64,000 nt of DNA from an uncultured Pseudomonadota bacterium (GTDB lineage: Bacteria > Myxococcota_A > UBA796 > SXON01). Location: positions 5,917 to 69,916 of the forward strand of contig CAIMSU010000077.1 of assembly GCA_903844155.1 (NCBI GenBank), written 5' to 3'. Both the position numbers and the translations under genes were made by a program. Within the stretch, counting starts at the first letter, position 1. Each line of letters opens with the position of its first letter. Positions 1 to 64,000 of this stretch are shown piece after piece. Below the pieces are notes generated by a model, which worked only from the letters and a program-made list of their open reading frames with translations, had not been told where the DNA came from and did no database searches.

Positions 1-624
1 ACCATGCTCGAGTGGGGGCGCGCCGGGGCGACGATGGCGGAGGTGGAGCGGGAGTGCGAGGCGATCGTGCGCGGCGCGGGCGACGCCGTCGGAAAGCCCG
101 TGCCGACGACCTTGGCGCGACGAACCGTCCGGGAGCTGATCGGCGAGGTGCACGGGCGCACGATCACGGGCTGGGAGCAGCTCCGGGATCTGGCTGGACC
201 CTTGTGGGCGGACCCCGACGCCCACTGTTCCTGGCTCGTCGACCAGGCGCTGTCCGCCATCGATCCCGATATTCCAACCTGGATCGTCGGCTGGCCGGCC
301 GCGATGACGACCTCCGCGGGCCTCGACTCCACCGACCCCACCGTGACGCAGCGCAGCGAGCTCTACTGGCGCGGCCTGGAGCTCTCCGATGGCTTCCCAT
401 TTTGCCGCGACGCAGCATGGCAACGACGGCGGTCCATCGATGAGAATGTGGAAAGGCGCGGGGCCGGCGAGGAGCCCGTCCAGCTCGACGAGCGCTTCCT
501 CGACGCGGTCGGCCAGCTCCCGGAAGGCGCGGGGATGGCGCTCGGCGTCGACCGGCTCTGCATGGCGCTGCTGGAACGGAGCCGCATCGACGAGGTGCTG
601 GCGTTCTCCTGGTCAACACGCTGA
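1..624 (+). CDS. epmA: EF-P lysyltransferase EpmA/PoxA (GenX)-like, class II aaRS-like core; 3' part only, 5' end lies outside the window
   Basis: Frame 1 is open from the window edge to TGA 622-624. MLEWGR..., ELSDGF and GMALGVDRLCMALL...IDEVLAFSW match the EpmA/LysRS class II motif 2/3 region. Confidence 0.75.
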   Translation, partial: TMLEWGRAGATMAEVERECEAIVRGAGDAVGKPVPTTLARRTVRELIGEVHGRTITGWEQLRDLAGPLWADPDAHCSWLVDQALSAIDPDIPTWIVGWPAAMTTSAGLDSTDPTVTQRSELYWRGLELSDGFPFCRDAAWQRRRSIDENVERRGAGEEPVQLDERFLDAVGQLPEGAGMALGVDRLCMALLERSRIDEVLAFSWSTR

Positions 625-668
625 TCCCACACGAATGTATGACAACCGACGACGTCGCTTTTGCTATG

Positions 669-697
669 TAGGAAAACTGACGACGTCAGTTTTCCTA
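669..697. repeat. Perfect palindrome with 14-bp arms: TAGGAAAACTGACG a CGTCAGTTTTCCTA. Possible terminator or operator; founding copy of an AT-rich palindrome family.
   Basis: Read directly from the sequence. Lies 45 nt after the epmA-like stop and 86 nt before the SDR start. A smaller related palindrome, CGACGaCGTCG, is at 647-657. Confidence 0.85.
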
Positions 698-782
698 GGT
701 GTGCTCCCCGGTCGTCGAATTTCGCGTTTGCGATTGCAGCACGGCTCATGCTGCATTACAGCACAGCCACTCTGGAGTCCCG

Positions 783-1535
783 ATGCGTCTGAATGAAGTC
801 CGTGCCCTCGTCACCGGCGGCGCACGCGGCATGGGCCGCTGTTTTGTCGAGCAGGTCCGTGATGCTGGGGGCGTTGTCGCCTTCTGCGATGTCGACGCCA
901 ACGCCGTCGCCGAGGCTTCAGTCGCCCTCGGCGTTCCCGGCTTTGCCTGCAACGTCGCCGACGAAGCCAGCGTGCAACGCTGCTACGACGACGTCGTCGC
1001 CAGCATCGGCGTGCCCAACGTGCTCGTGAACAACGCGGGCATCACCCGCGACGGCCTTTTCCTCAAGGCAAACCCCGAGACTGGCGAGCCGGTGATGATG
1101 GACCTCTCGCGCTGGCAGCAGGTGCTCGACGTCAACCTCACCGGCCCCTTCCTCTGCACCCGCGCGTTCGTCGCCGGCGCTTTCCGGGCGAAGGCCGCCG
1201 AAAGCGTGGTTGTCAACATCTCCAGCATCAGCCGGGCCGGAAACGCGGGCCAGCTCAACTACTCTGCCGCAAAGGCCGGGCTCGTCGCGGACACGGTCGT
1301 GTGGGCGAAGGAATTGGCCCGGTACAACGTCCGCGTCGGCGCTGTCGCCCCCGGGTTCATCCGCACCCCGATGACCGAGGGGATGAAGCCCGAGGCGCTC
1401 GCGAAGGTTGCCGCCGGCATTCCGCTGAAAAGGCTCGGTGAACCGACCGAGATCTGGCAGGCGGTGCGGTTCATCGTGGAGTGCGGCTACTTCACCGGGC
1501 GGGTCGTGGAGGTCGACGGCGGCCTGGTGATCTAG
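783..1535 (+). CDS. Short-chain dehydrogenase/reductase, FabG-like 3-oxoacyl reductase
   Basis: TGGARGMG glycine-rich NAD(P) motif, NNAG, and the S...YSAAK catalytic motif. ATG at 783 chosen within ORF 699-1535 because the SDR fold starts at MRLNEVRALVTGG. Confidence 0.85.
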   Translation: MRLNEVRALVTGGARGMGRCFVEQVRDAGGVVAFCDVDANAVAEASVALGVPGFACNVADEASVQRCYDDVVASIGVPNVLVNNAGITRDGLFLKANPETGEPVMMDLSRWQQVLDVNLTGPFLCTRAFVAGAFRAKAAESVVVNISSISRAGNAGQLNYSAAKAGLVADTVVWAKELARYNVRVGAVAPGFIRTPMTEGMKPEALAKVAAGIPLKRLGEPTEIWQAVRFIVECGYFTGRVVEVDGGLVI

Positions 1536-1539
1536 CCGA

Positions 1540-2241
1540 CTACGGCGCGTAGCCGGAGCCTGTGGACGTATTGAAATTCGACGACGCGGCGTTGCCGGGC
1601 GCGGCGCCGATCGCAGTGGTGTAGGTACCGGTCAACCGGGCGAACCCCGCGCGGCTGACCGAAACCTCCCACCATTCGTTGGTGCCGTCCGTGACCAGAG
1701 CGCGTTTGTTGAAGAACACGAAATTGATCATGCCGGTCGAGCCAAAGTCCGACGAGCTGTTGTACGCGGAGTCGATGAACCCGCGGCTGTCGAAGGTGAT
1801 CGTGGTGACGGTGGGCTCCTCCAGGCTCACCCAGTGCAACGCGTCCGCCGCGCCATCGCTGAAGTCGTACGTCCCCTGCATCGGGTTCACGCCGGCGATC
1901 GGCAGGACGTCCCAGGTCGGGCTGGCCACCGTGCCATCGTTCCGTTGGATCTCGTAGCTGCCCACGCTGCCGCTGTCCGCAGTCGGCGCCGTGTCCCAGC
2001 TCTCGATGACCACGCGGTACTGCGCGCCCTCCGCGATCGCGAGATCCCGCGCCTGCTGGACGTGCCCGTAGAACTCCTTCGCGGCCTGCTTCGTGCGCCA
2101 GGAAGGCATCAGGTTGACCATGGACTGCGAGGCGATCGCCGTCATGATGCCGGAGATCGCGATGACCACCGCAATCTCGATCAACGACACGCCCGCCCTG
2201 ACGCGACGGCTGCGCGAACGGGTGCTGGGGAGAGCTGCCAT
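1540..2241 (-). CDS. Prepilin-type N-terminal cleavage/methylation domain protein, GspH/FimT-like minor pseudopilin
   Basis: Leader [17 protein letters not shown] followed by [20 protein letters not shown] (G/xSLIE class III signal), then a GspH/FimT-like region [19 protein letters not shown]. Start at 2241 chosen inside ORF 1540-2562. Confidence 0.75.
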
Positions 2242-2362
2242 GCGGACCTCGGATCGTCCGACTATACCAGATTCCGAACGCGTCGACCTGCACCACGTGC
2301 GCGCTGGAGGTGGGAGGACCGCACCATTCGGGATAGACCCGCGCCCGTTGGAAGGAGCGCTG

Positions 2363-3979
2363 ATGCGGATCGGAGTGGTGCTGGAACAATGGCCGGGCGA
2401 ACGCCGCGTTGCGGCGACCCCCGAGACGGTCGGCAGGCTGCGGGCCCTCGGATTCGAGGTCACGGTGCAGGCCGGCGCGGGCGCGTCCGCGAGCTTCTCC
2501 GACGCCGCCTTTGAGGCCGCAGGCGCCACGATCGGCGATCCCACAACCGCGGACATCGTCATGGGCGTCCGCCCGTTCTCCGTCGATCGCGCCGCCTCCG
2601 CGCGCCCGGGGCAGGTCTGGATCGCGCACTTCTGGCCTGCACAGCGTCAGGAAGAGCTGGCGTTGTGGGCCGCCTCTGGCGCGACCGTGCTGGCGATGGA
2701 CCAGGTGCCGCGCATCACGCGCGCGCAAAAGCTGGATGCGCTCTCCTCGCAGGCGAACCTGATGGGCTACCGCGCGATCGTGGAGGCGGCGACCCAGTTT
2801 GGCAGGTTCTTCCCGGGTCAGGTCACGGCCGCGGGAAAGGTCGCCCCCGCGAAGGTGCTCGTGATCGGCGCGGGCGTGGCGGGGCTCGCGGCCATCGGCG
2901 CAGCGCGGAGTCTGGGCGCGGTCGTGCGCGCGTTCGACACCCGGCCCATCGCCGAGCAGATCCAGAGCATGGGGGCCGAGTTTCTGGAGGTCAAGATCAA
3001 GGAGGATGGCGACGGCGGCGGTGGCTACGCCCGCGTGATGTCGCCCGAGTTCATCGCCGCAGAGATGGCGTTGTTCCTCGAACAAGCGAAGGAGGTGGAC
3101 ATCATCGTCACCACCGCGCTCATCCCGGGCAAGAAGGCGCCGCTGTTGGTGACGGCGGAGGCGGTCGCGGCGATGAAGCCGGGGTCGGTCATCGTCGATC
3201 TCGCGGCGGAGAGCGGGGGGAATTGCGAGAACACGGTCGCCGGCGAGGTCGCCGACGTGAACGGCGTGAAGATCGTCGGCTACACGGACCTGCCGAGCCG
3301 GATGGCCGAGCAGGCGAGCCAACTGTACGCGATGAACCTGTGGCATCTGCTCGACGACATGACGCGCGCCCAGGGTGCGCCCGCGAGCGTGGACCAGGCC
3401 GCCGCGTTCCATGTGGACATGGAGGACGAGGTCGTCCGTCCGATGACCGTCTGCCACGGCGGCGCGGTCACCTGGCCGGCCCCGGCGATGCCCCAGAAGA
3501 CGGCCCCGCCCGTCGTCGCCAAGCCGGCTGAGGTCGTCGCGGTGGCTCCAAAGCCCCCGAGGAAGCCGAAGAAGAAGTCCAGCGGCGGACACGGACACAG
3601 CGCGCCGAGCGCGCCGCCGTCAACCGCGGTGCTGATGACCCTGCCGGCCGCAGGGCTGCTCCTCCTTGTGGCGGGCCCGTTCCTCCCCGCCGCGTTCCTC
3701 TCGCACCTGATGGTGTTCGTGCTGGCCGTGTTCATCGGCTTCCAGGTCGTCTGGAACGTCACCCCGGCGCTGCACACCCCGCTCATGAGCGTCACCAACG
3801 CGATCTCCGGCATCATCCTCGTCGGCGGCATGGCGGCCATCGCCACTGAGTCGGGCGGGGATCTGGCCTCGCCGACCACCATCGTCGCCGCGATCGCCAT
3901 CCTGCTGGCGATGATCAACGTCGGCGGCGGGTTTCTCGTCACACGCCGGATGCTCGGCATGTTCCGGAAGGAGGCGTAG
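2363..3979 (+). CDS. pntA: NAD(P) transhydrogenase subunit alpha (dI plus membrane dII-alpha part)
   Basis: [20 protein letters not shown] and the Rossmann motif [22 protein letters not shown], with C-terminal TM helices. GGAAGGA RBS lies before ATG 2363. A Pro/Lys-rich linker precedes the TM region. Confidence 0.95.
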
Positions 3980-5383
3980 ATGGACGCGCAAACCACCGCA
4001 ACAGCGGCCTATATCGCGGCTTCCGCCCTGTTCATCCGCAGCCTCGGCGGCCTCTCCAACCCCGAGACCGCACGCGCGGGAAACCTCCAGGGCATGATCG
4101 GCATGGGCCTGGCCGTCGGCGCCACCGCCCTGCTGCTGCCGCCCGCTGCCCTGCCCGTCCTCGCCGTCGTCGTGGTGATCGGCCTGGCGATCGGCGGGAC
4201 GCTGGCGCAGCGCGTCGCCATGACGTCGATGCCGCAATTGGTCGCGATCCTCCACAGCTTTGTCGGCCTGGCTGCGGCGCTGGTCGGCTTTGCGAGCCAG
4301 CTTGGCGGGCACCACCCCACGGGTGCCGAGGGTGTCATCCACAGCGTGGCGTTGTACGCCGGCATCTTCATCGGCGCGGTGACCTTCACCGGCTCCGTCG
4401 TCGCCTGGGGCAAGCTCGAAGGGAAGATCGGCTCGAAGCCGTTGACGCTGCCGGGGCGGCACGGCGGAAACCTGCTGCTGGTCATCGTCGTAGCGGTGCT
4501 CGGCGTGGTCTACGCCATGAACCCAGAGGCCGGCCTGCCGATCCTGCTGATCATGAGCGGCATCGGTGGTTTTCTCGGCTGGCACATGGTCATGGCCATC
4601 GGCGGCGCGGACATGCCCGTCGTCGTCTCCATGCTCAACAGCTACTCCGGGTGGGCCGCGGCAGCCGACGGTTTTCTGCTCCAGAACGATCTGCTCATCG
4701 TCACCGGCGCGCTCGTCGGCAGCTCAGGCGCCATCCTCTCGTACATCATGTGCAAGGCCATGGCGCGCAGCTTCGTCAGCGTGATCCTCGGTGGTTTCGG
4801 GGCCGAAGAAGGCGCCGCACCCGCGAAGCCCGCAGACGGTCAGCCTGTCGGCGAGGCCGTCGCCACAGACGTCGCCACGCTCGTGAAGGAGCTGTCCGAA
4901 GCGTCAAGCGTCATCATCGTCCCGGGCTACGGAATGGCCGTCGCGCAGGCCCAGCACCCGGTCTACGCGCTCACGAAGCTCTTGCGCGCGCGCGGTGTCG
5001 AGGTCCGCTTCGCCATTCACCCCGTCGCCGGCCGCCTGCCCGGGCACATGAACGTGCTCCTCGCCGAGGCCAACCTGCCGTATGACCTCGTCCTCGAGAT
5101 GGACGAGATCAATGACGACTTTCCCGACACGGACGTGGTGCTCGTCATCGGTGCGAACGACATCGTCAACCCGGGCGCGCTCGACGATCCGTCATCGCCG
5201 ATCTACGGGATGCCCGTGCTGCACGCGTGGGAAGCCGCACGCGTGGTCGTGTTCAAGCGCGGCAAGGGCGCGGGCTACGCGGGTGTCGAGAATCCCCTGT
5301 TTGTACGCCCGTGTACGCGCATGCTCTACGGGGACGCGAAGAAGAGCGTGGACGCCCTGCTCGCGGGCCTGTCCGCGACGTAA
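3980..5383 (+). CDS. pntB: NAD(P) transhydrogenase subunit beta
   Basis: ATG lies directly after the pntA stop (TAGATG). Multi-TM N-terminal half and a dIII NADP(H) domain ([23 protein letters not shown]). Confidence 0.95.
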
Positions 5384-5394
5384 CGGGCGTCGTT

Positions 5395-5451
5395 ACAATA
5401 CTCATCCCGCATTTCGTATCAGCGTGATACGAAATGCGGGATGAGGATTGT
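5395..5451. terminator. Bidirectional intrinsic-terminator-like hairpin between convergent pntB and an outer-membrane protein gene
   Basis: Perfect 20-bp stem CTCATCCCGCATTTCGTATC / GATACGAAATGCGGGATGAG (5401-5420 / 5426-5445) with loop agcgt. Extendable by ACAAT/ATTGT with one mismatch. Markedly AT-rich relative to its surroundings. Confidence 0.75.
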
Positions 5452-5462
5452 CACACGAGCGG

Positions 5463-6404
5463 TCAGAACCGGACGCGAACATCCAAGGTGTGCACGTTGT
5501 GAAACGGGTCGTCGATCCGCACCCGCACGCCGTAGTCGAGGTCGCAGTCCGGTGAGGTGAAGCCGACGCCGCCGGTGACCCAGTTTTTCGTGGCCTCGTT
5601 GGCGTAGCCCGCGCGGATCGCCACGAATTGCGCGAAGCCGACGTTTGCGCCAACGCGCCAGTCCAGCTTCTTCCAGTCCCACGTCGTGGTGACCGGCGCG
5701 AGTACGTCGCCTTCGAGGCCGAAATACTGCCCAGCATCCCAGCGCGCGCCGAGGCGGAGCTGGCGTGATGTGTCACGAAAGTTGGTCTCGAGCAGGTTGT
5801 CGAGCGCCGCGGCGAGGACGAAGCTGTCGGCCGGCTTCCAGGCGCCGGAGACGCCGAAATTGAAGGCGCTCGCCTGGTCGAGCAGGTCCGAAACGTACCA
5901 GTCGTAGCGCGCGTCGACCGCCACCGACGCCTTCCGGTTGGAGAACGGGTAGGCGAGGCCGGCGTAGAGGCCCTGGTGGTCGGTGGGGTTTTGGAAGGTG
6001 CTGTCGGGCGTCATCCATCCCGGGCGTTCATCCTGCCAGAGCCAGCGCTCGTCGTGGACGTGGCGATAGCCGAGGGCGAGCGCGACGGGGCTGGAGCGGG
6101 AGTCCATCGCCCCGCCTCGCAGCGCAAAGTGGGCAAGCGGTCCAAGCTCGGCGCCCGTGTAGATCTCGTAGCGCTCGGTGAGGCTCGCCGTGGCGATGTT
6201 CAGGCGCAACGCCCCGATGTCGTTGGGGTTGGCGACGCCGACCAGCCCTGCGCCCGTCGCCCGCGCGCCGATGTCCTCCAGGTCTTCGTCGGCATCGACG
6301 CCAGGCTGTGCGGTGCCCCGCGCCGAGGCAACGGCGGGTGCCAGTAGCGCAACAAGCAGGATCGCGCGTGGATCTCGGAGAGTGCGGAGCTTGCCGATGC
6401 GCAT
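5463..6404 (-). CDS. Putative outer-membrane beta-barrel protein
   Basis: N-terminal signal peptide (LLVALLAPAVASARG), alternating amphipathic beta-strand pattern, and a C-terminal aromatic residue (…LDVRVRF) typical of OMPs. Family not identified. Confidence 0.6.
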   Translation of the reverse strand: MRIGKLRTLRDPRAILLVALLAPAVASARGTAQPGVDADEDLEDIGARATGAGLVGVANPNDIGALRLNIATASLTERYEIYTGAELGPLAHFALRGGAMDSRSSPVALALGYRHVHDERWLWQDERPGWMTPDSTFQNPTDHQGLYAGLAYPFSNRKASVAVDARYDWYVSDLLDQASAFNFGVSGAWKPADSFVLAAALDNLLETNFRDTSRQLRLGARWDAGQYFGLEGDVLAPVTTTWDWKKLDWRVGANVGFAQFVAIRAGYANEATKNWVTGGVGFTSPDCDLDYGVRVRIDDPFHNVHTLDVRVRF

Positions 6405-6474
6405 GGGGGCGACTACTATAGCCGCGCCATCGCCCCCGCAAACCGGTCAAGTTCGGCCTTGAAAGGAGATTCCC

Positions 6475-6840
6475 ATGGACAAGGAACGCACGGAGTTCTT
6501 CCGGAAGCTGCTCAATGAACGCTTGCGGGCCCTACTTGTGGAGGCCGGCGCGACCCTCGGCAACCTGACCGAGGACCAGGAAAACCTTGCTGACGCCATC
6601 GATCTCGCCTCGATGGAGTCAAATCGTGACTTCCAGCTCCGCATCCGCGACCGCGAGCGCGTGCTCATCCACAAGATCCAGGAAGCGCTCGGGCGCCTCG
6701 ACGAAGGCGAGTACGGCGTCTGCACCCACTGCGGCAACGACATCGCCGAAAAGCGGCTGATGGCGCGGCCCGTCGCCACCCACTGCATCGACTGCAAGAC
6801 GGAATTCGAGCAGCTCGAACGGTCCTCCCGAGAGCTCTGA
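6475..6840 (+). CDS. dksA: DksA/TraR-family C4 zinc-finger RNA polymerase-binding regulator
   Basis: Coiled-coil region with the acidic tip AIDLASMESNRD and CTHCGNDI...THCIDC (CxxC-x17-CxxC). AAGGAG RBS lies upstream. Confidence 0.9.
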   Translation: MDKERTEFFRKLLNERLRALLVEAGATLGNLTEDQENLADAIDLASMESNRDFQLRIRDRERVLIHKIQEALGRLDEGEYGVCTHCGNDIAEKRLMARPVATHCIDCKTEFEQLERSSREL

Positions 6841-6846
6841 GCCGCG

Positions 6847-7635
6847 GTGTACGCGCTGATCGGGCTCCTCGCCGGCTGCGGGACGGACGTGCAGACGCCG
6901 ACCGCCCCCCGACATGACCCGAGCACCGCCTGGGAGGCGCTGCTCGGCCGCATCGTCACGCCCGACGGCCTCGTCCGGTACGACGTGCTGCGCGCCAACC
7001 AGGATCCGCTGGCTGACTTCGTCGGCTGGATCGCGATCCACGGCCCGGAGACGGACGGGTTCCGGCTCCTGGACGACAATCGGCGTCTGGCCTGGCACAT
7101 CAACGCCTACAACGCGCTGGCGCTGTGGGGGGTCCTGCAGGCCTCGGCGTCCGGACCGTTGATCCACTCGGTGAGCGACGTCAAAGGCTTCTTCTGGCTG
7201 CAGGACTTTGGCGTGGACGGGGAGCGCCTTTCGCTGCACACCTACGAGACCCGCGACATCCTGCCGACGTACCAGGAGCCCCTCACCCACGCGGCGCTGA
7301 ACTGCGCGTCGCGCTCCTGCCCGCCGCTGCGAAAGGAGCTTTATACGGCCGCCAACATCCAGAATGAGGTCGAGGACCAGATGCGGGCCTGGATCGCCAC
7401 GCCCGACACCACGCGCGCTGCCGTCTCCTGGGACGCCTCGTCTGCCCAGTTCGTGTTCAGCCCGATCTTCGACTGGTACGCCCGGGACTTTCGCGATTGG
7501 GCGAACGCTGCGACGCCGTGCGACGCCGTCCGTGCCTACGCGAGGGATCCGATCGCCAGCCTCCTCGCCGCCCACCCCGACTGCCCGCACCGGTTCTACG
7601 CCTACGACTGGGCGCTCAACGCCGCGCCGCCGTAG
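6847..7635 (+). CDS. DUF547 domain lipoprotein
   Basis: GTG start and lipobox LLAGC. DUF547 hallmarks: INAYNALALWGVL, HAALNCASRSCPPL and FSPIFDWY. Confidence 0.8.
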   Translation: MYALIGLLAGCGTDVQTPTAPRHDPSTAWEALLGRIVTPDGLVRYDVLRANQDPLADFVGWIAIHGPETDGFRLLDDNRRLAWHINAYNALALWGVLQASASGPLIHSVSDVKGFFWLQDFGVDGERLSLHTYETRDILPTYQEPLTHAALNCASRSCPPLRKELYTAANIQNEVEDQMRAWIATPDTTRAAVSWDASSAQFVFSPIFDWYARDFRDWANAATPCDAVRAYARDPIASLLAAHPDCPHRFYAYDWALNAAPP

Positions 7636-7690
7636 CCCATTGTCCGGCCTGGTCGGTGAAACCCCCCGCGAGTGCTACACTCCTTCCACG

Positions 7691-8317
7691 ATGCTCCCCG
7701 TCCTGCTCCTGTGCGCGCACGCACGCGCTGCCGACATCTACCTGAGCTACGCGGCCGACGGGACGCCGCTGATCTCCGATTCGCCGCCCCAGAACCTCGA
7801 CGCGCAGACCCACGCCGACGTGTACGACGACATTGATGTGTGGTGGCGCGACGTGGTCCCCGGCCAGTACCTTCCGAACGGCGTGCCGATGCCGAACCTC
7901 GACCGCATCGCCAACTTGAACCAGTACGATTCGGCGTTCACCCAGGCGAGCCAGAAGACGGGGTTGCCGGCTGAGCTGATCAAGGCCGTCGCCGTCGCGG
8001 AGAGCCACATGAACCCCCACGCCGTCTCGCCAGCGGGCGCTCGGGGCCTGATGCAGATGGTGCCGAGCACCGCGAAGCGGATGGGGGTGACCGACACCTT
8101 CGACCCGTGGCAGTCGATCGCCGGCGGCGCGAACTACCTCGCGCAGCAGGTCAAGGCGTTTGGCAGCTACGAACTGGCACTTGCCGCGTACAACGCTGGT
8201 CCCCGGGCGGTGACACAGTACGGCGGCATCCCGCCCTACGTGGAGACGGAGACCTACGTGGCGCGCGTGATCGGGCTGTACGAGCTGTTCCGCGATACCC
8301 GCCCCGTCCTGCCGTGA
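7691..8317 (+). CDS. Lytic transglycosylase (SLT domain)
   Basis: Signal peptide MLPVLLLCAHARA; catalytic AESHMNPHAVSPAGARGLMQM and AYNAGP motifs. ATG 7691 chosen inside ORF 7364-8317. Confidence 0.85.
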   Translation: MLPVLLLCAHARAADIYLSYAADGTPLISDSPPQNLDAQTHADVYDDIDVWWRDVVPGQYLPNGVPMPNLDRIANLNQYDSAFTQASQKTGLPAELIKAVAVAESHMNPHAVSPAGARGLMQMVPSTAKRMGVTDTFDPWQSIAGGANYLAQQVKAFGSYELALAAYNAGPRAVTQYGGIPPYVETETYVARVIGLYELFRDTRPVLP

Positions 8318-8925
8318 TGACCGTGCCGACGAGTGCCTCGCCCGTCCCCTGGTACCGTCGAAAGGCGTTCTGGAACCTGCCGAACGCGATCACCGTGTTT
8401 CGCGTGGCGATGGTGCCGGTCGTCGGGTTTGCGCTGTGGACGCGGCCGACGTTCGGCTGGGCGGTGGCTTCCTGCGTGCTCTTTGTCGTCGCGATGCTCT
8501 CGGACATCCTCGATGGCTACCTGGCGCGGCTCTGGGACGTCCAGAGCGTCGCTGGCGCCTTCCTCGACCCGCTGGCTGACAAGTTGATGATGCTGACGGC
8601 GCTGGTGATGATGATCCCGCTCGGCTGGGTCCCGGCTTGGGCGGTTGTGCTGATGGAATCCCGCGAGCTGGCCATCTCCGGCCTGCGCATGGTCGCGATG
8701 AGCGAGGGCATGGTGATCGCGGCGGGCAGCCTCGGGAAGTTCAAGACCTCCTACCAGTCCACCGCCGTCGGCTTCCTGCTCTGGCACTACCCGAGCATCG
8801 GGATCGACGCCTACTCCGTCGGCATCCTGCTGTTCTACGTCAGCCTCTTCTTCTCGCTCGCGAGCGCTATCGAGTATTTCTGGGGGTTCTACCAGTACGG
8901 CAAGCGGGCGCGCACGACCGCATGA
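8317..8925 (+). CDS. pgsA: CDP-diacylglycerol--glycerol-3-phosphate 3-phosphatidyltransferase (CDP-alcohol phosphatidyltransferase)
   Basis: DILDGYLARLWDVQSVAGAFLDPLADK matches DGx2ARx8Gx3Dx3D. The ATG shares one nucleotide (8317) with the SLT stop (TGATG). Confidence 0.9.
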   Translation: MTVPTSASPVPWYRRKAFWNLPNAITVFRVAMVPVVGFALWTRPTFGWAVASCVLFVVAMLSDILDGYLARLWDVQSVAGAFLDPLADKLMMLTALVMMIPLGWVPAWAVVLMESRELAISGLRMVAMSEGMVIAAGSLGKFKTSYQSTAVGFLLWHYPSIGIDAYSVGILLFYVSLFFSLASAIEYFWGFYQYGKRARTTA

Positions 8926-10571
8926 GCGCTCAGCCCCCGTCCAGCGTGGCGGGCATGACCGTTGCACGCTGGCTCGTCCCCGCAGCGCTGGCGTGCGTGC
9001 TCCCGTTCCTCGGAAAAGCGCCGGTGATCGACGAGGAGAGCTACCTGTGGCTCGGCAGCCACGTGAACGTGCTGCATCCCTACGACTGGCACCGCGTCTG
9101 GCAGCCCTACGGGACGGACGACGGCTTCATCTACGCCCATCCGCCACTCTACCTCTGGTTCATGGCGTTGGTTCGGACGATCTCGTCGTCGGTGCCCCTC
9201 GACCGTCTCCTGTGCGCCGTTCCCTTCGTCGCCCTCTATGCCTGGGCGACAGCGCGGTGGGCGACCCGGTCGACCCACCACGCCCACCTCGCCGGAGGGC
9301 TCTGGCTGACCGCCGCCACCGTGCAGCTTGGCCTGCAGGACTCGCTGATGATCGACCTGCCAGCGGTGGCGCTGGTCACGGCGGGCCTGGCGATGTACCG
9401 CGAAGGGCTGGAGGAGGGCGAGGGCCTCTGGCAAGCCGGTGTCCTGCTCGGCCTCGCGTTGGCGACGAAGTACTCGATGGGGATGGTGGTGCTGCCGGTC
9501 CTGTTGCACCTGGGCGTGGCCGTCTACCGGAAACGCATCCCGTGGGAGGTGGCGCTGATCGTCGTCGCCCCCATCCTCCTGGTGCCGCTCGCGGGAGAGG
9601 CGGCGATGTACGCGCTCTATGGCCGCGTCCATGTCTGGCAGGTCTGGGAGCACCGGGCCGACATCGCCTCCGGGCCCGCCACCGGACGGTTGGTGGGCGT
9701 GCTGGCCCGGGCCGCGCTCCTTCCTTCGCCGCTGGTGCTCTGCCTCGTTCGACCGGCGCTCGCGGGTCTTGGCGTGTTGGTGGGCCTGATGGCGCTGGCG
9801 CTGTCGCACCCGACGGGCGCGGACACGTCGAGCCTCACCGCGCTGCTCTGCTGCGTGGCGCTTGGCGGGATGGCGGTCGTGCGCGCGGGCGACGCGGCGC
9901 TGGCGAGCCCACTGCGCCGACGAAAGGGGGATCGCGACGACGCCCTGCTGCTTGGCGGCGTGGTCCTCGGCGTGATCGCGGGGGTGACGCTCGCGCACAA
10001 TTATGCGTCCGCGCGGTACCTGCTTCCAGCGGCGACGCCGCTGGCGATCCTGATGACACGGTCGGCGGAGGAGGGTGCGGGCGGAAAAACGGTGCTGCGG
10101 GCGAGCATGCTCCTCTCGGGCGTGAGCGCGTTGGCCCTGTGCATCGCCGACTACCGGTTCGGGCGAGCCGGCGTTGACGTCGCGACGATCGCGGCCCAGC
10201 ATGTCGACCGCTTGCAGCCCGCCGAGAAGCGGTTCGCCGGAGAGTGGGGATTCCGGTACGCCCTGGAGTCCCGCGGCTGGACGCGGTACCGGCCTGCAGA
10301 GGCGCTTTCGCCCGGCACCCTCGTTGTCGTCGCCGGTCAGGAGTCGCCAGGGGAATATCCGCGGGGAACCTGGGAGCCGGTCGACCAGGTCGAGAGCGTG
10401 GACCGGTTTCCCCTGCGGGTGATGGCGGTCGGCGACGGCGTCTCGCTCTATGCTGAGACGCTCGGCGCGTTCCCGTTCGGCCTCTCGGGCGAACCGCTGG
10501 AGACCGCGACGATCTACCGGGTCGGCGCCCTTCCAGCGCTCCCGCTCGGCGACCCGACGAAGGCCCCGTGA
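8922..10571 (+). CDS. GT-C fold membrane glycosyltransferase (family 39/83, ArnT/PMT-like)
   Basis: About 12 predicted TM segments. First periplasmic loop has IDEESYLW (DExxY-type) and AHPPLYLW motifs. The ATG overlaps the pgsA stop (ATGA). Confidence 0.7.
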   Translation: MSAQPPSSVAGMTVARWLVPAALACVLPFLGKAPVIDEESYLWLGSHVNVLHPYDWHRVWQPYGTDDGFIYAHPPLYLWFMALVRTISSSVPLDRLLCAVPFVALYAWATARWATRSTHHAHLAGGLWLTAATVQLGLQDSLMIDLPAVALVTAGLAMYREGLEEGEGLWQAGVLLGLALATKYSMGMVVLPVLLHLGVAVYRKRIPWEVALIVVAPILLVPLAGEAAMYALYGRVHVWQVWEHRADIASGPATGRLVGVLARAALLPSPLVLCLVRPALAGLGVLVGLMALALSHPTGADTSSLTALLCCVALGGMAVVRAGDAALASPLRRRKGDRDDALLLGGVVLGVIAGVTLAHNYASARYLLPAATPLAILMTRSAEEGAGGKTVLRASMLLSGVSALALCIADYRFGRAGVDVATIAAQHVDRLQPAEKRFAGEWGFRYALESRGWTRYRPAEALSPGTLVVVAGQESPGEYPRGTWEPVDQVESVDRFPLRVMAVGDGVSLYAETLGAFPFGLSGEPLETATIYRVGALPALPLGDPTKAP

Positions 10572-11005
10572 CGGCGTCCAGGCGAGGGTGTCTGGTTCGC
10601 ATCGCCGCCCTCGCAGCGACGATAGCGCTCGGGCTGGCGACGCGGAAGGCACCCGGCCTGTTCCCCGCGTTCATCGCCACCTACGGCGGAGACACGCTCT
10701 ACGCGACGCTCTGGGTGCAGCTCTTCGGCGGGTTGGCGGCGCTCCTCCCGCCCTCGCGTGGCGGCCCCCGACGCTCGGTCACGCAAATCGCGGTGGAGGG
10801 CTTCGGCGTGAGCGCCGCGGTTGAGTTTTCGCAGCGCTTTCATCCGGCGTGGCTGGACGCGATCCGCGCAACGACGCTGGGTGGGCTTGTGCTCGGGCAC
10901 GGATTCCTGTGGTCGGACATGGTTTGTTACGCGGTCGGGGCGGTGATCGGCGGGGGCCTGGAGCGGGCGTTGCGCGCGGTGTCGACAAGCCCGGCGGCGC
11001 GATGA
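10568..11005 (+). CDS. DUF2809 family membrane protein
   Basis: GLATRK...YGGDTLYA...AVEFSQRFHPAWLDAIRATTLGGLVLGHGFLWSDMVCY matches my recollection of the DUF2809 consensus. The GTG overlaps the upstream stop (GTGA). Confidence 0.75.
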   Translation: MTASRRGCLVRIAALAATIALGLATRKAPGLFPAFIATYGGDTLYATLWVQLFGGLAALLPPSRGGPRRSVTQIAVEGFGVSAAVEFSQRFHPAWLDAIRATTLGGLVLGHGFLWSDMVCYAVGAVIGGGLERALRAVSTSPAAR

Positions 11006-11823
11006 GCCGGGACGCCGGGCTCGGGCGGGCGCTGGAGGGGGCGTTGGTGGGGCTGGACGCGCACGTGCATCGCGATCCCATCCGGTTCCCAGGGCGGTAC
11101 AAGGCGCCGGGGGACGTCGAGATCGCCGCTGTGTACGCTGCACAGTTGGCGTTCGGACGCGTCGAACTGTTCGGACCGGTGCTGGCGCGGCTGTTCGCGG
11201 AGATGGACGCGGTCGGCGGGCCTGCAAGCTGGGTCGCAGAGGGCGGTCCGGACACCGGCGACCCGCTCGTCTACCGGTGGTTCGGGCGGGCCGACTTGCT
11301 CGCCCTCGCCGGTGCGCTCGCGCGTCTACAGGCCGCTGAGGGCCTCGCTGCCGCGTTCTCCGGGCCGACGGGGGAGGCGGCGATCGAGGTAGGCGTGACC
11401 CGCCTGCGCGCGCTCGTCGACGATCGGTCAGCCCGCGGGCGGTTCTTCGACACGTGGTTCGCGCGCCCGTCGTCGGGCTCGGCCTGCAAGCGCTGGTGCA
11501 TGTTCCTGCGCTGGATGGTCCGGCCCGGCGCGCCAGACCTGGGCATCTGGACCCACCTCTCCCCGGCGACCCTCGTGATGCCCGTCGACACCCACGTCCT
11601 CCGGATCGCCCAGCTCACCGGCCTGACCGACCGGCGCACCGCCGACTGGAAGACGGCCCTGCAGATCACCAGCCGACTTCGGGATTATTCGGCCGACGAC
11701 CCCATCCGCTACGACTTCGCCCTCGCGCACCTCGGGATCTCCTCGGGATGCACCGGGACGGCGTCGCCGGCGTGCGACGGGTGCGCGATGCGCAGTGTAT
11801 GTAGGGTCCATGTTCCCGGTTGA
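11002..11823 (+). CDS. TIGR02757/DUF2400 family protein (HhH-like fold, function unknown)
   Basis: DPIRFPGRY, AAQLAFGRV, FLRWMVRP..DLGIW, PVDTHVLRIAQLTGL and DPIRYDFALAHLG motifs. The ATG overlaps the upstream stop (ATGA). Confidence 0.75.
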   Translation: MSRDAGLGRALEGALVGLDAHVHRDPIRFPGRYKAPGDVEIAAVYAAQLAFGRVELFGPVLARLFAEMDAVGGPASWVAEGGPDTGDPLVYRWFGRADLLALAGALARLQAAEGLAAAFSGPTGEAAIEVGVTRLRALVDDRSARGRFFDTWFARPSSGSACKRWCMFLRWMVRPGAPDLGIWTHLSPATLVMPVDTHVLRIAQLTGLTDRRTADWKTALQITSRLRDYSADDPIRYDFALAHLGISSGCTGTASPACDGCAMRSVCRVHVPG

Positions 11824-12068
11824 TCGCCTTCCTCTTCGATGCGCCCTTGCGCTGATCCTCCCGCTGCTGGGCGGGTGCTGCCTGGATTTTGCCCTGGAGT
11901 GTCCGGAAACGCTGACGATCACCGGGGTCCCGCCCGGTGACGTCGCCCTCACCGTCAGGTTGTTCGACGGTGCGGAGCCCGCGACCTGCACCCTGCCTGC
12001 CGCGGCCGAAACCGCTGCGGATACGGCCCCGGACAGCGGCCCTGCGACAACTGCGTGCAACATGGGCA

Positions 12069-12260
12069 GCCAACACCGGCCCCTTCGGTCCGGTGATGGC
12101 TGTTTATTCTCGTCGCGCCTTGGCTTTCGACCAACTGCGCGTGTTCGTGACCTCCCTTGACGAGTCCACACCTGCGCCGCTGCGGGCGAGCGCGACCGCT
12201 GCTGACCGCGTCGAAGGCACGCTTCGTGCGGGGCACGAAGTCGCGCCTTCTCCTTGGCCA
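12069..12260 (+). mobile_element. Hairpin-ended repeat element, copy A (192 nt); candidate MITE/PATE-like non-autonomous element
   Basis: Over its 187-nt core, aligns end to end, with no net length difference, with copy C at 33838-34024. The 3' 80 nt are nearly identical; the centre is about 60% identical. Left hairpin 12074-12095, right hairpin 12213-12250. Preceded by GGCA and ends in TTGGCCA. Confidence 0.85.
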
Positions 12261-12455
12261 GCCAACACCGGCCCCTTCGGTCCGGTGATGGCTGTTTCTT
12301 CTGGGTCGGGCCTGCCAAACTCGGTTTTCGGGTTCGTTCGTGACATTCTTGACCCGTCAAGCTTCTGGCGTCCACGAGGCAGGCCCTCCCGTGGCCAACC
12401 CGGTTAGAAGGCACGGAACTTGCGGTCGCAAGCTCCGCGCCTTCTGGGTTGGCCA
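12261..12455 (+). mobile_element. Hairpin-ended repeat element, copy B (195 nt, divergent), head-to-tail with copy A
   Basis: Starts with the same 39 nt as copy A (GCCAACACCGGCCCCTTCGGTCCGGTGATGGCTGTTT) and ends in GCGCCTTCTGGGTTGGCCA. Its right hairpin (12407-12444) has a different inner stem that still pairs. Confidence 0.75.
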
Positions 12456-12740
12456 CCATCACCTTGTCGGACGGCGTCGTGACCTATTCGCTCCTGAACG
12501 GCGACTACCCGCCATCCTCCGGGCATGTGTGGCTCAGGGTCGACGGCGACACGGTCCTCGACCAGGACTTCGCCCCGACCCACGGGCCGCCCGGACACGT
12601 CTACGGCGCGTTCTGCCCCGCCAGCTGCACCTCCAGCGACGCGACCCTCGCGGTACCGACGCCCTGACGCTCGGACTCCGACCCGCACGCGCTGGCCGGT
12701 TCAGCGATTTCAATTAGAAGTGAAATCCCGGAGGCTCCCG

Positions 12741-14678
12741 ATGCCCGCTGACACCGCCTCACAGCCCCGCTGGAAGGTCGCCTGCGTGGGCTACACCAAC
12801 GCGTGGCCGCTCACGCGGCACCTGCCGACAACCGGCGAGGGGCCGACCTTCGACCTCATCCCCTGCGTTCCCAGCGAGGCCGCGCGTCTCTTGCGGACCG
12901 GCGAGGCCGACATCGGCCTTGTGCCTGTCGCCGCGCTCTTCAACGACGCGCCCGCTGTACCCGGCGGCCGGGAATCCGGCGCCTACAAGATCGTGCCTGG
13001 GTTCTGCATCGGATGTGACGGCGACGTGCAGAGCGTGCTGCTTGTCGGCGAGACGCCGGTCGAGGAGTGGGACGCTGTCGCGCTCGACGGTGAGAGCCGC
13101 ACCAGCGTGATCCTCGCGCAGATCCTCTTGCGCGGGCCGCTGAATCGCCCGGATCTACGGGTGTTTCCCGTTGACGCGGGCACCGGCGCCTTTCATGCGC
13201 AGGGCAAAACCGGCGCCGTCGTCATCGGCGATGCCGCTCGCAACCTTCCGGATCGCCTCACAACGCGCATCGACCTCGGCCGTGTCTGGAAGGACTGGAC
13301 CGGGCTTCCGTTCGTGTTCGCCGTCTGGGCAGGCCGACCCGGCCTGGATCCAGCCGCCATCGCCGGGATTCGTGAGGCGGGGCGCCGGGGAATGCCCGAC
13401 CGCCTCACCGCGCCCGAGGCCGACCGCGCGTATTTGACCGAGGCGATCCGCTACGAGCTGGACGATCGCGCGCTCATGGGCCTGCGCCGCTTTGCCGCGC
13501 TCGGAAAGCGCGCCGGCCTCCTCGCGAACGAGGACGTCTGCCTGTTTGGCCCACCGGTCACCCGGGCACGGCCGGGAATGGCGTCGCTGGACACCCTGCT
13601 CGCGCGCGGCGCAGAGGGTGGGCGGCTGACACTGGACGAGGGCGTCCGCCTTGAAACCGAGGCGCGCCTTGAGGATCTCGGGAACGCGGCCCACCTTCGG
13701 CGCATCGCGCTGCACCCGGAAAAGGAGGTGACGTACATCATCTCCCGCAACGTGAACTACACCAACATCTGCGTCACCGCCTGCAAGTTCTGCGCGTTCT
13801 ACCGCCCAAAGAACCACGCCGAGGCCTACGTGCTCACCAAGGAGCAGCTCCATCAGAAGATCAGCGAGCTGGAGGCGAAGGGCGGCATCGAGGTCCTTTT
13901 GCAGGGTGGGCTGAACCTCGCCCTCGGCATCGAGTATTACGAGGACCTCTTCCGATGGATCAAGGCCAACTATTCGGTGGCGCTGCACGCGCTCTCGCCC
14001 GAGGAGGTGTTCCACATCATGGCGGTCTCCAAGCTCACGATGGAGCAGACCCTCGACCGGCTCATCGGCGCCGGCATGGACAGCATCCCCGGCGGCGGCG
14101 CGGAGGTGCTCAACGACGACGTCCGCAAGCGGATCGCGCCCCTCAAATGCACCAGCGACGAGTGGCTCGCGGTCATGCGCATGGCCCATCAGAAGGGCCT
14201 ACGCTCCTCGGCGACGATGATGTTCGGCGTCGGTGAGACCAGCGCCCACCGCATGGAGCACCTCGTGCGCCTGCGCGAGCTGCAGGACGAATACCACGGG
14301 TTCACCGCCTTCATCTGCTGGACGTTCGTGCCAGACAACACCTACGTCCACCCCGGCAACAACACCGCCGCGATGTGGCTCCGTACCAACGCGGTCAGCC
14401 GGTTGATGCTGGACAACTTCGACAACCTGCAGGCGAGCTGGGTGACGCAGGGTCCGGGCGTTGCGCAGGCCAGCCTGACCATGGGCTGCAACGACTTTGG
14501 GAGCGTGATGCTTGAAGAGAACGTCGTCTCCGCCGCTGGATCGACGTGGGCCATGACCATCGACGACGTCGAGCACAACATCCGCACGGCCGGCTTCATC
14601 CCCGTGCGCCGCAACATGCGGTACGATCATTTGCCAACGCCCGGAACCCACGCGGGCGCCCCTCCCCCGGCCAAGTAA
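12741..14678 (+). CDS. Fusion protein: MqnA/MqnD-family (chorismate dehydratase-like) N-domain plus MqnC/MqnE-family radical SAM C-domain (futalosine menaquinone pathway)
   Basis: N-domain: KVACVGYTNAWPL...ADIGLVPVAAL (VitK2 biosynthesis/PBP-like). C-domain: NYTNICVTACKFCAFYR (CxxxCxxC) with a CofH/MqnC/MqnE-like remainder. GGAGG RBS lies before ATG 12741. Confidence 0.85.
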   Translation: MPADTASQPRWKVACVGYTNAWPLTRHLPTTGEGPTFDLIPCVPSEAARLLRTGEADIGLVPVAALFNDAPAVPGGRESGAYKIVPGFCIGCDGDVQSVLLVGETPVEEWDAVALDGESRTSVILAQILLRGPLNRPDLRVFPVDAGTGAFHAQGKTGAVVIGDAARNLPDRLTTRIDLGRVWKDWTGLPFVFAVWAGRPGLDPAAIAGIREAGRRGMPDRLTAPEADRAYLTEAIRYELDDRALMGLRRFAALGKRAGLLANEDVCLFGPPVTRARPGMASLDTLLARGAEGGRLTLDEGVRLETEARLEDLGNAAHLRRIALHPEKEVTYIISRNVNYTNICVTACKFCAFYRPKNHAEAYVLTKEQLHQKISELEAKGGIEVLLQGGLNLALGIEYYEDLFRWIKANYSVALHALSPEEVFHIMAVSKLTMEQTLDRLIGAGMDSIPGGGAEVLNDDVRKRIAPLKCTSDEWLAVMRMAHQKGLRSSATMMFGVGETSAHRMEHLVRLRELQDEYHGFTAFICWTFVPDNTYVHPGNNTAAMWLRTNAVSRLMLDNFDNLQASWVTQGPGVAQASLTMGCNDFGSVMLEENVVSAAGSTWAMTIDDVEHNIRTAGFIPVRRNMRYDHLPTPGTHAGAPPPAK

Positions 14679-14769
14679 TGCACCCCGCGCCTTGCGGTGG
14701 CGGCGGCATCTTCCTCCCCCTGCCGGGTCGCCCGGGCGGTGGGGGTGCCCGCAGCGCGGAGGGGGGTTC

Positions 14770-15909
14770 TTGACCGCCGTCCGCGCGATCCGGCCCCATT
14801 GGTACTTCGACGGTTCGGAGGCGCACAAAGCGCCGGTGCTCGGCATGGGCGCGGACGGAAGGCTCGCTCCGGGAGAGGGCCTGCCCGTCGAGGACGTCGA
14901 CGGCATCGTGCTCCCCGGGCTGGTCAACTGCCACACGCATCTGGAGGTCGCGCCGGTGGCGAGGCCGGCGGAGCGCGGGTTCCTGCCGTGGCTCAAGGGT
15001 CTGCAGGCGGCCGGGGGCGCATACACCGGCGTTGATCCCGAGAAGTTCCTCGCGCCCGCGCGGGATCGCGCCCGAGCCATGCACGCGGCCGGGACCGGAA
15101 TGCTTGGAGACATCAGCAACACTGGAATGACCTACGCGATCATCCGCGAGGCAGGGATGCAAGGCGTGTGCTTTCACGAGCGCGTCGGCATCGACCAACC
15201 CCACCACCCCGTGCTCGCCGACACGGTCCCGGTCCCGCACGCGGTGTACTCAACGCACCCGGACTGGATCGCGTCCACCGGTCGTGAAGCGCTGGCCCGG
15301 GGGCTGCCCTGGACCATCCACCTTGACGAAGACCCCGCCGAAGCCGAGTTCCTGCGGGGCGAGGGGCCCTGGCCCGGGATCCTTCGCGCGTTCGGCCGCA
15401 ACCTCTCCGGCTTCCACTTCCCGGGCCTCTCCCCGGTGGCCTACCTCGACGCGCTTGGCGCCCTGACCCCGGCGGCGCGGCTCGTCCATTGCGTCTGCAC
15501 GGGCCCCGAGGACCTGGACCGCATCGCGAACGCATCGGCGACTGTCTGCGTCTGCGTGCGTTCGAACCGCTGGATCACGGGTCAGTTGCCCGACGTCGTC
15601 GGCATGCTGCAGCGGGGGATTGTCGTGGTGGTCGGCACGGACTCCCTGGCCTCCTCGCCCGACCTCGATGTCCTCGCCGAGCTGGCCGCCCTGCACCGGG
15701 CGTTTCCATCCATCCCGCCGGGCATCGTCCTGTCGATGGGCACCAACCAGGCCGCCCTGGAGGTCGGACCCATCGCCATCGCGCCCACCCACCCCCTCCT
15801 CCTCGTCGAAGGCCCCCGGACCCTCGACGATCTGCTCGACGGCACCGTCTGGCCCCGCCGCTGGCTCGCCGACCTCGACCCCTCACACCCGGTTGAAGCC
15901 CACCGATGA
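14770..15909 (+). CDS. Amidohydrolase-superfamily deaminase, probably aminofutalosine deaminase
   Basis: LPGLVNCHTHLE metal-binding HxH motif, VHCV and GTDS motifs. Sits between mqn genes. Start uncertain: TTG 14770 follows GGAGGGGGG, while the ORF opens at 14692. Confidence 0.65.
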   Translation: MTAVRAIRPHWYFDGSEAHKAPVLGMGADGRLAPGEGLPVEDVDGIVLPGLVNCHTHLEVAPVARPAERGFLPWLKGLQAAGGAYTGVDPEKFLAPARDRARAMHAAGTGMLGDISNTGMTYAIIREAGMQGVCFHERVGIDQPHHPVLADTVPVPHAVYSTHPDWIASTGREALARGLPWTIHLDEDPAEAEFLRGEGPWPGILRAFGRNLSGFHFPGLSPVAYLDALGALTPAARLVHCVCTGPEDLDRIANASATVCVCVRSNRWITGQLPDVVGMLQRGIVVVVGTDSLASSPDLDVLAELAALHRAFPSIPPGIVLSMGTNQAALEVGPIAIAPTHPLLLVEGPRTLDDLLDGTVWPRRWLADLDPSHPVEAHR

Positions 15910-16775
15910 CCTCGCCCGCGTCAAATCCCGTCCTCACCTACGGCCGGATGATCAAGTTCTCCCACTCGATCTTCGCGATGCCCTTTGCGCTCTCGGCCGC
16001 CGTCCTCGCCAGTCGCACCCACCCCGTGACCGCCACCCAGGTCGCCCTCATCGTCGGGTGCATGGTGACCGCGCGCTCGTGCGCGATGGGCGTGAACCGC
16101 ATCGTTGACCGGGCCTACGACGCAAAAAACCCGCGCACAGCGATTCGCGAGATTCCAAGCGGGCAGATCTCCCTGAATACGGCCCGAGCACTCGCGACCA
16201 CCGCTGCGATCCTGTTCATCGTCCTTGCAGCCCTCCTCAACCCCCTCTGCGGCGCATTATCCCCGATCGCGCTCGCGATCATCTGCGGGTACAGCTACGC
16301 GAAGCGCTACACGGCCTTCGTGCACCTCTGGCTCGGGGTGTCGCTCGGGATCGCCCCGGTCGCCGTGTGGATCGCGCTCACCGGCTCGGTCGCAACGGTG
16401 GCGCTCATCCTCGCGGGCGCCGTCGCCACCTGGGTCGCCGGCTTCGACATCCTCTACAGCCTGCAGGATGAGGGCTTTGATCGTGGGGAAGGGCTGCACA
16501 GCATCCCCGTGGCGCTCGGGCAGAAGGGCGCGATGCTCACCAGCGCGCTGCTTCACGTCGCCACCATCGGACTCCTGGCGATCATCCCGCACTTTTCCAC
16601 GCTCGGGTTGGGCTACTGGGCGGGTTTTGCCGTCATCACCGGGGTGCTCACGTACGAGCACGCCATCGTAAAGCCTGGCGATCTCTCCCGCATCGACAAG
16701 GCCTTTTTCGATCTCAACGGCTACGTCTCCCTGCTGTTCTTCGCGGGGGTCTGCGCGGGAACCTGGGTCGGCTGA
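15906..16775 (+). CDS. mqnP: UbiA-family aromatic prenyltransferase, MqnP-like
   Basis: About 8-9 TM helices, NRIVDRAYDAKNPRT (NxxxDxxxD) and a second Asp-rich motif region YSLQDEGFD. The ATG overlaps the upstream stop (ATGA). Confidence 0.75.
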   Translation: MTSPASNPVLTYGRMIKFSHSIFAMPFALSAAVLASRTHPVTATQVALIVGCMVTARSCAMGVNRIVDRAYDAKNPRTAIREIPSGQISLNTARALATTAAILFIVLAALLNPLCGALSPIALAIICGYSYAKRYTAFVHLWLGVSLGIAPVAVWIALTGSVATVALILAGAVATWVAGFDILYSLQDEGFDRGEGLHSIPVALGQKGAMLTSALLHVATIGLLAIIPHFSTLGLGYWAGFAVITGVLTYEHAIVKPGDLSRIDKAFFDLNGYVSLLFFAGVCAGTWVG

Positions 16776-16779
16776 CCCG

Positions 16780-17142
16780 TCAGAACAACGGGCGGGGAAA
16801 GCTGGAAACCCCGAACCGGTTCCCCTCGGGGTCCACGGCATAGAGCGAGTACGCGCTCGACCCGTCGCCGACGATGTCCAGCGACCGCCAGCGGTCGGCC
16901 CAGGCCTGCCCCGACCCCGCCTGGGCCTGGATGAAAAGGCCGTCCCAACCGGCGCCCGAGCCGCCAGCGCGCCCACGCTCGAGCATCAGGATCGCGCCGT
17001 CCAGATCGAGCCAGACCGAGCGGATCCCGTCGTCGTCGACATTCCGGCGGATCTCGCGGAGATCCAGCGCGCGTGCGTAGAAGTCCGCCAGGGCCGAGGG
17101 GTCCGGCGTGCGAAGGGCGAGGTGATGCACCGGCATCCTCAC
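16780..17142 (-). CDS. VOC (glyoxalase/bleomycin-resistance/dioxygenase) family protein
   Basis: HHLALRTPDPSALADFYARALDL...VWLDL...YAVDPEGNRF: the typical VOC beta-alpha-beta-beta-beta pattern. Confidence 0.7.
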   Translation of the reverse strand: MRMPVHHLALRTPDPSALADFYARALDLREIRRNVDDDGIRSVWLDLDGAILMLERGRAGGSGAGWDGLFIQAQAGSGQAWADRWRSLDIVGDGSSAYSLYAVDPEGNRFGVSSFPRPLF

Positions 17143-17183
17143 GTTCTATGCTCCCGCGCGGCCCGACGGGGTACTAGCGCACG

Positions 17184-20100
17184 TTGGACCCCAAGGAGCC
17201 CCTCCCCGCAGCCATCGGCCCCTACGCCGTCGTTCGGGTCGTGGCGTCGGGCGGGATGGCCGTCGTGTACGAGGTGACGGATCCCGAATCCGGCCGGCCG
17301 CTGGCGGTAAAAGTCCTGCAGGCCAAGGGCGCGGGCGCCCCGCGCTTCGGACGTGAGTACCGGGCATTGACCCGGATCGACCACCCGAACGTCGTGCGCG
17401 TGTACCGGTATGGGATCACCGAGGGCGGACTGCCGTTCCTGGTGATGGAGCTGCTCAACGGCACGGCCGCACAGGTACGGGTGAAGGCCTGCGGCCGGCC
17501 CGGCGACCCCATCCGCACGGCAGAGGCGATCCGCATCGCCTACGACGTGGCCGAGGCGCTGCAATGCCTGCACGGCCGCGGCATCATCCACCGCGATTTG
17601 AAGTCCTCCAACGTCATCGCGCTACCAGACGGCACCGTCAAGGTGCTGGACTTCGGCACGGCTAGGATGGAGAACTTGAGGGAAGCGTTGACTGAACCCG
17701 GGGAGTTCGTCGGCACGTTCCACTACGCCAGCCCGGAGCAGCTCACCGGCGGAAAGGTCGATGCCCGCACCGATCTCTACGCGTTGGGCGTGCTCTTCTA
17801 CCGGATGCTGACGGGTCGACGACCGTTCGAGGGCGAGGACGCCACCACCCTCGCCCGCCAGCACCTCGAGCACCAGCCCCCGCCCATCGACCGCCTCGTC
17901 CGCGGCGTTCCCGCCCCGATCTGCGAGTTGGTGACGCGGTTGTTGGCCAAGTCGGCCTCCGGACGCCCGCACGACGCCGGCGTCGTCGCCGACTTCCTTA
18001 GACCCTTCGTCGTCAGCCCAACGCCGCAGCCCGATGATCCGCTCCCGACCCTGCGCTTTGTCGGTCGCACCAGCCACACGAGCGCCATCCGGAAGCTGCT
18101 GGACGTCGCGGAACCCGGCTCCGGGCTCATTTTTTGCGGTCCCGAAGGGTCGGGCCGCGGGCGCCTCGTCGGGTATGCGGTCGACGAAGCCACCCGCCGT
18201 GGCTGCCGCAGCATCCGCCTCGTCGCCTCCGGCACCGCGCAACCCTTCGCGCCGGTCTGCCAACTCCTTGAATCGGGCCTGCTGGCAGACGGCGACAGCG
18301 TCGGCGCTATCCACGCCGGACGGGCCGTGACGGTCGATGGCGTTGACCCGGAGGCCCTGGGGCACGCCCTGGCCGCGCGCGCAGTGCTCGACGATCATCC
18401 AGTGTTGTTCGCGATCGAGGCGATGGAGGATGCGGTGGAGGCGCACGTTGCGCTGCTCGCCAGGGTCATGATGGTGCTGGAGCGGCTGGCGGCGCAGGTA
18501 GTGCTGGTCGCGGCCTGGGGAGAGGAGGCCCTGCCCGCCACCTGGCCGGGGCTCCGGCTCATGGACGTGCCCCCGCTCACAGGCCTGGAGGTGGCCGTGG
18601 TGGCGAGCCAGTGGCTTGGCGTCGCCACGGTGCCACCGGAGCTGGTTCGGCGGCTGGCGGCAGCGAGCGGCGGGATGCCCGCGCCCCTGGAGGATCTCGT
18701 GCGGACGTTGCCGCGCGGGAGCTCCGACACCGCGGAGGGACGCGCCGAACGTCGCGATCGGGGCGGACAACTGCCGCTGCCGGAAAACGTCCGCAGCGCG
18801 CTGATCATGCGGGTGGAGAGCCTCCCCAACGCCCATCGGCGCGTGCTCGAGGCGCTGGCGTTGGCCGAGGGCGACCTGGACCTGGAGGTGGTGGCCTTCG
18901 CGGTCGACCAACCTCCCGCCATCGTCCGCGAGGTCCTGACGACGCTCTGCCGGGAACGGCTGATTCACGCGGTCGACGCTGGCTGGAGCTTTCGGCAGGG
19001 GATGACCGCCGAATTCGTGCGCGAGCGGACCCGCCCCACGCGTCGCGCCCTGCTCTGCCGGCGCATCGCCGAGGCGCTCCCGGACCCTCCCGCCAGCCCA
19101 CGCCTGCCCCTGGTGCTCCTGGAGGCGGATCGCCCCGAAGCCGCGGCGAAGAGCGTGGTGGCCTGGGCGAGACCGCTGATGGACGCCGGGCTGTACACCG
19201 AGGCCCTCGGCGGCCTCGAAAAGGTGGTGCATGGTCGCACCCATGCCCCCCACGATTTCATATTATGGCGATTGTACGCCGAATGTATGGCCGTCATCCG
19301 AAGCGCCAGCATGCAGACCGATCAGGCCCTCGCGCAGGCCCGTGCGCTGGCGAGCTCTCCGCTCGACTCGGGCGAGGTCGCGCTCGTGGGGGCCGAGGTC
19401 GCGCGGGCTCGGGGCGACACGCCGTCCGAACGCGCCTTTCTGGTCGAGGCCATCGAGACCTTCCGCCGGGCTGGGCCCGAGGCCTACGCAGGCCGGGGGG
19501 CCGACGCGGGAGCCCGGTTCGCCGATCTGCTCGCCTGCGTCGGCGAATTTGACTCGGCGTGGCGGCTCGCGCGGGAAGGGCTGGACGCACGACTCGCAGC
19601 GTTGAACGCCGATGGACCGAGCGCGGCGTGGGACCTGGCCGCGGTGTCCCGGTCGAGGACTGCACTCGCGTGCGTTGAGCTCCAACGGGGCGAGATTGGC
19701 TCGGCAGAGCGGCTTTTTTTGGAGACCGTGGAGACGGGGGGATCCGACTGGCGGGCGATCGCCGGGCTGGCGACGACGCTGCGACTGCAGGGACGGCTGT
19801 CGGAGGCCCGCCGCATCCTCGAACAGACGCTCATGCGCGCGCGCATCCATGCCCCTGCGCCGCTGCTCGCGACGATCTTGATCACGGCCGCCGAGCTGGA
19901 CATCGACCTCTTCCGCTCCGGCCTTGCGCGGGACCGGCTCCATCAGGCGGTCGACGCCCTTAAGGGCCGGCCTCCGCCCGCGCTGGACGCCCCGCTCGCG
20001 CTGCTCCGCGCACGGTTGCTGGACCTCTCCGGCGATGCACAGGGCGCCATGGCGACGGTCGAGGCGGCGCTGACGCGCGCTGAGGCCCGCGGGTGGCGAT

Positions 20101-20504
20101 TCCACGCGGCGGAGCTCACCGCCCAGCGTGGCGTGCTCCTCGGGCGGCTCGGTCGCGACGGTGAGGCGATGATCACCTCCAGCTCCGCCGTGCGGACGCT
20201 GGTGAGGATGGGGGCGTTGACGGCGTTGGCTGAGGTGCTCGTTGCTGCCGTCGACCGGGGCGAGAGCCTTGACCCCTTGCTCCGGGGTGAGCTGGAAGCC
20301 TGGGCCGAGCGCCAGCCCGTGCGCCTCGCGCGCCTCGCGCTGTTGACCGACGACGTGCGCCACCAGCACATCGAAGGCGGCGTGGAGCCAGAGATCGCCC
20401 GCAACCGGGCCCAGAACCTGCTGCGCCAGCTCACCCAGATGCAGAGCACGGAGGACCGTGCGAGCTTCCTGCTCCATCCCCGCCGGCAGAACCTCCGGGC
20501 CTAG
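17184..20504 (+). CDS. Ser/Thr protein kinase fused to an AAA_16/STAND-like region and C-terminal TPR-like repeats (PknK-type architecture)
   Basis: TTG start. Kinase motifs GGMAVVYEV, LAVKVL, HRDLKSSN, DFGTAR and ASPEQ. The following P-loop-like GPEGSGRGR has Arg in the Walker lysine position. Long helical repeat C-terminus. Confidence 0.9.
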   Translation: MDPKEPLPAAIGPYAVVRVVASGGMAVVYEVTDPESGRPLAVKVLQAKGAGAPRFGREYRALTRIDHPNVVRVYRYGITEGGLPFLVMELLNGTAAQVRVKACGRPGDPIRTAEAIRIAYDVAEALQCLHGRGIIHRDLKSSNVIALPDGTVKVLDFGTARMENLREALTEPGEFVGTFHYASPEQLTGGKVDARTDLYALGVLFYRMLTGRRPFEGEDATTLARQHLEHQPPPIDRLVRGVPAPICELVTRLLAKSASGRPHDAGVVADFLRPFVVSPTPQPDDPLPTLRFVGRTSHTSAIRKLLDVAEPGSGLIFCGPEGSGRGRLVGYAVDEATRRGCRSIRLVASGTAQPFAPVCQLLESGLLADGDSVGAIHAGRAVTVDGVDPEALGHALAARAVLDDHPVLFAIEAMEDAVEAHVALLARVMMVLERLAAQVVLVAAWGEEALPATWPGLRLMDVPPLTGLEVAVVASQWLGVATVPPELVRRLAAASGGMPAPLEDLVRTLPRGSSDTAEGRAERRDRGGQLPLPENVRSALIMRVESLPNAHRRVLEALALAEGDLDLEVVAFAVDQPPAIVREVLTTLCRERLIHAVDAGWSFRQGMTAEFVRERTRPTRRALLCRRIAEALPDPPASPRLPLVLLEADRPEAAAKSVVAWARPLMDAGLYTEALGGLEKVVHGRTHAPHDFILWRLYAECMAVIRSASMQTDQALAQARALASSPLDSGEVALVGAEVARARGDTPSERAFLVEAIETFRRAGPEAYAGRGADAGARFADLLACVGEFDSAWRLAREGLDARLAALNADGPSAAWDLAAVSRSRTALACVELQRGEIGSAERLFLETVETGGSDWRAIAGLATTLRLQGRLSEARRILEQTLMRARIHAPAPLLATILITAAELDIDLFRSGLARDRLHQAVDALKGRPPPALDAPLALLRARLLDLSGDAQGAMATVEAALTRAEARGWRFHAAELTAQRGVLLGRLGRDGEAMITSSSAVRTLVRMGALTALAEVLVAAVDRGESLDPLLRGELEAWAERQPVRLARLALLTDDVRHQHIEGGVEPEIARNRAQNLLRQLTQMQSTEDRASFLLHPRRQNLRA

Positions 20505-20532
20505 CTCACCGATCCCGGGCTACACTGCGGCC

Positions 20533-21042
20533 ATGTTGCTCCTCCTCCTCGCCTGCCTCCCCGTTGCCGTAAAAGGCGACGCCCCAAGCCCCGACTCCTC
20601 CTCCGACACCGCCTCGGACACGTCGGCCGACACCGACACGGACACGGATTCGGACACCGATTCCGACACGGACTCCGATACGGACACCGACACCGACTCG
20701 GACACCGACACAGACTCGGGCACCGCGGCCACGTTGAAGGTGGGCGTGTACGGCGAGACCGGGATGTACGAGCTCACGACGAACACCGACGGCTCCGCGC
20801 ACTTCGACTCCGCCTGCGCCTACGCGGATATCGCATCGACGCCGATCGCCAGCGGGGCGCTCGATTGGACGCTGCAGTGGTACTCCACTGCCGGGGCCAG
20901 CAGTGGCACGCCCACTCACGTCGTCCTGAACGGCACGCTCGCGGGCGACGTCATCACCGGGAACCTGGTCTTCGACGACGGGACGACGAACCCGGTCGTC
21001 CTCACCTACGGTGTCGTCTACAGCGGACCGGTCTGCCGGTAG
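20533..21042 (+). CDS. Secreted/lipoprotein with a (Asp-Thr/Ser)n spacer
   Basis: Signal MLLLLLACLPVAV, a 30-codon DT/DS repeat, then a beta-rich domain of about 110 aa. ATG 20533 chosen within ORF 20458-21042. Confidence 0.7.
   Translation: MLLLLLACLPVAVKGDAPSPDSSSDTASDTSADTDTDTDSDTDSDTDSDTDTDTDSDTDTDSGTAATLKVGVYGETGMYELTTNTDGSAHFDSACAYADIASTPIASGALDWTLQWYSTAGASSGTPTHVVLNGTLAGDVITGNLVFDDGTTNPVVLTYGVVYSGPVCR
20629..20718 (+). repeat. Hexanucleotide tandem repeat (GAC-WCN)15 encoding DTDTDTDSDTDS...
   Basis: Read directly from the sequence: gacaccgacacggacacggattcggacaccgattccgac... Confidence 0.9.
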
Positions 21043-21069
21043 CGAGCGTCGGCCGGGATACTTCCCGCG

Positions 21070-22593
21070 ATGGAGGCTCCCATGCCGTGCTCCTCGGGTC
21101 TGTCGTCAGTGCGCATGCTGTGCCTCGCCGCGCTCACCGCCGCCGTCGGGACCGGGTGCACCGGCAAGACCGTCGACGACACAGCGATCGGCTCGACATT
21201 CCCGGCGAATTTCATGTGGGGCACCGCCGTTGCCGGCTTCCAGGTCGAGCCCGGCTGTCCGACGATCCCCGAATCCGAGTGCGAAGATCAGCACAGTGAC
21301 TGGTACCAGTGGGTCACGGACCCCGAGCTGATCGCGGACACCAACAACCACCTCTCGGGTGAGCCGCTGTCCGACGGCCCCGGCCACTACGAGCTCTACG
21401 ACGAGGACCTCGACAACGCCGTCGCGCTCGGCACGACCGCCTTCCGCACGAGCATCGAGTGGTCACGGCTGTTCCCGGACGGCGCGGCCGAGCAGGCCAC
21501 CACGGTCGACGAGCTGATGCAGTACGTCGACCCGACCGCACTGGCCTATTACAACGCCTACTTTGACGACATCGTCGCGCATGGTTTGACACCGCTGGTC
21601 ACCCTCAACCACTACACACTGCCGCTCTGGATCCACAATGGCAAGGCGTGTCACGCGGACGTTGACACCTGCACCGACCGGGGCTGGCTGGACCTGCCGC
21701 GCATCAAGCCGGCGATCGCGTTGTATGCCGGCTTTTGCGCCCAGCAGTTCGGGGATCGTGTCGATTGGTGGGCGACCGAGAACGAGCCGTTCGCCGTCGT
21801 GCTCTCAGGGTACCTGATCCCCAGCGCGGACCGGACGAATCCGCCGGGCGTGAGCCGCGCCGACCTGGCGATCCCGGTGGCATTCAATCTCGCGGAGGGG
21901 CACGCCGCGATGTACGACGCCATCAAGGCCTACGACACCGTGGATGCCGATGGCGACGGCGTTGTGAGCATGGTCGGCGCTGTTCCCAATCTCGTCGCCA
22001 CACAGCCCCTCGACCCAACGAACGCACTGGACGTCCAGGGCGCGGCCGACCTCGACTACGTCTACAACCGCATCTACCTGAACGCCACGATCAACGGGGA
22101 CTTTGATCGGGATCTCGACGGTATCGCCGAGGAGCACCGCGACGACATCGCCGGGCGGATGGACTATGTTGGTGTCAACTACTACACACGCATCACCGTG
22201 AAGGGGCTGAGCGTGCCGTTGTTTGGCGCGTATCCGAAGACAGACTTTTACCCGCAGGTGCTGTGGGAGGAATACCCAGCCGGCATCGCCGACGTTGTGA
22301 ACCTCGCCAACAGCTACGGCCTGCCCGCGGTCATCACCGAGAACGGCACACAGCCGACGGACACCAGCGGCGACGACTTCCTGCGCCCCCACCTGCAATC
22401 CCTGCTTGGCGCGATGGACGCGGGCGCCGACGTGCGCGGGTACTTCTATTGGACGCTCGTCGACAACTACGAGTGGAACCACGGTATGTCCTACAAATTC
22501 GGGATGTACGATCTCGACACGACGACCAAGGCAAGGACCGAGCGTCCGATGGGGCAGACCTACTCGGACATCATCGCCAGTGGCACGCCGTGA
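21070..22593 (+). CDS. Glycoside hydrolase family 1 (beta-glucosidase-like), secreted/lipoprotein
   Basis: FPANFMWGTAVAGFQVE, acid/base TENEP and nucleophile ITENG motifs. Signal with AVGTGC lipobox. Confidence 0.9.
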   Translation: MEAPMPCSSGLSSVRMLCLAALTAAVGTGCTGKTVDDTAIGSTFPANFMWGTAVAGFQVEPGCPTIPESECEDQHSDWYQWVTDPELIADTNNHLSGEPLSDGPGHYELYDEDLDNAVALGTTAFRTSIEWSRLFPDGAAEQATTVDELMQYVDPTALAYYNAYFDDIVAHGLTPLVTLNHYTLPLWIHNGKACHADVDTCTDRGWLDLPRIKPAIALYAGFCAQQFGDRVDWWATENEPFAVVLSGYLIPSADRTNPPGVSRADLAIPVAFNLAEGHAAMYDAIKAYDTVDADGDGVVSMVGAVPNLVATQPLDPTNALDVQGAADLDYVYNRIYLNATINGDFDRDLDGIAEEHRDDIAGRMDYVGVNYYTRITVKGLSVPLFGAYPKTDFYPQVLWEEYPAGIADVVNLANSYGLPAVITENGTQPTDTSGDDFLRPHLQSLLGAMDAGADVRGYFYWTLVDNYEWNHGMSYKFGMYDLDTTTKARTERPMGQTYSDIIASGTP

Positions 22594-22626
22594 CGCATTG
22601 TGCCGACCACCGGATAGACGCCGCCG

Positions 22627-23832
22627 ATGACTGATCCCGTGTTTGGCGAAGCCACGTGGACACCCGGCTCGCCCGCGGTCCGCGAACAATGGCGTCTCGA
22701 CCCCAGTGTTGCGTTCCTGAACAACGGCAGCTTCGGTGCCACGCCTCGCGTCGTGCTCGACGCGGTCCGCAGCATCCACGCCGAGATGGAGGCCGAGCCC
22801 GTGCGGTTCTTCGCACGCGAGCTGCCGGATCGCATCGCTCTCGCGCGCACAGCCGTCGCCGGTTTCCTCGGCGCCGACGAGCCCGGACTCGCGTTCGTCC
22901 CCAACGCGACCACCGGCGTGAACGCTGTGCTGCGCTCCTTCCCGTGGCAACCGGGCGATGCGCTGCTGCTCGCGGACCAGACCTACAACGCCGTAAAACA
23001 GACCGCGCTGTGGATCTCGCGGCGCTACGGCGTGGATCTGCAGTGGGCGAAGCTGCCCTTTCCGCTGGAGACGCCCGACCAGATGGTCGCACCCTGGCTG
23101 GAAGCCGCCAGCCCCCGGACCCGGCTCGCGGTCGTTGACCACGTCTCCTCGCCGACCGCGATGATCCTGCCGGTTGAACGCATCCTTTCGGCCCTGCACG
23201 ACCAGGGCATCCCGGTGCTGGTGGACGGCGCCCACGCGCCCGGCCTGCTCCCGCTGGACATCAGCGCGCTGGGAGCCGAATTCTACGTCGGCAACCTGCA
23301 CAAGTGGGCCTACGCGGCAAAGGGCTCCGCGATCCTTCACGTGTGCGAGGCCTGGCGCGATCGCATCCAGCCCGTCTGCATCTCCCACGGGTACGGGCAG
23401 GGGTTGCGCGCAGAGTTCGACTGGACCGGCACGGCGGACCTCTCGCCCTGGCTCACAGCGCCCGTGGGCCTGGACTTCTGGCGCCGCCTCGACCGGACCG
23501 CGACCGACGGACTCGCCGCCTCGAATCACCGCCTTGTCCAGACCGGGCGAACGCTCGTCGCCAAGGCGCTCGGCACCGATCTTCCGCACCCCGACGATCC
23601 CGCGCTCTACGGCCCGATGGCGGCAATGCGCTGGCCCGCGCCGTTCTCGGGCGACTTCCGGCAGGTCTTCGATCTGAACCGCCGGCTCTACGACGACCAC
23701 CGGATCGAGGTCCCCTTCACGGCGATCAGCGCGGACAGCCCCCACATCTGGCTCCGCATCTCCGGCCAGGCCTACAATCGGCCCGCGGAGTACGAGCGGC
23801 TCGCCGAGGTGCTCAAGAGCGGCTGGCGCTGA
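22627..23832 (+). CDS. Class V aminotransferase-fold PLP enzyme (isopenicillin-N epimerase/cysteine desulfurase-like)
   Basis: AFLNNGSFGATP, VDHVSSPTAMILP, VDGAHAPG and GNLHKW (PLP lysine). Confidence 0.85.
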   Translation: MTDPVFGEATWTPGSPAVREQWRLDPSVAFLNNGSFGATPRVVLDAVRSIHAEMEAEPVRFFARELPDRIALARTAVAGFLGADEPGLAFVPNATTGVNAVLRSFPWQPGDALLLADQTYNAVKQTALWISRRYGVDLQWAKLPFPLETPDQMVAPWLEAASPRTRLAVVDHVSSPTAMILPVERILSALHDQGIPVLVDGAHAPGLLPLDISALGAEFYVGNLHKWAYAAKGSAILHVCEAWRDRIQPVCISHGYGQGLRAEFDWTGTADLSPWLTAPVGLDFWRRLDRTATDGLAASNHRLVQTGRTLVAKALGTDLPHPDDPALYGPMAAMRWPAPFSGDFRQVFDLNRRLYDDHRIEVPFTAISADSPHIWLRISGQAYNRPAEYERLAEVLKSGWR

Positions 23833-23856
23833 CCGGACGCGACTGCAGGTGGTGAC

Positions 23857-24324
23857 CTACCGCCGCTCCTTCAGCTCCCGCGCGACCTCCCGCTTGTCCT
23901 CCTTCTCGCGCAGCACGTGGCGCTTGTCGTGGAGCTTTCGGCCCTTCCCGACGGCGAAGATGAGCTTCACCCACGGGCCTTTGAAGTAGAGCTCCAACGG
24001 CACCAGCGTGACCCCCTTCTCTTTGACCAACTGATGGAGCTTCTGCGACTCCTCCCAATGCAACAGGAGCGGGCGGGGCTGCACGGGCTCATGATTGTAG
24101 CGGTTGGCCTGCGCGTAGATGGCCACGTGCGCGCCCATCAAGACGGGCCTCCCGTTGTGGAACTCGACCCACGCTTCTTCGAGCGTCACCCGGCCGGCGC
24201 GCATGCTCTTCACCTCGGAGCCGGTCAGGATCATGCCGGCTTCGTACTGGGTTTCGAGGTCGAACTGCATGTGCGCGCGACGGTTGAGGCACACGGTCCG
24301 ACGGGCGGGCTTCTTGTCGGCCAT
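23857..24324 (-). CDS. smpB: SsrA-binding protein SmpB
   Basis: NRRAHMQFDLETQYEAGMILTGSEVKS..., YFKGPWVKLIFAVGKGRKLHDKR. ATG 24324 chosen within ORF 23857-24618. Confidence 0.95.
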   Translation of the reverse strand: MADKKPARRTVCLNRRAHMQFDLETQYEAGMILTGSEVKSMRAGRVTLEEAWVEFHNGRPVLMGAHVAIYAQANRYNHEPVQPRPLLLHWEESQKLHQLVKEKGVTLVPLELYFKGPWVKLIFAVGKGRKLHDKRHVLREKEDKREVARELKERR

Positions 24325-24375
24325 GAGTGGGGCTATCCGGATTTGCGATCCTTGTCCCCGCGATAGCCTGACGGC

Positions 24376-24899
24376 ATGCGTGTCGGCACTTGCGCTCTGT
24401 TGGTTGGGTTTGCCGCGTGTCGCACGCAGGCGGCGCCGCCGCTGGGCCTTTGGGAGGCGAATGGCTACCTTTTCGGCCCGACCGACGTCTACGACAGCGC
24501 CTGCCACGACCTCGGGAGCCTGCCCGCTGGTCCGGTCCACCTGCGCGCGCGCGGACTCACGTGCGACGAGGTGCTCTGCGCAAAGCCGTTCGGACCGCAA
24601 TCCACCTGCTTCGACCACTGGAACGCCGCCTACTCGGGGCTCGGCGAGGACGCTGGGACCACCTGAAGCCCCACGATGAGCCGCTGGCCGTGCTCGCCGA
24701 CGGGTCGCCGGTCGTGGCCTGGTACGATCCGGAGGGCATCGCGCCGTCCGAAGTCGCCCCCGTGAACGTGGCCGTGGAGCGGACCACCGCCTCCGGAAAG
24801 CGCTACGAGTGGCTGGCCGAGCCCACGATCGAGCCTGCCTGGGCCGCGGGGGTGTTCGGTGCGAATCCGGATCACGGGACCTGGGCCGCGCTCTACTGA
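24376..24899 (+). pseudogene. Putative lipoprotein whose coding signal switches frame near 24640-24665 (frameshift, sequencing error, or two short genes)
   Basis: Frame A (24376-24666) has the lipobox LVGFAAC and high GC3. Frame B, read from about 24657 to 24899 (WDHLKPHDEPLAVLADGSPVVAWYDPEG...), also has high GC3 and protein-like composition. Its only internal start is GTG 24690. Confidence 0.45.
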
Positions 24900-25423
24900 C
24901 CGCCGGCCGCCATGGTCGTCACCGTTCGCCAGTTCCGCGCCGTTCCCACGGTGCCGAGCCGATTTTCGAGCCAATCGAGGGTGAGCTTCGTCTTCGCAAA
25001 ACCCCGCGGGCAATGGCAGTAGACCTCGCGTCCGCGCACGACGCATTCGTCCGGGGGCGAGCGCGCGGGGTCGAGGGTGGCGATCTGCGCGTCACTGGGC
25101 GCATCGCGGAGGAGGACGACCATGACGATCGACGGGTCGGCGCCCGGGTAGGGGCCTGCGGCCACGACCTCGGCCAGAGCGGAGCGGGTGCGGACGACAA
25201 CGGGGACGGAGAGGCCCAGCTTGTCGAGGATGGCGGCCTCGATCCCGGCGGCGACGGAAACGTTGTCCGTGACCGCGACGGGCGTGAACCAGAGGTTTCC
25301 GCTCTGCACGTAGGTCTTGACGGCGCCGTGCCCGAGCCCGACGAACACCCCGCGCAGCGCCTCCATCGTCACGCGGTTGTGACCGCCGACGTTTATGCTC
25401 CGCAGAAAAGCGACGTGGGACAT
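24893..25423 (-). CDS. DUF1697 family protein
   Basis: MSHVAFLRSINVGGHNRVTM...VKTYVQSGN...TARNWRTV is characteristic of DUF1697. Confidence 0.8.
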   Translation of the reverse strand: MSHVAFLRSINVGGHNRVTMEALRGVFVGLGHGAVKTYVQSGNLWFTPVAVTDNVSVAAGIEAAILDKLGLSVPVVVRTRSALAEVVAAGPYPGADPSIVMVVLLRDAPSDAQIATLDPARSPPDECVVRGREVYCHCPRGFAKTKLTLDWLENRLGTVGTARNWRTVTTMAAGGQ

Positions 25424-25443
25424 GCCCCACACGTATCGCAGGC

Positions 25444-25827
25444 CTACGCCCGCGAAACGGCGATGGCCACAACGTTTCCATCGGGGTCGGCGTAGTAGGC
25501 GACGCGCTCTCCCCAGGGGCGATCGGCTGCAGCGCTGAGCGGACGGGCGCCGACCGCAGCAAGCGCCGCTTGTGCCGCCACGAGGTCCTTCACTCGAAAG
25601 TACAGCTCTGTCGCGGTGATTCCCGAGCAGCGCCCGGGGCTTTCGCCGACGTTCCGCGCAAACCCCTCCCGCAGGTAGAGCCCAAGCCCGAACCGGCCCT
25701 CCCCGGGTTCGGGCGCCAGCTCCACGTAGACGGGTGTCTTGACGACCGGCCGAAACCCCAGCCCGTCCGCGTAGAATTTCACGGCGACGGCAAGGTCGGC
25801 GACGGCGAGGATGAGGAGGTCGGCCAT
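25444..25827 (-). CDS. VOC/glyoxalase family protein
   Basis: VADLAVAVKFYADGLGF...YYADPDGNVVAI. ATG 25827 chosen within ORF 25444-26196. Confidence 0.75.
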   Translation of the reverse strand: MADLLILAVADLAVAVKFYADGLGFRPVVKTPVYVELAPEPGEGRFGLGLYLREGFARNVGESPGRCSGITATELYFRVKDLVAAQAALAAVGARPLSAAADRPWGERVAYYADPDGNVVAIAVSRA

Positions 25828-26065
25828 GCCAGCGCTTACCCCGGGGTCGAACGGAACGGCGGCCCGCTCCGGGGCAAGGCAGGGTTCGGGATGCGTCACG
25901 CAGGCGCGCGGGAACCCGCCGGGGGCCTGCCGAGCCGCCCAAAGGAGCCGCAGGGTCACCCCGAAGTGCAGACGGGCCGTGGTTTCCGTGCAGAGCCGCG
26001 CCGTCGCGAGCAAACCGCTGGCCGGCGGCGTCCGAGCGGTTACCCGCCGCCCAACTGGAGTCCCC

Positions 26066-27418
26066 TTGTCGCCTGCCCGTCGCACGCTCGCCGCCGCCCT
26101 CATCGGCGCCGCACTTGTCCCCGTCGGCCTCGCGTTGCACGCGTGCAGCCAGCAGGAAGCGCCGCCGCCCAAGGCCGAGCCGAAGCCCGAGGTCAAGCCC
26201 TTCGTCCCGCCCGCGCCCGTGCAGGAAGCGCTGGTTGGCGGCCCATATCCGTCATTGCTCCTCGCACAGGCGCAGTTCTACGATGGCGACGGCGGAAAGC
26301 CGGTCCCCGGCCCCGCGCTCCTGACGATCGCGCGAAAGGCAGCCGACGGCTGGAAATTCAGCCGGATCGAAGACCCCGACTCCAACGTCTTCCACAAGGC
26401 GTTGCCGTACGACGGCGGCATCCTGACCATCGGCGCCGAGAAGGCGCTGCTCAAGAAATGGACGTTTGCCGATGGCAAATGGAACCAGGAGACGCTCTGG
26501 GCGCCGGCTCCCTGGGGCGGCAAGTTCAACCGCATCCGGGACGTGGAGGTCGGCGACGTGAACGGCGACGGCAAGGACGACATCGTCATGGCCACGCACG
26601 ATGCCGGCGTCATCGCCGTCGGCCAGTGGAAGGACGGCGCGCCCGGGCAGCCCGCGCACCTCGACGTGACCGAGCTGGACAAGAAGCCCGACACCTTCGT
26701 GCACGAGATCGAGATCGGCGACATCGATGGCGACGGCATCAACGAGTTCTTCGCGACGCCGAGCGACCGCAACAAGGCCAGCGGCGAGAGCCAGCCCGGC
26801 ATGGTCGTGATGTACAAGTGGGACAAGGCCGCGGCCACCTGGCATCGCACGATCGTCGACCAGTTCGCGGACAGCCATGCCAAGGAGATCCTGGCAGTGA
26901 AGCTGGATGACTCGCCCGCGGCGAAAGGAAAGGGATGCGACTTCTTCGCGGTGGTGGAAGCCGCGGCGGTCATGGAGAACGGCGCGACGAAGATCGTCCA
27001 CCCCGTCGAAATCCGGCATTACACCTACGACAAGAAGACCGGCACCTTCACCCACTCCGTGGCAGCGACGCTGGACGACAAGCAGAACCGCTTCCTCGTC
27101 CCCGGCGACCTCGACGGCGACGGCAAGAAGGAGCTCGTGGCCTGCGCGATGAAGACCGGCATCTGGGTCCTCAAGGACAACGGCGACGGCACATGGACGC
27201 AGCAGAACATCGAGCGCAACAGCTCCGGCTTCGAACATTCGGCGTGGGAGGCCGATCTCGACGGCGACGGCAAGCTGGAGCTCTACGTCGCCTCGGACGA
27301 TCAGCGCGAGCTGCGCGAGTACAAGTACAACCCCGCGACCCGCCTGTACGACAAGACCGTGCTCGGGCCGATCAAGAAGGGGACGATCACCTGGAACATC
27401 ACCTCGGGGTCGTTCTGA
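26066..27418 (+). CDS. FG-GAP/VCBS repeat lipoprotein (beta-propeller)
   Basis: Four or more DxDGDG-type repeats: GDVNGDGKDDIV, GDIDGDGINEFF, GDLDGDGKKELV, ADLDGDGKLELY. Signal ends LALHAC. Start (TTG 26066 after GGAG) is uncertain. Confidence 0.8.
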   Translation: MSPARRTLAAALIGAALVPVGLALHACSQQEAPPPKAEPKPEVKPFVPPAPVQEALVGGPYPSLLLAQAQFYDGDGGKPVPGPALLTIARKAADGWKFSRIEDPDSNVFHKALPYDGGILTIGAEKALLKKWTFADGKWNQETLWAPAPWGGKFNRIRDVEVGDVNGDGKDDIVMATHDAGVIAVGQWKDGAPGQPAHLDVTELDKKPDTFVHEIEIGDIDGDGINEFFATPSDRNKASGESQPGMVVMYKWDKAAATWHRTIVDQFADSHAKEILAVKLDDSPAAKGKGCDFFAVVEAAAVMENGATKIVHPVEIRHYTYDKKTGTFTHSVAATLDDKQNRFLVPGDLDGDGKKELVACAMKTGIWVLKDNGDGTWTQQNIERNSSGFEHSAWEADLDGDGKLELYVASDDQRELREYKYNPATRLYDKTVLGPIKKGTITWNITSGSF

Positions 27419-27567
27419 TCCCTTAGGGCGGCTCGGTCGGCCCCGCGCCGGTGCCAAACGGGGACCATGGAACGCCGCATTGCCCGTGCGCGGGCTCCCT
27501 CGGGTTACCCCATCGCGTGCCGCCAGAGCCCCCCCCGATCGCCTCCCGCCTCGGCCGGGCGCGGGCG

Positions 27568-29370
27568 ATGGCCCCAGTCGCGCTCCTCGCCTTCGCGGGC
27601 GCCGTGGCGGCCACGTTCGTCGCGGCGTTCGCGCCGACGCAGACCATCTTGTGCAACTTCGTCCACCCGGATTGCCTCGGCAACCATTGGCTGATGGTGT
27701 GGGTGGCCGAGCAGGTGATGCACGGCCGCAGCATTCTCCACAACGACGCGTACTATTGGCCCATCGGCGACGCACCGTGGCTGGCGGGTAACGGCAGCGA
27801 AGGCTTCTTGTATCTGCCTTTTCAGGCGGCAATGGGCTGGCCGCTGGGTTCGAACGTCTACCTGATCGGCATCCTCGCGCTCAATGGGCTCGCGGCGTTC
27901 GCCCTCGCGCGCGCCGCGGGCGCGTCCACGCCGGCATCCCTCGCGGCCGTGCCGACCGCGACCTTGTCCATCTACACGCTTCAAGAGCTTGGCGCAGGCC
28001 GGTTTTCGCAAGTCAGCATCTGCTGGCTGGGGTTCTTCCTGGCGAGCTGGCTTCGGCTGCTCGCCGAGCCCACCGCGCGCCGGGCGCTGCTCTCGGGCCT
28101 GCTGCTCGCTGTCACCTCGCTATTTTACTGGTACTACGGCCTTTTCGGTGTGCTGGCCGGGGGCGTGCTGCTCCTCGCCCGGCGTCCCGCCGGGTCACTT
28201 CGCCCCCTCGCCGTCTTCGCGGCCACGTACCTTGTGCTGGTGCTACCGCTCTTGTTCGTCTTCCTGCGCTACTGGGCGAGCATCCCGGGCACGGGCGAGG
28301 AGCAGTTCCCGCACCCGCAGTCGTTCGGCGACAGTTGCTGGCCGGGCATCCCCTTCCTCGTCACGGGTGGCCGACACTCCGGACGGGCGCTCCCGTTCAC
28401 CACGGTCATCCTTGCTTTTGTCGGGCTCACCCACTCAAACCGTCGCGTTGCCCTGGGCCTGGGTGGCGTCGCGTTGCTGTTCGCCGGACTCATGGCCGGG
28501 CCGCTCATCCCGCACGGGCCCTACGAGTGGATCTACGGCCTCGCCCGCCCCCTTCAGCGGTTCTGGTGGCCCTACCGGCACGTCGCGGTGCTGAACTACA
28601 CGCTCATCACCCTCGCGGCCCTCGGCCTCGACCGGCTCGTCGATCTGTACCGGACGCGACGACCTATGAAAACTGACGTCGTCCGTTTTGATACATCGGC
28701 GGGGCTGGGCTGGGGGCTGGCGCTGTCGATCCCGCTCCAGTTGCAGCTCCAGGGCGCGCCCTGGCACGCGCAGTTCTCGCACGTCACTGCACCCGAGCCG
28801 TTCTACGCGAAGGTCGCGAAGCTGCCGGGCGCGCGGATGATCGAGCCGCCGCTGGCACCGGCGCTGGCCAGCAGCGAAACCCCTTTGATCTACCAGCTTT
28901 ATCACCACAAGCAGCTCCTGAACGGGCACGCCGAGTGGGTCGACCGGGTGCGCCCGAAGGCCTGGGACACGTTCGTCGCCCAAAACAGCTTTCTCACGGA
29001 GATGCAGGCGTTGGAGATGGGAAAGGTGAACGGGCCGTTCACGTTCCGCGCCGAGGACCTGCAGGCGCTGCTCGACCAGGACGTGCGCGTGATGGTGGTG
29101 AACCGCGAGTACTTTCCGGTCGCGTTCAACGGCCTCACCACCAGCTACTCCGCGTTGTTCAACGCGCTCTTTGGCCCGGCGACCGCCGAAGGAAAGCGCG
29201 CAGACGCCTGGGACATGGCGCGCTGGAACCATCAGAGCAGCGTGGACATCCCCCCGTTCGCCTGGCCCGCGAATGTTCAGCCTGGCGGCCCGGATCTCTC
29301 GATCCTCGGCATGCACGAGGCCTCGATGGGCTTCACCATGCCGGCGATGGGACCGCAAAAGGGCAAGTAG
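27568..29370 (+). CDS. Polytopic membrane protein (about 10 TM) with a C-terminal periplasmic domain; family not recognised
   Basis: Long high-GC3 ORF with repeated hydrophobic helices up to about residue 360, then a soluble domain. Start ATG 27568 (MAPVALLAF). Confidence 0.65.
   Translation: MAPVALLAFAGAVAATFVAAFAPTQTILCNFVHPDCLGNHWLMVWVAEQVMHGRSILHNDAYYWPIGDAPWLAGNGSEGFLYLPFQAAMGWPLGSNVYLIGILALNGLAAFALARAAGASTPASLAAVPTATLSIYTLQELGAGRFSQVSICWLGFFLASWLRLLAEPTARRALLSGLLLAVTSLFYWYYGLFGVLAGGVLLLARRPAGSLRPLAVFAATYLVLVLPLLFVFLRYWASIPGTGEEQFPHPQSFGDSCWPGIPFLVTGGRHSGRALPFTTVILAFVGLTHSNRRVALGLGGVALLFAGLMAGPLIPHGPYEWIYGLARPLQRFWWPYRHVAVLNYTLITLAALGLDRLVDLYRTRRPMKTDVVRFDTSAGLGWGLALSIPLQLQLQGAPWHAQFSHVTAPEPFYAKVAKLPGARMIEPPLAPALASSETPLIYQLYHHKQLLNGHAEWVDRVRPKAWDTFVAQNSFLTEMQALEMGKVNGPFTFRAEDLQALLDQDVRVMVVNREYFPVAFNGLTTSYSALFNALFGPATAEGKRADAWDMARWNHQSSVDIPPFAWPANVQPGGPDLSILGMHEASMGFTMPAMGPQKGK
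28669..28689. repeat. Second copy of the AT-rich palindrome (AAAACTGACG t CGTCcGTTTT), located in-frame inside the membrane-protein CDS
   Basis: 9 of 10 arm positions pair. Shares the GAAAACTGACG core with 669-697. Forms a local low-GC patch translated as ...RRPMKTDVVRFDTS... Confidence 0.7.
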
Positions 29371-29382
29371 TGCCCCAAACCC

Positions 29383-30468
29383 TCACCCAAACAACCCGAG
29401 CTGGGTGCCCGTCCCCGGCCGGCGGAACGTCGATCCCGCGACCGGCTCCGCCTTCTTGTCCGCGAACGAGGGCGTCGCCGAGCTCTCGCCGGTGTGAGTG
29501 CGCAGGCCCAGCCGGCGACACGTCAGCTCAAAGAGCTGCTTCGTCGCCGCCCATTCCTCGCCGTGCCCCGACATCCGCTCGCCGAACCGTGCCTCCTGCA
29601 GGCGCCCCTCCCGCGCCCGCGCCAACCGCGCCAGCACGCCTTCCGCGCGCGTCGGCAACGTGGCCCGCAGCCGCGCGCTGAACACCTCCTCCACCGGTCC
29701 CGGCAACCGCACGAGGATCATCGCCGCGTGCCCCGCCCCAGCCTCCGCGCACGCCCTGAGGATCGCGGGGATGTCCCGGTCGTTCAGCCCGGGGATCACC
29801 GGCGCCACGTTCACGGCGACCGGCACGCCCGCTTCGTGCAGCCGCCGCATCGCCTCCACGCGCCGTTGCGGCGACGGCGTCCCCGGCTCGATCGCCCGCG
29901 CCACGTCGGCATCCCAGAACGGCACCGAGAACACGACCTGCACCTTCGCCTCGGTAGCCAGCCGCGCTAGCACGTCCACATCCCGCTCGATCAACGCCGC
30001 CTTCGTGATGATCGCGACCGGGTTCCGGTACTCCAGGCAGACCTCCAGGCAGGCGCGCGTCAACCCCCAGCGGTACTCCAACGGCTGGTAGCAGTCGGTG
30101 TTCCCCGAGAAAAGGATGGTCTCGCCGAGCCAGGCGCGATGGTCGAATTCCTCGCGCAGCAGGGCGGCTGCACGCGGTTTGACAAGGATCTTCGTGTCAT
30201 GATCGGTGCCGGCGCCAAAGCCGAGGTACTCGTGGGTGGGGCGCGCGTAGCAGTACGCGCACGCGTGCATGCACCCGCGGTAGGGGTTGAGGCTCCAGCG
30301 ATGCCACAGGTCCGGGCTCTCGTTTTTCGAGAGGATCGAGCGCGTGTCGTCCTCGTAGACCGTCAACCGCGCGAGGTCCGGCGGCACCTCCCAGACGAGC
30401 TCCCGCGCGTCGAAGCGAGCGACCGGGTTCGCGATGGCACGGAGCATCCGTTCAGTATATCGCCGCAC
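29383..30468 (-). CDS. Radical SAM protein, PA0069/SplB-like family (COG1533)
   Basis: SLNPYRGCMHACAYCYARPTHEY (CxxxCxxC); the remainder resembles the Rv2578c/PA0069 group. Confidence 0.85.
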   Translation of the reverse strand: MRRYTERMLRAIANPVARFDARELVWEVPPDLARLTVYEDDTRSILSKNESPDLWHRWSLNPYRGCMHACAYCYARPTHEYLGFGAGTDHDTKILVKPRAAALLREEFDHRAWLGETILFSGNTDCYQPLEYRWGLTRACLEVCLEYRNPVAIITKAALIERDVDVLARLATEAKVQVVFSVPFWDADVARAIEPGTPSPQRRVEAMRRLHEAGVPVAVNVAPVIPGLNDRDIPAILRACAEAGAGHAAMILVRLPGPVEEVFSARLRATLPTRAEGVLARLARAREGRLQEARFGERMSGHGEEWAATKQLFELTCRRLGLRTHTGESSATPSFADKKAEPVAGSTFRRPGTGTQLGLFG

Positions 30469-30574
30469 CTCCGGCCCGCAAGGGGTTGGGCGGGCCGAAC
30501 GCGAAAGACCACGTTAGCCGCCCGTTCGCCTGCCTGCCGCGCTTCCCCACTCCCCGATTCCCCGAGTCACGACC

Positions 30575-31390
30575 ATGGCCCTCACGTACTTCCAAGGCAA
30601 ACACGTCCTCGTCACCGGTGGCAGCTCCGGCATCGGCCTGTCCGTCGCCCGCCAGCTCCTCGGCCACGGCGCGACCGTCACCATCCTCGCCCGGCGCCAG
30701 ACCCTCCTCGACGACGCCCGGACCGCGCTCGCGACCCCCGACCGCACCCACACGCTCTCCGTGGACGTCTCCAACGAGGCCGACGTGACCGAGAAGGTCG
30801 GCGCCCACATCCAGCAATACCCCGCGGACATGCTCATCAACAACGCGGGCATCGTGATGCCGGGGCGCTTTCTGGAGCTGGAGTACAAGCACTTCCGCGA
30901 GATGATGGACGTCAACTACTTCGGCACCATCCACATGTGCCGCACCGTCCTCCCCCAGTTCGTCACGCGCGGCGGCGGCCACGTCCTGAACGTGTCGTCG
31001 ATGGCCGGCGCCATCGGCATCTACGGATACACAGCCTACGCCGCCAGCAAGTTCGCGATCTGCGGCTTCTCCGAAGCCCTCCGTGGCGAGATGTGGCCGC
31101 ACAAGATCCGCGTCTCGGTCTGCCTGCCCCCGGACACCGACACCCCGCAGCTCGCGTTTGAGAACCAGTTCAAGCCCGCCGAGACCAAGGCCATCGCCGG
31201 CACGGTGAAGACCATGAGCGCGGACGACGTCGCCAGCGCCATGCTCTCCGGGATGGCGGCCGGTAAATACGAGATCGTGCCCGGCATGGACGGGCAGCTC
31301 ACGGTCGTCGCCAGCCGATTCCTGCCCGGGGTCACCCGCTGGGTGTGCGACATGAGCCAGAAGAAGGCCAAGCCGGAAGCAAAAGCGTAG
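30575..31390 (+). CDS. SDR with strong similarity to eukaryotic 3-ketodihydrosphingosine (3-dehydrosphinganine) reductase KDSR/FVT1
   Basis: HVLVTGGSSGIG, SVDVS, MLINNAG, VSSMAG..GYTAYAASKFA..GF.EAL and the distinctive CLPPDTDTP..ENQFKP.ET segment all parallel human KDSR as I recall it. Confidence 0.8.
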   Translation: MALTYFQGKHVLVTGGSSGIGLSVARQLLGHGATVTILARRQTLLDDARTALATPDRTHTLSVDVSNEADVTEKVGAHIQQYPADMLINNAGIVMPGRFLELEYKHFREMMDVNYFGTIHMCRTVLPQFVTRGGGHVLNVSSMAGAIGIYGYTAYAASKFAICGFSEALRGEMWPHKIRVSVCLPPDTDTPQLAFENQFKPAETKAIAGTVKTMSADDVASAMLSGMAAGKYEIVPGMDGQLTVVASRFLPGVTRWVCDMSQKKAKPEAKA

Positions 31391-31505
31391 CGCCGCGCGG
31401 GGTTTTTCGGGTCTTTTGGGCGGCTCGCCCGGCCCTTCGCCGATCCCGATCCCGCCGTGGAACGCCGCGCGGGCCCCCGCGCCGCGTCGACGCGCGGCCG
31501 CCGAG

Positions 31506-32267
31506 CTACCCCGCGGCCTTGACCGAGCCCGCGTGCGATCCGTCCGGGCAAAGCACCCGAACGTGCATGTGGTTGTCGTGGTTCGGCGCGTGGCGCAGGT
31601 ACCCGGTGCGCGTCCACGGGTGGTTGTCCGTCGGGAACACGTCGTCCGCCTCGGCCTCCGTCAACAAGCCTGCGTGCGTCGTGTAGGCACGCAAGCGCGC
31701 GATGTGCGCGTGATCGAGCAGGATGAAGTCCACGTACCCCGTGTCGAGGAACGCCTCGATCAACGCCCAGTTCGCCACCACGTCAAAGTTGTCGCCAAGC
31801 ACCTCAAAGCCGCCGTTGGCGTTCTGATGCGCTCCCGTCGAGTAGATGCCGATGTCCGCATCCACGCCGCCGCGATGCGTGATGTGGCCGGACTGGAAGC
31901 CGCCGTGCTCGTGGGAGACGTCCCCGATGTTCACGGGCGACGCTGCAGGCATCAACCAGCGCATGTGCCGGGTCGCGGAGACGATCGCGTCGATCATCTC
32001 TGGGGTGCCCCACTCGTTGTCCGTGATGCCGCGCTTGAAGAACAGGGGCAGGTCCGGGAGCTGCACGCCCCCTTCCAGGTACTGGTCCGAGCAGCCGACC
32101 GCTCCCGTGTCAACACCCTCAGCCGCGTCCGTCGCCTCGGTTTCCGCCGGAACCACCTCGCCTTCCAACGACGGACCAAACTCCGCGCCGGTTGCGAACA
32201 TCGTGGACCAGAGGAGGAGGGGGAGCAGCAAATCGGACCTGAGGGAAGGGAACGGCGACCATACCAA
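31506..32267 (-). CDS. Penicillin-insensitive murein endopeptidase MepA-like (peptidase M74)
   Basis: Signal peptide; SHEHGGFQSGHITHRGGVDADI and NHDNHMHVRV metal-ligand motifs. TTG start at 32267 is uncertain. Confidence 0.75.
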   Translation of the reverse strand: MVWSPFPSLRSDLLLPLLLWSTMFATGAEFGPSLEGEVVPAETEATDAAEGVDTGAVGCSDQYLEGGVQLPDLPLFFKRGITDNEWGTPEMIDAIVSATRHMRWLMPAASPVNIGDVSHEHGGFQSGHITHRGGVDADIGIYSTGAHQNANGGFEVLGDNFDVVANWALIEAFLDTGYVDFILLDHAHIARLRAYTTHAGLLTEAEADDVFPTDNHPWTRTGYLRHAPNHDNHMHVRVLCPDGSHAGSVKAAG

Positions 32268-32550
32268 TCCCCGCCACGGATGGGAACCCGGGTGGAACCT
32301 TTTTTACACACCTGTCCATCGCGCCAGGCGTCACGGAAGCCCGGTTGACGGTCAGAACAGGCGTTGCAGGCCTGTTTCAGCAAAGCACGACCATCGGCCG
32401 TTCGCCACATCGGAGTTGTCACGATTTGTCGCGCGCCTGAATGCCGTTCGCGCTTTCGGTCGATTGCGCCGCGATATTGACGCGTCAACACTAGCTCCGC
32501 GCAGGTGCAACCCCGCTTACGCACCTCCGGCCGCGAGGATCTGGCGCCCG

Positions 32551-35160
32551 CTACCCGTCGGCCCAGCTCCGAAGCGCGTCCAGGAACCGGGCACCGTAGC
32601 GAGCGAACCGCTTCTCGCCCATCCCGTGGATCGCCATCATCGAGCTGCGGGTCACCGGGCGCTTCTCGACCATGTCCGCGAGCGTGCGGTCCGCCGCGAC
32701 GACGTAGGCGGGCACGTCGTCCGCGCGCGCGAGCTCGGCACGCACCTCGCGGAGCTGGGCGAGGAGGTCGCGGCGGACCCCGACAGGCGCCCGACCAACG
32801 GCGGCGGAGCGCGTCGCCTTCTGCCCGAGCGGGAAATTCATGCGGAAGCCGGACGCGCGCTGGTGCATCACCTGCTCCCCGAGGTCGGTCAGTTGAACCA
32901 CGGCAAAGGTCCGCTCAACGCCCTTGACCGGCCGCGTGACGACCGACCGCCTGGTTGCCCCGGCGCGCTCAAGCTCGCCGAGCACGCTCTCGACCTCCGC
33001 CCGCGTGTACTGGGAGAGGATTCCGTAGGTGCTCAGCCGTTCAAAGCCGAACGCCAGAACGGCAGGCTCGGTGCTGCCGACGAGCACGCGCGCCACCATG
33101 TCTGGCTTGAACCCCTCGCCCGCTCCCCTGTCCGCGCCGCTCCGGGCCGCCATCCGCCCGATGCAGGCCAGCACCTTGCGCACGACCGTCTCCTCCTCCG
33201 GCGAGAGCGGCTGTGGTCCGACGGCGATCTTCCTGCCTTCGCGGCACCCGTCACAATCGCCACAGCGCTCCCAGGGCGGGCTGTCCCCGAAGTATTCCAG
33301 AAGGTAGCGGCGGCGGCAGCCAGCAGCGGCATAATCCACCATCTTCTGGAGCTTTTGGAGTTCGCGACCACGCCGCTCCTTCATCTTCTGCTCGTCGAAC
33401 GCCAGCACGGCACCGGGTTTGAGCAGCTCGAACCCGCCGACCCGCTCGGGCGCGTTGTACGTGAGGACGCCGCGCTGCTCCAGGCCGCGCAGCGCGACCG
33501 CCACCTGCTCCCGGGTCAGGTCCAGCTCCTCAGCGATCCGGTCCGGCCAGACCGCGACGGCGTCCTCCGCGGTCGTCGCCCCGGCACGCCGTGCGAGCGT
33601 CTTGAGGCATGCCAGAACGCGTCCACGTTGCCCATCGGCGACCTGCGCATCGTCGCGCGGTGATGGCGCGGTGAGCCGGACCTGACCGGCCCGCTCGGCC
33701 GGCGCAACGCGTCGCACGTAGCCCTCGCGCTGCAGCACGTAAATGCAGCTCCCCGCTGCCCTTTCGCCCCCTGCATCGTCAGGAAGGACGGCAGCAAGCT
33801 CCTCCAGCCCGATGAACACGATCGCGGTGGCACCCATCACCGGGCCCTCCGGTCCGGTGACGGCGGTTTCTTCCCCGTCGCGCCCGGTTTTCCGGCTGTG
33901 ACGCGTGTTGGTGGCATCGGTTGACGTGTCCACGCCCGCGCGGGAAACAGCGAGCGCGACGGCTGCTGACCGCGTCGAAGACACGCTTCGTGCGGGGCAC
34001 GACGTCGCGCCTTCTCCTTGGCCACCCGGGATCGCCGTCGTCCGGTCGCCGTTCAGCGCGTTCAGGCGCGCCCAGATGCGCTGCACCCAGTCTGCCGGCG
34101 GATGGGCGAGGTTGATGAAGAACTCCTGGGTCCTTCGGTCGTCCTCGCGAAAGAGCAACACCACGCGGCTCCGCTCTCCATCGCGCCCGGCTCGGCCAAT
34201 CTCCTGATAGTACGCCTCGATTGTCCCCGGCAGATCGTAGTGGACGATGGTCCTGACGCATGCCTTGTCCACACCCATGCCGAACGCGTTGGTCGCCACG
34301 ACGACCGGGGATCGCCCGTCCATGAACGCGTCCTGCACCGCCGTCCGCTCCGCCATCTCCAGGCCTGCGTGGTACATCGCCACGCGATCCCGGCCGATCG
34401 AAGCGCGTAATGCCTCCGTCGCCCGCTCGACGTTCTTGCGGGTTGCCGCGTAGATCAACGTCGAGCCCGTGCTGACGAGCGAGGCCAACACAGCGTCCTT
34501 CTCACGCGGCCCGTTGACCGGCAGCACCTCCAGGCGCAGATTCGCGCGGTCAAAGCCCGTGACGAACCGACGCGCCTGCGGGATCCCGAGCGCGCGCAGG
34601 ATGTCGGTCTGCACGAGCGGTGTGGCGGTCGCGGTGAGCGCGACCGTTCGCGGGTCGCCCAGGGCGTGACGCACCTCGCCGAGCCGCAGGTAGTCCGGCC
34701 GAAAATCATGGCCCCACTGACTCAAGCAGTGCGCCTCGTCCAGCGCGAGCAGCCGTACCTTCGCGGCGCGCAGCCGCTCCACGAAAACCGGCGTGAACCG
34801 CTCAGGCGCGACAAAAACAAGCTCCCAGGCGCCTTCCTGCACCTCCCGGAGCCGAGCCCGACGCTCCTCGACCGGGATCGTGGAGTTGATGAGCGTCGCC
34901 CGCACCCCCCGCCGCACCAGCCCCTCAACCTGGTCCTTCATGAGCGCGATGAGCGGCGACACCACGACCGCCACCCCACCCGCGCCCGCCGTCAGCGCGA
35001 TCGCCGGCAACTGGTAGCAGAGCGACTTCCCCGCACCCGTCGGCATGACCACGAGCGCATCCCCGGACTCGACGATGTGCTCGACGATCTCGGCTTGCCC
35101 AGGCCGAAAGCTCGGAAACCCCAGACGTTGCTTCAGCAGATGTTCGAGCGGGAGCGCCAT
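32551..35160 (-). CDS. recQ: RecQ-family ATP-dependent DNA helicase (long form with Zn-binding, WH and HRDC regions) carrying a 64-codon repeat-element insert
   Basis: FRPGQAEIV, MPTGAGKSLCYQ, DEAHCLSQWGHDFRPDY, GRAGRDG, the Cys cluster CRRRYLLEYFG...CGDCDGC and the C-terminal HRDC (VVAADRTLADMVEKRP...GMGEKRFARYG). Confidence 0.95.
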   Translation of the reverse strand: MALPLEHLLKQRLGFPSFRPGQAEIVEHIVESGDALVVMPTGAGKSLCYQLPAIALTAGAGGVAVVVSPLIALMKDQVEGLVRRGVRATLINSTIPVEERRARLREVQEGAWELVFVAPERFTPVFVERLRAAKVRLLALDEAHCLSQWGHDFRPDYLRLGEVRHALGDPRTVALTATATPLVQTDILRALGIPQARRFVTGFDRANLRLEVLPVNGPREKDAVLASLVSTGSTLIYAATRKNVERATEALRASIGRDRVAMYHAGLEMAERTAVQDAFMDGRSPVVVATNAFGMGVDKACVRTIVHYDLPGTIEAYYQEIGRAGRDGERSRVVLLFREDDRRTQEFFINLAHPPADWVQRIWARLNALNGDRTTAIPGGQGEGATSCPARSVSSTRSAAVALAVSRAGVDTSTDATNTRHSRKTGRDGEETAVTGPEGPVMGATAIVFIGLEELAAVLPDDAGGERAAGSCIYVLQREGYVRRVAPAERAGQVRLTAPSPRDDAQVADGQRGRVLACLKTLARRAGATTAEDAVAVWPDRIAEELDLTREQVAVALRGLEQRGVLTYNAPERVGGFELLKPGAVLAFDEQKMKERRGRELQKLQKMVDYAAAGCRRRYLLEYFGDSPPWERCGDCDGCREGRKIAVGPQPLSPEEETVVRKVLACIGRMAARSGADRGAGEGFKPDMVARVLVGSTEPAVLAFGFERLSTYGILSQYTRAEVESVLGELERAGATRRSVVTRPVKGVERTFAVVQLTDLGEQVMHQRASGFRMNFPLGQKATRSAAVGRAPVGVRRDLLAQLREVRAELARADDVPAYVVAADRTLADMVEKRPVTRSSMMAIHGMGEKRFARYGARFLDALRSWADG
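33833..34024 (+). mobile_element. Hairpin-ended repeat element, copy C (192 nt), inside recQ. Same + strand orientation as copies A/B, so antisense to recQ.
   Basis: CACCGGGCCCTCCGGTCCGGTG...GCTGCTGACCGCGTCGAAGACACGCTTCGTGCGGGGCACGACGTCGCGCCTTCTCCTTGGCCA aligns with 12074-12260. Preceded by TGGCA. Translated in recQ as GQGEGATSCPARSVSSTRSAAVALA...EETAVTGPEGPVM. Confidence 0.85.
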
Positions 35161-35206
35161 TCCAAGGAGCTAAGGCGGAACGCCCGGTCAGGCTACAAAA
35201 CGACTG

Positions 35207-35758
35207 TCACGATTGTTTGCGCCCGACGGTGACGTACTTCAGGCGCGAGAGCGCCTCAGCCATGGCCGAAACGTCCCCGGTCCCGGCCTCCCAGGCCGTG
35301 AACATCGCCTCGATCTCCGCCCGGATCTCGCCGGCCCGCACCTCGGCTCGCTCCGCAAAGCTCCCGGGTCGCTCCTCCTCGTCCTCCCGCCACTCAAACA
35401 TCTCGCCCAAAAAAGCCGGATCGAGCGCCAACCCCTTCTCGGGCGGCGTGGCCGAGCCGGTCGCGAGGTACCAGGCGCGGGTGTCGGGATCGAGCAGGAT
35501 CTTCCGGCACGAATTGAGCGTCGCCGTCCATTGCAGCGCCAGGACCCGGTCGGCGGCCGACTTCCCGCCCTGACGGTCCGGGTGGATCTTGCGCGCGAGG
35601 GCCCGATAGTTTGCCTCCAACGCCGCGAGATCGAGGTGCCAGGCTCGTCGCAGGCCCAGCACCGCGAACGGATCCGCCACCGTCGGCGGCTGCTGGATCG
35701 CCCCGCAGCTCACACAGACGACGACGGCCGGCTCGTGGCAGACCCGACACAGCGGCAC
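35207..35758 (-). CDS. hscB: Fe-S cluster co-chaperone HscB (J-domain) with an N-terminal CxxC-x7-CxxC element
   Basis: J-domain with DPFAVLGL and KIHPDR (HPD), plus a C-terminal helical HscB domain. GTG start 8 nt after the iscA stop; N-terminus is VPLCRVCHEPAVVVCVSCG. Confidence 0.8.
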   Translation of the reverse strand: MPLCRVCHEPAVVVCVSCGAIQQPPTVADPFAVLGLRRAWHLDLAALEANYRALARKIHPDRQGGKSAADRVLALQWTATLNSCRKILLDPDTRAWYLATGSATPPEKGLALDPAFLGEMFEWREDEEERPGSFAERAEVRAGEIRAEIEAMFTAWEAGTGDVSAMAEALSRLKYVTVGRKQS

Positions 35759-35766
35759 AGCCCCGC

Positions 35767-36102
35767 TCAAACGGAGAAGCTCTCCCCACAGGAGCAGCTC
35801 TTGCCGGCGATCGGATTCTTGAATTCGAACCCGGTCTTCATCAGCTCGGCCTTCCAGTCCACCTCCGTCCCATTGAGGAACAGGTAGGACTTGCGGTCGA
35901 TGAGCACCGTGACTTTCTGCTCTTCGCCGAACTGGAACTGCTTGTCCTTCGGGTCCGCCTGCTCGGCGAAATCCACGAAGTACGAGAGCCCCGAGCACCC
36001 GCCACCCCGCACGCCGATGCGGAAGTAATGGTCGGGCGTCTGACGCTTTTGCTTCAGCTCGTTGATGCGCGTGACGGCGCGCTCGGTGAGTAGTATCGCC
36101 AT
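35767..36102 (-). CDS. iscA: IscA/HesB-family iron-sulfur cluster insertion protein
   Basis: RIGVRGGGCSG...NPIAGKSCSCGESFSV conserved Cys triad. Confidence 0.9.
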   Translation of the reverse strand: MAILLTERAVTRINELKQKRQTPDHYFRIGVRGGGCSGLSYFVDFAEQADPKDKQFQFGEEQKVTVLIDRKSYLFLNGTEVDWKAELMKTGFEFKNPIAGKSCSCGESFSV

Positions 36103-36108
36103 CGGTGC

Positions 36109-36534
36109 CTAGGCCTTTGCCGCTGCCGCAGTGGCTTCGGCGTTGGCGAGCTTTGCAGCCCGCTTCTTCTGGTAGTCAGCGATGGCGGCCTTGATCGCGT
36201 CCTCAGCGAGCACGGAGCAGTGGATCTTGACCGGGGGCAGGTTGAGCTCCTCGGCGATCGTGCTGTTGCTGATGGTCTCGGCGTACGCGATGCTCTTTCC
36301 CTTGACCATCTCGGTCACGAGCGAGCTGGACGCGATGGCCGAGCCGCAGCCGAAGGTCTTGAACTTGGCGTCTTCGATGATGCCATCGTCCGAGATCTTG
36401 AGCTGGAGCTTCATCACGTCGCCGCAGGCGGGCGCGCCGACGAGGCCCGTGCCGACGTCGTCCGCGTTCTTGTCCAGTGTGCCGACGTTGCGGGGGTTTT
36501 CGTAGTGGTCAACGACCTTGTCTGAATAAGCCAT
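36109..36534 (-). CDS. iscU: Fe-S cluster assembly scaffold IscU
   Basis: YENPRNVG, GAPACGDVMKL, FGCGSAIASSS, LPPVKIHCSVLAEDA. Confidence 0.95.
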   Translation of the reverse strand: MAYSDKVVDHYENPRNVGTLDKNADDVGTGLVGAPACGDVMKLQLKISDDGIIEDAKFKTFGCGSAIASSSLVTEMVKGKSIAYAETISNSTIAEELNLPPVKIHCSVLAEDAIKAAIADYQKKRAAKLANAEATAAAAKA

Positions 36535-36549
36535 GCTTGCTCCTGAATT

Positions 36550-37776
36550 CTAGTGTGCAGTCCACGAGATGGACTTGAGATCGACGCCCTCTTTGACGAG
36601 CTCGTACAACGGGCTCATCTCGCGCAGCCAGCCGACCTTCGCGGCGACGAGGTCGGCCGCGTAGTCGATCTCCTCGATGGTATTGAATCGGCCAATGCCG
36701 AAGCGGATCGAGGTGTGCGCCAGCTCCACCTCCACGCCCAACGCCCGGAGGACGTAGCTGGGTTCGAGGCTGGCGCTGGTGCAGGCGGACCCGGACGACA
36801 CCGCCAGGTCCTTGATCGCCATCATCATCGCCTCGCCCTCGCAGTACGCGAGGCTGACGTTGAGGTTGTTGGGCAGGCGCCGGACGCGGTCGGAGGGGTC
36901 GGGGCCGTTGATGTAGACCTCGTCGATCGTCTGCAATTTCGTCCACAACCGGTCCCGCAAGCCCCGCACGCGGTCGACCTCGCCGTTGGTGAACGCCGCT
37001 TTCGCGAGCTCTGCCGCCTTGCCGAGCCCGACGATCTGGTGGACGGCGTGCGTGCCGGAGCGGATCCCGCGCTCCTGGCCACCGCCGAAGATGAGCGGCT
37101 CGATGCGAATGCGGGGACGTCCGCGCCGGACGTAGAGCGCGCCAATCCCCTTCGGGCCGTACATCTTGTGGGCGGAAATGCTGACGAGATCGACGTTGAG
37201 CTTCGTCACGTCGAACGGGATCTTGCCGAGCGACTGCACCGCGTCCGAATGGAAGATGACGCCCTTCTCGCGGCACACGGCGCCGATCGCCGCGATGTCC
37301 TGCACCACGCCGATCTCGTTGTTGGAATGCATCACGCTCACGAGGATCGTGTCCGGGCGAATCGCGTCGGCGACCTGGGCTGCCGTGACGATGCCTTCCT
37401 TGTCCACGGGAAGGTAGGTGACCTCGAACCCCTCTTTTTCGAGCGCATGGCAGGCGTCGAGCACGGCTTTGTGCTCGATGTTCGTGGTGATGAGGTGCCG
37501 CCCCTTGTCCTTGTAGAACCGCGCAACGCCGATCACGGCGAGGTTGTCCGATTCCGTGGCGCCCGACGTGTAGACGATCTCCTTCGGGTCCGCGCCGATC
37601 AGGTCCGCGAGCTGTTCGCGCGCCTGATCCACGCCCGCCTGGGCGGCCCAGCCGAACGCGTGGTTGCGCGAGCCGGCGTTGCCGAACACCTCGGTGAGGT
37701 AGGGCAGCATCGCCTCCACAACGGCAGGATCGCAGCGCGTGGTCGCGTGGTTGTCAAGGTAGATCGGGAGTTTCAT
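36550..37776 (-). CDS. iscS: Cysteine desulfurase IscS
   Basis: [24 protein letters not shown] (PLP Lys) and [21 protein letters not shown] (catalytic Cys loop). Confidence 0.95.
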
Positions 37777-38255
37777 ACGGAGTCCGAATGAAGGGGGTGG
37801 GGCGAAACCGCGGCCACCATCATCGGGGCCTCCTGGCCGACGTGACCCGAATCGTCGCAGCTATGGCAGCGCGTCTTCTCGGTGGCGGGCGCGCAGGCGC
37901 GACAGGTCGAGAGGTAGAGGATGGAGTTCTGGAGTTGCAGCTCCAGGGCGCGCAGCCGGGCGACCTGGGCGCGGGTCTCGTCGAGCTTCTCGGCGTAGAA
38001 CTGGCGCAGCTCCGACATCATCGCCGGGCCGGAGGGCTTGGCATGCAGCCCGGCCAGGAACGTCTGGATCTCGGGGAGGGAGAAGCCGAGGTCCTGGAGA
38101 CGGGCGATCCACTCGATGCGGAGGAGCGCCTGCTCATCGTAGAGCCGGAAGCCGCCCTTCGTCCGCGACACCGGGACGAGAAGGTTGAGCTCCTCGTAGA
38201 AATGCAGGGTTCGGATGGTCTTTCCCGAACGCTCCGCCAGCTCACCGATTCGCAT
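37773..38255 (-). CDS. MerR-family transcriptional regulator with a C-terminal CxxC-x8-CxxC cluster; first gene of the isc operon
   Basis: [26 protein letters not shown] (MerR wHTH), a coiled-coil dimerisation helix, then [20 protein letters not shown]. Its stop overlaps the iscS start (ATGA). An alternative GTG start at 38297 would add 14 aa. Confidence 0.85.
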
Positions 38256-38300
38256 CGGGGGCGCGGCGGCAGCAGCGGTTGGGACCAGGACGCTCACCAG

Positions 38301-38322
38301 ACTCTCACGTTTACGTAAGAGT
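38301..38322 (-). promoter_or_regulatory. Imperfect 22-bp dyad (ACTCTTACGTAAACGTGAGAGT on the minus strand) directly after a TTGACT -35-like hexamer; candidate MerR-type operator/promoter of the isc operon
   Basis: 18 of 22 positions are self-complementary. The minus strand reads TTGACT-ataACTCTTACGTAAACGTGAGAGT, so the dyad fills a spacer of about 19 nt, as in MerR-type promoters. The -10 assignment (GAGAGT) is weak. Confidence 0.45.
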
Positions 38323-38383
38323 TATAGTCAATCCCCCGGGGACCGTCAACGACCGCTGCGCCCACAGCGGTACGCCGGACCAC

Positions 38384-38848
38384 TCAAAAGACGTTGGACT
38401 GCGAGACCTGGAGCCTGTTGTTGCTCGTCGCCGTGTAGATCGCGATGGTGTCGTCGTCGTCGACGTCGGAGTGGCCGATGATCATGAAGTCGGTCTCGCT
38501 GCCGAAGACCTGGTAGTTCCCGCGCAGCGAGCCGTCCGGGAAGTACCCGAGTGTGTTCCAGGCGGCATCTCCGGTCGGCCAGGTATGCATGACCTTTCCG
38601 AGCAGGCCATCGTCGACCGGCTCGGGCGGCGCTGACATGAACAGATCGTTCGCGGAGTCGTAGGCCTCCTCCGCGGTGCGAATCGCGTCCACCGTCACCG
38701 GGACCTCGCTGCGCTTGGCAGAGAGCTGGGCGGAGACAAGGTTCGGAATGGCGATCGCAGCGAGGATGCCGATGATCGCGACCACGATCATCAGCTCGAC
38801 CAGGGTAAACCCCGCAATAGCCGGCCGGCGAACCATGTCTGGGCTCAT
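38384..38848 (-). CDS. Type IV pilin-like protein (prepilin N-terminal methylation domain)
   Basis: MSPDMVRRPAIAG / FTLVELMIVVAIIGILAAIAIPN is the canonical class III signal. GGGAG RBS lies before ATG 38848; an alternative ATG is at 38836. Confidence 0.8.
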   Translation of the reverse strand: MSPDMVRRPAIAGFTLVELMIVVAIIGILAAIAIPNLVSAQLSAKRSEVPVTVDAIRTAEEAYDSANDLFMSAPPEPVDDGLLGKVMHTWPTGDAAWNTLGYFPDGSLRGNYQVFGSETDFMIIGHSDVDDDDTIAIYTATSNNRLQVSQSNVF

Positions 38849-38864
38849 AGCAACTCCCATACCA
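38849..38864 (-). promoter_or_regulatory. Sigma-54 -24/-12-like motif TGGTATGGGAGTTGCT abutting the pilin start codon
   Basis: GG and GC elements have exact consensus spacing (TGGCAC-N5-TTGCW). It overlaps the putative RBS and would imply a near-leaderless transcript starting around 38838, so it may be coincidental. Confidence 0.25.
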
Positions 38865-39000
38865 CACCGATAACCCGCACCACCTATCGACTCATCCTCC
38901 CGAAAACCACGCAGGCGGCGCTCACGGTGACGCTTTTCGTCACCCGCCGCGACCTTCCCGCCGCCGAGTGTCACGCTTGCGAGACCCTGTCGGAGCCACC

Positions 39001-39516
39001 ATGCCTTCCAACTTTCTGCCGGCAATGCCCGACTTCGGCTCGGTCGAGGCCGTACTCAACCCCCGCGCCGAGGACGTGTACGCCGCGGACGTCGCGTGCT
39101 ACCCGCCCGCCTACCGGGCGACACGCCGGCGGATTGACCTGCTTTGCCAGTCCTTTGCCGAGGGGGTCACGCTCTACCGTGGGCGCGTGGCGGGGAGCGT
39201 CGCGGTGCTGGGGTACTCGGCGTGGCACCCGTTTGACGTTTCGCTGCTCGGCGGGCCCTGGCCGAAGGAGGTCCCTGTCGATCGGGGCGGCGAAGGCGCG
39301 TACGTGTACAACTACAGCGTTGTCCCTGCGTGCATCGGCGGGTCCGTGGCGCGAGCGTTGATGCAGCGACTCGACCAGCAGATCGCGGGGAGCCGCATCC
39401 TTGCCGCGGACACGGTCTCCGAGCACGGACGACGTGCCGCGCGACGCTGGGGGATGCGGCTGCACGAAGCCCGGGAGATCGACGGCGCGCCCTGGGAGCT
39501 TTGGGCCCGGACGTAG
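39001..39516 (+). CDS. Hypothetical protein, possibly GNAT-fold acyltransferase
   Basis: High-GC3 ORF. Weak GNAT motif-A-like segment VVPACIGGSVARALMQRL. Function not established. Confidence 0.45.
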   Translation: MPSNFLPAMPDFGSVEAVLNPRAEDVYAADVACYPPAYRATRRRIDLLCQSFAEGVTLYRGRVAGSVAVLGYSAWHPFDVSLLGGPWPKEVPVDRGGEGAYVYNYSVVPACIGGSVARALMQRLDQQIAGSRILAADTVSEHGRRAARRWGMRLHEAREIDGAPWELWART

Positions 39517-39519
39517 CGG

Positions 39520-40386
39520 TCAGTGCAACTGCTGCTGGAGGTTGCAGGCGAAGGAATCCCCGGCTTTGCAGGCGGCATCTGCGTCGGCGCGAGCCTCGGG
39601 CAGGTGGCCGAGCTTGGAGTTGGCGTCTGCGCGCATGCCGAGCGCCCTCGCGTCCCCCGGCCGTACGGCGAGCAGGTGATTGAGCGCGTCCAAAGCCTGC
39701 GCGTCCTGGCCGGAGTGCAGGCGGGCCCACGCGAGCGCCTCCCACGCATCGGCGTTGGACGGGGCTAATTCAACAGCCTGCTCCAGGTCGCTACCGGCGC
39801 GGTCCGTATCGCCCCGTCGACCGTAGGCCTTGCCACGGCCCAGCCATGCGGCCGGGTTGTTCGGGTCGAGGTCTACAGCCTTGTCGTATTCGGCGAGCGC
39901 GGCGACGAAATCGTTGGAGGCGTACGCCTCGTCGCCACGTGCAACCGCCTCGATGGACTTGGCGGGATCGTGCGCTTCCTGCGCGACGGGTGGCCCCGCG
40001 TCGACCGTGAACACCGCCGTCGTCGACACGTCCCCGAGCCCGCTTGCGCCGACCGGTGCCCACACATCCGCCTGCTTCTGCAGCTCCACCGTCACCAACC
40101 GCGGGCCCTTGGACGACGTGATCAGGTGGGTCAACGTCGCGGACCCGCTCCCGTCCAGCCGTGAGTCGACCTCACCCCAGACCAGCGGGTTGATGACGGC
40201 GTCGTCGCCGACCTCCTTTCGCACTGCTGGATTCTTCTTCAGGAATTCCACGGAAACGCTGTAAGCGGCTGTGTTCCGGAGGTTCACCACGCGCATGGTC
40301 GCCCAGCCGAGGCCCCCGAGCAGCACGAGGCAGGCACCGCCTCCCACGACCGCCAGCCCACCGAGGATCCGACCAAATTTCGCCAT
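39520..40386 (-). CDS. Membrane-anchored TPR repeat protein
   Basis: N-terminal TM helix (ILGGLAVVGGGACLVLLGGLGWA), a middle beta domain, and three or more TPR units (AEYDKAVDLDPNNPAAWLGRGKAY...). Confidence 0.75.
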   Translation of the reverse strand: MAKFGRILGGLAVVGGGACLVLLGGLGWATMRVVNLRNTAAYSVSVEFLKKNPAVRKEVGDDAVINPLVWGEVDSRLDGSGSATLTHLITSSKGPRLVTVELQKQADVWAPVGASGLGDVSTTAVFTVDAGPPVAQEAHDPAKSIEAVARGDEAYASNDFVAALAEYDKAVDLDPNNPAAWLGRGKAYGRRGDTDRAGSDLEQAVELAPSNADAWEALAWARLHSGQDAQALDALNHLLAVRPGDARALGMRADANSKLGHLPEARADADAACKAGDSFACNLQQQLH

Positions 40387-40481
40387 GCCCGCAGTCTAGC
40401 CGGTTCCGCGGCGCGCGGGCGCCGGCGCGTCGCACCAGACCAGCGAGTCAACCGGGGTCCGCCGTGGGTTACCTCCGACGC

Positions 40482-41882
40482 ATGGCCGAGCGCGAGACCA
40501 TCCTGGTGATCGATCCCAGCGACCCCGCGGGCCGGATCACGCGGGTCGCGCTGCAATTGGACGGTCGGGCCGTGCTGCACTGCACCAACGCCCAGGAGGG
40601 GCTGGCGCTCGCGCAGCAGGTCCATCCTGACGTCGTCGTCGCGGCGCTGGACACCGTGGATCTGCCCGGGATGCGGATGCTCGAGGCGCTGCGGTCGAAG
40701 AACCGCACACTCCCCATCATCGCGCTCGCGGGCACGGCGACGGTCGAGGGCGCCGTGCAGGCCCTCCGCGCGGGTGCCGCCGACTACATCGGCCGGCCGA
40801 TCTCGCCCGGCCTGCTCTCGGAAAAGGTCGTTCGCGCCTTGTCCGAGGCGCGCGCAGCCCGCCAGCTCGCGAGCGCACGCGCCACCGCGAAGGACCGCTA
40901 CGGCTTCACCCAGCTCCTCTCGCAATCCCCCAAGATGATGCGGGTGTTCGAGGCGATCCGCTCCGTCGCCGGTACGGATGCGACCGTGCTCATCCGCGGC
41001 GAGACGGGCACCGGAAAGGAATTGGTCGCGCGCGCGATCCACGAGCGGTCGCGGCGCAAGGACAAGCCGCTCATCGGTGTGAACTGTGGCGCCTTCACAG
41101 AAACGCTGCTCGAAAGCGAGCTGTTCGGGCATGAAAAGGGGAGCTTCACCGGGGCACTCGGGCGACGGATGGGGGTCTTCGAGATGGCCGACGGCGGCTC
41201 CCTGTTCCTCGACGAGCTCGGCGAGACCTCGCTCTCCGTGCAGGTGAACCTGCTGCGGGTGCTTGAGGACATGACGTTTCGACGGGTCGGCGGCACGGAC
41301 TCGGTGAAGGTGGACGTCCGCATCATCGCGGCCACGAACGTGGCTCTCGAAGAAGCCACGAAGGACGGTCGCTTCCGTGAAGACTTGTACTACCGTCTCA
41401 ACGTCTTCCCCATCGTCCTCCCCCCGCTCCGCGACCGCGCCGAGGACATTCCCCTCCTCCTTCGCCACTTTCTCCAGGACGCCGCGGATGAGTACGAGCT
41501 CCCCGTCCCGCCGGTCACGCCCGAGTCGGCCGAGCGCATCCTCGCCTACCGCTGGCCCGGAAATGTCCGCCAGCTACGCGCGATGTGCGAGCGTTGGGTC
41601 ATCCTGTGCAACGGCCAGCCGCTCACGTCGGACCTGCTGCCGCGCGAGCTCGGCTCGTCCAAGGACGCGCCGACGTCCACCGGTCTGTACATCGACGACA
41701 CCATCCCGCTCCCGCAGCTCACCGAGCGCTACATCAGCCAGATCGAGCGGGCATACCTCCACAAGCTGCTGGCGCGAAACCACGGCAAACTGATTGAGAC
41801 CGCCGACATGGCGGGCATCACGCGGCGGACGCTGTACACGCGGATGAAGGAATTCGGGCTGGATCCGAAGGACTACAAGTGA
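40482..41882 (+). CDS. Sigma-54-dependent response regulator (NtrC family: receiver, AAA+, Fis-type HTH)
   Basis: Receiver domain, Walker A GETGTGKE, ESELFGHEKGSFTGA (GAFTGA variant), RVGG, C-terminal HTH AGITRRTLYTRMKEFG. Confidence 0.9.
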   Translation: MAERETILVIDPSDPAGRITRVALQLDGRAVLHCTNAQEGLALAQQVHPDVVVAALDTVDLPGMRMLEALRSKNRTLPIIALAGTATVEGAVQALRAGAADYIGRPISPGLLSEKVVRALSEARAARQLASARATAKDRYGFTQLLSQSPKMMRVFEAIRSVAGTDATVLIRGETGTGKELVARAIHERSRRKDKPLIGVNCGAFTETLLESELFGHEKGSFTGALGRRMGVFEMADGGSLFLDELGETSLSVQVNLLRVLEDMTFRRVGGTDSVKVDVRIIAATNVALEEATKDGRFREDLYYRLNVFPIVLPPLRDRAEDIPLLLRHFLQDAADEYELPVPPVTPESAERILAYRWPGNVRQLRAMCERWVILCNGQPLTSDLLPRELGSSKDAPTSTGLYIDDTIPLPQLTERYISQIERAYLHKLLARNHGKLIETADMAGITRRTLYTRMKEFGLDPKDYK

Positions 41883-41904
41883 GGCGAAACCCGAGTAGCG
41901 ACGC

Positions 41905-43956
41905 CTAGAAAACGAGGTGGTACGGGAAGGTCCAGGTGAGGTACTGCGCCAGCATCGGGGGCGGGGAGTGCAAAATGCCGAGCAGCGCCACGACGACTGC
42001 GAAGCCCGCGAGCGCGAGCGATTCGCCCGCGATCAGGCCCGACGCCACGGGCACGACGTAGGTGTCGGCCGACTGCTTGTTGCGAGCCTCCCAGCGACTG
42101 GCGATGAGCGCGCCGATGAAGAACGACAGGGAGTTCGCGAACGAAACCACGAACGCGAGTCCGAGGCCCATCGCGCTGGGCAGGAAATTCCTTGATTTCG
42201 GAAACGCGCGTTCCAGGAGTGGCAGCGCGACGCCAACCAGCGCGCCGATCACGATTGCGTACTTGGCGCTCGTCGGGATCACCGAGAGTCCGATGGAGAG
42301 CGCCTGCGCCACCGCGAACCACATGTGCGTGGCGGGTGGATTGAATGCCTCCAACGCTGCCTTGTTCGGGACGAGCAGGTACCAGGCCGGGATGACGGCC
42401 ACCGTGCCGAAGAACACGCCGACAAACTGGGCAATGAATTGCTGCCGAGGGTTGGCGCCAAGCAGGTAGCCGCTCTTCAAGTCGGTGAGCAGGTCGGCAG
42501 AGGAGCCTGCCGCGCCGGCGGTGATGCCCGCCGTCATCAGGTTCACGGTGGTGTTGTGCGGGGAGAGGAGCGCGTAGGTGAGCTGGGTGACCTTGCCCAT
42601 CGCACCGATCGGCGTGGTGTCGGTCTCACCCGTCGCCCGCGCGGCTACGAGCGAGAGTGCGAACGACAGCACCACGCTCACGACGCCGAGCCAGGGCTGG
42701 ATCTGGAAGGAGAACCAGCAAACCGCGACGAGGCCGAGCGTGATTGGGATCAGCCCCCAGACCATCCAGATGTTGGGGACCTCGATGTCGGAATTGTCAG
42801 CCTGTGCCGGCGCCTCGTCGGTGTCTGCGGGCTTCCGCCGGAACGACGAGAAGGCCGCGACGATCGTGCGCCAGCCCATCGCAAAGCTGGTGAGGCCAGA
42901 GCTGACGAGAATCGACGTCCCCAGCCAGAGGCTCCACTGGTTGACCTTCACGGCGGTGATCGCGCCGTCCTTGCTGAGCGAGACGACCATCTCGCCGACG
43001 AACATACGGCAGTCCTTGATCCCCGTGAGCGGGGCGCCGACCAGACAGAGCGGGCTGGTGTCCGTCCAATTCGGCAGGTGCAGGATCAGGGGGGTCAGTA
43101 CGAACCAGTTCAGGATCGCGGCCAACATCATCGTCACGCAGACGCGCATCCCCATGATCATGCCCGCGGCCGTCATCAACAAGCTGGGCTCGAACGTCAC
43201 CCCGCAAGCGGCCAGGCTAGCGGTCTTCTCCTCCGGGCCGATGGCGAGCGAGCCTCCGAACGGGATGGAGTCGGGAATGACCGCGAGCGCCCGCAACAAT
43301 CCCCACACCCCGCCCAGGATCAGCGAGTCGATGAGCGCGCGCGCCTTGCGGATGGCCTCGTCGCCTTCCGCGTAGAGGCTCCGCAACGTGGCTGCCGCGG
43401 CGATGCCCGAGGGGAACGGGAGCTGGTCCACGTTGATCATCTGGCGCTTCATCGGGATCGCGAGGAAGACACCAAGCAACGCAACGAAAAAGACCCAGCC
43501 GGTCGTGGCGACGATGCCGAGCCGCTCGTTGTCGCCCGTCATGAGGAGCATCGCCCCCGCGGCCGTCGCCAACGTGCCACCCGTCGAATAGCCCGCCGCA
43601 GACGCCGTGGACGCCATGCAATTGTTCTCGAGCATCGTCATCCGGTTCTTGACGATGCCCAGTGACATGAAGCTCGACCAGATGCTGTAGGAGAGCACGG
43701 AGGCCGTGATCGCCACGCCGAACGCCCAGCCCAGCTTGAGCGTGGTGTAGAGGTTCGAGAACGCCATCAGCATGCCGATGAGGCCGCCCATCACCACCGC
43801 GCGCGTCGTCAGCTGCGGGACGCCGTCGCCCTGGTAGTAGTGCTTGCGCCAGGCGGCTTCGCGCTCGGCCGGGGGGAGTTTGGAGAGGTCCGGCAGGCCC
43901 GCGGGGAGCTCGAATTCGGGGGCAGCGTCGGACGCGGAGGGGTTGGCCATGGGCAC
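41905..43956 (-). CDS. OPT-family oligopeptide transporter
   Basis: About 16 TM helices. N-terminal QLTTRAVVMGGLIGMLMAFSNLYTTLKLGW and a general OPT-superfamily pattern. Confidence 0.9.
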   Translation of the reverse strand: MPMANPSASDAAPEFELPAGLPDLSKLPPAEREAAWRKHYYQGDGVPQLTTRAVVMGGLIGMLMAFSNLYTTLKLGWAFGVAITASVLSYSIWSSFMSLGIVKNRMTMLENNCMASTASAAGYSTGGTLATAAGAMLLMTGDNERLGIVATTGWVFFVALLGVFLAIPMKRQMINVDQLPFPSGIAAAATLRSLYAEGDEAIRKARALIDSLILGGVWGLLRALAVIPDSIPFGGSLAIGPEEKTASLAACGVTFEPSLLMTAAGMIMGMRVCVTMMLAAILNWFVLTPLILHLPNWTDTSPLCLVGAPLTGIKDCRMFVGEMVVSLSKDGAITAVKVNQWSLWLGTSILVSSGLTSFAMGWRTIVAAFSSFRRKPADTDEAPAQADNSDIEVPNIWMVWGLIPITLGLVAVCWFSFQIQPWLGVVSVVLSFALSLVAARATGETDTTPIGAMGKVTQLTYALLSPHNTTVNLMTAGITAGAAGSSADLLTDLKSGYLLGANPRQQFIAQFVGVFFGTVAVIPAWYLLVPNKAALEAFNPPATHMWFAVAQALSIGLSVIPTSAKYAIVIGALVGVALPLLERAFPKSRNFLPSAMGLGLAFVVSFANSLSFFIGALIASRWEARNKQSADTYVVPVASGLIAGESLALAGFAVVVALLGILHSPPPMLAQYLTWTFPYHLVF

Positions 43957-44033
43957 TCGGGGTGGGGAGCGGCCGAGTATATCGAAGTCGGCCCGGGCCG
44001 GCGCCGGCCACCGGGCGCAATGCGGCGTTCGAC

Positions 44034-44861
44034 CTAGCTGCTCGCAGACGTGTAGCTGGCCAGAGCGCGCTTCCAGGACCAGCGCGCGAACGCGAACCCG
44101 CCGAGCGACACTGCGATGGCCTGTACCACGAGCGCCAGATCCAGCCGCCCCAGCAACGCCATCGCGGGCCAGGAGCTCGCGAGGGCGACCGGCACCACGA
44201 CGGTGAGGAAAACCCTGGCCACACCACTGTAGATGTCAACCGGCCAACGTCCAGCGTCCGCCACGGCGCCGAGCAGGTAGCGCAGGTTGTCGACGCGCAC
44301 GAACCAGAACGAGAGGCAGATGACGAGCAGCCACAAGCTGTACATCGCCATGACGCCCGCGATCATGAGACAAAACGCCGCCGTGATCGGCCCGAAGCCA
44401 GGCCAGCCGGTGCCGTGCAGCCCCCACGCGATGACAACGAGCGCGGAGAGCCCGTCCCAGAGCTTTGCGGGAGCGACGCGTTGCGCCGAGGCGACGAGCT
44501 GCGCATCCACCGGTTTGAGCAGGATGTAATCCATCTGTCCCTGCCGGATGCCCTCGACCACCGCGCCGAGGTTGGGCTCGACCAGCCCGCCCATCACCGC
44601 GGACATCATCAGGAAGAACCCCGTCACCAGCAGGCTCTGGTCCCACGTCCAGCCGGCGACGCTGTCCGTCTTCCCGAACACCACCGCGAGCGGCAGGAGG
44701 ATGGCGACCACGTTGCCCGAGCCGACGAAGAAGTCGACGAAGAAGCTGGCACGGTACTGGAGCGCGTTCATCAACGCCACGCGAGCGAGCGCCGAGAGCA
44801 CCTCCGGCAGGCGCGGGCCAGGACCGGACGAAAGCGCTTCGGGCCCACCGGCCGGCGGCAT
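44034..44861 (-). CDS. ABC-2 type transporter permease (DUF990-like)
   Basis: Six TM helices; ALQYRASFFVDFF and GQMDYILLKPVD motifs. Its start shares one nucleotide with the upstream stop (TGATG). Confidence 0.8.
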   Translation of the reverse strand: MPPAGGPEALSSGPGPRLPEVLSALARVALMNALQYRASFFVDFFVGSGNVVAILLPLAVVFGKTDSVAGWTWDQSLLVTGFFLMMSAVMGGLVEPNLGAVVEGIRQGQMDYILLKPVDAQLVASAQRVAPAKLWDGLSALVVIAWGLHGTGWPGFGPITAAFCLMIAGVMAMYSLWLLVICLSFWFVRVDNLRYLLGAVADAGRWPVDIYSGVARVFLTVVVPVALASSWPAMALLGRLDLALVVQAIAVSLGGFAFARWSWKRALASYTSASS

Positions 44862-45688
44862 CACGCGCCCACCGCCCCGTAGCGCCGGATCCCGCGCGCC
44901 CACATGATGCGGCCGGCGAGGGCGAGGATCACGACCCAGCCGGCCTGAGCGGCGACCTCGGGCAGCCCCGCGCGGCCGATGAGCACGTCCACCGGCACGC
45001 CGAGGCTCGCGTAGAACGGCAGCCACCGAGCGACGCCCGAGATCCACCCCGGCAGCAGCGCCATCGGCACGATGTACCCCGAGAAGAACGACCACAGCGC
45101 GAAGTGGACCGAGAACACGCCCATCGCCTCCTCGAACCAGAACGCCAGCATCCCGAAGATCGCCTGCACCAGCCACGCTACCGCGAACGCCAGCGCCACG
45201 CTGACGAGGAACACGCAGACCCGCCATCCCTCCGGGGCGAAAACGATGTCCGGCCGCCAGACGACCAGGCCGGCCAGCAACGGAACAAGCACGATCATCC
45301 GCCACGGGATCGCCGCCAGCGTCTCAAAGAAGTTGTAGACGAGCGGGTTCACCGGCCGCAGCAATTGCGGCGACAACGACCCGCTCCGGACCATGTAGTT
45401 GAGCTCCCACACCACCCAGCTCCCCGTGAGCTGCCGGACCACCATCGTGACCGTAAAATAGCGGGCGAAATCCGCTTGTCCGAAGCCCGCCAGCGGTCCG
45501 GCAGCGCTGGCAGCGTCCCACAGCGCGAGCATCACCAGCGGGAGCGTCGCCGAGAGGATCCAGATGACCATCTCGGCCCGGTACGCCACGATTCCGGCGA
45601 CCGCGACCCGCCACAACGTCGGCATCGCGCGCCACAGGATGCCCGCGCCGCTCGGCGTTTCCCGCGCTCCAGCCCCCGCGTCGGTCAC
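44861..45688 (-). CDS. ABC-2 type transporter permease (DUF990-like), second subunit
   Basis: Six TM helices; AYRAEMVIWIL N-terminal signature. Its start overlaps the ATPase gene stop. Confidence 0.8.
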   Translation of the reverse strand: MTDAGAGARETPSGAGILWRAMPTLWRVAVAGIVAYRAEMVIWILSATLPLVMLALWDAASAAGPLAGFGQADFARYFTVTMVVRQLTGSWVVWELNYMVRSGSLSPQLLRPVNPLVYNFFETLAAIPWRMIVLVPLLAGLVVWRPDIVFAPEGWRVCVFLVSVALAFAVAWLVQAIFGMLAFWFEEAMGVFSVHFALWSFFSGYIVPMALLPGWISGVARWLPFYASLGVPVDVLIGRAGLPEVAAQAGWVVILALAGRIMWARGIRRYGAVGA

Positions 45689-46644
45689 GCCGACCCCTCG
45701 TGGAAGTAGCGCGCCATCACCTCTTCCAACGGCGGGCTCTCGACCGCGATCTCCACCATCGGCCAGCGCGAAAGCACCGAGCTCAGACGCCGGTTTGTCT
45801 CCTCAGCAGTCACGGTGGCGACCTGGTCGCCGTCCACGGGCACGAACCCCAGCTCGGCAAGCTCCGCCGGCCCACCCTTCACCACGATCCGCCGTTCGGG
45901 GGCCACGCGCTCGGTCAGCGCGGTGAGGCTCCCGTCATACCGCAGCGTGCCCTTGTCGATGACCAGCAAGCGTGGGGTCAACGCCGCGATGTCCTGCATG
46001 TAATGGCTGGTGAGGATGACGGTGGCGCCGGTCGAGGTGTTGTACTCGTGGATGAACTTACGAACTTGCACCTGCATTTCCACGTCAAGCCCGATGGTGG
46101 GCTCATCCAGGAAGAGCACCTGCGGCTGGTGCAGGAGGGCGGCGACCAATTCGCACTTCATCCGCTCGCCAAGCGAGAGGTTGCGGACGGGTTTTTGGAG
46201 GATGGGCTCGATCTTGAGCATGGCGACGAGCTGATCGAGGGTGCGGGCGTAGGCGGCGGGGTCGACACCGTACATCGCGCGGTTGAGCGCGAAGGACTCC
46301 TGCGGGGGCAGATCCCAGAGGAGCTGCTGCTTCTGACCCATGACCAGCGTGATGCTGCGGAGGAAGGCGACGACGCGATCCTTGGGGCGGTAGCCGGCGA
46401 CGAGGACGGTGCCGGCGGTCGGGTGGAGGAGGCCGGACAGCATTTTCAGCGTGGTGGTCTTTCCCGCGCCGTTCGGGCCGAGAAACCCGACGCGCTCCCC
46501 GCGCTCGATCTGGAAGGAGACGTTCTTGACCGCCTCGACGTCGCGGTATTGACGGTTGAACAAGGACTTGACGGAGCCCGCCAACCCCTCGCCCTTCACG
46601 GGAACCCGGTACGTCTTCGAGAGCCCGACCACGTCGATGATCAT
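45685..46644 (-). CDS. ABC transporter ATP-binding protein
   Basis: Walker A GPNGAGKTT, signature LSLGERMK, Walker B VLFLDEPT, H-loop TSHYM. Confidence 0.95.
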   Translation of the reverse strand: MIIDVVGLSKTYRVPVKGEGLAGSVKSLFNRQYRDVEAVKNVSFQIERGERVGFLGPNGAGKTTTLKMLSGLLHPTAGTVLVAGYRPKDRVVAFLRSITLVMGQKQQLLWDLPPQESFALNRAMYGVDPAAYARTLDQLVAMLKIEPILQKPVRNLSLGERMKCELVAALLHQPQVLFLDEPTIGLDVEMQVQVRKFIHEYNTSTGATVILTSHYMQDIAALTPRLLVIDKGTLRYDGSLTALTERVAPERRIVVKGGPAELAELGFVPVDGDQVATVTAEETNRRLSSVLSRWPMVEIAVESPPLEEVMARYFHEGSA

Positions 46645-46774
46645 CCCCCGTCGTTACCCCGCTCTCCTCCCCGGCGCGCGCCAAAACCGCACCGTCTCAG
46701 AAACGCCCTACCCGATTCTGAGCCCCCGGACATTTTTTGGCAGCCGGCGTCGCGCAGACCGGCGTTCCGGCTAC

Positions 46775-47359
46775 GTGTTTGCCGTGCACCGTTGGGATCC
46801 CGAGCTCGTGTACCGCTTTGTCCGCTACCTGCCGGCAGCGGCGGCGGACGTGCGCGCCGGTGCGTCGCTCCCGTCCCCCACCACCGAGCAGGCCGACGCG
46901 ATCATCGTCCTTGGATGCCGACTTCTCCCCGGCGGGGTCGCGACGGGGTCGCTACGCGCCCGTGCTGAAGCCGGGGCCGCGTTGTTTCACCTCGGCGTCG
47001 CGCCGATCATCGTGACGACGGGGTCCTCGCACGAACAGCCGCCGGGCGAGGCCGTCGTTGCCGCCGCGATCCTGCGCGAGCGGGGCGTGCCCGACGACGC
47101 CATCCGGCTGGAAGAGAAATCCCGCAACACCGACGGAAACTTCGCGTTCAGCCGCGATCTCTGCCGAGGCCCCCGCGTCTACGTCGTCACCGAGCCGTTC
47201 CACATCGCGCGCGCGCTGCGGATCGCGCGGGTCTACGGCTTTGACCCGATCGCACACCCCGTGATCTCCCCGGCCTGGACGCGTCCCTGGGACCGCGCCC
47301 GCCTGACCGCGCGCGACACTGTCTCGCTCGCGTGGTGGATGGGCGACCGCGCGCGATAG
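46775..47359 (+). CDS. YdcF/ElyC (DUF218) family protein
   Basis: ADAIIVLGCRL...RAEAGAALFHLGVAPIIVTTG...EAVVAAAILRERGVP...IRLEEKSRNTDGN...VVTEPFHIARA. Start uncertain: GTG 46775 chosen; the ORF opens at 46556. Confidence 0.75.
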   Translation: MFAVHRWDPELVYRFVRYLPAAAADVRAGASLPSPTTEQADAIIVLGCRLLPGGVATGSLRARAEAGAALFHLGVAPIIVTTGSSHEQPPGEAVVAAAILRERGVPDDAIRLEEKSRNTDGNFAFSRDLCRGPRVYVVTEPFHIARALRIARVYGFDPIAHPVISPAWTRPWDRARLTARDTVSLAWWMGDRAR

Positions 47360-47383
47360 GAACCGTTCGCCCCCGAGGACCCC

Positions 47384-48547
47384 GTGCCCACCCCCGATCT
47401 CGTCGACCTGCTCGTGCCCTCCATGGGCGAGTCCGTGAAGACCGCCACGCTTTCGCGCTGGCTCAAGCGCGTGGGCGACCCGGTGAAGGTCGACGAGGCT
47501 GTCGTCTCCGTCGACAGCGACAAGGCCACGGCCGAGCTGCCGTCACCAGCGACAGGCACCATCGTCGAGCTGCTGTCACCCGAAGGGGCTGAATTGGCCA
47601 TCGGGCAGGTGATCGCGCGGATCGCCGTCGGGGTTGGGGCCGCATCGGCGCCGCAAGCGCCGGTTGCCTCGCCAACCCCAGGGCCAGCCGGACCCGCTGT
47701 GCGCGCCGCACTCACCGAAGCCGGACTGACGACCCGCGACGTGACCGGTACCGGCCGCGGTGGCCGAATCCTGGCGGGCGATGTCCCGAGCCAGCGTCCG
47801 GCGACGAGCCCCGCGCCCGACGCCGAGCCTGTCGACATCGTCCCCATGTCCACCCTGCGCCGTCGCATCGCCGAACGGATGGTGCAAGCGCAATCCACAG
47901 CCGCAATCCTCACGACCTTCAACGAGGTTGACATGAGCCGCGTGCTGGCGCTGCGCGCGGAGCATCAGGACCGGTTCACGAAGAAGTACGGGACCAAGCT
48001 CGGGTTCATGAGCTTCTTCGTGAAAGCTGCGATCGACGCGCTCCAGGCATACCCCTCCGCGAACGCCGAGATTCGCGGCACGGACATCGTCTACAAGCGC
48101 TACTGGCACATCGGCGTGGCCGTCTCCAGCCCACGCGGGCTCGTCGTCCCCGTCATCCGGCACGCCGACCGCCTCTCTTTTGCTGAGACGGAGCAGGCGA
48201 TCACGACCTTCGGCCAACGTGCGAAGGACGCCACGTTGACCGCCGACGATCTGCAAGGCGGGACCTTCACGATCTCCAACGGCGGGACGTTCGGATCGAT
48301 GATGTCGACCCCGATATTGAACGCACCCCAGGTCGCGATCCTGGGCATGCACGCCATCCAGAAGCGCGCGATGGTCGTCACGGTGCCCCCGGAAAGCGGC
48401 GGTGGCGACGCGATCGTCGTGCGGCCGATGATGTACCTGGCGCTCTCCTACGACCACCGCCTCCTGGACGGGCGGGAGGCGGTGCTGACGCTCGTGCGGA
48501 TCAAGGAGTGCATCGAGAACCCGGAGCGGCTGCTGCTCGGCGTGTGA
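47384..48547 (+). CDS. sucB: 2-oxoacid dehydrogenase E2 (dihydrolipoamide succinyltransferase-like)
   Basis: Lipoyl domain ([13 protein letters not shown]), E3-binding domain ([13 protein letters not shown]), catalytic DHRLLDG. GTG start. Confidence 0.9.
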
Positions 48548-48563
48548 CGTCCACTTCTTGCGG

Positions 48564-49526
48564 TCAACAACACTCTTCGAGGAGCTTCTGGTAGCTCTCG
48601 AGGCGGATCGGATCGCACGCATCCTCGGCAGCGCAGCCGTCCTCGCCGTCATGCACGCAGTCGGCGTAGCGGCAACGGAGATCTGCCAGCTCCGGAAAGT
48701 ATCTGCGAAGCTCGTGTTTCAGCACAAACCCGATGCCGTACTCACGGACGCCGGGCAGGTCGACGACGACGCCGCCCGCCTTCCCGGGCTCCGGCGGAAG
48801 ATCAAACGCGCAGGCGCCGGTTGTGGTGTGCCGACCGCGCCCCCAGACGTCCACGTGCCCGACCTCGCGCACGGCCTCGGGGACAAGCGCCCGAAGCAAC
48901 GAGCTTTTGCCGACGCCGGAGTGCCCGGCCAGCACCGTGGTCCGCCCGTAGAGCGATTCGCGGAAGCTGTCGATGTTCTTGGCCTGCAAGGCGGAGAGCA
49001 TGAAGATCGGCACGCCAAGGTGCTCGTAGAGCGCGAGCCGCTCCAGGACCTCCTCGGGCATGCCCGTGTCGCACTTGTTGAGGACAATCGCGCCGGTCAT
49101 CCCCGCGGCGTTCGCGGCGACGAGCATGCGGTCGACGAGGCCGACGCGAAACGGGGGATCCTGTGCTGCGCAGACGATGGCGAGCACGTCCGCGTTGGCG
49201 CAGACCACGCGCAAGCCGCTGTTCCCGCTACGCCGCAGCTCCGTCCGCCGTGGCTCGTATCCGCCGACGACCGCATTCTCCGCCTCGCCCTCGATCCACA
49301 CGCGATCCCCGGCCACAACCTCCGCTTTCACGCGGAGCCGCCGCTCGTCCCCACCGAGGTCCATCCGCACCCGCACCCACTTTCCGACCATCTCCACGAC
49401 CGTCGCCGTCGGCGCCTGGACCGTCCGCAGGCGGGCCGCCTTGGCCGCGCGCGCCCTCCCGGTCGAGAACGGCACAAAGCCCTCCTCGTCCGATCCGCCG
49501 TCGATTGGCTCATCATCCGGTTCCAC
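48564..49526 (-). CDS. rsgA: Ribosome small-subunit-dependent GTPase A
   Basis: OB-fold N-terminus; circularly permuted GTPase (VLNKCD, GHSGVGKSSLLRAL, DLPGVREYG); Zn-finger CRYADCVHDGEDGCA. Confidence 0.9.
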   Translation of the reverse strand: MEPDDEPIDGGSDEEGFVPFSTGRARAAKAARLRTVQAPTATVVEMVGKWVRVRMDLGGDERRLRVKAEVVAGDRVWIEGEAENAVVGGYEPRRTELRRSGNSGLRVVCANADVLAIVCAAQDPPFRVGLVDRMLVAANAAGMTGAIVLNKCDTGMPEEVLERLALYEHLGVPIFMLSALQAKNIDSFRESLYGRTTVLAGHSGVGKSSLLRALVPEAVREVGHVDVWGRGRHTTTGACAFDLPPEPGKAGGVVVDLPGVREYGIGFVLKHELRRYFPELADLRCRYADCVHDGEDGCAAEDACDPIRLESYQKLLEECC

Positions 49527-49837
49527 TCGCCGAGTCTACCCGGCGCCAGCGTTTGCGCACGCCCGCGTCGGCCCGCCGATCCCGGCGCTCGGCACCCCTC
49601 TCGCCAGCCTCGGCGCTGAATTCCCGCAGTTCCAAGGCCACGAACCCCGCCAGCCGGCGAGTACGCCGGCCGGCACGGTTCGTGCGCGGAACCGCGCGCC
49701 GGGGGGCCATTGCTCTCGGCAATCACGCACTTTCAGCCACTTACGAGGTGAAGGCTTGCCCAGCGCCCGCAATGGCCCCCCGCCTTTGCGCCCCCCTCCC
49801 AACGCGGTTACCGCCGCGGCCCCGCAGAGAGTCGACC

Positions 49838-52768
49838 ATGTCCCGCGCAGAACTCGCCATCCAGGAAGGCCGGTGCCTCCTCGCCTTCGGTGCCCGCTCC
49901 ATCGCGGACGTCGAAACGCTCGGGGAGCTGCGCCACCGCGCCGGCGTCCCTGCCGTCGTGCTCTCCGGTGAGGCCCGCACGCCAGCCGTCGCGCTCACGG
50001 GCGCGGAAGCCGCCCACACCCTCCGCGAGGGCGGCGTGATCGTGCTGATCGAGCCCGAAGTGGCTGACGCTGGCGGGCTCAACATCCTCGCCGAGGCGGT
50101 CTCGCGCGCCGCGCAGAAGCCCCGGCTGGTCATCGTCGCGCGGGCGTTCAACCCCTTCGCGCTCCCGACCCCGTTGCTACTCCTCAAGTTCGAGCACGAG
50201 AAGAAGAATTCACGGGACTTCCTGAAGGGTCTCCCGGTGCCGGCGCCCGTCGCCGCGCCGGTCGCGAAGGCCGGCAAGGACGCACGCCCCGCGGCAGACG
50301 ACAAGAAGAAGGGCGGGGGCGCCCCGAAGATCCAGTTTGTCGGCCGTGAAGAAGAGATGGCCACGCTTGCGGGCTTCCTCGAAGCCGGCGGTCCCGTCGT
50401 CATCGCCGGACCCCACGGCGTCGGCAAGCGCTGGTTGGCGGAGCGCGCGCTCGCCGCGACGGCCTACAAGCGCCTGCCCGACTTCACCGTCGGCTGGGGA
50501 TCCGAGGCGGACTCCCTGTTCGCCCGCATCGCGCTGCTTGGCGCGGAGGTCGGCGAAAACGCACTCGGCAACGCGCTGAAGCACCCCGAGTCCCGGCCCG
50601 TGCCCGCTCAGCTCGTCAAGCTCGCGTCGGCGGCGCTCGCCAACGCCGGGTTGAACGGCCGCGTCCTGGTCATCGCGCACCTTGAGCACGCGCTGCGCCG
50701 CGACGGCACCTTCCATCGCGAAGGGCGCCTTGAGATGCTCCTGCGCGAGCTGCTCACCACGCCGACGGCCGTCCGCATCGTCTTCCTGTCGACGATCCGC
50801 CCGCGCTTCTACCGCGAGGGCGAGGGGCGTCAGGTTGCCGTTCTGGAGCTCGGTGGCCTCAAAGGCAAGGAACTTCACGAGATCTTCGACGCCTACCGCG
50901 TCGAGGACTTTGCGCGGGACAACTTCGGCCCGATCTTCGAGCGCATCCACGGACACCCGTTCGCAGCGCGCCTGTACGCGGCAGCCGTGCGTGACCCCGA
51001 GGCCCGCGCCGAGCTGATGGACAAGCCCAAGTTCATGGCGATGGAAAACCTCGCCGCCATCGAGCCCATCCGCCGCCGCATCGAGCGCTCGCTGAAGGGC
51101 TTGACTGAGGAGCAACGCCGCATCCTGGTCGTCCTCGCGCACTTCCACCTGCCGATCAAGCAGGCGGACTTTGAGGGCGTGCATGTGGAGCGCCAGATGC
51201 GGCTCGACCTGCTCGCCACCGGCCTGCTCGACCAGAACGAGATCGCCGGCGAGAAGGTCTACGGCGTCCACACCCTCGTGAAGGACGTGCTCGACGTGCG
51301 CGAGGACTACGACCTGCTCGAGTATCTGGGTGACGAGACGCTCAAGAGCGGCCTGAAGCTCGACGACAAGAGCCAGGAGAAGCTCGCGTTGGCGCAGGAG
51401 GGCAACCGCCTCCTGTTCGCCGCGCGTAAGCTTCGTAATCGCTGGAAGCTGCCGTTCCCGGATAACGACCCCGCGCTGGAGTCGATCCGCGGCCTCGTCC
51501 GGTCGAAGGCAGCGCGCCCCGACCTCGCCGAGCAGCGTCTCCGCGAGACCCTCGCGCAGGACCCCGCCAACCCCGAGCTCATGCTCATGCGCTCCGAGTT
51601 GATGATCGCGTTGAACGCGCCCGCAGACGCGATCGCGGCCTCCTTCGCGGAGGCCGAGACCCAAGCGACGCCCGAGGTGTTCCACCAGGAGACCAACTGG
51701 TGCGAGAAGATCAAGGGCGGACGGGCGAAAGCCGTGGCGACGCTGCGACGCGCGGCCGAGGCGTTCCCGGAAAGCGGTCGGATCCGACGGCGGCTCGCCG
51801 GCGTCCTTCTGGAGCAGAACAAGCTGGACGACGCGATCAACGCGCTGAAGGAGGCCCAGACCCTCGAGCCGATGATGCCCGACAGCTACGGGTTGCTCGG
51901 CGAGGTCTACCTGCTGCGCGGGAACTTTGATCTCGCGGAGGAGGCGCTCGGCGAGGCGCGCCGGCTCGATCCCGAGAACGGCCTGCACCTCGCGCGGTTG
52001 GGCGCGCTCATGGTCGAGCGCGGCGGGCTTGAGGACGAGGCGCGGCGCACGGTCGCGAACGAGATCCTGCAGGAAGCCGTGAAGCAGGACCAGCGGAACT
52101 ACCTCGCGCATCTGTACCTGGGACGTCTGCTCGTCCGCACGGACGGCGACCTCGAACAAGCCGCCTGGGCCCTGAAGAAGGCTGCGAAGCTCGACGAGCG
52201 CTCGGCCAAGCCGTGGATGGAGCTCGCGCAGCTCTCCGTGACGCTGGGACAGCGCGCGCAGGACCCCGCGCCGCACTGGCTCGCAGCAGATGCCGCGATC
52301 GACGCCGCCTTCGCCCTGGACGCCGCCTCTGCCGACTCGTTCCTTGCACGCGGCCTCCTGCGCCAGGCGCAGGGCTACATCTTTGCGGCCGTGCCGGAGT
52401 TCCAGAAAGCGGTGGATCGGGCCCCCACAGGGTCCGTCACGCGGGCAGCGGCGATCGCGGCGATGGAGGCCTGCACTGCGCTCATCGCGAGCGGCGCGGC
52501 CGTCGAACTGCAGAAAGCGGCTGAGGCAGCCGGCACTGCGCTGCCGCCCGAGAAGCTCGTGGCGACCGGCGAGCGGCGTGAGCCCGGCAAGACCAGCCGT
52601 CGGCGACGCGGCCGCAAGGCGGGCGGGGCAACGCCCACGGCGACCGATGGAGCGGAGGTGGCCGACGGGTCCGAGGCTGCCGATGCCGCCGCGGACGACG
52701 GGGCGCCAAGCGAACCCAGCGTGGACGTCGCGGCCGGTGATGGCGCGGCGGAGGTCGCGGGCTCCTGA
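49838..52768 (+). CDS. STAND/AAA_16-type P-loop NTPase with an unrecognised ~130-aa N-terminal domain, a Lys/Ala/Pro linker and C-terminal TPR repeats
   Basis: ATG 49838 within ORF 49163-52768. Walker A VVIAGPHGVGKRW. Walker B region VLVIAHLEH lacks the usual acidic pair. Multiple TPR units (AINALKEAQTLEPMMPDSYGLLGEVYLLRGNFDLAEEALGEARRLDPENG...). Confidence 0.75.
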   Translation: MSRAELAIQEGRCLLAFGARSIADVETLGELRHRAGVPAVVLSGEARTPAVALTGAEAAHTLREGGVIVLIEPEVADAGGLNILAEAVSRAAQKPRLVIVARAFNPFALPTPLLLLKFEHEKKNSRDFLKGLPVPAPVAAPVAKAGKDARPAADDKKKGGGAPKIQFVGREEEMATLAGFLEAGGPVVIAGPHGVGKRWLAERALAATAYKRLPDFTVGWGSEADSLFARIALLGAEVGENALGNALKHPESRPVPAQLVKLASAALANAGLNGRVLVIAHLEHALRRDGTFHREGRLEMLLRELLTTPTAVRIVFLSTIRPRFYREGEGRQVAVLELGGLKGKELHEIFDAYRVEDFARDNFGPIFERIHGHPFAARLYAAAVRDPEARAELMDKPKFMAMENLAAIEPIRRRIERSLKGLTEEQRRILVVLAHFHLPIKQADFEGVHVERQMRLDLLATGLLDQNEIAGEKVYGVHTLVKDVLDVREDYDLLEYLGDETLKSGLKLDDKSQEKLALAQEGNRLLFAARKLRNRWKLPFPDNDPALESIRGLVRSKAARPDLAEQRLRETLAQDPANPELMLMRSELMIALNAPADAIAASFAEAETQATPEVFHQETNWCEKIKGGRAKAVATLRRAAEAFPESGRIRRRLAGVLLEQNKLDDAINALKEAQTLEPMMPDSYGLLGEVYLLRGNFDLAEEALGEARRLDPENGLHLARLGALMVERGGLEDEARRTVANEILQEAVKQDQRNYLAHLYLGRLLVRTDGDLEQAAWALKKAAKLDERSAKPWMELAQLSVTLGQRAQDPAPHWLAADAAIDAAFALDAASADSFLARGLLRQAQGYIFAAVPEFQKAVDRAPTGSVTRAAAIAAMEACTALIASGAAVELQKAAEAAGTALPPEKLVATGERREPGKTSRRRRGRKAGGATPTATDGAEVADGSEAADAAADDGAPSEPSVDVAAGDGAAEVAGS

Positions 52769-52821
52769 GCGCGACCGATGGCGGGACTCCCACCCCCGGC
52801 CAGAACCTCGCGCTCCTGCTC

Positions 52822-53730
52822 GTGCCGCTCGCGGGCATCGGGCTCGGCGCGCTGACCGGTGCGCTGCGGGACGGCACGACGCCGACTGCGCTGCTCCTCG
52901 CGGCGGAGCCCCTGCCGGCGGTGCTGGGAATCTGCACGGTCCACGTGTGCTTCACCCGAGGGCGCTGGGCGGCCGGCCTGGCCGTCGCCGTCGGCATCTC
53001 GGCGTTCATCCTCCTCTCACGCATCACGCCCTTGGCGCCCTGGCCCGAGCTGCCCGGCCGGCCCCCAAAAGATCCAGCGACCCTCGCGGCCTGCGGGCGA
53101 CGGGCGATCCCGCCTGAGTCCTTCATCCTCGCGCTCTGGACGGGCGCCAACGACGCGAACACTGTCAACCGCCTCACGGACGTCGCCGACGAGGTGGTCC
53201 TCGTCCGCCCGGGCATCGACCTGCCGACACCCGCGGGAGGTGAATACCTGTCCCTGCCCGGCGACAACGTCATCTGGTCGCGCAACGGGTTCGCGGCCTG
53301 CGGCGACACGGATACCTGGCCGGTGGGACGGCACTCTGCGCTGGTCTACGCCTCGCCAGCGCCGGACGTCTCGGTACCGCTGCTCGTCACGGACCTGCCG
53401 ACGCTCGGACCGGAATTGAACTGGGAGATCGCGGATATCGGCGCGTTCGCCACGGCGACGGGCGGGCCGCTCGTGGTCGCAGGGGCTGGCACGTTCCCCA
53501 CCAGCTTCCTGCGCACCAGCGAGCGGCTCGACGACGCGGGCCTGGCCGAGCTGCGGCTGCCTCCCAACGCGCCGATCGCCTGGGGCAGGCTCCCCCTCCT
53601 CGCGCTGCGCTCCGTGAACCACGTCTGGGTCGCTCCAGCGTGGACCGGCCGCGGCGAGGTGCTGGACGGGGGCGCCTCCTGGTCCGCGCCCGTGGTCCTG
53701 CGTCTGGACGCGACCTACCAGACCCCGTGA
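52822..53730 (+). CDS. Hypothetical membrane protein; the C-terminal domain weakly resembles a catalytically degenerate endonuclease/exonuclease/phosphatase (EEP) fold
   Basis: GTG start; 2-3 N-terminal TM helices. Segments ALWTGAND, VVAGAGTFP, VNHVWV and SWSAPVVLRL lie where EEP proteins have WN, GDFN, DH and SDHxPV. The resemblance is by eye only. Confidence 0.5.
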   Translation: MPLAGIGLGALTGALRDGTTPTALLLAAEPLPAVLGICTVHVCFTRGRWAAGLAVAVGISAFILLSRITPLAPWPELPGRPPKDPATLAACGRRAIPPESFILALWTGANDANTVNRLTDVADEVVLVRPGIDLPTPAGGEYLSLPGDNVIWSRNGFAACGDTDTWPVGRHSALVYASPAPDVSVPLLVTDLPTLGPELNWEIADIGAFATATGGPLVVAGAGTFPTSFLRTSERLDDAGLAELRLPPNAPIAWGRLPLLALRSVNHVWVAPAWTGRGEVLDGGASWSAPVVLRLDATYQTP

Positions 53731-55562
53731 ACGCCGACTCCGAGCGGGGAGAGCGTGAGTGAGGTGTGCAGGGGCCCGAGCACGACGCCCGTGCCCTCAA
53801 GCGCCACACCGCCCGCCAGCAGGGCGATCGTGGCCCATTTGCCGGTGTTGAAGCGTCCGGTGATCGCCTGCGCGTCCGCCGGGGTCACCGCGCTCGGGTC
53901 TGCGATCGCCGCCTGACCGTCGGCCCACGCGGGGTTCACGACGAGAAAGTTCACGACCGCGCCGCCAGCGAGCACCGCGCCGCCCGCGCCCATCAGCGCA
54001 TAGCCGACCGTGCCACCGCGATGCTCGTCACCCCGCGTGGCCTTGCCAACGACCTTGTTCGCCGCCTTGTCGGCCGCGGCCTGCGCGTCCGCGCGGGCCT
54101 TCGCATCGGCCGCCGCCTTGTCCGCGGCAGCCTTGTCCGCGGGGGTGCGCGCGTCGGCCTTCGCCTTGGCGTCAGCCGCGGCCTTGTCCGCCGCCGCCTG
54201 CGCCGCGGCTTTGTCCGCCGCGGCTTGAGCGGCAGCCTTGGCCTTCGCGTCCGCATCAGCCTTCGTCTTCGCGTCCGCATCAGCCTTCGTCTTCGCGTCG
54301 GCAGCGGCTTTGTCGGCCAGGGCCTTCGCGTCAGCGTCGGCCTTCGTCTTCGCATCGGCAGCGGCTTTGTCGGCCAGGGCCTTCGCGTCAGCGTCGGCCT
54401 TCGTCTTCGCGTCAGCAGCGGCTTTGTCGGCCAGGGCCTTCGCGTCAGCGTCGGCCTTCGTCTTCGCGTCAGCCGCGGCTTTGTCGGCCAGGGCCTTCGC
54501 GTCAGCTTTGGTCTTCGCATCGGCAGCGGCTTTGTCGGCCAGGGCCTTCGCGTCCGCGTCCGCCTTCGTCTTCGCGTCGGCGGCGGCTTTGTCGGCGAGG
54601 GCCTTCGCATCGGCGTCGGCCTTCGTCTTCGCGTCGGCCGCGGCTTTGTCGGCGAGCGCCTTCGCATCGGCGTCGGCCTTCGTCTTCGCGTCGGCAGCGG
54701 CCTTTGCATCGGCGTCCGCCTTCGCCTTCGCGTCAGCGGCGGCCTTGTCCGCGAGGGCCTTGGCATCCGCGGCAGCCTTCGCCTTCGCGTCCGCGGCGGC
54801 TTTGTCCGCGGCGACCTTCGCGTCCGCATCGGCCTTCGCCTTCGCGTCAGCGGCTGCCTTCGCGTCGGCAGCGGCCTTGGCCTTGGCGGCCTTGTCGGCA
54901 GCGGCGGTGTCCACGACGGCCGCGCTGTCCGGCTTCTTCGGCGATTTCGGAGCCTTCATCCCCGGGTAGACGCCGCCGGTGCAGAGCACCGTGTAGTCCG
55001 GAGGTGCGGTTCCGAAGCTGTACCAGGTCCCGACGATGCTCCCGTCTCCGCACCGAAGCTGGACGAAGTGCTCACCGACGTGCACCGTGTCGCCCTGCTC
55101 CTTCTTCGCCCCGTCGATGAACAGCACCGCGTCGCCGGTGTCGTCGGGGAGGTTCAGGGGCGCCTCGGTGTAGCCCTTCACCTCGTTGGCAACGGCGTAA
55201 AAGGCGTCCTGGCCATCGGTGTCCGGCAACACGGAGGCGTCCGGCTCGTACATCGGGTTCAAGACGGCCGCCGCTCGCCAGGCGTCCAGCGCCTTCTTGT
55301 TGCGGTCGCCGCCGTACCACTCGGCGACGCCCCGGTAGAACAGCGACCGGGACAGGTCCGCGGACAGGATGAGCTTGGCGCTTGACGGAGCCGCGGCCTT
55401 CGCGTCGTCGAGGACCTTCTCGGCACCTCGGTAATCCTTCGCGATCAACTTGGCTTTCGCGGCATCCACGAGGGCGACGAACGCAGCGTCATCCGCTCGC
55501 GCCTGCGGTGCCCCGAGCGCCAGGAGCAGCGCCATCAACCCCATTGCCCCAAGACCCCTCAT
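53715..55562 (-). CDS. Secreted/membrane-anchored protein: TPR-like plus PEGA-like N-domains, a long Ala/Lys/Asp coiled-coil repeat region and C-terminal hydrophobic segments
   Basis: Signal MRGLGAMGLMALLLALGAPQARA; 19-aa repeats KADADAKALADKAAADAKT; C-terminal Gly/Ala-rich TM-like helices. The ATG overlaps the upstream kinase stop (ATGA). Confidence 0.75.
   Translation of the reverse strand: MRGLGAMGLMALLLALGAPQARADDAAFVALVDAAKAKLIAKDYRGAEKVLDDAKAAAPSSAKLILSADLSRSLFYRGVAEWYGGDRNKKALDAWRAAAVLNPMYEPDASVLPDTDGQDAFYAVANEVKGYTEAPLNLPDDTGDAVLFIDGAKKEQGDTVHVGEHFVQLRCGDGSIVGTWYSFGTAPPDYTVLCTGGVYPGMKAPKSPKKPDSAAVVDTAAADKAAKAKAAADAKAAADAKAKADADAKVAADKAAADAKAKAAADAKALADKAAADAKAKADADAKAAADAKTKADADAKALADKAAADAKTKADADAKALADKAAADAKTKADADAKALADKAAADAKTKADAKALADKAAADAKTKADADAKALADKAAADAKTKADADAKALADKAAADAKTKADADAKALADKAAADAKTKADADAKTKADADAKAKAAAQAAADKAAAQAAADKAAADAKAKADARTPADKAAADKAAADAKARADAQAAADKAANKVVGKATRGDEHRGGTVGYALMGAGGAVLAGGAVVNFLVVNPAWADGQAAIADPSAVTPADAQAITGRFNTGKWATIALLAGGVALEGTGVVLGPLHTSLTLSPLGVGVHGVW
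54301..54693. repeat. Tandem repeat with a 57-nt period, seven units (one shortened to 51 nt), within a broader Ala/Lys/Asp low-complexity tract of about 54010-54930
   Basis: Unit GCAGCGGCTTTGTCGGCCAGGGCCTTCGCGTCAGCGTCGGCCTTCGTCTTCGCATCG recurs at 54301, 54358, 54415, 54472, 54523, 54580 and 54637. Confidence 0.9.
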
Positions 55563-57301
55563 TGACACTCTCCCTGCTGCCAGGTCTGCGCCCCGGCGTC
55601 GAGCTTGAACACGCACGTCTTCCCCGGCGAAACGGCGAAGGATGCCCGGACCGCGCTCCCGCCCGCCGCCATGCGGACCTTCGTGCGGTAGGTTCCAGCC
55701 TCCAGGTCCTTGATCCGAAAGAAGCCGGTGCCATCCCAGTCGCCCTTGAAGCCGGTGGAATTCGTCACGTTGACCTCCACGGCCTTCTCCGGGATCGACA
55801 GGAGGACGCCGCCCTTGCCGGCCGCGTTGGGGCCCCAGTCCATGTTGGCGCTGCCCGTCGGCAGGTTGGCCGCCGGCGGCGCGTCTACCACCGGCGGATC
55901 GGTCGACGTGCCGCCGCCCCCCGTTCCATGCAAAACGACGACGCCGATGGTGACCGCCACTGCCGCCAGAACACCGAGCACCACCAGCCCGATGAGCACC
56001 TTGACCAGGCCGCCTCCAGACGACGACACGGGCTCGGGAGCGGCGTCCTCCAGCGGATCAAACGTCCGCGTCGAGGACGGCATGACCGCCGGCTCACGCG
56101 CCATCGGCAGCGTCATCGGCTTGCCGCCGGGCCCGTCGATCGAGCGGCTGGAGGTTCCCGCCGGGTTGACCGTCGACATGCCCGCGGGCACACGCGGCGC
56201 GATGGCGGTGTCGGGTCGGCTCTTCGGCATGTCGATGGCGCCGAGCGCGGCGTGGTGGGACGACGAGCCCCCGTGCCCGGGCTCCTCCCAGGACTCCACC
56301 TCACCGCCCGTGAAGCCGGAGCGCTCCTCGATCTGCGTGGTCCCAACGAGCGGATCGCTCGGATCCTGCGCGGGCTTGTGGGCCTCGTAGACCACGCGGA
56401 CGACGTCCTTCGCAAAGCGCTTGAGCCCGCCGTCACGCGTGCGCTCCGCGAGGTCGTCCATGATGTCGTTGACCTGCGCGGCGGTCGGGCGCTGGGGCAT
56501 CTCGTAAGCGAGCATGTTCGCCAGGGTTTCCTTGACCCGCTCGGCGTCCTTGGCGACCATCTGGCCAAGATCGATGCCGGCGATCTTCTCGCGAAGCGTG
56601 GCTTCGAACTTCTCTGGTCGGATCTGGATCTTTCCGAATGAGTCGAGCGTGAGCAGCTCGTAGAGCGTGATGCCGAGGCTGAAGATGTCGGCCGAGGTCG
56701 TGTCATCCTCGCCCATCAGCCGCTCGGGGCTCATGTAGGCGGCGCTCCCAAACGCGAGCGCCTGCGTCTTGGCCTCCCGCTCCTCAAAACTGGCGCGCGC
56801 CGTGCCGAAGTCGAGCACCTTGACGTCGCCCTCGACCGTCACCATCGCGTTGGAGGGCTTGATGTCCCGGTGGATGACGTTGAGCGGCGCGCCGCCCTGC
56901 AGGGGCACGGACGTGTAGGCCGCATCGAGCGCGGTCGCCATCTGCGCGATGACCTCAAAAGCAGCCTGGCGTGGAAAAATCTTCCCGTTGTCCTTCAGGA
57001 AGTTGGTGATCGCCTTCAGATCGACGCCCTGGAGGTACTCCATGACGATGGCGCACTGGCCCTGGATCGCGGTCAGGTCCTCCACCCGCACGATGTTCCG
57101 ATGGCGCAACTTTCCAAGCAGCCGCGCCTCGTCCCGCGAGCGCATCACGATCTCGTCGTTGCCGACCCACTTTCCATGCAACACCTTGACCGCGACGATC
57201 GTCGAAAAGTTGTCGCCCGACTTCATCTCGGCAAGGTAGACCTTCCCAAATCCCCCAGCGGCGATCTCACTTACGAAGCGGAAGCGGCGGCGGGACTCCA
57301 T
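55559..57301 (-). CDS. Membrane Ser/Thr protein kinase with an extracytoplasmic PEGA-like domain
   Basis: GGFGKVYLAE, VAVKVLH, HRDIKPSN, DFGTAR, a single TM (LIGLVVLGVLAAVAVTIGVVVL) and a C-terminal beta domain. GAGGAG RBS lies before ATG 57301. Confidence 0.9.
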   Translation of the reverse strand: MESRRRFRFVSEIAAGGFGKVYLAEMKSGDNFSTIVAVKVLHGKWVGNDEIVMRSRDEARLLGKLRHRNIVRVEDLTAIQGQCAIVMEYLQGVDLKAITNFLKDNGKIFPRQAAFEVIAQMATALDAAYTSVPLQGGAPLNVIHRDIKPSNAMVTVEGDVKVLDFGTARASFEEREAKTQALAFGSAAYMSPERLMGEDDTTSADIFSLGITLYELLTLDSFGKIQIRPEKFEATLREKIAGIDLGQMVAKDAERVKETLANMLAYEMPQRPTAAQVNDIMDDLAERTRDGGLKRFAKDVVRVVYEAHKPAQDPSDPLVGTTQIEERSGFTGGEVESWEEPGHGGSSSHHAALGAIDMPKSRPDTAIAPRVPAGMSTVNPAGTSSRSIDGPGGKPMTLPMAREPAVMPSSTRTFDPLEDAAPEPVSSSGGGLVKVLIGLVVLGVLAAVAVTIGVVVLHGTGGGGTSTDPPVVDAPPAANLPTGSANMDWGPNAAGKGGVLLSIPEKAVEVNVTNSTGFKGDWDGTGFFRIKDLEAGTYRTKVRMAAGGSAVRASFAVSPGKTCVFKLDAGAQTWQQGECQ

Positions 57302-57447
57302 TTCTCCTCGGGTTTGGCGGATCGGGCTAGGGCATCCGCAGCGCACCGCGGGAACGCCGCAGAACGATAGCACGGCGAGCCCGTCCGGCCAGCCGATCAC
57401 CCCGGCGTTTTTCGGGACCGGGGCCGCGAGCGGGGTTAGAACGCCCC

Positions 57448-58344
57448 ATGCGCGCATCGATCGACGTCGGCTCCAACTCCCTTCTCCTCCTCGTGGTGGA
57501 TGACACCGGAAAGACCGTCGCCGACGAGCAACACGTGATCGGGCTCGGAAAGGGGCTCGGGCCGGAGCGGGGGCTCTTCCGGCCCGACCGGATGGAGGCG
57601 GCGATGGCGGTGTTCATCGGCTTTGCCGCACGGGCACAGTCGCTCGGGGTGAAGCCGTCGGAGATCCGCGCCGTAGCTACCTCGGCGTCGCGACGCGCCC
57701 TCAACGCGCCGACCTTCTACGCGGACGTGGCGCGCAAGTCGGGCATCAAGGTCGAGGTCATCTCGGGCGAGGAGGAGGCCCGCTACACCTGGCTCGGCAG
57801 CCTCGAAGGCATCGAGCTCCCCGCCGGTCTCTGCATGGTCGTGGACCCGGGCGGCGGCTCCACCGAGGCCATCTTCGGAGAACAACGTCAAATTCGGTCG
57901 CGGTGCTCGATGGAGGTCGGGACCGTGCGGCTGACCGAGCAGTTCCTCGGCTACGGCGCGGTCACACCCAGCGCCTACGCCCATCTGCGCGCGCACGTGG
58001 ATGCGGTCGTCGGCGCGCTCGTCGTCCCCGCGATCCCCAAGGCGATCGTGGCGGTAGCCGGCACAGCGACGACGTTGATGGCGATGGAGCTGAAGCTCGC
58101 GACCTACGACGGCGCACGGGTGCACGGCGGCACGCTCTCGACCGCCTCGCTTCGGAAATGGATCGACCGTCTGCTCGCGGCGTCTCCGGAGGAGCGTCAG
58201 GCCCTGGTTGCCGTGAGCCCGGGTCGAGCGGACACGCTTCTCGCCGGCGCGACCATCCTCCTGCGCGTATTGGAACAGGCGCGGAGGCAGGCGTGCCGGG
58301 TGAGCGATCGGGGCTTGCGTCATGGGGTCCTGGTCGGGCGATGA
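57448..58344 (+). CDS. ppx: Ppx/GppA-family phosphatase (N-terminal actin-like ATPase domains only)
   Basis: MRASIDVGSNSLLLLVVD, ATSASRRA, VISGEEEARY and DPGGGSTE motifs. Confidence 0.85.
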   Translation: MRASIDVGSNSLLLLVVDDTGKTVADEQHVIGLGKGLGPERGLFRPDRMEAAMAVFIGFAARAQSLGVKPSEIRAVATSASRRALNAPTFYADVARKSGIKVEVISGEEEARYTWLGSLEGIELPAGLCMVVDPGGGSTEAIFGEQRQIRSRCSMEVGTVRLTEQFLGYGAVTPSAYAHLRAHVDAVVGALVVPAIPKAIVAVAGTATTLMAMELKLATYDGARVHGGTLSTASLRKWIDRLLAASPEERQALVAVSPGRADTLLAGATILLRVLEQARRQACRVSDRGLRHGVLVGR

Positions 58345-59396
58345 GCAGGCCGGCCGTCGTGATCGTGGGCGCCGGCCTGCACGGCTGCGCGCTGGCGTTT
58401 GAGCTGGCAGAACGCGGTGCCGACGTCGTCGTCATCGAGCGCGGGATCGTCGGCGCCGAGGCGTCGAGCGCCGCGGCGGGGATGCTCGCGCCAACGGCGG
58501 AGGCGTGCGCGCATCCAGGCGGGACCGTGGCGCACGCCATCGGCGTCGACAGCCTCGCGCGCTACCCGGCGTGGTTGGCGCGCGTGCAGGCGGCGTCAGG
58601 CATGGCTGTGAGCGGGGCCTGGAGCGGCATCGTCATCGACGAACGGCGGTGCGCGCCGGGCGTGGCGCTGGAGGGGCGACTCACCGGGCGGGAGTTGGCG
58701 GCGATCGAGCCAAACCTCGCCATCGACCACGCGTTCCTGATCCCCGGCGAGGGCTGGGTCGATCCCGTGGAGCTGGTGGCCGCCGTGGCGCAGGCAGCGT
58801 TGAACGTCGGGGTTCGCTTCGTCCGGGGGGAGGTGCGCGCGGTCGCGGAGGGTGCAGTCACGATCGGCGCGGAGGGCGGGGAGCTACGACTCTGCGGCGA
58901 GGTGGTCGTCTGTGCCGGGGCGTGGACAGCGAGGGTGCCGGGGCTTGCGACGTTGCCGGTCGAGCCCGTCCGCGGGCAGATCCTCGCGTTGGACGCGCAG
59001 GGGTGCGGTCCCTCGCGCGTCGTGTTCGCGCCCGGCTGCTACCTGGTGCCTCGCCACGACGGGCGCGTGCTCGTGGGGTCGACGATGGAGCGCGTCGGCT
59101 TTGAGCGCGGGGTCACGCCCGAGGGCATCGCGGCGCTGTCGGCGGCCGCGGTTCTCGCCTGCCCTGGCCTCGCCGGAGCGGCCCGGATCGGCGCCTGGTC
59201 CGGTTTCCGCCCGGGAACGCCGGATGGGCTCCCGGTCATGGGGCGATGGCAGGGCGTGTGGGTCGCCAGCGGACACCACCGCAACGGCATCCTGCTCGCG
59301 CCGTACACGGCAGCCGTCATGGCCGGTGCGTTGCTGCACGGGGTGGCCCTGCATGCAGCGCTGGATCCTGGCCGATTCGCCCGGTCAGCCGCGTAG
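58341..59396 (+). CDS. thiO: FAD-dependent glycine/D-amino-acid oxidase (ThiO-like)
   Basis: VVIVGAGLHGCALAFELAERG dinucleotide fold; DAO-family C-terminus (GHHRNGILLAP). The ATG overlaps the ppx stop (ATGA). Confidence 0.75.
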   Translation: MSRPAVVIVGAGLHGCALAFELAERGADVVVIERGIVGAEASSAAAGMLAPTAEACAHPGGTVAHAIGVDSLARYPAWLARVQAASGMAVSGAWSGIVIDERRCAPGVALEGRLTGRELAAIEPNLAIDHAFLIPGEGWVDPVELVAAVAQAALNVGVRFVRGEVRAVAEGAVTIGAEGGELRLCGEVVVCAGAWTARVPGLATLPVEPVRGQILALDAQGCGPSRVVFAPGCYLVPRHDGRVLVGSTMERVGFERGVTPEGIAALSAAAVLACPGLAGAARIGAWSGFRPGTPDGLPVMGRWQGVWVASGHHRNGILLAPYTAAVMAGALLHGVALHAALDPGRFARSAA

Positions 59397-59406
59397 CGCT
59401 CGACGC

Positions 59407-59865
59407 TTACGGGGGCAGCCGGTCGGGGCAGCCGGCGCCGAGCGTGCACCGGGCGTAGATCTCGTGACGGTGGTGGACGGGCCGCAGGTGCCGACCTGCG
59501 CAGATGTCCGACTGCCTCGCTTCGATGATGGGGTCCTCGAATTCGAAGATGCGGCTGCAATCCAGGCAGATCAGGTGATCGTGGTGATCATCGCCCATGT
59601 GCGGCTCGTAGCGCGTCTGACCGTCCTGGAACTTGCGCTCGTGCGCAACACCGGCCTCCACGAACAGCTTCATCGTCCGGTACACCGTCGCGTACCCGAC
59701 ACCCGGGAGCCGGGTCTGCACCTGCGCCAGCAGCTCGTCGATGCTCGCGTGGCCGCCGAGCGCATAGAACACCTCAAGCACCTCGTCGCGCTGACGGGTG
59801 TGCTTGAGCCCGTTTTCGCGAATGTGCACCGCAAGGCGCGCTTGGGCTTCGGCGAGCGAATGCAT
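59407..59865 (-). CDS. fur: Fur-family metalloregulator (Fur/Zur/PerR type not resolved)
   Basis: KHTRQRDEVLEVF, GYATVYRTMKLF, HHDHLICLDCSRIFEF and a C-terminal Cys pair. Confidence 0.9.
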   Translation of the reverse strand: MHSLAEAQARLAVHIRENGLKHTRQRDEVLEVFYALGGHASIDELLAQVQTRLPGVGYATVYRTMKLFVEAGVAHERKFQDGQTRYEPHMGDDHHDHLICLDCSRIFEFEDPIIEARQSDICAGRHLRPVHHRHEIYARCTLGAGCPDRLPP

Positions 59866-60695
59866 CAGCCTTGGGTATCCCGACGGTCGGCCTCGGGTCG
59901 GACCTCCAGGAGGCGACGGGCGAAAGCCGCGAACCCGTGCCCGCCCGGCTCGGCGCACCGGAACGCAGGCCAGTCGGGGATCCGATCGAGGAAGGCGTCC
60001 ACGTTCGCGACCCCCACCGAGAGTGGAAAGTGGCTGAACATGGGCGCATCGTTCGCCGAATCGCCGACGAAGGCCCAGCGGGATGGGTCGGCGGGCAGTC
60101 CCAGGTCCGCCGTCAGCCTCTGGAATCCAGCAAGCTTGTCGAAGGCGCCAAACCACCCGTTCACATGGATGGAGCTGACCTTCGACGTCGCGCCGATGGC
60201 GTCGAAGGCCGCGACGATCGCATCGACGGAAGCACGCGGGAGCGGCGGTACATCCTCGCAAAAATCGATGGCAAGGTCCAGCGCCCGGTAGCCCTGATCG
60301 CTCGCGAGCGCCGTTCCCGGGACCGAGGCGAGGATCGACGCAGCGGCGGCGTCCAGGGCCGCCCGGTTGGCGACGCGCTCGTCCAACTCCTGCCAGAATC
60401 CCCGTCGAAGCGCCGGCACGCTGGTGCCCGCCATCCAGAACCACAACCCGCCGTTTTCCCCAACGACCCCCCGCACGGGCCATTGCCGCGCGATCAGGTC
60501 GCACCACCCGGCGGGGCGCCCGGTCACCGGAATCACGGCGAACCCCGCCCGGTCCAGCGCATCCAACGCCGCAAACGCCGCGGGCACCAGCCGGCCACGA
60601 TGGGTGAGCGTGTCGTCGATATCGCAGAGAACGCCGATTATCGGCGCCGCGTCGCCCAAGGTCAGCCGGTCGAGGGTCTGAAGTCGCTCGCTCAT
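59865..60695 (-). CDS. HAD-IIB family phosphatase (sugar-phosphate phosphatase-like)
   Basis: DIDDTLT (DxDxT), VTGRP, GDSANDAPMF. Its stop shares one nucleotide with the fur start (TGATG). Confidence 0.8.
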   Translation of the reverse strand: MSERLQTLDRLTLGDAAPIIGVLCDIDDTLTHRGRLVPAAFAALDALDRAGFAVIPVTGRPAGWCDLIARQWPVRGVVGENGGLWFWMAGTSVPALRRGFWQELDERVANRAALDAAAASILASVPGTALASDQGYRALDLAIDFCEDVPPLPRASVDAIVAAFDAIGATSKVSSIHVNGWFGAFDKLAGFQRLTADLGLPADPSRWAFVGDSANDAPMFSHFPLSVGVANVDAFLDRIPDWPAFRCAEPGGHGFAAFARRLLEVRPEADRRDTQG

Positions 60696-61570
60696 GGGCG
60701 CACCTCCGCGGGCGCGACGACGTCCCGGAGATGGCGGAGCTTGCGACGGATCGCGATGTTCGCAGCCAGCGGGCCGCCTGCGAGCCAGGACGGGCGCGCC
60801 GGAACCTCGCACCGGGGGTGGTCATTGAGCTGGAACCATGGCAACGCGCCGGTGTGATGCGCCACGGCGGCGGCATGGATCATCCGCGTTGCATGCCGCA
60901 CCTCGTGCGGCTGGGCGTGGTCGGGCAGCGCCTGCAGGCGGATGTAGGGGCAACGCAGACCCGGAACCCCGCGCACGGCCTCCCGCGGTGCCCAGTACCC
61001 CTCGTCGTCCATGGCGTGTCCCGCAGCGGGCACCAACAACCGCCCTCCGGACGTGATGATCTCGCGATCGCAGGGGCCCTCCCAATCCAGCACGAAGGCG
61101 GGATCCAGCTCCGGCCAACGCGCGGCTGCGCCAACCGCGGCGGCTACCCCAAGCGAAAGCGCCAGGACCCCGACGCGCCCACACTCCCGGCCCAACGCGA
61201 CGACGGCCGCTCGGACGTCGTCCTGATGTTCGGGGCCACCAAAATCCTCCTCGCCCCAGCTCTCGCCGCGGCCAGCCGGATCGAACACCAGCACCGTGTA
61301 CCCGCTCCCCGCCAGCTCAGCCGCGTTGACGACCGCCCCGTACCCGCACAACGCGTCGATGCCCTGATGGATGCCCGGGCTCACGACGAGGCCTGGCTGC
61401 GCGCGCCCATCCTCGAGTCGGACGATCCGCGCCTCCAACGCATACCCGGCAGCCGAGGTGAGGCGGAGCGACCGCGTCTCCAGCTTCGGGTGGTGCCTCA
61501 CCTGGTTCGCCCGGCGCGCAACCGCCTGGAACCGCCACTCCGCCGCCCGTCGCACATCCTCTGCGTTCAT
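60692..61570 (-). CDS. Alpha/beta-hydrolase fold protein
   Basis: Predicted nucleophile elbow LALSLGV and general alpha/beta-hydrolase spacing. Its stop overlaps the HAD start (ATGA). Function unknown. Confidence 0.65.
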   Translation of the reverse strand: MNAEDVRRAAEWRFQAVARRANQVRHHPKLETRSLRLTSAAGYALEARIVRLEDGRAQPGLVVSPGIHQGIDALCGYGAVVNAAELAGSGYTVLVFDPAGRGESWGEEDFGGPEHQDDVRAAVVALGRECGRVGVLALSLGVAAAVGAAARWPELDPAFVLDWEGPCDREIITSGGRLLVPAAGHAMDDEGYWAPREAVRGVPGLRCPYIRLQALPDHAQPHEVRHATRMIHAAAVAHHTGALPWFQLNDHPRCEVPARPSWLAGGPLAANIAIRRKLRHLRDVVAPAEVRP

Positions 61571-61574
61571 GGGG

Positions 61575-63041
61575 TCAGCTATCCCCGTCCGCGAGCACGT
61601 GGACCACCCGCGCCCCCGACCCGCCGACCACGATCGTCGCCCCGACCGGGCCGCCGGTCGCGAGGTCCACGCCCACCAGCCCGGGCATTTCCAGGCGCCG
61701 CTCCCCGGTCCCCACGTTGCCCACGACGAGCAGCTCGCCGCTCCGAAAGGCGAGAAGCTGCGCCGAGCCGGTGGGAACGAGGGTCGCCGTCGTCGCGCCC
61801 CACATCGACCGCACCTCGCCGAGCCAGCGCACGAGCAGCAGCATGCTGCCCGCCGTCCTCGCCTCGTCGTAGGCGTCCACGCCGACCTTGCACGCGGGAT
61901 CGGCCTCAAACCATGGTTCGCCCGTCGAAAAGCCGCAGTTCCACTTGCCATTCCAGGGCATCGGTGCGCGCCAGGGCATGTCGACGGGCTGCGTCGTCGT
62001 GTCCGGGAGATCGAGCTCGTCGCCGTAGTACAGGGCGGGGTGGCCGGGGCCGAGGAGGTGGAGGGTCAACAACGTGCGCCGCAGTGTCGCGTCGTGAACG
62101 CGCGAAGCCAGCCGCGAACGGTCGTAGTCGCTCAAGAACGGACGGGTGCGGGAGACGTCGTCGCCCCAGGCGGTCAGCACCGATGTCACCCAGCCAACGT
62201 CAGCGTCGCGGGACGCCGCATCCCAGGCGAGCGTCCGAGGGACGTCGGCGACAGGGCCAAGCCCCACCCACGGCTGCAGCGTCTGCACCACCGGGTCGTT
62301 GGGCGCCGTCACCAGCCCGAGCGCGGGGTCGGCGACCAGCGCTTCGGCGACCACGGCGCTGGCGGCTTCGAGGGGTGGTCGGTCGCCCTCGGTCTGAAAA
62401 TCGCGCAGCACGAACCCGTCGACCCCCGCGTCGACCAGCGGCGCAAGCCCAGCGACGACGTCGCCCGGGAGGCCAGGGTCGTCCCAGTCGAGGTCCGCGC
62501 TGCCGCACCCCTGCGAGGCATAGTAGTACCGCGCGTCCCCCGTCGGGCACCACCCCGGGGCGCTCGCCAGCCCGAGCTCGATCCGTCCGCCGCCGAGCAG
62601 GCCCTCGCGAAACCAGGGGTGCGACCGCCCGATCGCGTCCATCGGGACCTGCACCTCCAGACGCATGCCCTCGGCATGAAGATCCCCGGCCAGGGCAGCC
62701 AGCTCGTCGAGCGACCCGAGCGCCGGGTCGAGGCCTCCCGCTACGGGGATCGTGCGACCGGCGTCCCAGCCCGGCGCCACGGGTGTGAGCTGCACCGTTT
62801 GAACGCCGAGGCTCCGGATGTGCTGAATGTGCCAGCGGACGCCGAGTAGATCGCCGACACCGTCCCCATCGCTGTCCTGGAAGGCAGCGACCGGCAGGAC
62901 GTAGACGAAGTCCGGCGGCGCCTTGGGCAGGAGTGGGATCAGGGTGGCGGTGCAGCCCGAGAGGAGGGCCGTCGCCAGCGAGACCGGGACGAGGGGAATT
63001 CGGAGGAGTGAGGACATGCCGACGCCCAGGGCAAGACGCAT
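61575..63041 (-). CDS. GH13 (alpha-amylase family) lipoprotein with atypical catalytic-region motifs
   Basis: Lipobox LLSGC and the N-terminal GH13 signature FQDSDGDGVGDLLGV...LGVQTVQLTPV. Region II reads DGFVLRDF and region IV reads FLSDYD instead of the usual GFRxD and FxxNHD. Confidence 0.8.
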   Translation of the reverse strand: MRLALGVGMSSLLRIPLVPVSLATALLSGCTATLIPLLPKAPPDFVYVLPVAAFQDSDGDGVGDLLGVRWHIQHIRSLGVQTVQLTPVAPGWDAGRTIPVAGGLDPALGSLDELAALAGDLHAEGMRLEVQVPMDAIGRSHPWFREGLLGGGRIELGLASAPGWCPTGDARYYYASQGCGSADLDWDDPGLPGDVVAGLAPLVDAGVDGFVLRDFQTEGDRPPLEAASAVVAEALVADPALGLVTAPNDPVVQTLQPWVGLGPVADVPRTLAWDAASRDADVGWVTSVLTAWGDDVSRTRPFLSDYDRSRLASRVHDATLRRTLLTLHLLGPGHPALYYGDELDLPDTTTQPVDMPWRAPMPWNGKWNCGFSTGEPWFEADPACKVGVDAYDEARTAGSMLLLVRWLGEVRSMWGATTATLVPTGSAQLLAFRSGELLVVGNVGTGERRLEMPGLVGVDLATGGPVGATIVVGGSGARVVHVLADGDS

Positions 63042-63082
63042 GCCCGACGGTTTTCGTCAAAGAATGCCGGTTGCTCCGTGCC

Positions 63083-63104
63083 GGGGGTGACAACCGTCAC
63101 CCCC
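63083..63104. promoter_or_regulatory. Perfect 9-bp-stem hairpin/palindrome GGGGGTGAC aacc GTCACCCCC in the GH13/dctP divergent intergenic region
   Basis: Read directly from the sequence. Lies 42 nt from the GH13 start and 87 nt from the dctP start. Confidence 0.6.
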
Positions 63105-63114
63105 CCTGTCAGAC

Positions 63115-63134
63115 TTCCGTCAGTTTTCCGTCGA
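63115..63134 (+). promoter_or_regulatory. Direct repeat TTCCGTCAG-N2-TTCCGTCGA (11-nt phasing) upstream of dctP; contains the CGTCAGTTTTCC half-site of the palindrome family
   Basis: Read directly from the sequence. The one-helical-turn spacing is typical of winged-helix response-regulator sites; that function is conjecture. Confidence 0.3.
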
Positions 63135-63190
63135 CAAGGGGGTCGCGGAAATAAATTCGCGAATTACCTCCCACCGGCCCCGGAGCCCCC

Positions 63191-64000
63191 ATGGATCGCC
63201 GTTCCTTCCTCCACGACCTCGCGCGCGTCAGCGCGGGTGCCATCGCGCTCGCCACGGTCAGCCCGCCCGCCGCGGCCGACCCCCTCTACACGCTGAAGAT
63301 CGCCTCCGTCGCCCCCGAAGGCACACCCTGGGCGAGCGGCGTCACCGATTTCAAGGCCGCGATCGAGGCATCCAGCGGCGGGCGCATCCTCGTCCGCCCG
63401 TTCCTCGGCGGCGTGCTGGGGGATGAGAACGAGACGGTCCAGGCCTGCCAGCGCGGGCAGATCCAGGGCGTTGGCGCGTCCACGGGCGCGCTCGCGAGCA
63501 TCGTCCCCGAGCTGAACGTCCTGGAGCTGCCGTTCCTCTTCAAGAGCGCGGACGAGGCCGACTTCGTGCTCGACACCGTCATCCTCGCCTCGGTCGAGAA
63601 ATCGTTCCGGGATCGCGGCTTGATCCTCGGGTTTTGGAGCGAGAACGGGTACCGCTGCTTCGGGACGCGCTACGGCATCATCAAGTCGCCGGCGGACCTG
63701 AAGGGCCACAAGCTGCGCTCGCAGGAGAGCCCCGTCCACCTCGAGATGTACAAGCAATTCGGCGCTTCGCCCGTCCCGATCCCGACGACAGAGGTGCTGA
63801 CCTCGCTCCAGACCGGCGTCATCGACGGCTACGACAACACCGTGCTCTTCGCGACGGCGGCGCAGTGGACCAGCGCCACGAAGTTCTTCACGTTGACCAA
63901 CCACATCTACCAGCCCGCGGCCATCGTGTTCAACAAGGCGTTCTACGACGGCCTCCCCGCCGACCTGCAGACGCAGATGATGAGCGCGCGCAACGGCCTG
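63191..64000 (+). CDS. dctP: TRAP transporter solute-binding subunit DctP family; 3' end lies outside the window. Not in the supplied ORF track because no stop is reached.
   Basis: My own translation from ATG 63191: MDRRSFLHDLARVSAGAIALATV (Tat-like signal), LKIASVAPEGTPW, ELPFLF, LRSQESPV, LQTGVIDGYDNT, TNHIYQP. Confidence 0.9.
   Translation, partial: MDRRSFLHDLARVSAGAIALATVSPPAAADPLYTLKIASVAPEGTPWASGVTDFKAAIEASSGGRILVRPFLGGVLGDENETVQACQRGQIQGVGASTGALASIVPELNVLELPFLFKSADEADFVLDTVILASVEKSFRDRGLILGFWSENGYRCFGTRYGIIKSPADLKGHKLRSQESPVHLEMYKQFGASPVPIPTTEVLTSLQTGVIDGYDNTVLFATAAQWTSATKFFTLTNHIYQPAAIVFNKAFYDGLPADLQTQMMSARNGL

What the first reader, a model, noticed from the sequence alone, without database searches (positions are those of the whole stretch)
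11810..12667. Two head-to-tail copies of the same element split a small lipoprotein gene
Copy A (12069-12260, 192 nt) and copy B (12261-12455, 195 nt) are directly abutted. Upstream is an ORF fragment with a lipoprotein signal (MFPVDRLPLRCALALILPLLGGC...TTACNMG). Downstream is a high-GC3 fragment with no start or signal (…TITLSDGVVTYSLLNGDYPPSSGHVWLRVDGD...AVPTP*). Both fragments are in the same frame (start coordinates mod 3 equal). Deleting exactly the 387 nt of A plus B gives a continuous 156-aa lipoprotein. In this + orientation the element carries stops (TGA at 12158-12160), so here insertion is disruptive. In recQ the opposite-sense reading is open.
Basis: partly seen in the sequence, partly recalled or inferred. 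Interest (0 to 1): 0.6.

Follow-up and report, generated by a model that had tools for sequence, protein, structure and literature searches.

The report
Mobile hairpin repeats split lipoprotein gene
A small lipoprotein gene in an uncultured Myxococcota-like genome is cut in two by a 387-base pair of short, non-coding, hairpin-rich repeats from a family with no database match, and a third copy sits in frame, apparently harmlessly, inside the recQ helicase gene.

Summary
Two abutting ~195-nt elements (A 12065-12259, B 12260-12457) separate a lipobox-bearing 5' ORF fragment from a start-less 3' fragment in the same frame. Codon usage is gene-like only in that frame on both sides and in no frame inside the elements. 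Removing 387 nt restores a 156-aa ORF. The interpretation needs two corrections.

- A and B are not two copies of one element. They are two subtypes that share a 5' hairpin (45/48 nt) and a 3' hairpin scaffold, but their interiors are only ~56% identical. Copy C in recQ is the A subtype.
- The same A-then-B pair, gaplessly colinear and at most 87% identical, occurs at an unrelated intergenic locus of the same metagenome. The pair is therefore a recurring composite unit, probably inserted once.

The recQ copy is absent from 120 homologues, including 84-87%-identical orthologues. AlphaFold models it as a disordered loop. I found no Rfam match and no relatives in the genome, metagenome, viral or plasmid collections. 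There are no convincing terminal inverted repeats and no consistent target duplication.

Best reading: a lineage-restricted family of structured, non-autonomous mobile repeats, MITE/RPE-like in effect. The orphan lipoprotein gene has no homologues, so the orthologue test could not be done.

The parts
11810..12067 (+). 5' fragment of the orphan lipoprotein gene. It holds a signal peptide and a lipobox (LLGGC, Cys23) and ends ...TTACNMG.
   Evidence: Searches give the translation. GC3 is 0.77. Codon LLR is +0.12 in this frame only. The junction with the element is confirmed in L015.
11810..12160 (+). Present-day truncated ORF of 116 aa: 86 native residues plus 30 element-encoded residues. Its stop, TGA 12158-12160, lies inside the conserved TTGAC motif of A.
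12065..12259 (+). Element A (A subtype). It begins GGCAGCCAAC and its 3' end TTGGCC is fused to the start of B.
   Evidence: 216 bits. Identity to C is 80%. The MFE z-score is -2.9.
12067..12110 (+). P1 of A: a 13-bp G+C-rich hairpin (12067-12102) followed by the T-rich tract TTTATTCT. Terminator-like on the + strand.
   Evidence: -26 kcal/mol.
12112..12196 (+). Central domain of A. It is closed by the helix GTCGCGC/GCGCGAC and contains the conserved motif GTTCGTGAC-N5-TTGAC-N-GTCCAC.
12213..12250 (+). P3 of A: a 3' hairpin with the conserved clamp GAAGGCACG...CGCGCCTTC around the inner helix CTTCGTGC/GCACGAAG.
12260..12457 (+). Element B (B subtype). It has the same 5' hairpin and the same 3' clamp as A but a different interior, and it ends GGGTTGGCCACC.
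   Evidence: (163 bits). The MFE is -112.5 kcal/mol with z = -8.5. The 3' junction is confirmed in L001.
12259..12302 (+). P1 of B plus the T-rich tract TTTCTTCT. Terminator-like on the + strand.
12308..12386 (+). Central domain of B. It is closed by GGGCCTGCC/GGCAGGCCC, a different sequence from A/C at the equivalent position, and carries the same GTTCGTGAC...TTGAC...GTCCAC motif.
12391..12456 (+). Extended 3' hairpin of B: the outer helix GTGGCCAACCC/GGGTTGGCCAC encloses P3 (12407-12444). The P3 inner helix is ACTTGC/GCAAGC, where A and C have CTTCGTGC/GCACGAAG.
12455..12667 (+). 3' fragment of the lipoprotein gene (TITLSDGVV...AVPTP*). It is in the same frame as the 5' fragment and has no signal peptide. 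The only start is a TTG at 12449 inside B, with no Shine-Dalgarno sequence.
   Evidence: GC3 is 0.92. Codon LLR is +0.27 in this frame only. MAG annotation called it as a 62-aa gene.
33829..34026 (+). Element C (A subtype), antisense inside recQ (32551-35160, - strand). It is read through in frame as residues ~376-442 of RecQ.
   Evidence: 199 bits. It is absent from 120 RecQ homologues. It is present in about 10 independent contigs. pLDDT is below 50.
33820..33828 (+). GATCGCGGT, the left member of an imperfect (8/9) 9-bp direct repeat flanking C. The right member is GATCGCCGT at 34030-34038. It may be a target duplication or a chance match.
   Evidence: No equivalent repeat flanks the A-B pair or the P0001 pair, as far as the fixed codon positions of P0001 (sequence) allow; that check was made by hand, not by a tool call.

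Best explanation
A and B are two diverged members (A-type and B-type) of a lineage-restricted family of ~195-nt non-coding repeats. These repeats behave as non-autonomous mobile DNA.

Each unit has three parts. The first is a 5' G+C-rich hairpin followed by a T-rich tract. The second is a helix-closed central domain carrying the conserved motif GTTCGTGAC...TTGAC...GTCCAC. The third is a 3' hairpin with a conserved clamp and a variable inner stem. Units begin GGCA(G/C)CCA and end TTGGCCACC.

Shown: the A-B pair, fused end to end at TTGGCC|AGCC, sits in sense orientation in a small orphan lipoprotein gene at ...AAC ATG GGC | ACC ATC ACC.... In that orientation it supplies an in-frame stop 91 nt in.

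Inferred: it also supplies two terminator-like hairpins, so the gene is now a truncated pseudogene. The pair most likely arrived as one composite unit.

Shown: a solo A-type copy entered recQ in the opposite orientation. There the T-tract does not follow the hairpin and one frame is open, so the copy is retained as a 64-70-residue insertion.

Inferred: AlphaFold models that insertion as a disordered surface loop, which suggests it is tolerated.

Inferred: movement depends on an enzyme encoded elsewhere. The lack of inverted termini, the lack of a consistent target duplication, the subterminal hairpins kept by compensatory change, and the GGC(C)ACC-like sequence at every junction all point the same way. 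They favour a hairpin- or core-site-recognising mechanism, either IS200/IS605-like single-strand transposition or site-specific recombination, over classical cut-and-paste.
For: - Three full-length copies, all on the + strand, and nothing else in the 64-kb window.
- Coding statistics flip exactly at the element borders.
- The frame is restored by removing 387 nt.
- The recQ copy is missing from all 120 homologues. 110 of them have a 5-residue loop at that point where the window has 79 residues. This includes orthologues 84-87% identical in the best local alignment.
- The insertion shows no coding periodicity and a codon LLR of -0.03, against +0.31 to +0.38 in the flanking recQ.
- AlphaFold gives pLDDT <50 and no secondary structure for residues 376-442, with mean pLDDT 87.3 for the whole model.
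- A second A-B pair occurs at an unrelated intergenic locus of the same sample (ERZ1426836). It aligns gaplessly over about 130 codons, differs by at least 51 of 405 nt, and has different flanks.
- Structure is conserved without sequence. The central closing helix and the P3 inner helix have different sequences in A/C and in B but pair in both. MFE z-scores are -8.5 for B and -2.9 for A.
- In the back-translated P0001 pair, the B' 5' hairpin keeps a 13-bp stem through changes on both arms. This is an inference from codons.
- The terminator scan flags both 5' hairpins on the + strand and none in the recQ orientation.
- Short-read assemblies break at these repeats.
Against: - There are only three loci (two in the window, one seen only as a protein), so the ends, the target and the mobility mechanism are under-determined.
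- No homologue of the lipoprotein exists to prove it was once intact.
- No empty-site allele was found in the same population.
- No transposase or recombinase is seen among the window's annotated genes (Pfam lists).
- Inverted termini are limited to GCCAA/TTGGC.
- A 9-bp 8/9 direct repeat flanks C, but none flanks either pair.
- No further copies were found in about 16 kb beyond the window ends or in about 45 kb of relatives' recQ loci.
- The middle 40 nt of A that bridges the two short-read contigs was seen only in the window.
Confidence: 0.7

Rival explanations
1. The units are genes for, or DNA copies of, a functional structured RNA of about 195 nt: a guide or bridge-like RNA for a recombinase or nuclease, a small regulatory RNA, or an unrecognised ribozyme. 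On this reading, mobility and target choice are properties of that RNA system, and these are not passive MITE-like passengers.
For: - The architecture has several helices (P1, a closed central domain with inner hairpins, P3) and is kept between subtypes by different sequences at equivalent helices.
- B has an MFE z-score of -8.5.
- A conserved single-stranded motif is shared by all copies.
- A hairpin plus T-tract fits an RNA 3' end.
- The right flanks are complementary to the P1 descending arm: CCATCACC against GGTGATGG at the lipoprotein site and CGCCGTC against GACGGCG at recQ. This was read directly from the sequence.
- All copies share one orientation.
- There are no TIRs and no consistent TSD.
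Against: - No Rfam family matches, even at E<=10.
- No sigma-70-like promoter was found.
- The covariation rests on essentially two independent lineages.
- The flank complementarity is in different registers at the two sites and may be chance.
- No partner protein gene is nearby.
- Copy C is decaying: P3 is -13 against -25 kcal/mol, and z is -1.9.
Confidence: 0.15
2. There never was a single lipoprotein gene. The 5' ORF is a short stand-alone or spurious ORF, the 3' fragment is unrelated, and the repeats simply lie in an intergenic spacer.
For: - The joined protein has no homologue and no Pfam family.
- The 5' fragment's coding signal is modest: GC3 0.77 and LLR +0.12.
- The second pair (P0001) is intergenic.
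Against: - Both fragments score as coding only in one frame, and it is the same frame.
- The 3' fragment has very high GC3 (0.92) but no start codon, no ribosome-binding site and no signal peptide of its own.
- The 5' fragment runs open up to the element and stops only inside it.
- The frame is restored by removing a length that is a multiple of three.
Confidence: 0.08
3. The tandem arrangement is an assembly artefact, created when repeat copies were joined wrongly. In reality only one unit, or none, interrupts the locus.
For: - Independent short-read assemblies all break here. The left contigs end at window ~12093 and the right contigs start at ~12133 or 12428.
- The 5' 48 nt of A and B are near-identical.
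Against: - Both outer junctions are reproduced in Logan contigs.
- The ERZ1426836 contig has 346 nt upstream of the 62-aa gene. That is exactly the distance expected if it contains the 3' 127 nt of A plus all of B.
- An independent locus shows the same A-B pair with the same lengths.
Confidence: 0.04
4. The units are self-splicing introns or another RNA-level excised element. Both lie in sense orientation in the lipoprotein gene, so the mature mRNA would be intact.
For: - The units are in sense orientation and highly structured.
- Precise removal restores the frame.
Against: - No group I, group II or other ribozyme model matches at E<=10.
- At about 195 nt the units are below the usual size of self-splicing introns (own knowledge).
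- The recQ copy is antisense and is tolerated by translation, not by splicing.
- The P0001 pair is intergenic.
Confidence: 0.02

Closest known systems
Prokaryotic MITEs (for example Neisseria Correia elements and Coxiella QMITE1/2), as reviewed in PMC10969869
   Same: - Under 500 bp, with no coding capacity.
- Several copies at unrelated sites.
- Stable stem-loop transcripts.
- Can disrupt genes or fuse in frame with them.
- Presumably mobilised in trans.
   Different: - No convincing terminal inverted repeats; only GCCAA/TTGGC pair.
- The ends are direct repeats of GGC(C)A(S)CC.
- No consistent target-site duplication.
- G+C-rich, and found in coding DNA rather than AT-rich intergenic DNA.
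- The fold has three domains and is not a single long hairpin.
Rickettsia palindromic elements (RPEs)
   Same: A short repeat inserted in frame into a housekeeping gene (recQ) and translated as an extra peptide segment that is compatible with the host fold. Here AlphaFold models it as a disordered loop.
   Different: - No sequence relationship, and a different phylum.
- Only one of the three loci is an in-frame fusion; the lipoprotein insertion is disruptive.
- The translated peptide has no coding signature.
IS200/IS605-derived non-autonomous elements (palindrome-associated transposable elements)
   Same: - Subterminal hairpins at both ends.
- No TIRs and no TSD at two of the three loci.
- All copies in one orientation.
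- Hairpins kept by compensatory change, as expected if the hairpin is what the enzyme recognises.
   Different: - The left and right hairpins are unrelated to each other.
- No clear conserved tetra- or pentanucleotide target 5' of the element.
- No TnpA or TnpB gene was seen.
- The central domain is also structured.
Site-specific integrating units bounded by a shared core (integron cassettes with attC, elements integrating at dif)
   Same: - Head-to-tail arrays in which neighbouring units share one junction core.
- Every junction here carries GGC(C)A(S)CC.
- The 3' hairpin of B is bracketed by GGCCAAC...GTTGGCC, which resembles the attC R''/R' boxes RYYYAAC/GTTRRRY (consensus recalled from own knowledge).
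   Different: - Each box differs from the attC consensus at one position, and A and C lack the R''-like arm.
- No integrase, attI site or cassette array context.
- The units sit inside ordinary chromosomal genes.

Membership tests
MITE (definition in PMC10969869: <500 bp, TIRs of ~4-30 bp, flanking direct repeats in young copies, no transposase, stem-loop transcripts) | Small size and no coding capacity | tested here: met
   Units are 192-198 nt and the pair is 387-393 nt. Codon LLR is negative in all six frames and GC3 is flat.
MITE | Terminal inverted repeats | tested here: not met
   The 5' end GGCAGCCAAC and the reverse complement of the 3' end, GGTGGCCAA(C/G), share only a GCCAA core of 5-6 nt (read). 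The termini are better described as direct repeats, GGCASCC...GGCCACC.
MITE | Target-site duplication | tested here: inconclusive
   C is flanked by GATCGCGGT/GATCGCCGT (8/9). No direct repeat of 6 nt or more flanks the A-B pair. None is compatible with the fixed codon positions of the P0001 flanks (sequence; hand check, not a tool call).
MITE | Multiple copies at unrelated loci, with presence/absence polymorphism | tested here: met
   Three loci: the lipoprotein gene, recQ and the P0001 intergenic site. The recQ copy is absent from all 120 homologues.
MITE | A related autonomous IS sharing the ends | not testable with these tools
   No transposase Pfam family appears among the genes annotated on the window's contigs.
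Rickettsia palindromic element-like in-frame repeat | Inserted in frame in ORFs and translated with the host protein | tested here: inconclusive
   Met for C in recQ. Not met for A-B, which has a stop at 12158. P0001 is intergenic.
IS200/IS605-derived non-autonomous element | Subterminal hairpins, no TIR, no TSD | tested here: met
   P1 starts 2-3 nt from the 5' end and P3 ends 13 nt before the 3' end. TIR and TSD results are given in the MITE rows above.
IS200/IS605-derived non-autonomous element | Conserved 4-5-nt target immediately 5' of the left end, and left and right hairpins that resemble each other | tested here: not met
   The left flanks are ...ACATG and ...GCGGT, and in P0001 ...CAnCG (P0001 derived by hand from the sequence). 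P1 and P3 share no sequence.
IS200/IS605-derived non-autonomous element | A cognate Y1 transposase (TnpA) in the genome | not testable with these tools
   Only about 80 kb of this genome could be read.
Any Rfam 15 RNA family (including group I/II introns, small ribozymes, sRNAs) | Match to a covariance model | tested here: not met
   No hit at gathering thresholds over the whole window. Over 11900-12600 at E<=10 only three chance-level hits of 12-17 bits appear.
Intrinsic (Rho-independent) terminator | G+C-rich hairpin immediately followed by a T-run on the transcribed strand | tested here: met
   P1 plus TTTATTCT or TTTCTTCT is flagged at 12086-12102 and 12278-12294 on the + strand. Four sites were found against 0.6 expected. 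None was found around C. This is a consensus match only; function was not tested.
Integron cassette / attC | R''/R' core boxes (RYYYAAC...GTTRRRY) bracketing an imperfect hairpin, plus an IntI/attI context | tested here: not met
   B has GGCCAAC...GTTGGCC, with one mismatch to each box. A and C lack the R''-like arm. No integrase is present in the annotated neighbourhood.

The most novel reading that the evidence does not exclude
The ~195-nt unit encodes a previously undescribed structured RNA, or a single-stranded DNA fold. Its three domains (5' hairpin, closed central domain with an invariant GTTCGTGAC...TTGAC...GTCCAC motif, 3' hairpin with a variable inner stem) are needed for its own sequence-directed mobility. 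One form of this would be a guide or bridge-type RNA working with a recombinase encoded elsewhere, which recognises GGCACC-like sites that resemble the element's own end-to-end junction. The A-B heterodimer would then be a functional two-module unit and not an accident of insertion.
Probability: 0.12. Interest if true: 0.8.

Novelty: new variant of a known kind. Interest (0 to 1): 0.42.

Why it matters
- It adds a G+C-rich Myxococcota lineage to the short list of bacteria in which small non-coding repeats enter protein-coding genes. Here they do so in two ways: destructively in the lipoprotein gene, and as a tolerated in-frame peptide in the recQ helicase.
- The family does not fit the textbook MITE definition. 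It lacks TIRs and a consistent TSD. Its ends are direct repeats. Its hairpins are kept by compensatory change. A heterodimer recurs as a unit. A full-genome census could therefore reveal an unusual mobilisation mechanism or a new structured RNA.
- Practically, these repeats break short-read assemblies and produce spurious ORF calls such as P0001 and split-gene annotations in MAGs.

Tried and rejected
- **Exact-motif scan of 596 Gb of GTDB representative genomes** (CACCGGNCCCTNCGGTCCGGTGA). It returned 5 hits, all unrelated coding DNA on alignment.
- **Two-anchor motif scan of JGI metagenome contigs.** It returned one hit, a chance match in a cytochrome oxidase assembly region.
- **Viral contigs and PLSDB plasmids.** Nothing found.
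- **Protein search with a concatenated six-frame translation of A, B and C.** The candidate list saturated at 8000 and nothing scored. This search was wasted.
- **Homologues of the joined lipoprotein.** None found, and no Pfam family.
- **Exact-product look-ups.** The truncated 116-aa product is not on record.
- **Looking for an assembly that bridges the locus or has an empty site.** All contigs carrying the flanking genes end at the repeats.
- **Covariance-model searches beyond the window.** I searched about 16 kb beyond both window ends and about 45 kb around recQ in two related genomes and found no further copies.
- **Rfam.** Searched at gathering thresholds and at relaxed thresholds; no family matched.
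- **Self-splicing intron, intein and translational-bypass readings.** Rejected. No ribozyme model matches, there are stops in frame, and copy C is antisense.
- **GC skew as a test of strand-specific insertion.** Uninformative: skew is -0.03 on the + strand, while gene orientation favours the + strand.
- **Literature search for the sample accessions.** No paper found.
Full report
**What is in the sequence**

The window is 68.6% G+C. The closest RecQ homologues that carry a source name are mostly from Myxococcota MAGs. Exact protein look-ups place the window in metagenome assemblies ERZ1426836 and ERZ27313597 and in runs ERR41947xx.

At 12065-12457 two ~195-nt units lie head to tail with no spacer. 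Their first 38 nt are identical and do not occur in shuffled sequence. A third unit lies at 33829-34026. A covariance model built from the three copies finds only these three in the window, all on the + strand. It finds none in about 16 kb beyond the window ends. It finds none in about 45 kb around recQ in two related genomes.

**The split gene**

The ORF upstream of A starts MFPVDRLPLRCALALILPLLGGC, a signal peptide with an LGGC lipobox. It runs into A and stops at TGA 12158-12160, which lies inside the element's conserved TTGAC motif. Downstream of B the same frame is open to 12667.

- GC3 is 0.77 in the 5' fragment and 0.92 in the 3' fragment, against 0.61 and 0.63 in A and B.
- A codon-usage log-likelihood trained on 16 window genes is positive only in the shared frame for both fragments (+0.12 and +0.27 bits per codon). 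The neighbouring DUF2400 gene scores +0.25. A and B are negative in all six frames.
- Removing 387 nt gives a 156-aa ORF. The unit ends carry direct GGC(C)A(S)CC repeats, so removing 393 nt is equally in frame.
- The joined protein has no homologue at E<=0.01 and no Pfam family.

**Independent support for the arrangement**

- Logan contig L015 ends 29 nt into A with the same left junction.
- L001 starts 30 nt before the end of B and continues into the 3' fragment.
- A 62-kb ERZ1426836 contig has 346 nt upstream of the 62-aa 3' fragment.
- No assembly with an empty site or with a single unit was found.

**A and B are different subtypes, and the pair is a unit**

- A against C: 162/202 identical.
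- A against B: 45/48 identical in the 5' 48 nt, 63/112 in the centre (5 of 300 shuffles score as well) and 38/58 in the 3' 52 nt.

An exhaustive phmmer search of 1.84 billion representative proteins, using the recQ insertion peptide as query, found one hit, P0001. P0001 is a 247-aa ORF with no Pfam family, probably a spurious call. It lies between two minus-strand genes on a 92-kb contig of the same sample. It is the antisense translation of a B-type unit followed by an A-type unit, which is A then B on the element strand. It aligns without gaps to the window pair over about 130 codons, and its flanks are unrelated. The amino-acid differences imply at least 51 of 405 nucleotide differences. 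The pair is therefore an old, recurring composite, and one insertion of the pair explains the lipoprotein locus as well as two insertions do.

**Structure**

Each unit folds into three parts.

- P1 is a 13-bp G+C-rich hairpin with a UUCG-type loop.
- The central domain is closed by a long-range helix. It contains a small hairpin with a U-rich loop and the invariant motif GTTCGTGAC...TTGAC...GTCCAC.
- P3 is a 38-nt hairpin.

The central closing helix is GTCGCGC/GCGCGAC in A and C but GGGCCTGCC/GGCAGGCCC in B. The P3 clamp GAAGGCACG...CGCGCCTTC is shared, while the inner stem is CTTCGTGC/GCACGAAG in A and C and ACTTGC/GCAAGC in B. B folds at -112.5 kcal/mol (z = -8.5), A has z = -2.9, and C has z = -1.9 with mismatches in P3.

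In the codon-parsimonious reconstruction of P0001, the B' P1 stem reads CAGCCATCTCCCG...CGGGAGGTGGCTG. It is still 13 bp, with changes on both arms (an inference from back-translation). No Rfam family matches.

P1 followed by TTTATTCT or TTTCTTCT is flagged as terminator-like on the + strand. Nothing is flagged around C.

**The recQ copy**

RecQ here is 869 aa. Its closest relatives are 784-800 aa, 84-87% identical in the best local alignment (76-80% over the whole alignment), and lack the segment. Between ...RLNA and VF..., 110 of 120 homologues have 5 residues, ten have 8-12, and the window has 79. The same 869-aa product is on record in about 10 contigs from several runs, and L008 carries the identical insertion. 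The inserted codons have no coding signature. AlphaFold2, run with a 121-sequence alignment, gives mean pLDDT 87.3 and pTM 0.78. Residues 376-442 are below 50 with no secondary structure and lie between helix 356-376 and strand 446-448. The insertion thus looks like a tolerated surface loop.

**Ends, target and mechanism**

All units begin GGCA(G/C)CCA(A/T)CACCGG and end TTGGCCACC. At the A|B junction the two termini are merged into TTGGCCAGCC. The codons of P0001 are compatible with this; that check was made by hand.

Only GCCAA/TTGGC can pair as inverted termini. C is flanked by an 8/9 9-bp direct repeat, but the A-B pair has no flanking repeat of 6 nt or more. The P0001 flanks are incompatible with such a repeat at fixed codon positions (hand check on the sequence).

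If the shared GGC(C)ACC is counted once, the reconstructed empty sites read ATG-GGCACC-ATC in the lipoprotein gene and GGT-GGCACC-CGG in recQ. GGCACC occurs about 0.56 times per kb per strand. Because the motif is also part of the element ends, this cannot be scored as an independent coincidence.

These features argue against a classical TIR/TSD cut-and-paste MITE. They are more compatible with hairpin-recognising single-strand transposition (IS200/IS605-like) or with recombination at a short core. Recombination at a core would also explain head-to-tail fusion. No candidate enzyme is encoded in the window (Pfam lists). This part is inference.

**Comparison with known systems**

In effect the family behaves like prokaryotic MITEs and Rickettsia palindromic elements, which are known both to disrupt genes and to fuse in frame with them (PMC10969869). 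It fails the TIR criterion, and the TSD criterion is inconclusive. It has no sequence or model match anywhere I could search. I therefore do not file it as a MITE, RPE, REP/BIME, IS200/IS605 derivative or attC cassette. I describe it instead as a new variant of the general kind 'small non-autonomous structured repeat'.

**Verdict**

The split gene is likely but cannot be proved without an orthologue. 'Two copies of the same element' should read 'a recurring heterodimer of two subtypes'.
- Interest is moderate (0.42). The finding is ordinary in effect but unusual in anatomy and lineage.
- There is a small chance (about 0.12) that the conserved fold marks a new mobile RNA system.

Noticed in passing
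window 666-700 and 28662-28696: An AT-rich palindrome occurs twice in a 69% G+C window: AGGAAAACTGACGACGTCAGTTTTCCT and ATGAAAACTGACGTCGTCCGTTTTGAT. The first lies about 85 nt upstream of a short-chain dehydrogenase gene (783-1535). The second lies inside ORF 27451-29370. It looks like an operator or binding site.
   Followed up: partly
window 5392-5454: A 30-nt near-perfect (93%) AT-rich hairpin, GTTACAATACTCATCCCGCATTTCGTATCA/TGATACGAAATGCGGGATGAGGATTGTCAC, sits between the convergent genes 3980-5383 (+) and 5463-6404 (-). It looks like a bidirectional terminator.
   Followed up: no
window 53715-55616 (- strand): A secreted or membrane-anchored protein carries many tandem 19-residue repeats, DKAAADAKTKADADAKALA (57-nt period, about 54060-54920). 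It has an N-terminal signal and a C-terminal hydrophobic segment.
   Followed up: partly
window 12456-12463 and 34033-34039: The DNA just right of B (CCATCACC) is perfectly complementary to the P1 descending arm GGTGATGG. It pairs better than the element's own ascending arm, which has an A·A mismatch. The right flank of C (CGCCGTC) is complementary to C's variant arm GACGGCG, but in a different register. This could be chance, or a hint of target recognition by pairing. Read directly from the sequence.
   Followed up: partly
window 12449-12667: A TTG inside the 3' end of B opens an in-frame ORF (MATITLSDG..., 72 aa) covering the whole 3' fragment. It has no Shine-Dalgarno sequence and no signal peptide. 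MAG annotation instead called a 62-aa gene from GTG 12479.
   Followed up: no
window 32551-35160 (recQ) and homologues P0002-P0121: This RecQ clade is about 785 aa. It carries an extra winged-helix-like region of roughly 230 aa (window residues ~446-610, after the insertion) between the helicase core and the Zn-finger Cys cluster (C615, C633, C636, C639). The element landed in the variable loop that opens this region.
   Followed up: partly
window 12741-14678: A single 645-aa protein combines VitK2_biosynth (MqnA-like), Radical_SAM and CofH_C (MqnC-like) domains. It looks like a fused futalosine-pathway enzyme and sits just downstream of the disrupted gene, behind its own terminator-like hairpin at 12690-12706.
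   Followed up: no
L009 1-2645 (relative's recQ locus, ERZ18648440): In one assembly of the related genome, an 882-aa large serine recombinase (Resolvase, Recombinase, Zn_ribbon_recom) is fused or adjacent to a MopE-like segment. In another assembly (ERZ1426853) the same place holds only a 282-aa MopE-like gene. This suggests a polymorphic integrated element.
   Followed up: no
L016 1-260 (about 6 kb left of the window start): tRNA-like genes on the minus strand sit at the end of the Logan contig. That contig end is not caused by the repeat family.
   Followed up: no

What the first reader, a model, noticed from the sequence alone, without database searches (positions are those of the whole stretch)
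33833..34024. A 192-nt hairpin-ended repeat sits inside recQ as an in-frame, stop-free 64-codon insert
The recQ ORF (32551-35160, minus) contains a segment whose DNA is a copy of a repeat found twice at 12069-12455. It lies between the helicase core (after ...RAGRDG...FINLAHPPADWVQRIWARLNAL) and the downstream WH/Zn/HRDC regions. It is translated as GQGEGATSCPARSVSSTRSAAVALAVSRAGVDTSTDATNTRHSRKTGRDGEETAVTGPEGPVM, a low-complexity sequence unlike RecQ. The insert length of 192 nt is exactly 64 codons, so the helicase frame is preserved. Similar 9-mers flank the site (GATCGCGGT at 33820-33828 and GATCGCCGT at 34030-34038). A repeat or mobile element tolerated, or exapted, inside an essential-type repair helicase is unusual.
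Basis: partly seen in the sequence, partly recalled or inferred. Interest (0 to 1): 0.7.

Follow-up and report, generated by a model that had tools for sequence, protein, structure and literature searches.

The report
Small repeat inserted in-frame in recQ
A roughly 200-base copy of a small hairpin-ended repeat from an uncultured Myxococcota-like bacterium sits inside the recQ helicase gene, in frame and without stops, and is probably tolerated as a floppy surface loop; this kind of event is already known from Rickettsia and other bacteria.

Summary
Window 33829-34029 lies inside an intact 869-aa recQ gene (32551-35160, minus strand). It is a copy of a ~192-nt-period repeat that occurs twice in tandem at 12065-12459 (nhmmer E 1e-44 to 1e-60).

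All 57 aligned RecQ orthologues, including syntenic relatives at 76-79% identity, have 5 or 12 residues where this protein has 79. The insert has flat GC across codon positions, against GC3 of 0.85 in the flanks. AlphaFold2 models it as a disordered loop, while the rest of the protein folds confidently. So it is an insertion, not ancestral coding sequence.

New findings:
- The tandem pair at 12 kb interrupts a real lipoprotein gene. It adds 387 nt, keeps the frame, but carries four stops.
- A related contig has 1.6 copies (300 nt, in frame, open) inside a 692-aa membrane protein, plus one intergenic copy.
- Copies share two strong terminal hairpins. One copy has an unrelated middle.
- The recQ copy is the most decayed.
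- There are no terminal inverted repeats, and the flanking 9-mers are not statistically significant.
- There is no Rfam match and no hit in any genome, metagenome, viral, plasmid or phage collection searched.

Verdict: a previously undescribed repeat family showing a known phenomenon, in-frame selfish DNA like the Rickettsia palindromic elements. How it moves is unknown. Interest is moderate.

The parts
32551..35160 (-). Intact recQ gene (869 aa) that hosts the insert
   Evidence: ORF. Pfam DEAD, Helicase_C, RecQ_Zn_bind, RQC and HRDC. PDB RecQ core matches residues 7-337. GC3 is 0.86 and 0.85 in the two flanks. All invariant helicase and zinc-binding columns are kept.
33829..34029 (+). Repeat copy R: 201 nt, family orientation +, so antisense to recQ. 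It is read through as residues ~378-444 (PGGQGEG...GPVMGA).
   Evidence: nhmmer E 7.9e-52. It is 81% identical to copy A and 82% to the consensus of the other copies, making it the most diverged A-type copy. GC by codon position is flat at 0.67/0.71/0.73 for 33829-34038, which is this copy plus the 9-mer at 34030-34038. It is absent from 57 orthologues. pLDDT is below 50 and no secondary structure is predicted.
33834..33863 (+). 5' terminal hairpin (HP1) of copy R, with the outer stem eroded
   Evidence: -10.3 kcal/mol (z -2.1), against -14.9 to -18.6 (z -5.9 to -7.2) in copies A, B and a7. The broken pairs are listed.
33977..34014 (+). 3' terminal hairpin (HP3) of copy R, largely eroded
   Evidence: -7.7 kcal/mol (z -0.3), against -14.7 to -19.1 in the other copies.
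33820..33828 (.). Left flanking 9-mer GATCGCGGT, a possible target-site duplication. On the recQ strand it encodes T-A-I.
   Evidence: Sequence; codon view. It matches the right 9-mer at 8 of 9 positions, but this is not significant (about 14% of random pairs).
34030..34038 (.). Right flanking 9-mer GATCGCCGT, a possible target-site duplication
12065..12263 (+). Repeat copy A. It has a strong HP1 at 12067-12102, a T-rich tail TTTATTCT, and HP3 at 12213-12250.
   Evidence: nhmmer E 6.8e-60; hairpins; terminator-like hit.
12257..12459 (+). Repeat copy B, head-to-tail with A and sharing the junction GGCCAGCC. Its ends are conserved and its middle is unrelated. HP1 is at 12259-12294 and HP3 at 12406-12445.
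   Evidence: nhmmer E 1.8e-44. Identity to the consensus is 93% in the first 45 columns, 43% in the middle and 56% at the 3' end. HP3 is rebuilt from a different palindrome at -14.7 kcal/mol.
11795..12067 (+). N-terminal part of a lipoprotein gene (signal peptide and LLGGC lipobox) that is interrupted by copies A and B
   Evidence: Translation. GC3 is 0.76. The homologue P0122 aligns across the junction.
12455..12667 (+). C-terminal part of the same lipoprotein gene. It is in the same frame as the N-terminal part, 387 nt downstream, with 4 in-frame stops in between.
   Evidence: GC3 is 0.92. With A and B removed, the sequence aligns without a break to the 148-aa homologue P0122: ACNMGS|TITLSDG against ACSYGS-LTGSSG.

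Best explanation
The segment is an old, partly decayed copy of a lineage-restricted, non-autonomous dispersed repeat. The unit has a ~192-nt period. Each end carries a strong ~16-bp hairpin, and the 5' hairpin is followed by a T-rich, terminator-like tail.

Shown:
- The copy sits in a short loop of RecQ that already varies in length. The loop lies between the last helix after the helicase core (residues 356-376) and a clade-specific winged-helix region.
- It is antisense to the element's terminator-like end.
- It adds a multiple of three bases and has no stop in the recQ frame.

Inferred:
- Transcription and translation run straight through it, producing a disordered surface loop of about 70 aa.
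- This loop leaves the helicase, zinc-binding, RQC and HRDC modules intact.
- It is therefore a tolerated passenger rather than a functional module.

Weakly inferred:
- The family spreads because some trans-acting enzyme recognises the conserved hairpin ends. Copy B keeps the ends while its interior is unrelated, which fits this.
- Insertions fall into genes as well as between them. Only in-frame, stop-free insertions survive in genes that are still needed.
- The enzyme and the chemistry of insertion remain unknown.
For: Insertion rather than ancestral sequence:
- Orthologues have 5 or 12 aa where this protein has 79.
- Syntenic relatives L002, L003 and L005 show the empty site at the DNA level.
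- GC is flat across codon positions in the insert, against GC3 of 0.85-0.86 in the flanks.

Repeat family:
- There are three copies in the window.
- L007 and L008 carry one intergenic copy and 1.6 copies inside the 692-aa protein P0128. That insert is 300 nt, in frame, open, and flat in GC against flanking GC3 of 0.9.
- L008 comes from the same sample as L010. L010 is 99.8% identical to the window.

Second gene hit in the window:
- Copies A and B split a lipoprotein gene whose halves rejoin to match the homologue P0122.

Ends matter:
- HP1 and HP3 fold strongly, with z of -4.5 to -7.2.
- One HP1 pair covaries: UA in 3 copies, AU in 1, AA in 2.
- Copy B has 93% identical 5' ends, an unrelated middle, and an HP3 rebuilt from a different palindrome.

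Tolerance:
- The AlphaFold2 model has mean pLDDT 85.9. Residues 376-442 are below 50 with no secondary structure.
- The loop is indel-tolerant: three orthologues carry a 7-aa extension there.
- All conserved helicase and zinc-binding residues are kept.

Stable allele:
- The exact product is on at least 10 contigs.

Old copy:
- It has the lowest identity to the consensus among A-type copies, and both hairpins are eroded.
Against: - No terminal inverted repeats were found. The best match is 5-6 nt, at the level of shuffled controls.
- The flanking direct repeats are not significant, so transposition itself is not demonstrated.
- Only about 6 copies at 4-5 sites are known.
- No transposase or full-length parent element was seen.
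- No copy was found in 65 kb from close relatives. None was found in 185,579 species genomes, JGI metagenomes, IMG/VR, plasmids or phages. Family size and activity are therefore unknown.
- There are no expression or protein data, so read-through translation and retained RecQ activity are inferred, not shown.
- Whether L007/L008 belong to the same species as the window is not proven.
- The protein-search index did not return the window's own RecQ. The lack of any hit in the search with the insert peptide alone is therefore weak evidence.
Confidence: 0.8

Rival explanations
1. The extra ~70 aa have been exapted. The insert now serves RecQ as a flexible linker or interaction segment and is kept by selection on its peptide.
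For: The allele is fixed on at least 10 contigs. The copy is old and still open. Its DNA hairpins are eroded, which could reflect selection for smoother expression.
Against: GC across codon positions is flat, so there is no codon adaptation. The peptide is low-complexity and predicted to be disordered. The search of 5.8 billion protein clusters with this peptide alone returned nothing, although that search has limited power. No relative has the insert.
Confidence: 0.08
2. The insertion has crippled RecQ. The gene is an early pseudogene, or a hypomorph in a non-essential pathway, and its open frame simply has not yet decayed.
For: From general knowledge, RecQ is dispensable in most bacteria. 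The same family has plainly inactivated a lipoprotein gene nearby with 4 in-frame stops.
Against: The 2.6-kb ORF is intact with strong GC3 on both sides. Every invariant catalytic and zinc-binding residue is kept. The copy is the most diverged of its subfamily, which suggests a long residence during which an unselected ORF would be expected to break. The insert lies in a loop that varies in length among orthologues and is modelled outside the folded domains.
Confidence: 0.08
3. The element is removed after transcription or translation, as a small intron, ribozyme-bounded element or intein-like segment, so the mature RecQ lacks it.
For: The sense-oriented pair in the lipoprotein gene has a length that is a multiple of three, and its exact removal restores a homologous protein. 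The element is highly structured.
Against: There is no Rfam family even at E of 10 or below. In recQ the element is antisense relative to the other copies, so a single RNA-level mechanism cannot serve both. In recQ and P0128 the frames are open, as expected if they are translated. The peptide shows no intein-like features and is low-complexity. Keeping the frame in the lipoprotein gene has a one-in-three chance of arising at random.
Confidence: 0.03
4. The segment is ancestral RecQ coding sequence that relatives lost, or it is an assembly chimera created by a repeat.
For: Other assemblies of this species do break inside copies A and B, which shows the repeat troubles assemblers.
Against: All 57 orthologues lack it. 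Its GC profile is of non-coding type. The same DNA occurs in unrelated genes and in intergenic DNA. The identical recQ sequence is found in independent assemblies and on at least 10 contigs. The insert is in frame, which a random chimera would achieve only one time in three.
Confidence: 0.02

Closest known systems
Rickettsia palindromic elements (RPEs; Ogata et al. 2000, as summarised in PMC10969869)
   Same: Both are short, hairpin-forming, non-autonomous repeats found inside unrelated protein-coding genes, in frame and without stops. Both add a peptide at positions compatible with the host protein's fold. Some copies are intergenic. Neither has a known transposase.
   Different: There is no sequence relationship, and this element is from a different phylum. 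It is GC-rich and apparently from a free-living lineage with a large genome, not a reduced intracellular one. It is longer (~192-200 nt against ~100-150 bp). It occurs in both orientations and in different frames. One insertion does carry stops and disrupts its gene, so frame compatibility here looks like survivorship rather than a built-in property.
Bacterial MITEs (for example Correia, ERIC, Nezha, QMITE1 and the Anabaena MITEs)
   Same: Both are small, lack an ORF of their own and occur in several diverged copies. In both, the ends are conserved and the interior varies. Occasional in-frame intragenic copies are known for both (PMC10969869).
   Different: The defining terminal inverted repeats are absent. 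A target-site duplication is not established. No parent insertion sequence was found.
IS200/IS605-derived palindrome-associated elements (PATEs) and REP/REPIN elements moved by Y1 transposases
   Same: Both have hairpins at or near each end and lack terminal inverted repeats. All copies found so far face the same way within each contig. Head-to-tail arrays occur.
   Different: No conserved 4-5-nt target is seen 5' of the left end in four sites. HP1 starts at the very first bases of the element rather than further in. REPs are much shorter and lie outside genes. No Y1 transposase was seen in about 200 kb of sequence.
SPRITE and other terminator-like dispersed repeats
   Same: The 5' hairpin followed by TTTATTCT or TTTCTTCT scores as an intrinsic-terminator-like site in copies A and B.
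   Different: This element is much longer and has a second, unrelated terminal hairpin. It lies inside genes. Terminator activity has not been tested.

Membership tests
In-frame intragenic palindromic repeats (RPE-like, defined by behaviour) | Short repeat present at several unrelated loci in the genome or lineage | tested here: met
   Six to seven copies at four or five sites in about 100 kb from this lineage.
In-frame intragenic palindromic repeats (RPE-like, defined by behaviour) | Inserted in a protein-coding gene, in frame and without stops, and absent from orthologues | tested here: met
   In recQ the segment is absent from 57 orthologues and the frame is open. In P0128 there is a 300-nt open, in-frame insert with non-coding GC, but the orthologue test could not be run for P0128.
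In-frame intragenic palindromic repeats (RPE-like, defined by behaviour) | Insert lies at a surface or loop position compatible with the host fold | tested here: met
   In the AlphaFold2 model, residues 376-442 are an unstructured loop between folded domains. The loop varies in length among orthologues.
Rickettsia palindromic elements (sequence families RPE-1 to RPE-10) | Sequence homology to an RPE family | not tested
   No RPE reference sequences were available in these tools. The different phylum and 69% GC make homology implausible.
MITE | Terminal inverted repeats | tested here: not met
   The best match between the 5' end and the reverse complement of the 3' end is 5-6 nt in each of five copies. 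Shuffled controls reached this in 88-323 of 500 trials.
MITE | Target-site duplication of fixed length | tested here: inconclusive
   The recQ site has an 8-of-9 direct repeat, and L007 has GATCTGA/GATCTTGA. Neither exceeds chance. The A+B array has none.
MITE | Small, no transposase ORF, conserved ends with a variable interior | tested here: met
   The element is about 200 nt. Copy B is 93% identical at its 5' end and 43% in its middle.
MITE | A parent insertion sequence with the same ends | not testable with these tools
   No whole-genome sequence of the source was accessible. There were no partial matches to the ends in about 204 kb.
IS200/IS605-type PATE | Subterminal hairpins at both ends and no terminal inverted repeats | tested here: met
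   HP1 and HP3 fold with z of -4.5 to -7.2. There are no terminal inverted repeats.
IS200/IS605-type PATE | Conserved 4-5-nt target immediately 5' of the left end | tested here: not met
   The left flanks are ...CATGG...CGGTG...TCTGA and ...TCGCC.
Known structured RNAs (group I/II introns, ribozymes, sRNAs in Rfam 15) | Match to a covariance model | tested here: not met
   No hit at gathering thresholds in the window. Only chance-level hits (E of 0.8 or above) at both loci.
RecQ helicase (host gene) | DEAD/Helicase_C core, zinc-binding Cys4, RQC and HRDC domains | tested here: met
   Pfam hits above their cut-offs. PDB RecQ matches. Invariant motif columns are kept.

The most novel reading that the evidence does not exclude
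The repeat may be a new class of mobile element whose insertions genes can survive. The evidence that leaves this open is a 64-codon unit with intrinsically open frames, no terminal inverted repeats and no clear target duplication. Copies join head-to-tail through a shared CAGCC end, and each end is recognised as a hairpin. Such an element could be moved by an unidentified hairpin-specific or site-specific enzyme. It would then repeatedly seed disordered loops in the proteins of a free-living Myxococcota lineage, a counterpart to the Rickettsia palindromic elements outside the setting of reductive genome evolution.
Probability: 0.15. Interest if true: 0.65.

Novelty: new member of a known kind. 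Interest (0 to 1): 0.4.

Why it matters
This is a clean, checkable example of selfish DNA becoming part of a protein. Orthologues give an empty site, the donor family can be identified, and the host enzyme's structure and activity are well understood. It occurs in a GC-rich, probably free-living bacterium rather than a reduced endosymbiont.

In about 100 kb from this lineage, three genes are hit. Two carry open, in-frame inserts and one is broken. This suggests such events may be commoner in large genomes than annotation reveals.

There is also a practical point. Gene callers annotate the longer RecQ without comment, and assemblies break at these repeats.

The finding does not reveal a new mechanism on present evidence.

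Tried and rejected
- **Public-collection scans for the repeat all found nothing.**
  - Two exact-pattern scans of 185,579 species genomes, one for the 5' hairpin and one for the 3' hairpin.
  - One DNA pattern scan and one peptide-pattern scan of JGI metagenomes.
  - Two scans of IMG/VR.
  - blastn against plasmids and phages, which gave only 45-nt chance hits in haloarchaeal plasmids.
- **Protein search with the recQ-frame peptide alone found nothing**. A concatenated 17-frame query then found P0128.
- **Close relatives' contigs (65 kb) hold no copy**.
- **Walking about 15 kb beyond both window ends found no further copy**. One of these look-ups failed because I guessed the start codon wrongly.
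- **Rfam found nothing**, at gathering thresholds or in E-value mode.
- **No terminal inverted repeats were found**, and the target-site duplication was not significant.
- **I looked for an assembly of the lipoprotein locus without the insert, as a sign of polymorphism.** The other assemblies simply end inside the repeats.
- **Ideas considered and dropped:**
  - A diversity-generating retroelement template/variable repeat pair. I saw no reverse transcriptase nearby, and the differences between copies are not confined to adenines.
  - An intein. The peptide is low-complexity, and the same DNA also occurs where it is not translated.
  - A bridge-RNA-like remnant of an IS110 element. There is no Rfam support and no transposase.
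Full report
**Observation.**
The ORF at 32551-35160 on the minus strand encodes an 869-aa RecQ. It has Pfam DEAD, Helicase_C, RecQ_Zn_bind, RQC and HRDC domains. Residues 7-337 match solved RecQ cores, and a weaker second stretch matches residues 595-731.

The stretch 33829-34029 on the plus strand is a copy of a repeat that occurs twice, head-to-tail, at 12065-12263 (copy A) and 12257-12459 (copy B). Ungapped identity to A is 85% over 126 nt plus 79% over 48 nt. A profile built from the copies recovers exactly these three places in the 64-kb window, with E of 1e-44 to 1e-60 and nothing else apart from self-palindrome echoes.

The homologous stretch is 201 nt, not 192. The figure of 192 is the family's tandem period.

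**It is an insertion.**
- Twelve close orthologues (58-79% overall identity, 748-806 aa) read ...WARLNA-DGQTA-VF.... The window reads ...WARLNALNGDRTTAI[PGGQGEG...GPVMGATAI]VF....
- In a 58-sequence alignment, every other RecQ has 5 residues (54 sequences) or 12 residues (3 sequences) where the window has 79.
- Relatives L002, L003 and L005 show the empty site at the DNA level. L002 and L003 also keep the upstream IscA-HscB neighbours, and all three keep the downstream M74 peptidase.
- GC by codon position is 0.72/0.47/0.86 and 0.76/0.50/0.85 in the two recQ flanks. It is 0.67/0.71/0.73 in the insert, the signature of DNA that did not evolve as coding sequence.
- A Logan assembly of a sequencing run is 100% identical over 10.7 kb that include the gene. 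The exact 869-aa product is on record on at least 10 contigs. The junctions are therefore not the product of one assembler.

**Tolerance.**
An AlphaFold2 model built from 58 sequences has mean pLDDT 85.9 and pTM 0.74. It is confident everywhere except residues 376-442 and 785-790, where pLDDT falls below 50. Residues 376-442 have no secondary structure and lie between helix 356-376 and strand 446-448.

That position is the junction between the helicase core and a clade-specific region of about 250 aa that precedes the zinc motif. All invariant helicase and Cys4 columns are kept in the window protein. From this I infer that the segment is translated as a disordered surface loop. No expression data exist.

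**More of the family.**
*The lipoprotein gene.* Copies A and B are not intergenic. An ORF starting at 11795, with a signal peptide and lipobox, continues in the same frame at 12455. In between lie 387 nt containing four stops. The downstream part has GC3 of 0.92. With A and B removed, the sequence aligns without a break across the junction to a 148-aa homologue, P0122: ACNMGS|TITLSDG against ACSYGS-LTGSSG. So a second gene in the window has been hit, and this one is broken.

*The membrane protein P0128.* A query made of the translated frames of the copies found one protein, P0128 (692 aa, no Pfam domain). It carries 1.6 tandem copies in the sense orientation, in frame and open. The insert is exactly 300 nt. 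Its GC is flat at 0.75/0.72/0.65, against flanking GC3 of 0.90 and 0.89.

*The intergenic copy.* P0128's contigs, L007 and L008, also hold an intergenic copy at 8334-8530. The two contigs are identical from that copy onward and unrelated before it.

*Same species?* L008 comes from the same sample as L010. L010 is 99.8% identical to the window. The organisms may therefore be the same species, but this is not proven.

*Where no copy was found.* No copy occurs in 65 kb from relatives or in about 15 kb beyond the window ends. The family was also not found in 185,579 species genomes, JGI metagenomes, IMG/VR, plasmids or phages. It matches no Rfam family.

**Anatomy.**
- *5' hairpin (HP1):* each full copy begins with a hairpin of about 16 bp, CAGCCAACACCGG..CCGGTGTTGGCTG. 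It is followed by TTTATTCT or TTTCTTCT.
- *3' hairpin (HP3):* each full copy ends with a second hairpin of about 16 bp, followed by CCTTCTCCTTGGCCA. In single-strand folds the two hairpins reach -14.7 to -19.1 kcal/mol, with z of -4.5 to -7.2.
- *Terminator-like site:* HP1 with its tail scores as terminator-like in copies A and B.
- *Covariation:* one HP1 pair covaries, with UA in 3 copies, AU in 1 and AA in 2.
- *Copy B:* it is 93% identical to the others in the first 45 columns but 43% in the middle. Its HP3 inner stem is a different palindrome in the same place. Conserved ends with an exchangeable interior is what one expects when the ends are the sites acting in cis for mobilisation.
- *Array junctions:* in tandem arrays, neighbouring copies overlap by CAGCC.
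- *Terminal inverted repeats and flanks:* there are no terminal inverted repeats. The flanking direct repeats do not exceed chance: 8 of 9 at recQ, and GATCTGA/GATCTTGA in L007. No conserved short target precedes the left end.
- *Mechanism:* the insertion mechanism is therefore unresolved.

**The recQ copy is the oldest-looking.**
It is 82% identical to the consensus of the others, against 88-93% for the other A-type copies. Both of its hairpins are weakened: HP1 folds at -10.3 kcal/mol and HP3 at -7.7, the latter with z of -0.3.

In the recQ reading direction, the consensus of several copies has a single TAA, from TTTATTC. The recQ copy has TTTCTTC there, as does copy B. One base thus decides whether this frame is open.

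In a genome of 69% GC, several frames of each copy are open by chance. Being stop-free is therefore not remarkable in itself.

**Comparison with known elements.**
In behaviour this matches the Rickettsia palindromic elements and the occasional in-frame MITE insertions reviewed in PMC10969869. By sequence and architecture it belongs to none of the families I could test:
- It lacks the terminal inverted repeats that define MITEs.
- It lacks the target motif expected of IS200/IS605 derivatives.
- It has no Rfam model.

I file it as a new member of a known kind of event. It is a previously undescribed, lineage-restricted, hairpin-ended repeat family, one old copy of which is carried in frame inside recQ.

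**Limits.**
- Only six to seven copies are known.
- The whole genome could not be searched.
- The protein index did not return the window's own RecQ, so the lack of hits for the insert peptide is weak evidence.
- The orthologue test for P0128, and any test of expression, activity or current mobility, could not be done here.

Noticed in passing
window 11795-12667: A small lipoprotein gene is split by the tandem repeat pair A+B. The pair is 387 nt, preserves the frame and carries 4 stops. Joining the two halves restores a protein that matches a 148-aa homologue.
   Followed up: yes
L007 10001-12079 (insert 11096-11395); the same in L008: A 692-aa membrane protein with no Pfam domain (P0128) carries 1.6 tandem copies of the repeat. 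The insert is in frame, open, exactly 300 nt, and has non-coding GC. Whether its orthologues lack the insert could not be tested.
   Followed up: partly
L007 and L008, position ~8334: Contigs from two samples are 99.96% identical from the intergenic repeat copy onward and unrelated upstream of it. This is either recombination between copies or an assembly chimera at the repeat.
   Followed up: partly
window ~12133 and ~12428: Other assemblies of the same organism (the ERZ1426836 contig and a Logan contig from run ERR4194711) end inside copies A and B. The repeat breaks assemblies, which hints at further copies elsewhere in the genome.
   Followed up: partly
window 54060-54917: A long, imperfect tandem repeat with a period of mostly 57 nt (13-28 overlapping copies reported). 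The near-identical strain in L010 aligns here with several offsets, which suggests the copy number varies between strains.
   Followed up: no
window 20581-20724: A tandem repeat with a 12-nt period (8 overlapping copies reported).
   Followed up: no
window recQ residues ~446-590 (about 33400-33825): This RecQ clade (760-800 aa) carries a region of about 250 aa between the helicase core and the zinc motif, absent from the solved RecQ structures that matched. It folds confidently and gives a weak HTH_Crp_2 hit. The repeat landed at its N-terminal boundary.
   Followed up: partly
window 34051-34065: A small direct duplication, GTTCAG-CGC-GTTCAG, which reads LNALN on the recQ strand. It lies just upstream of the insert in the gene, and relatives have a single LNA there.
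   Followed up: no
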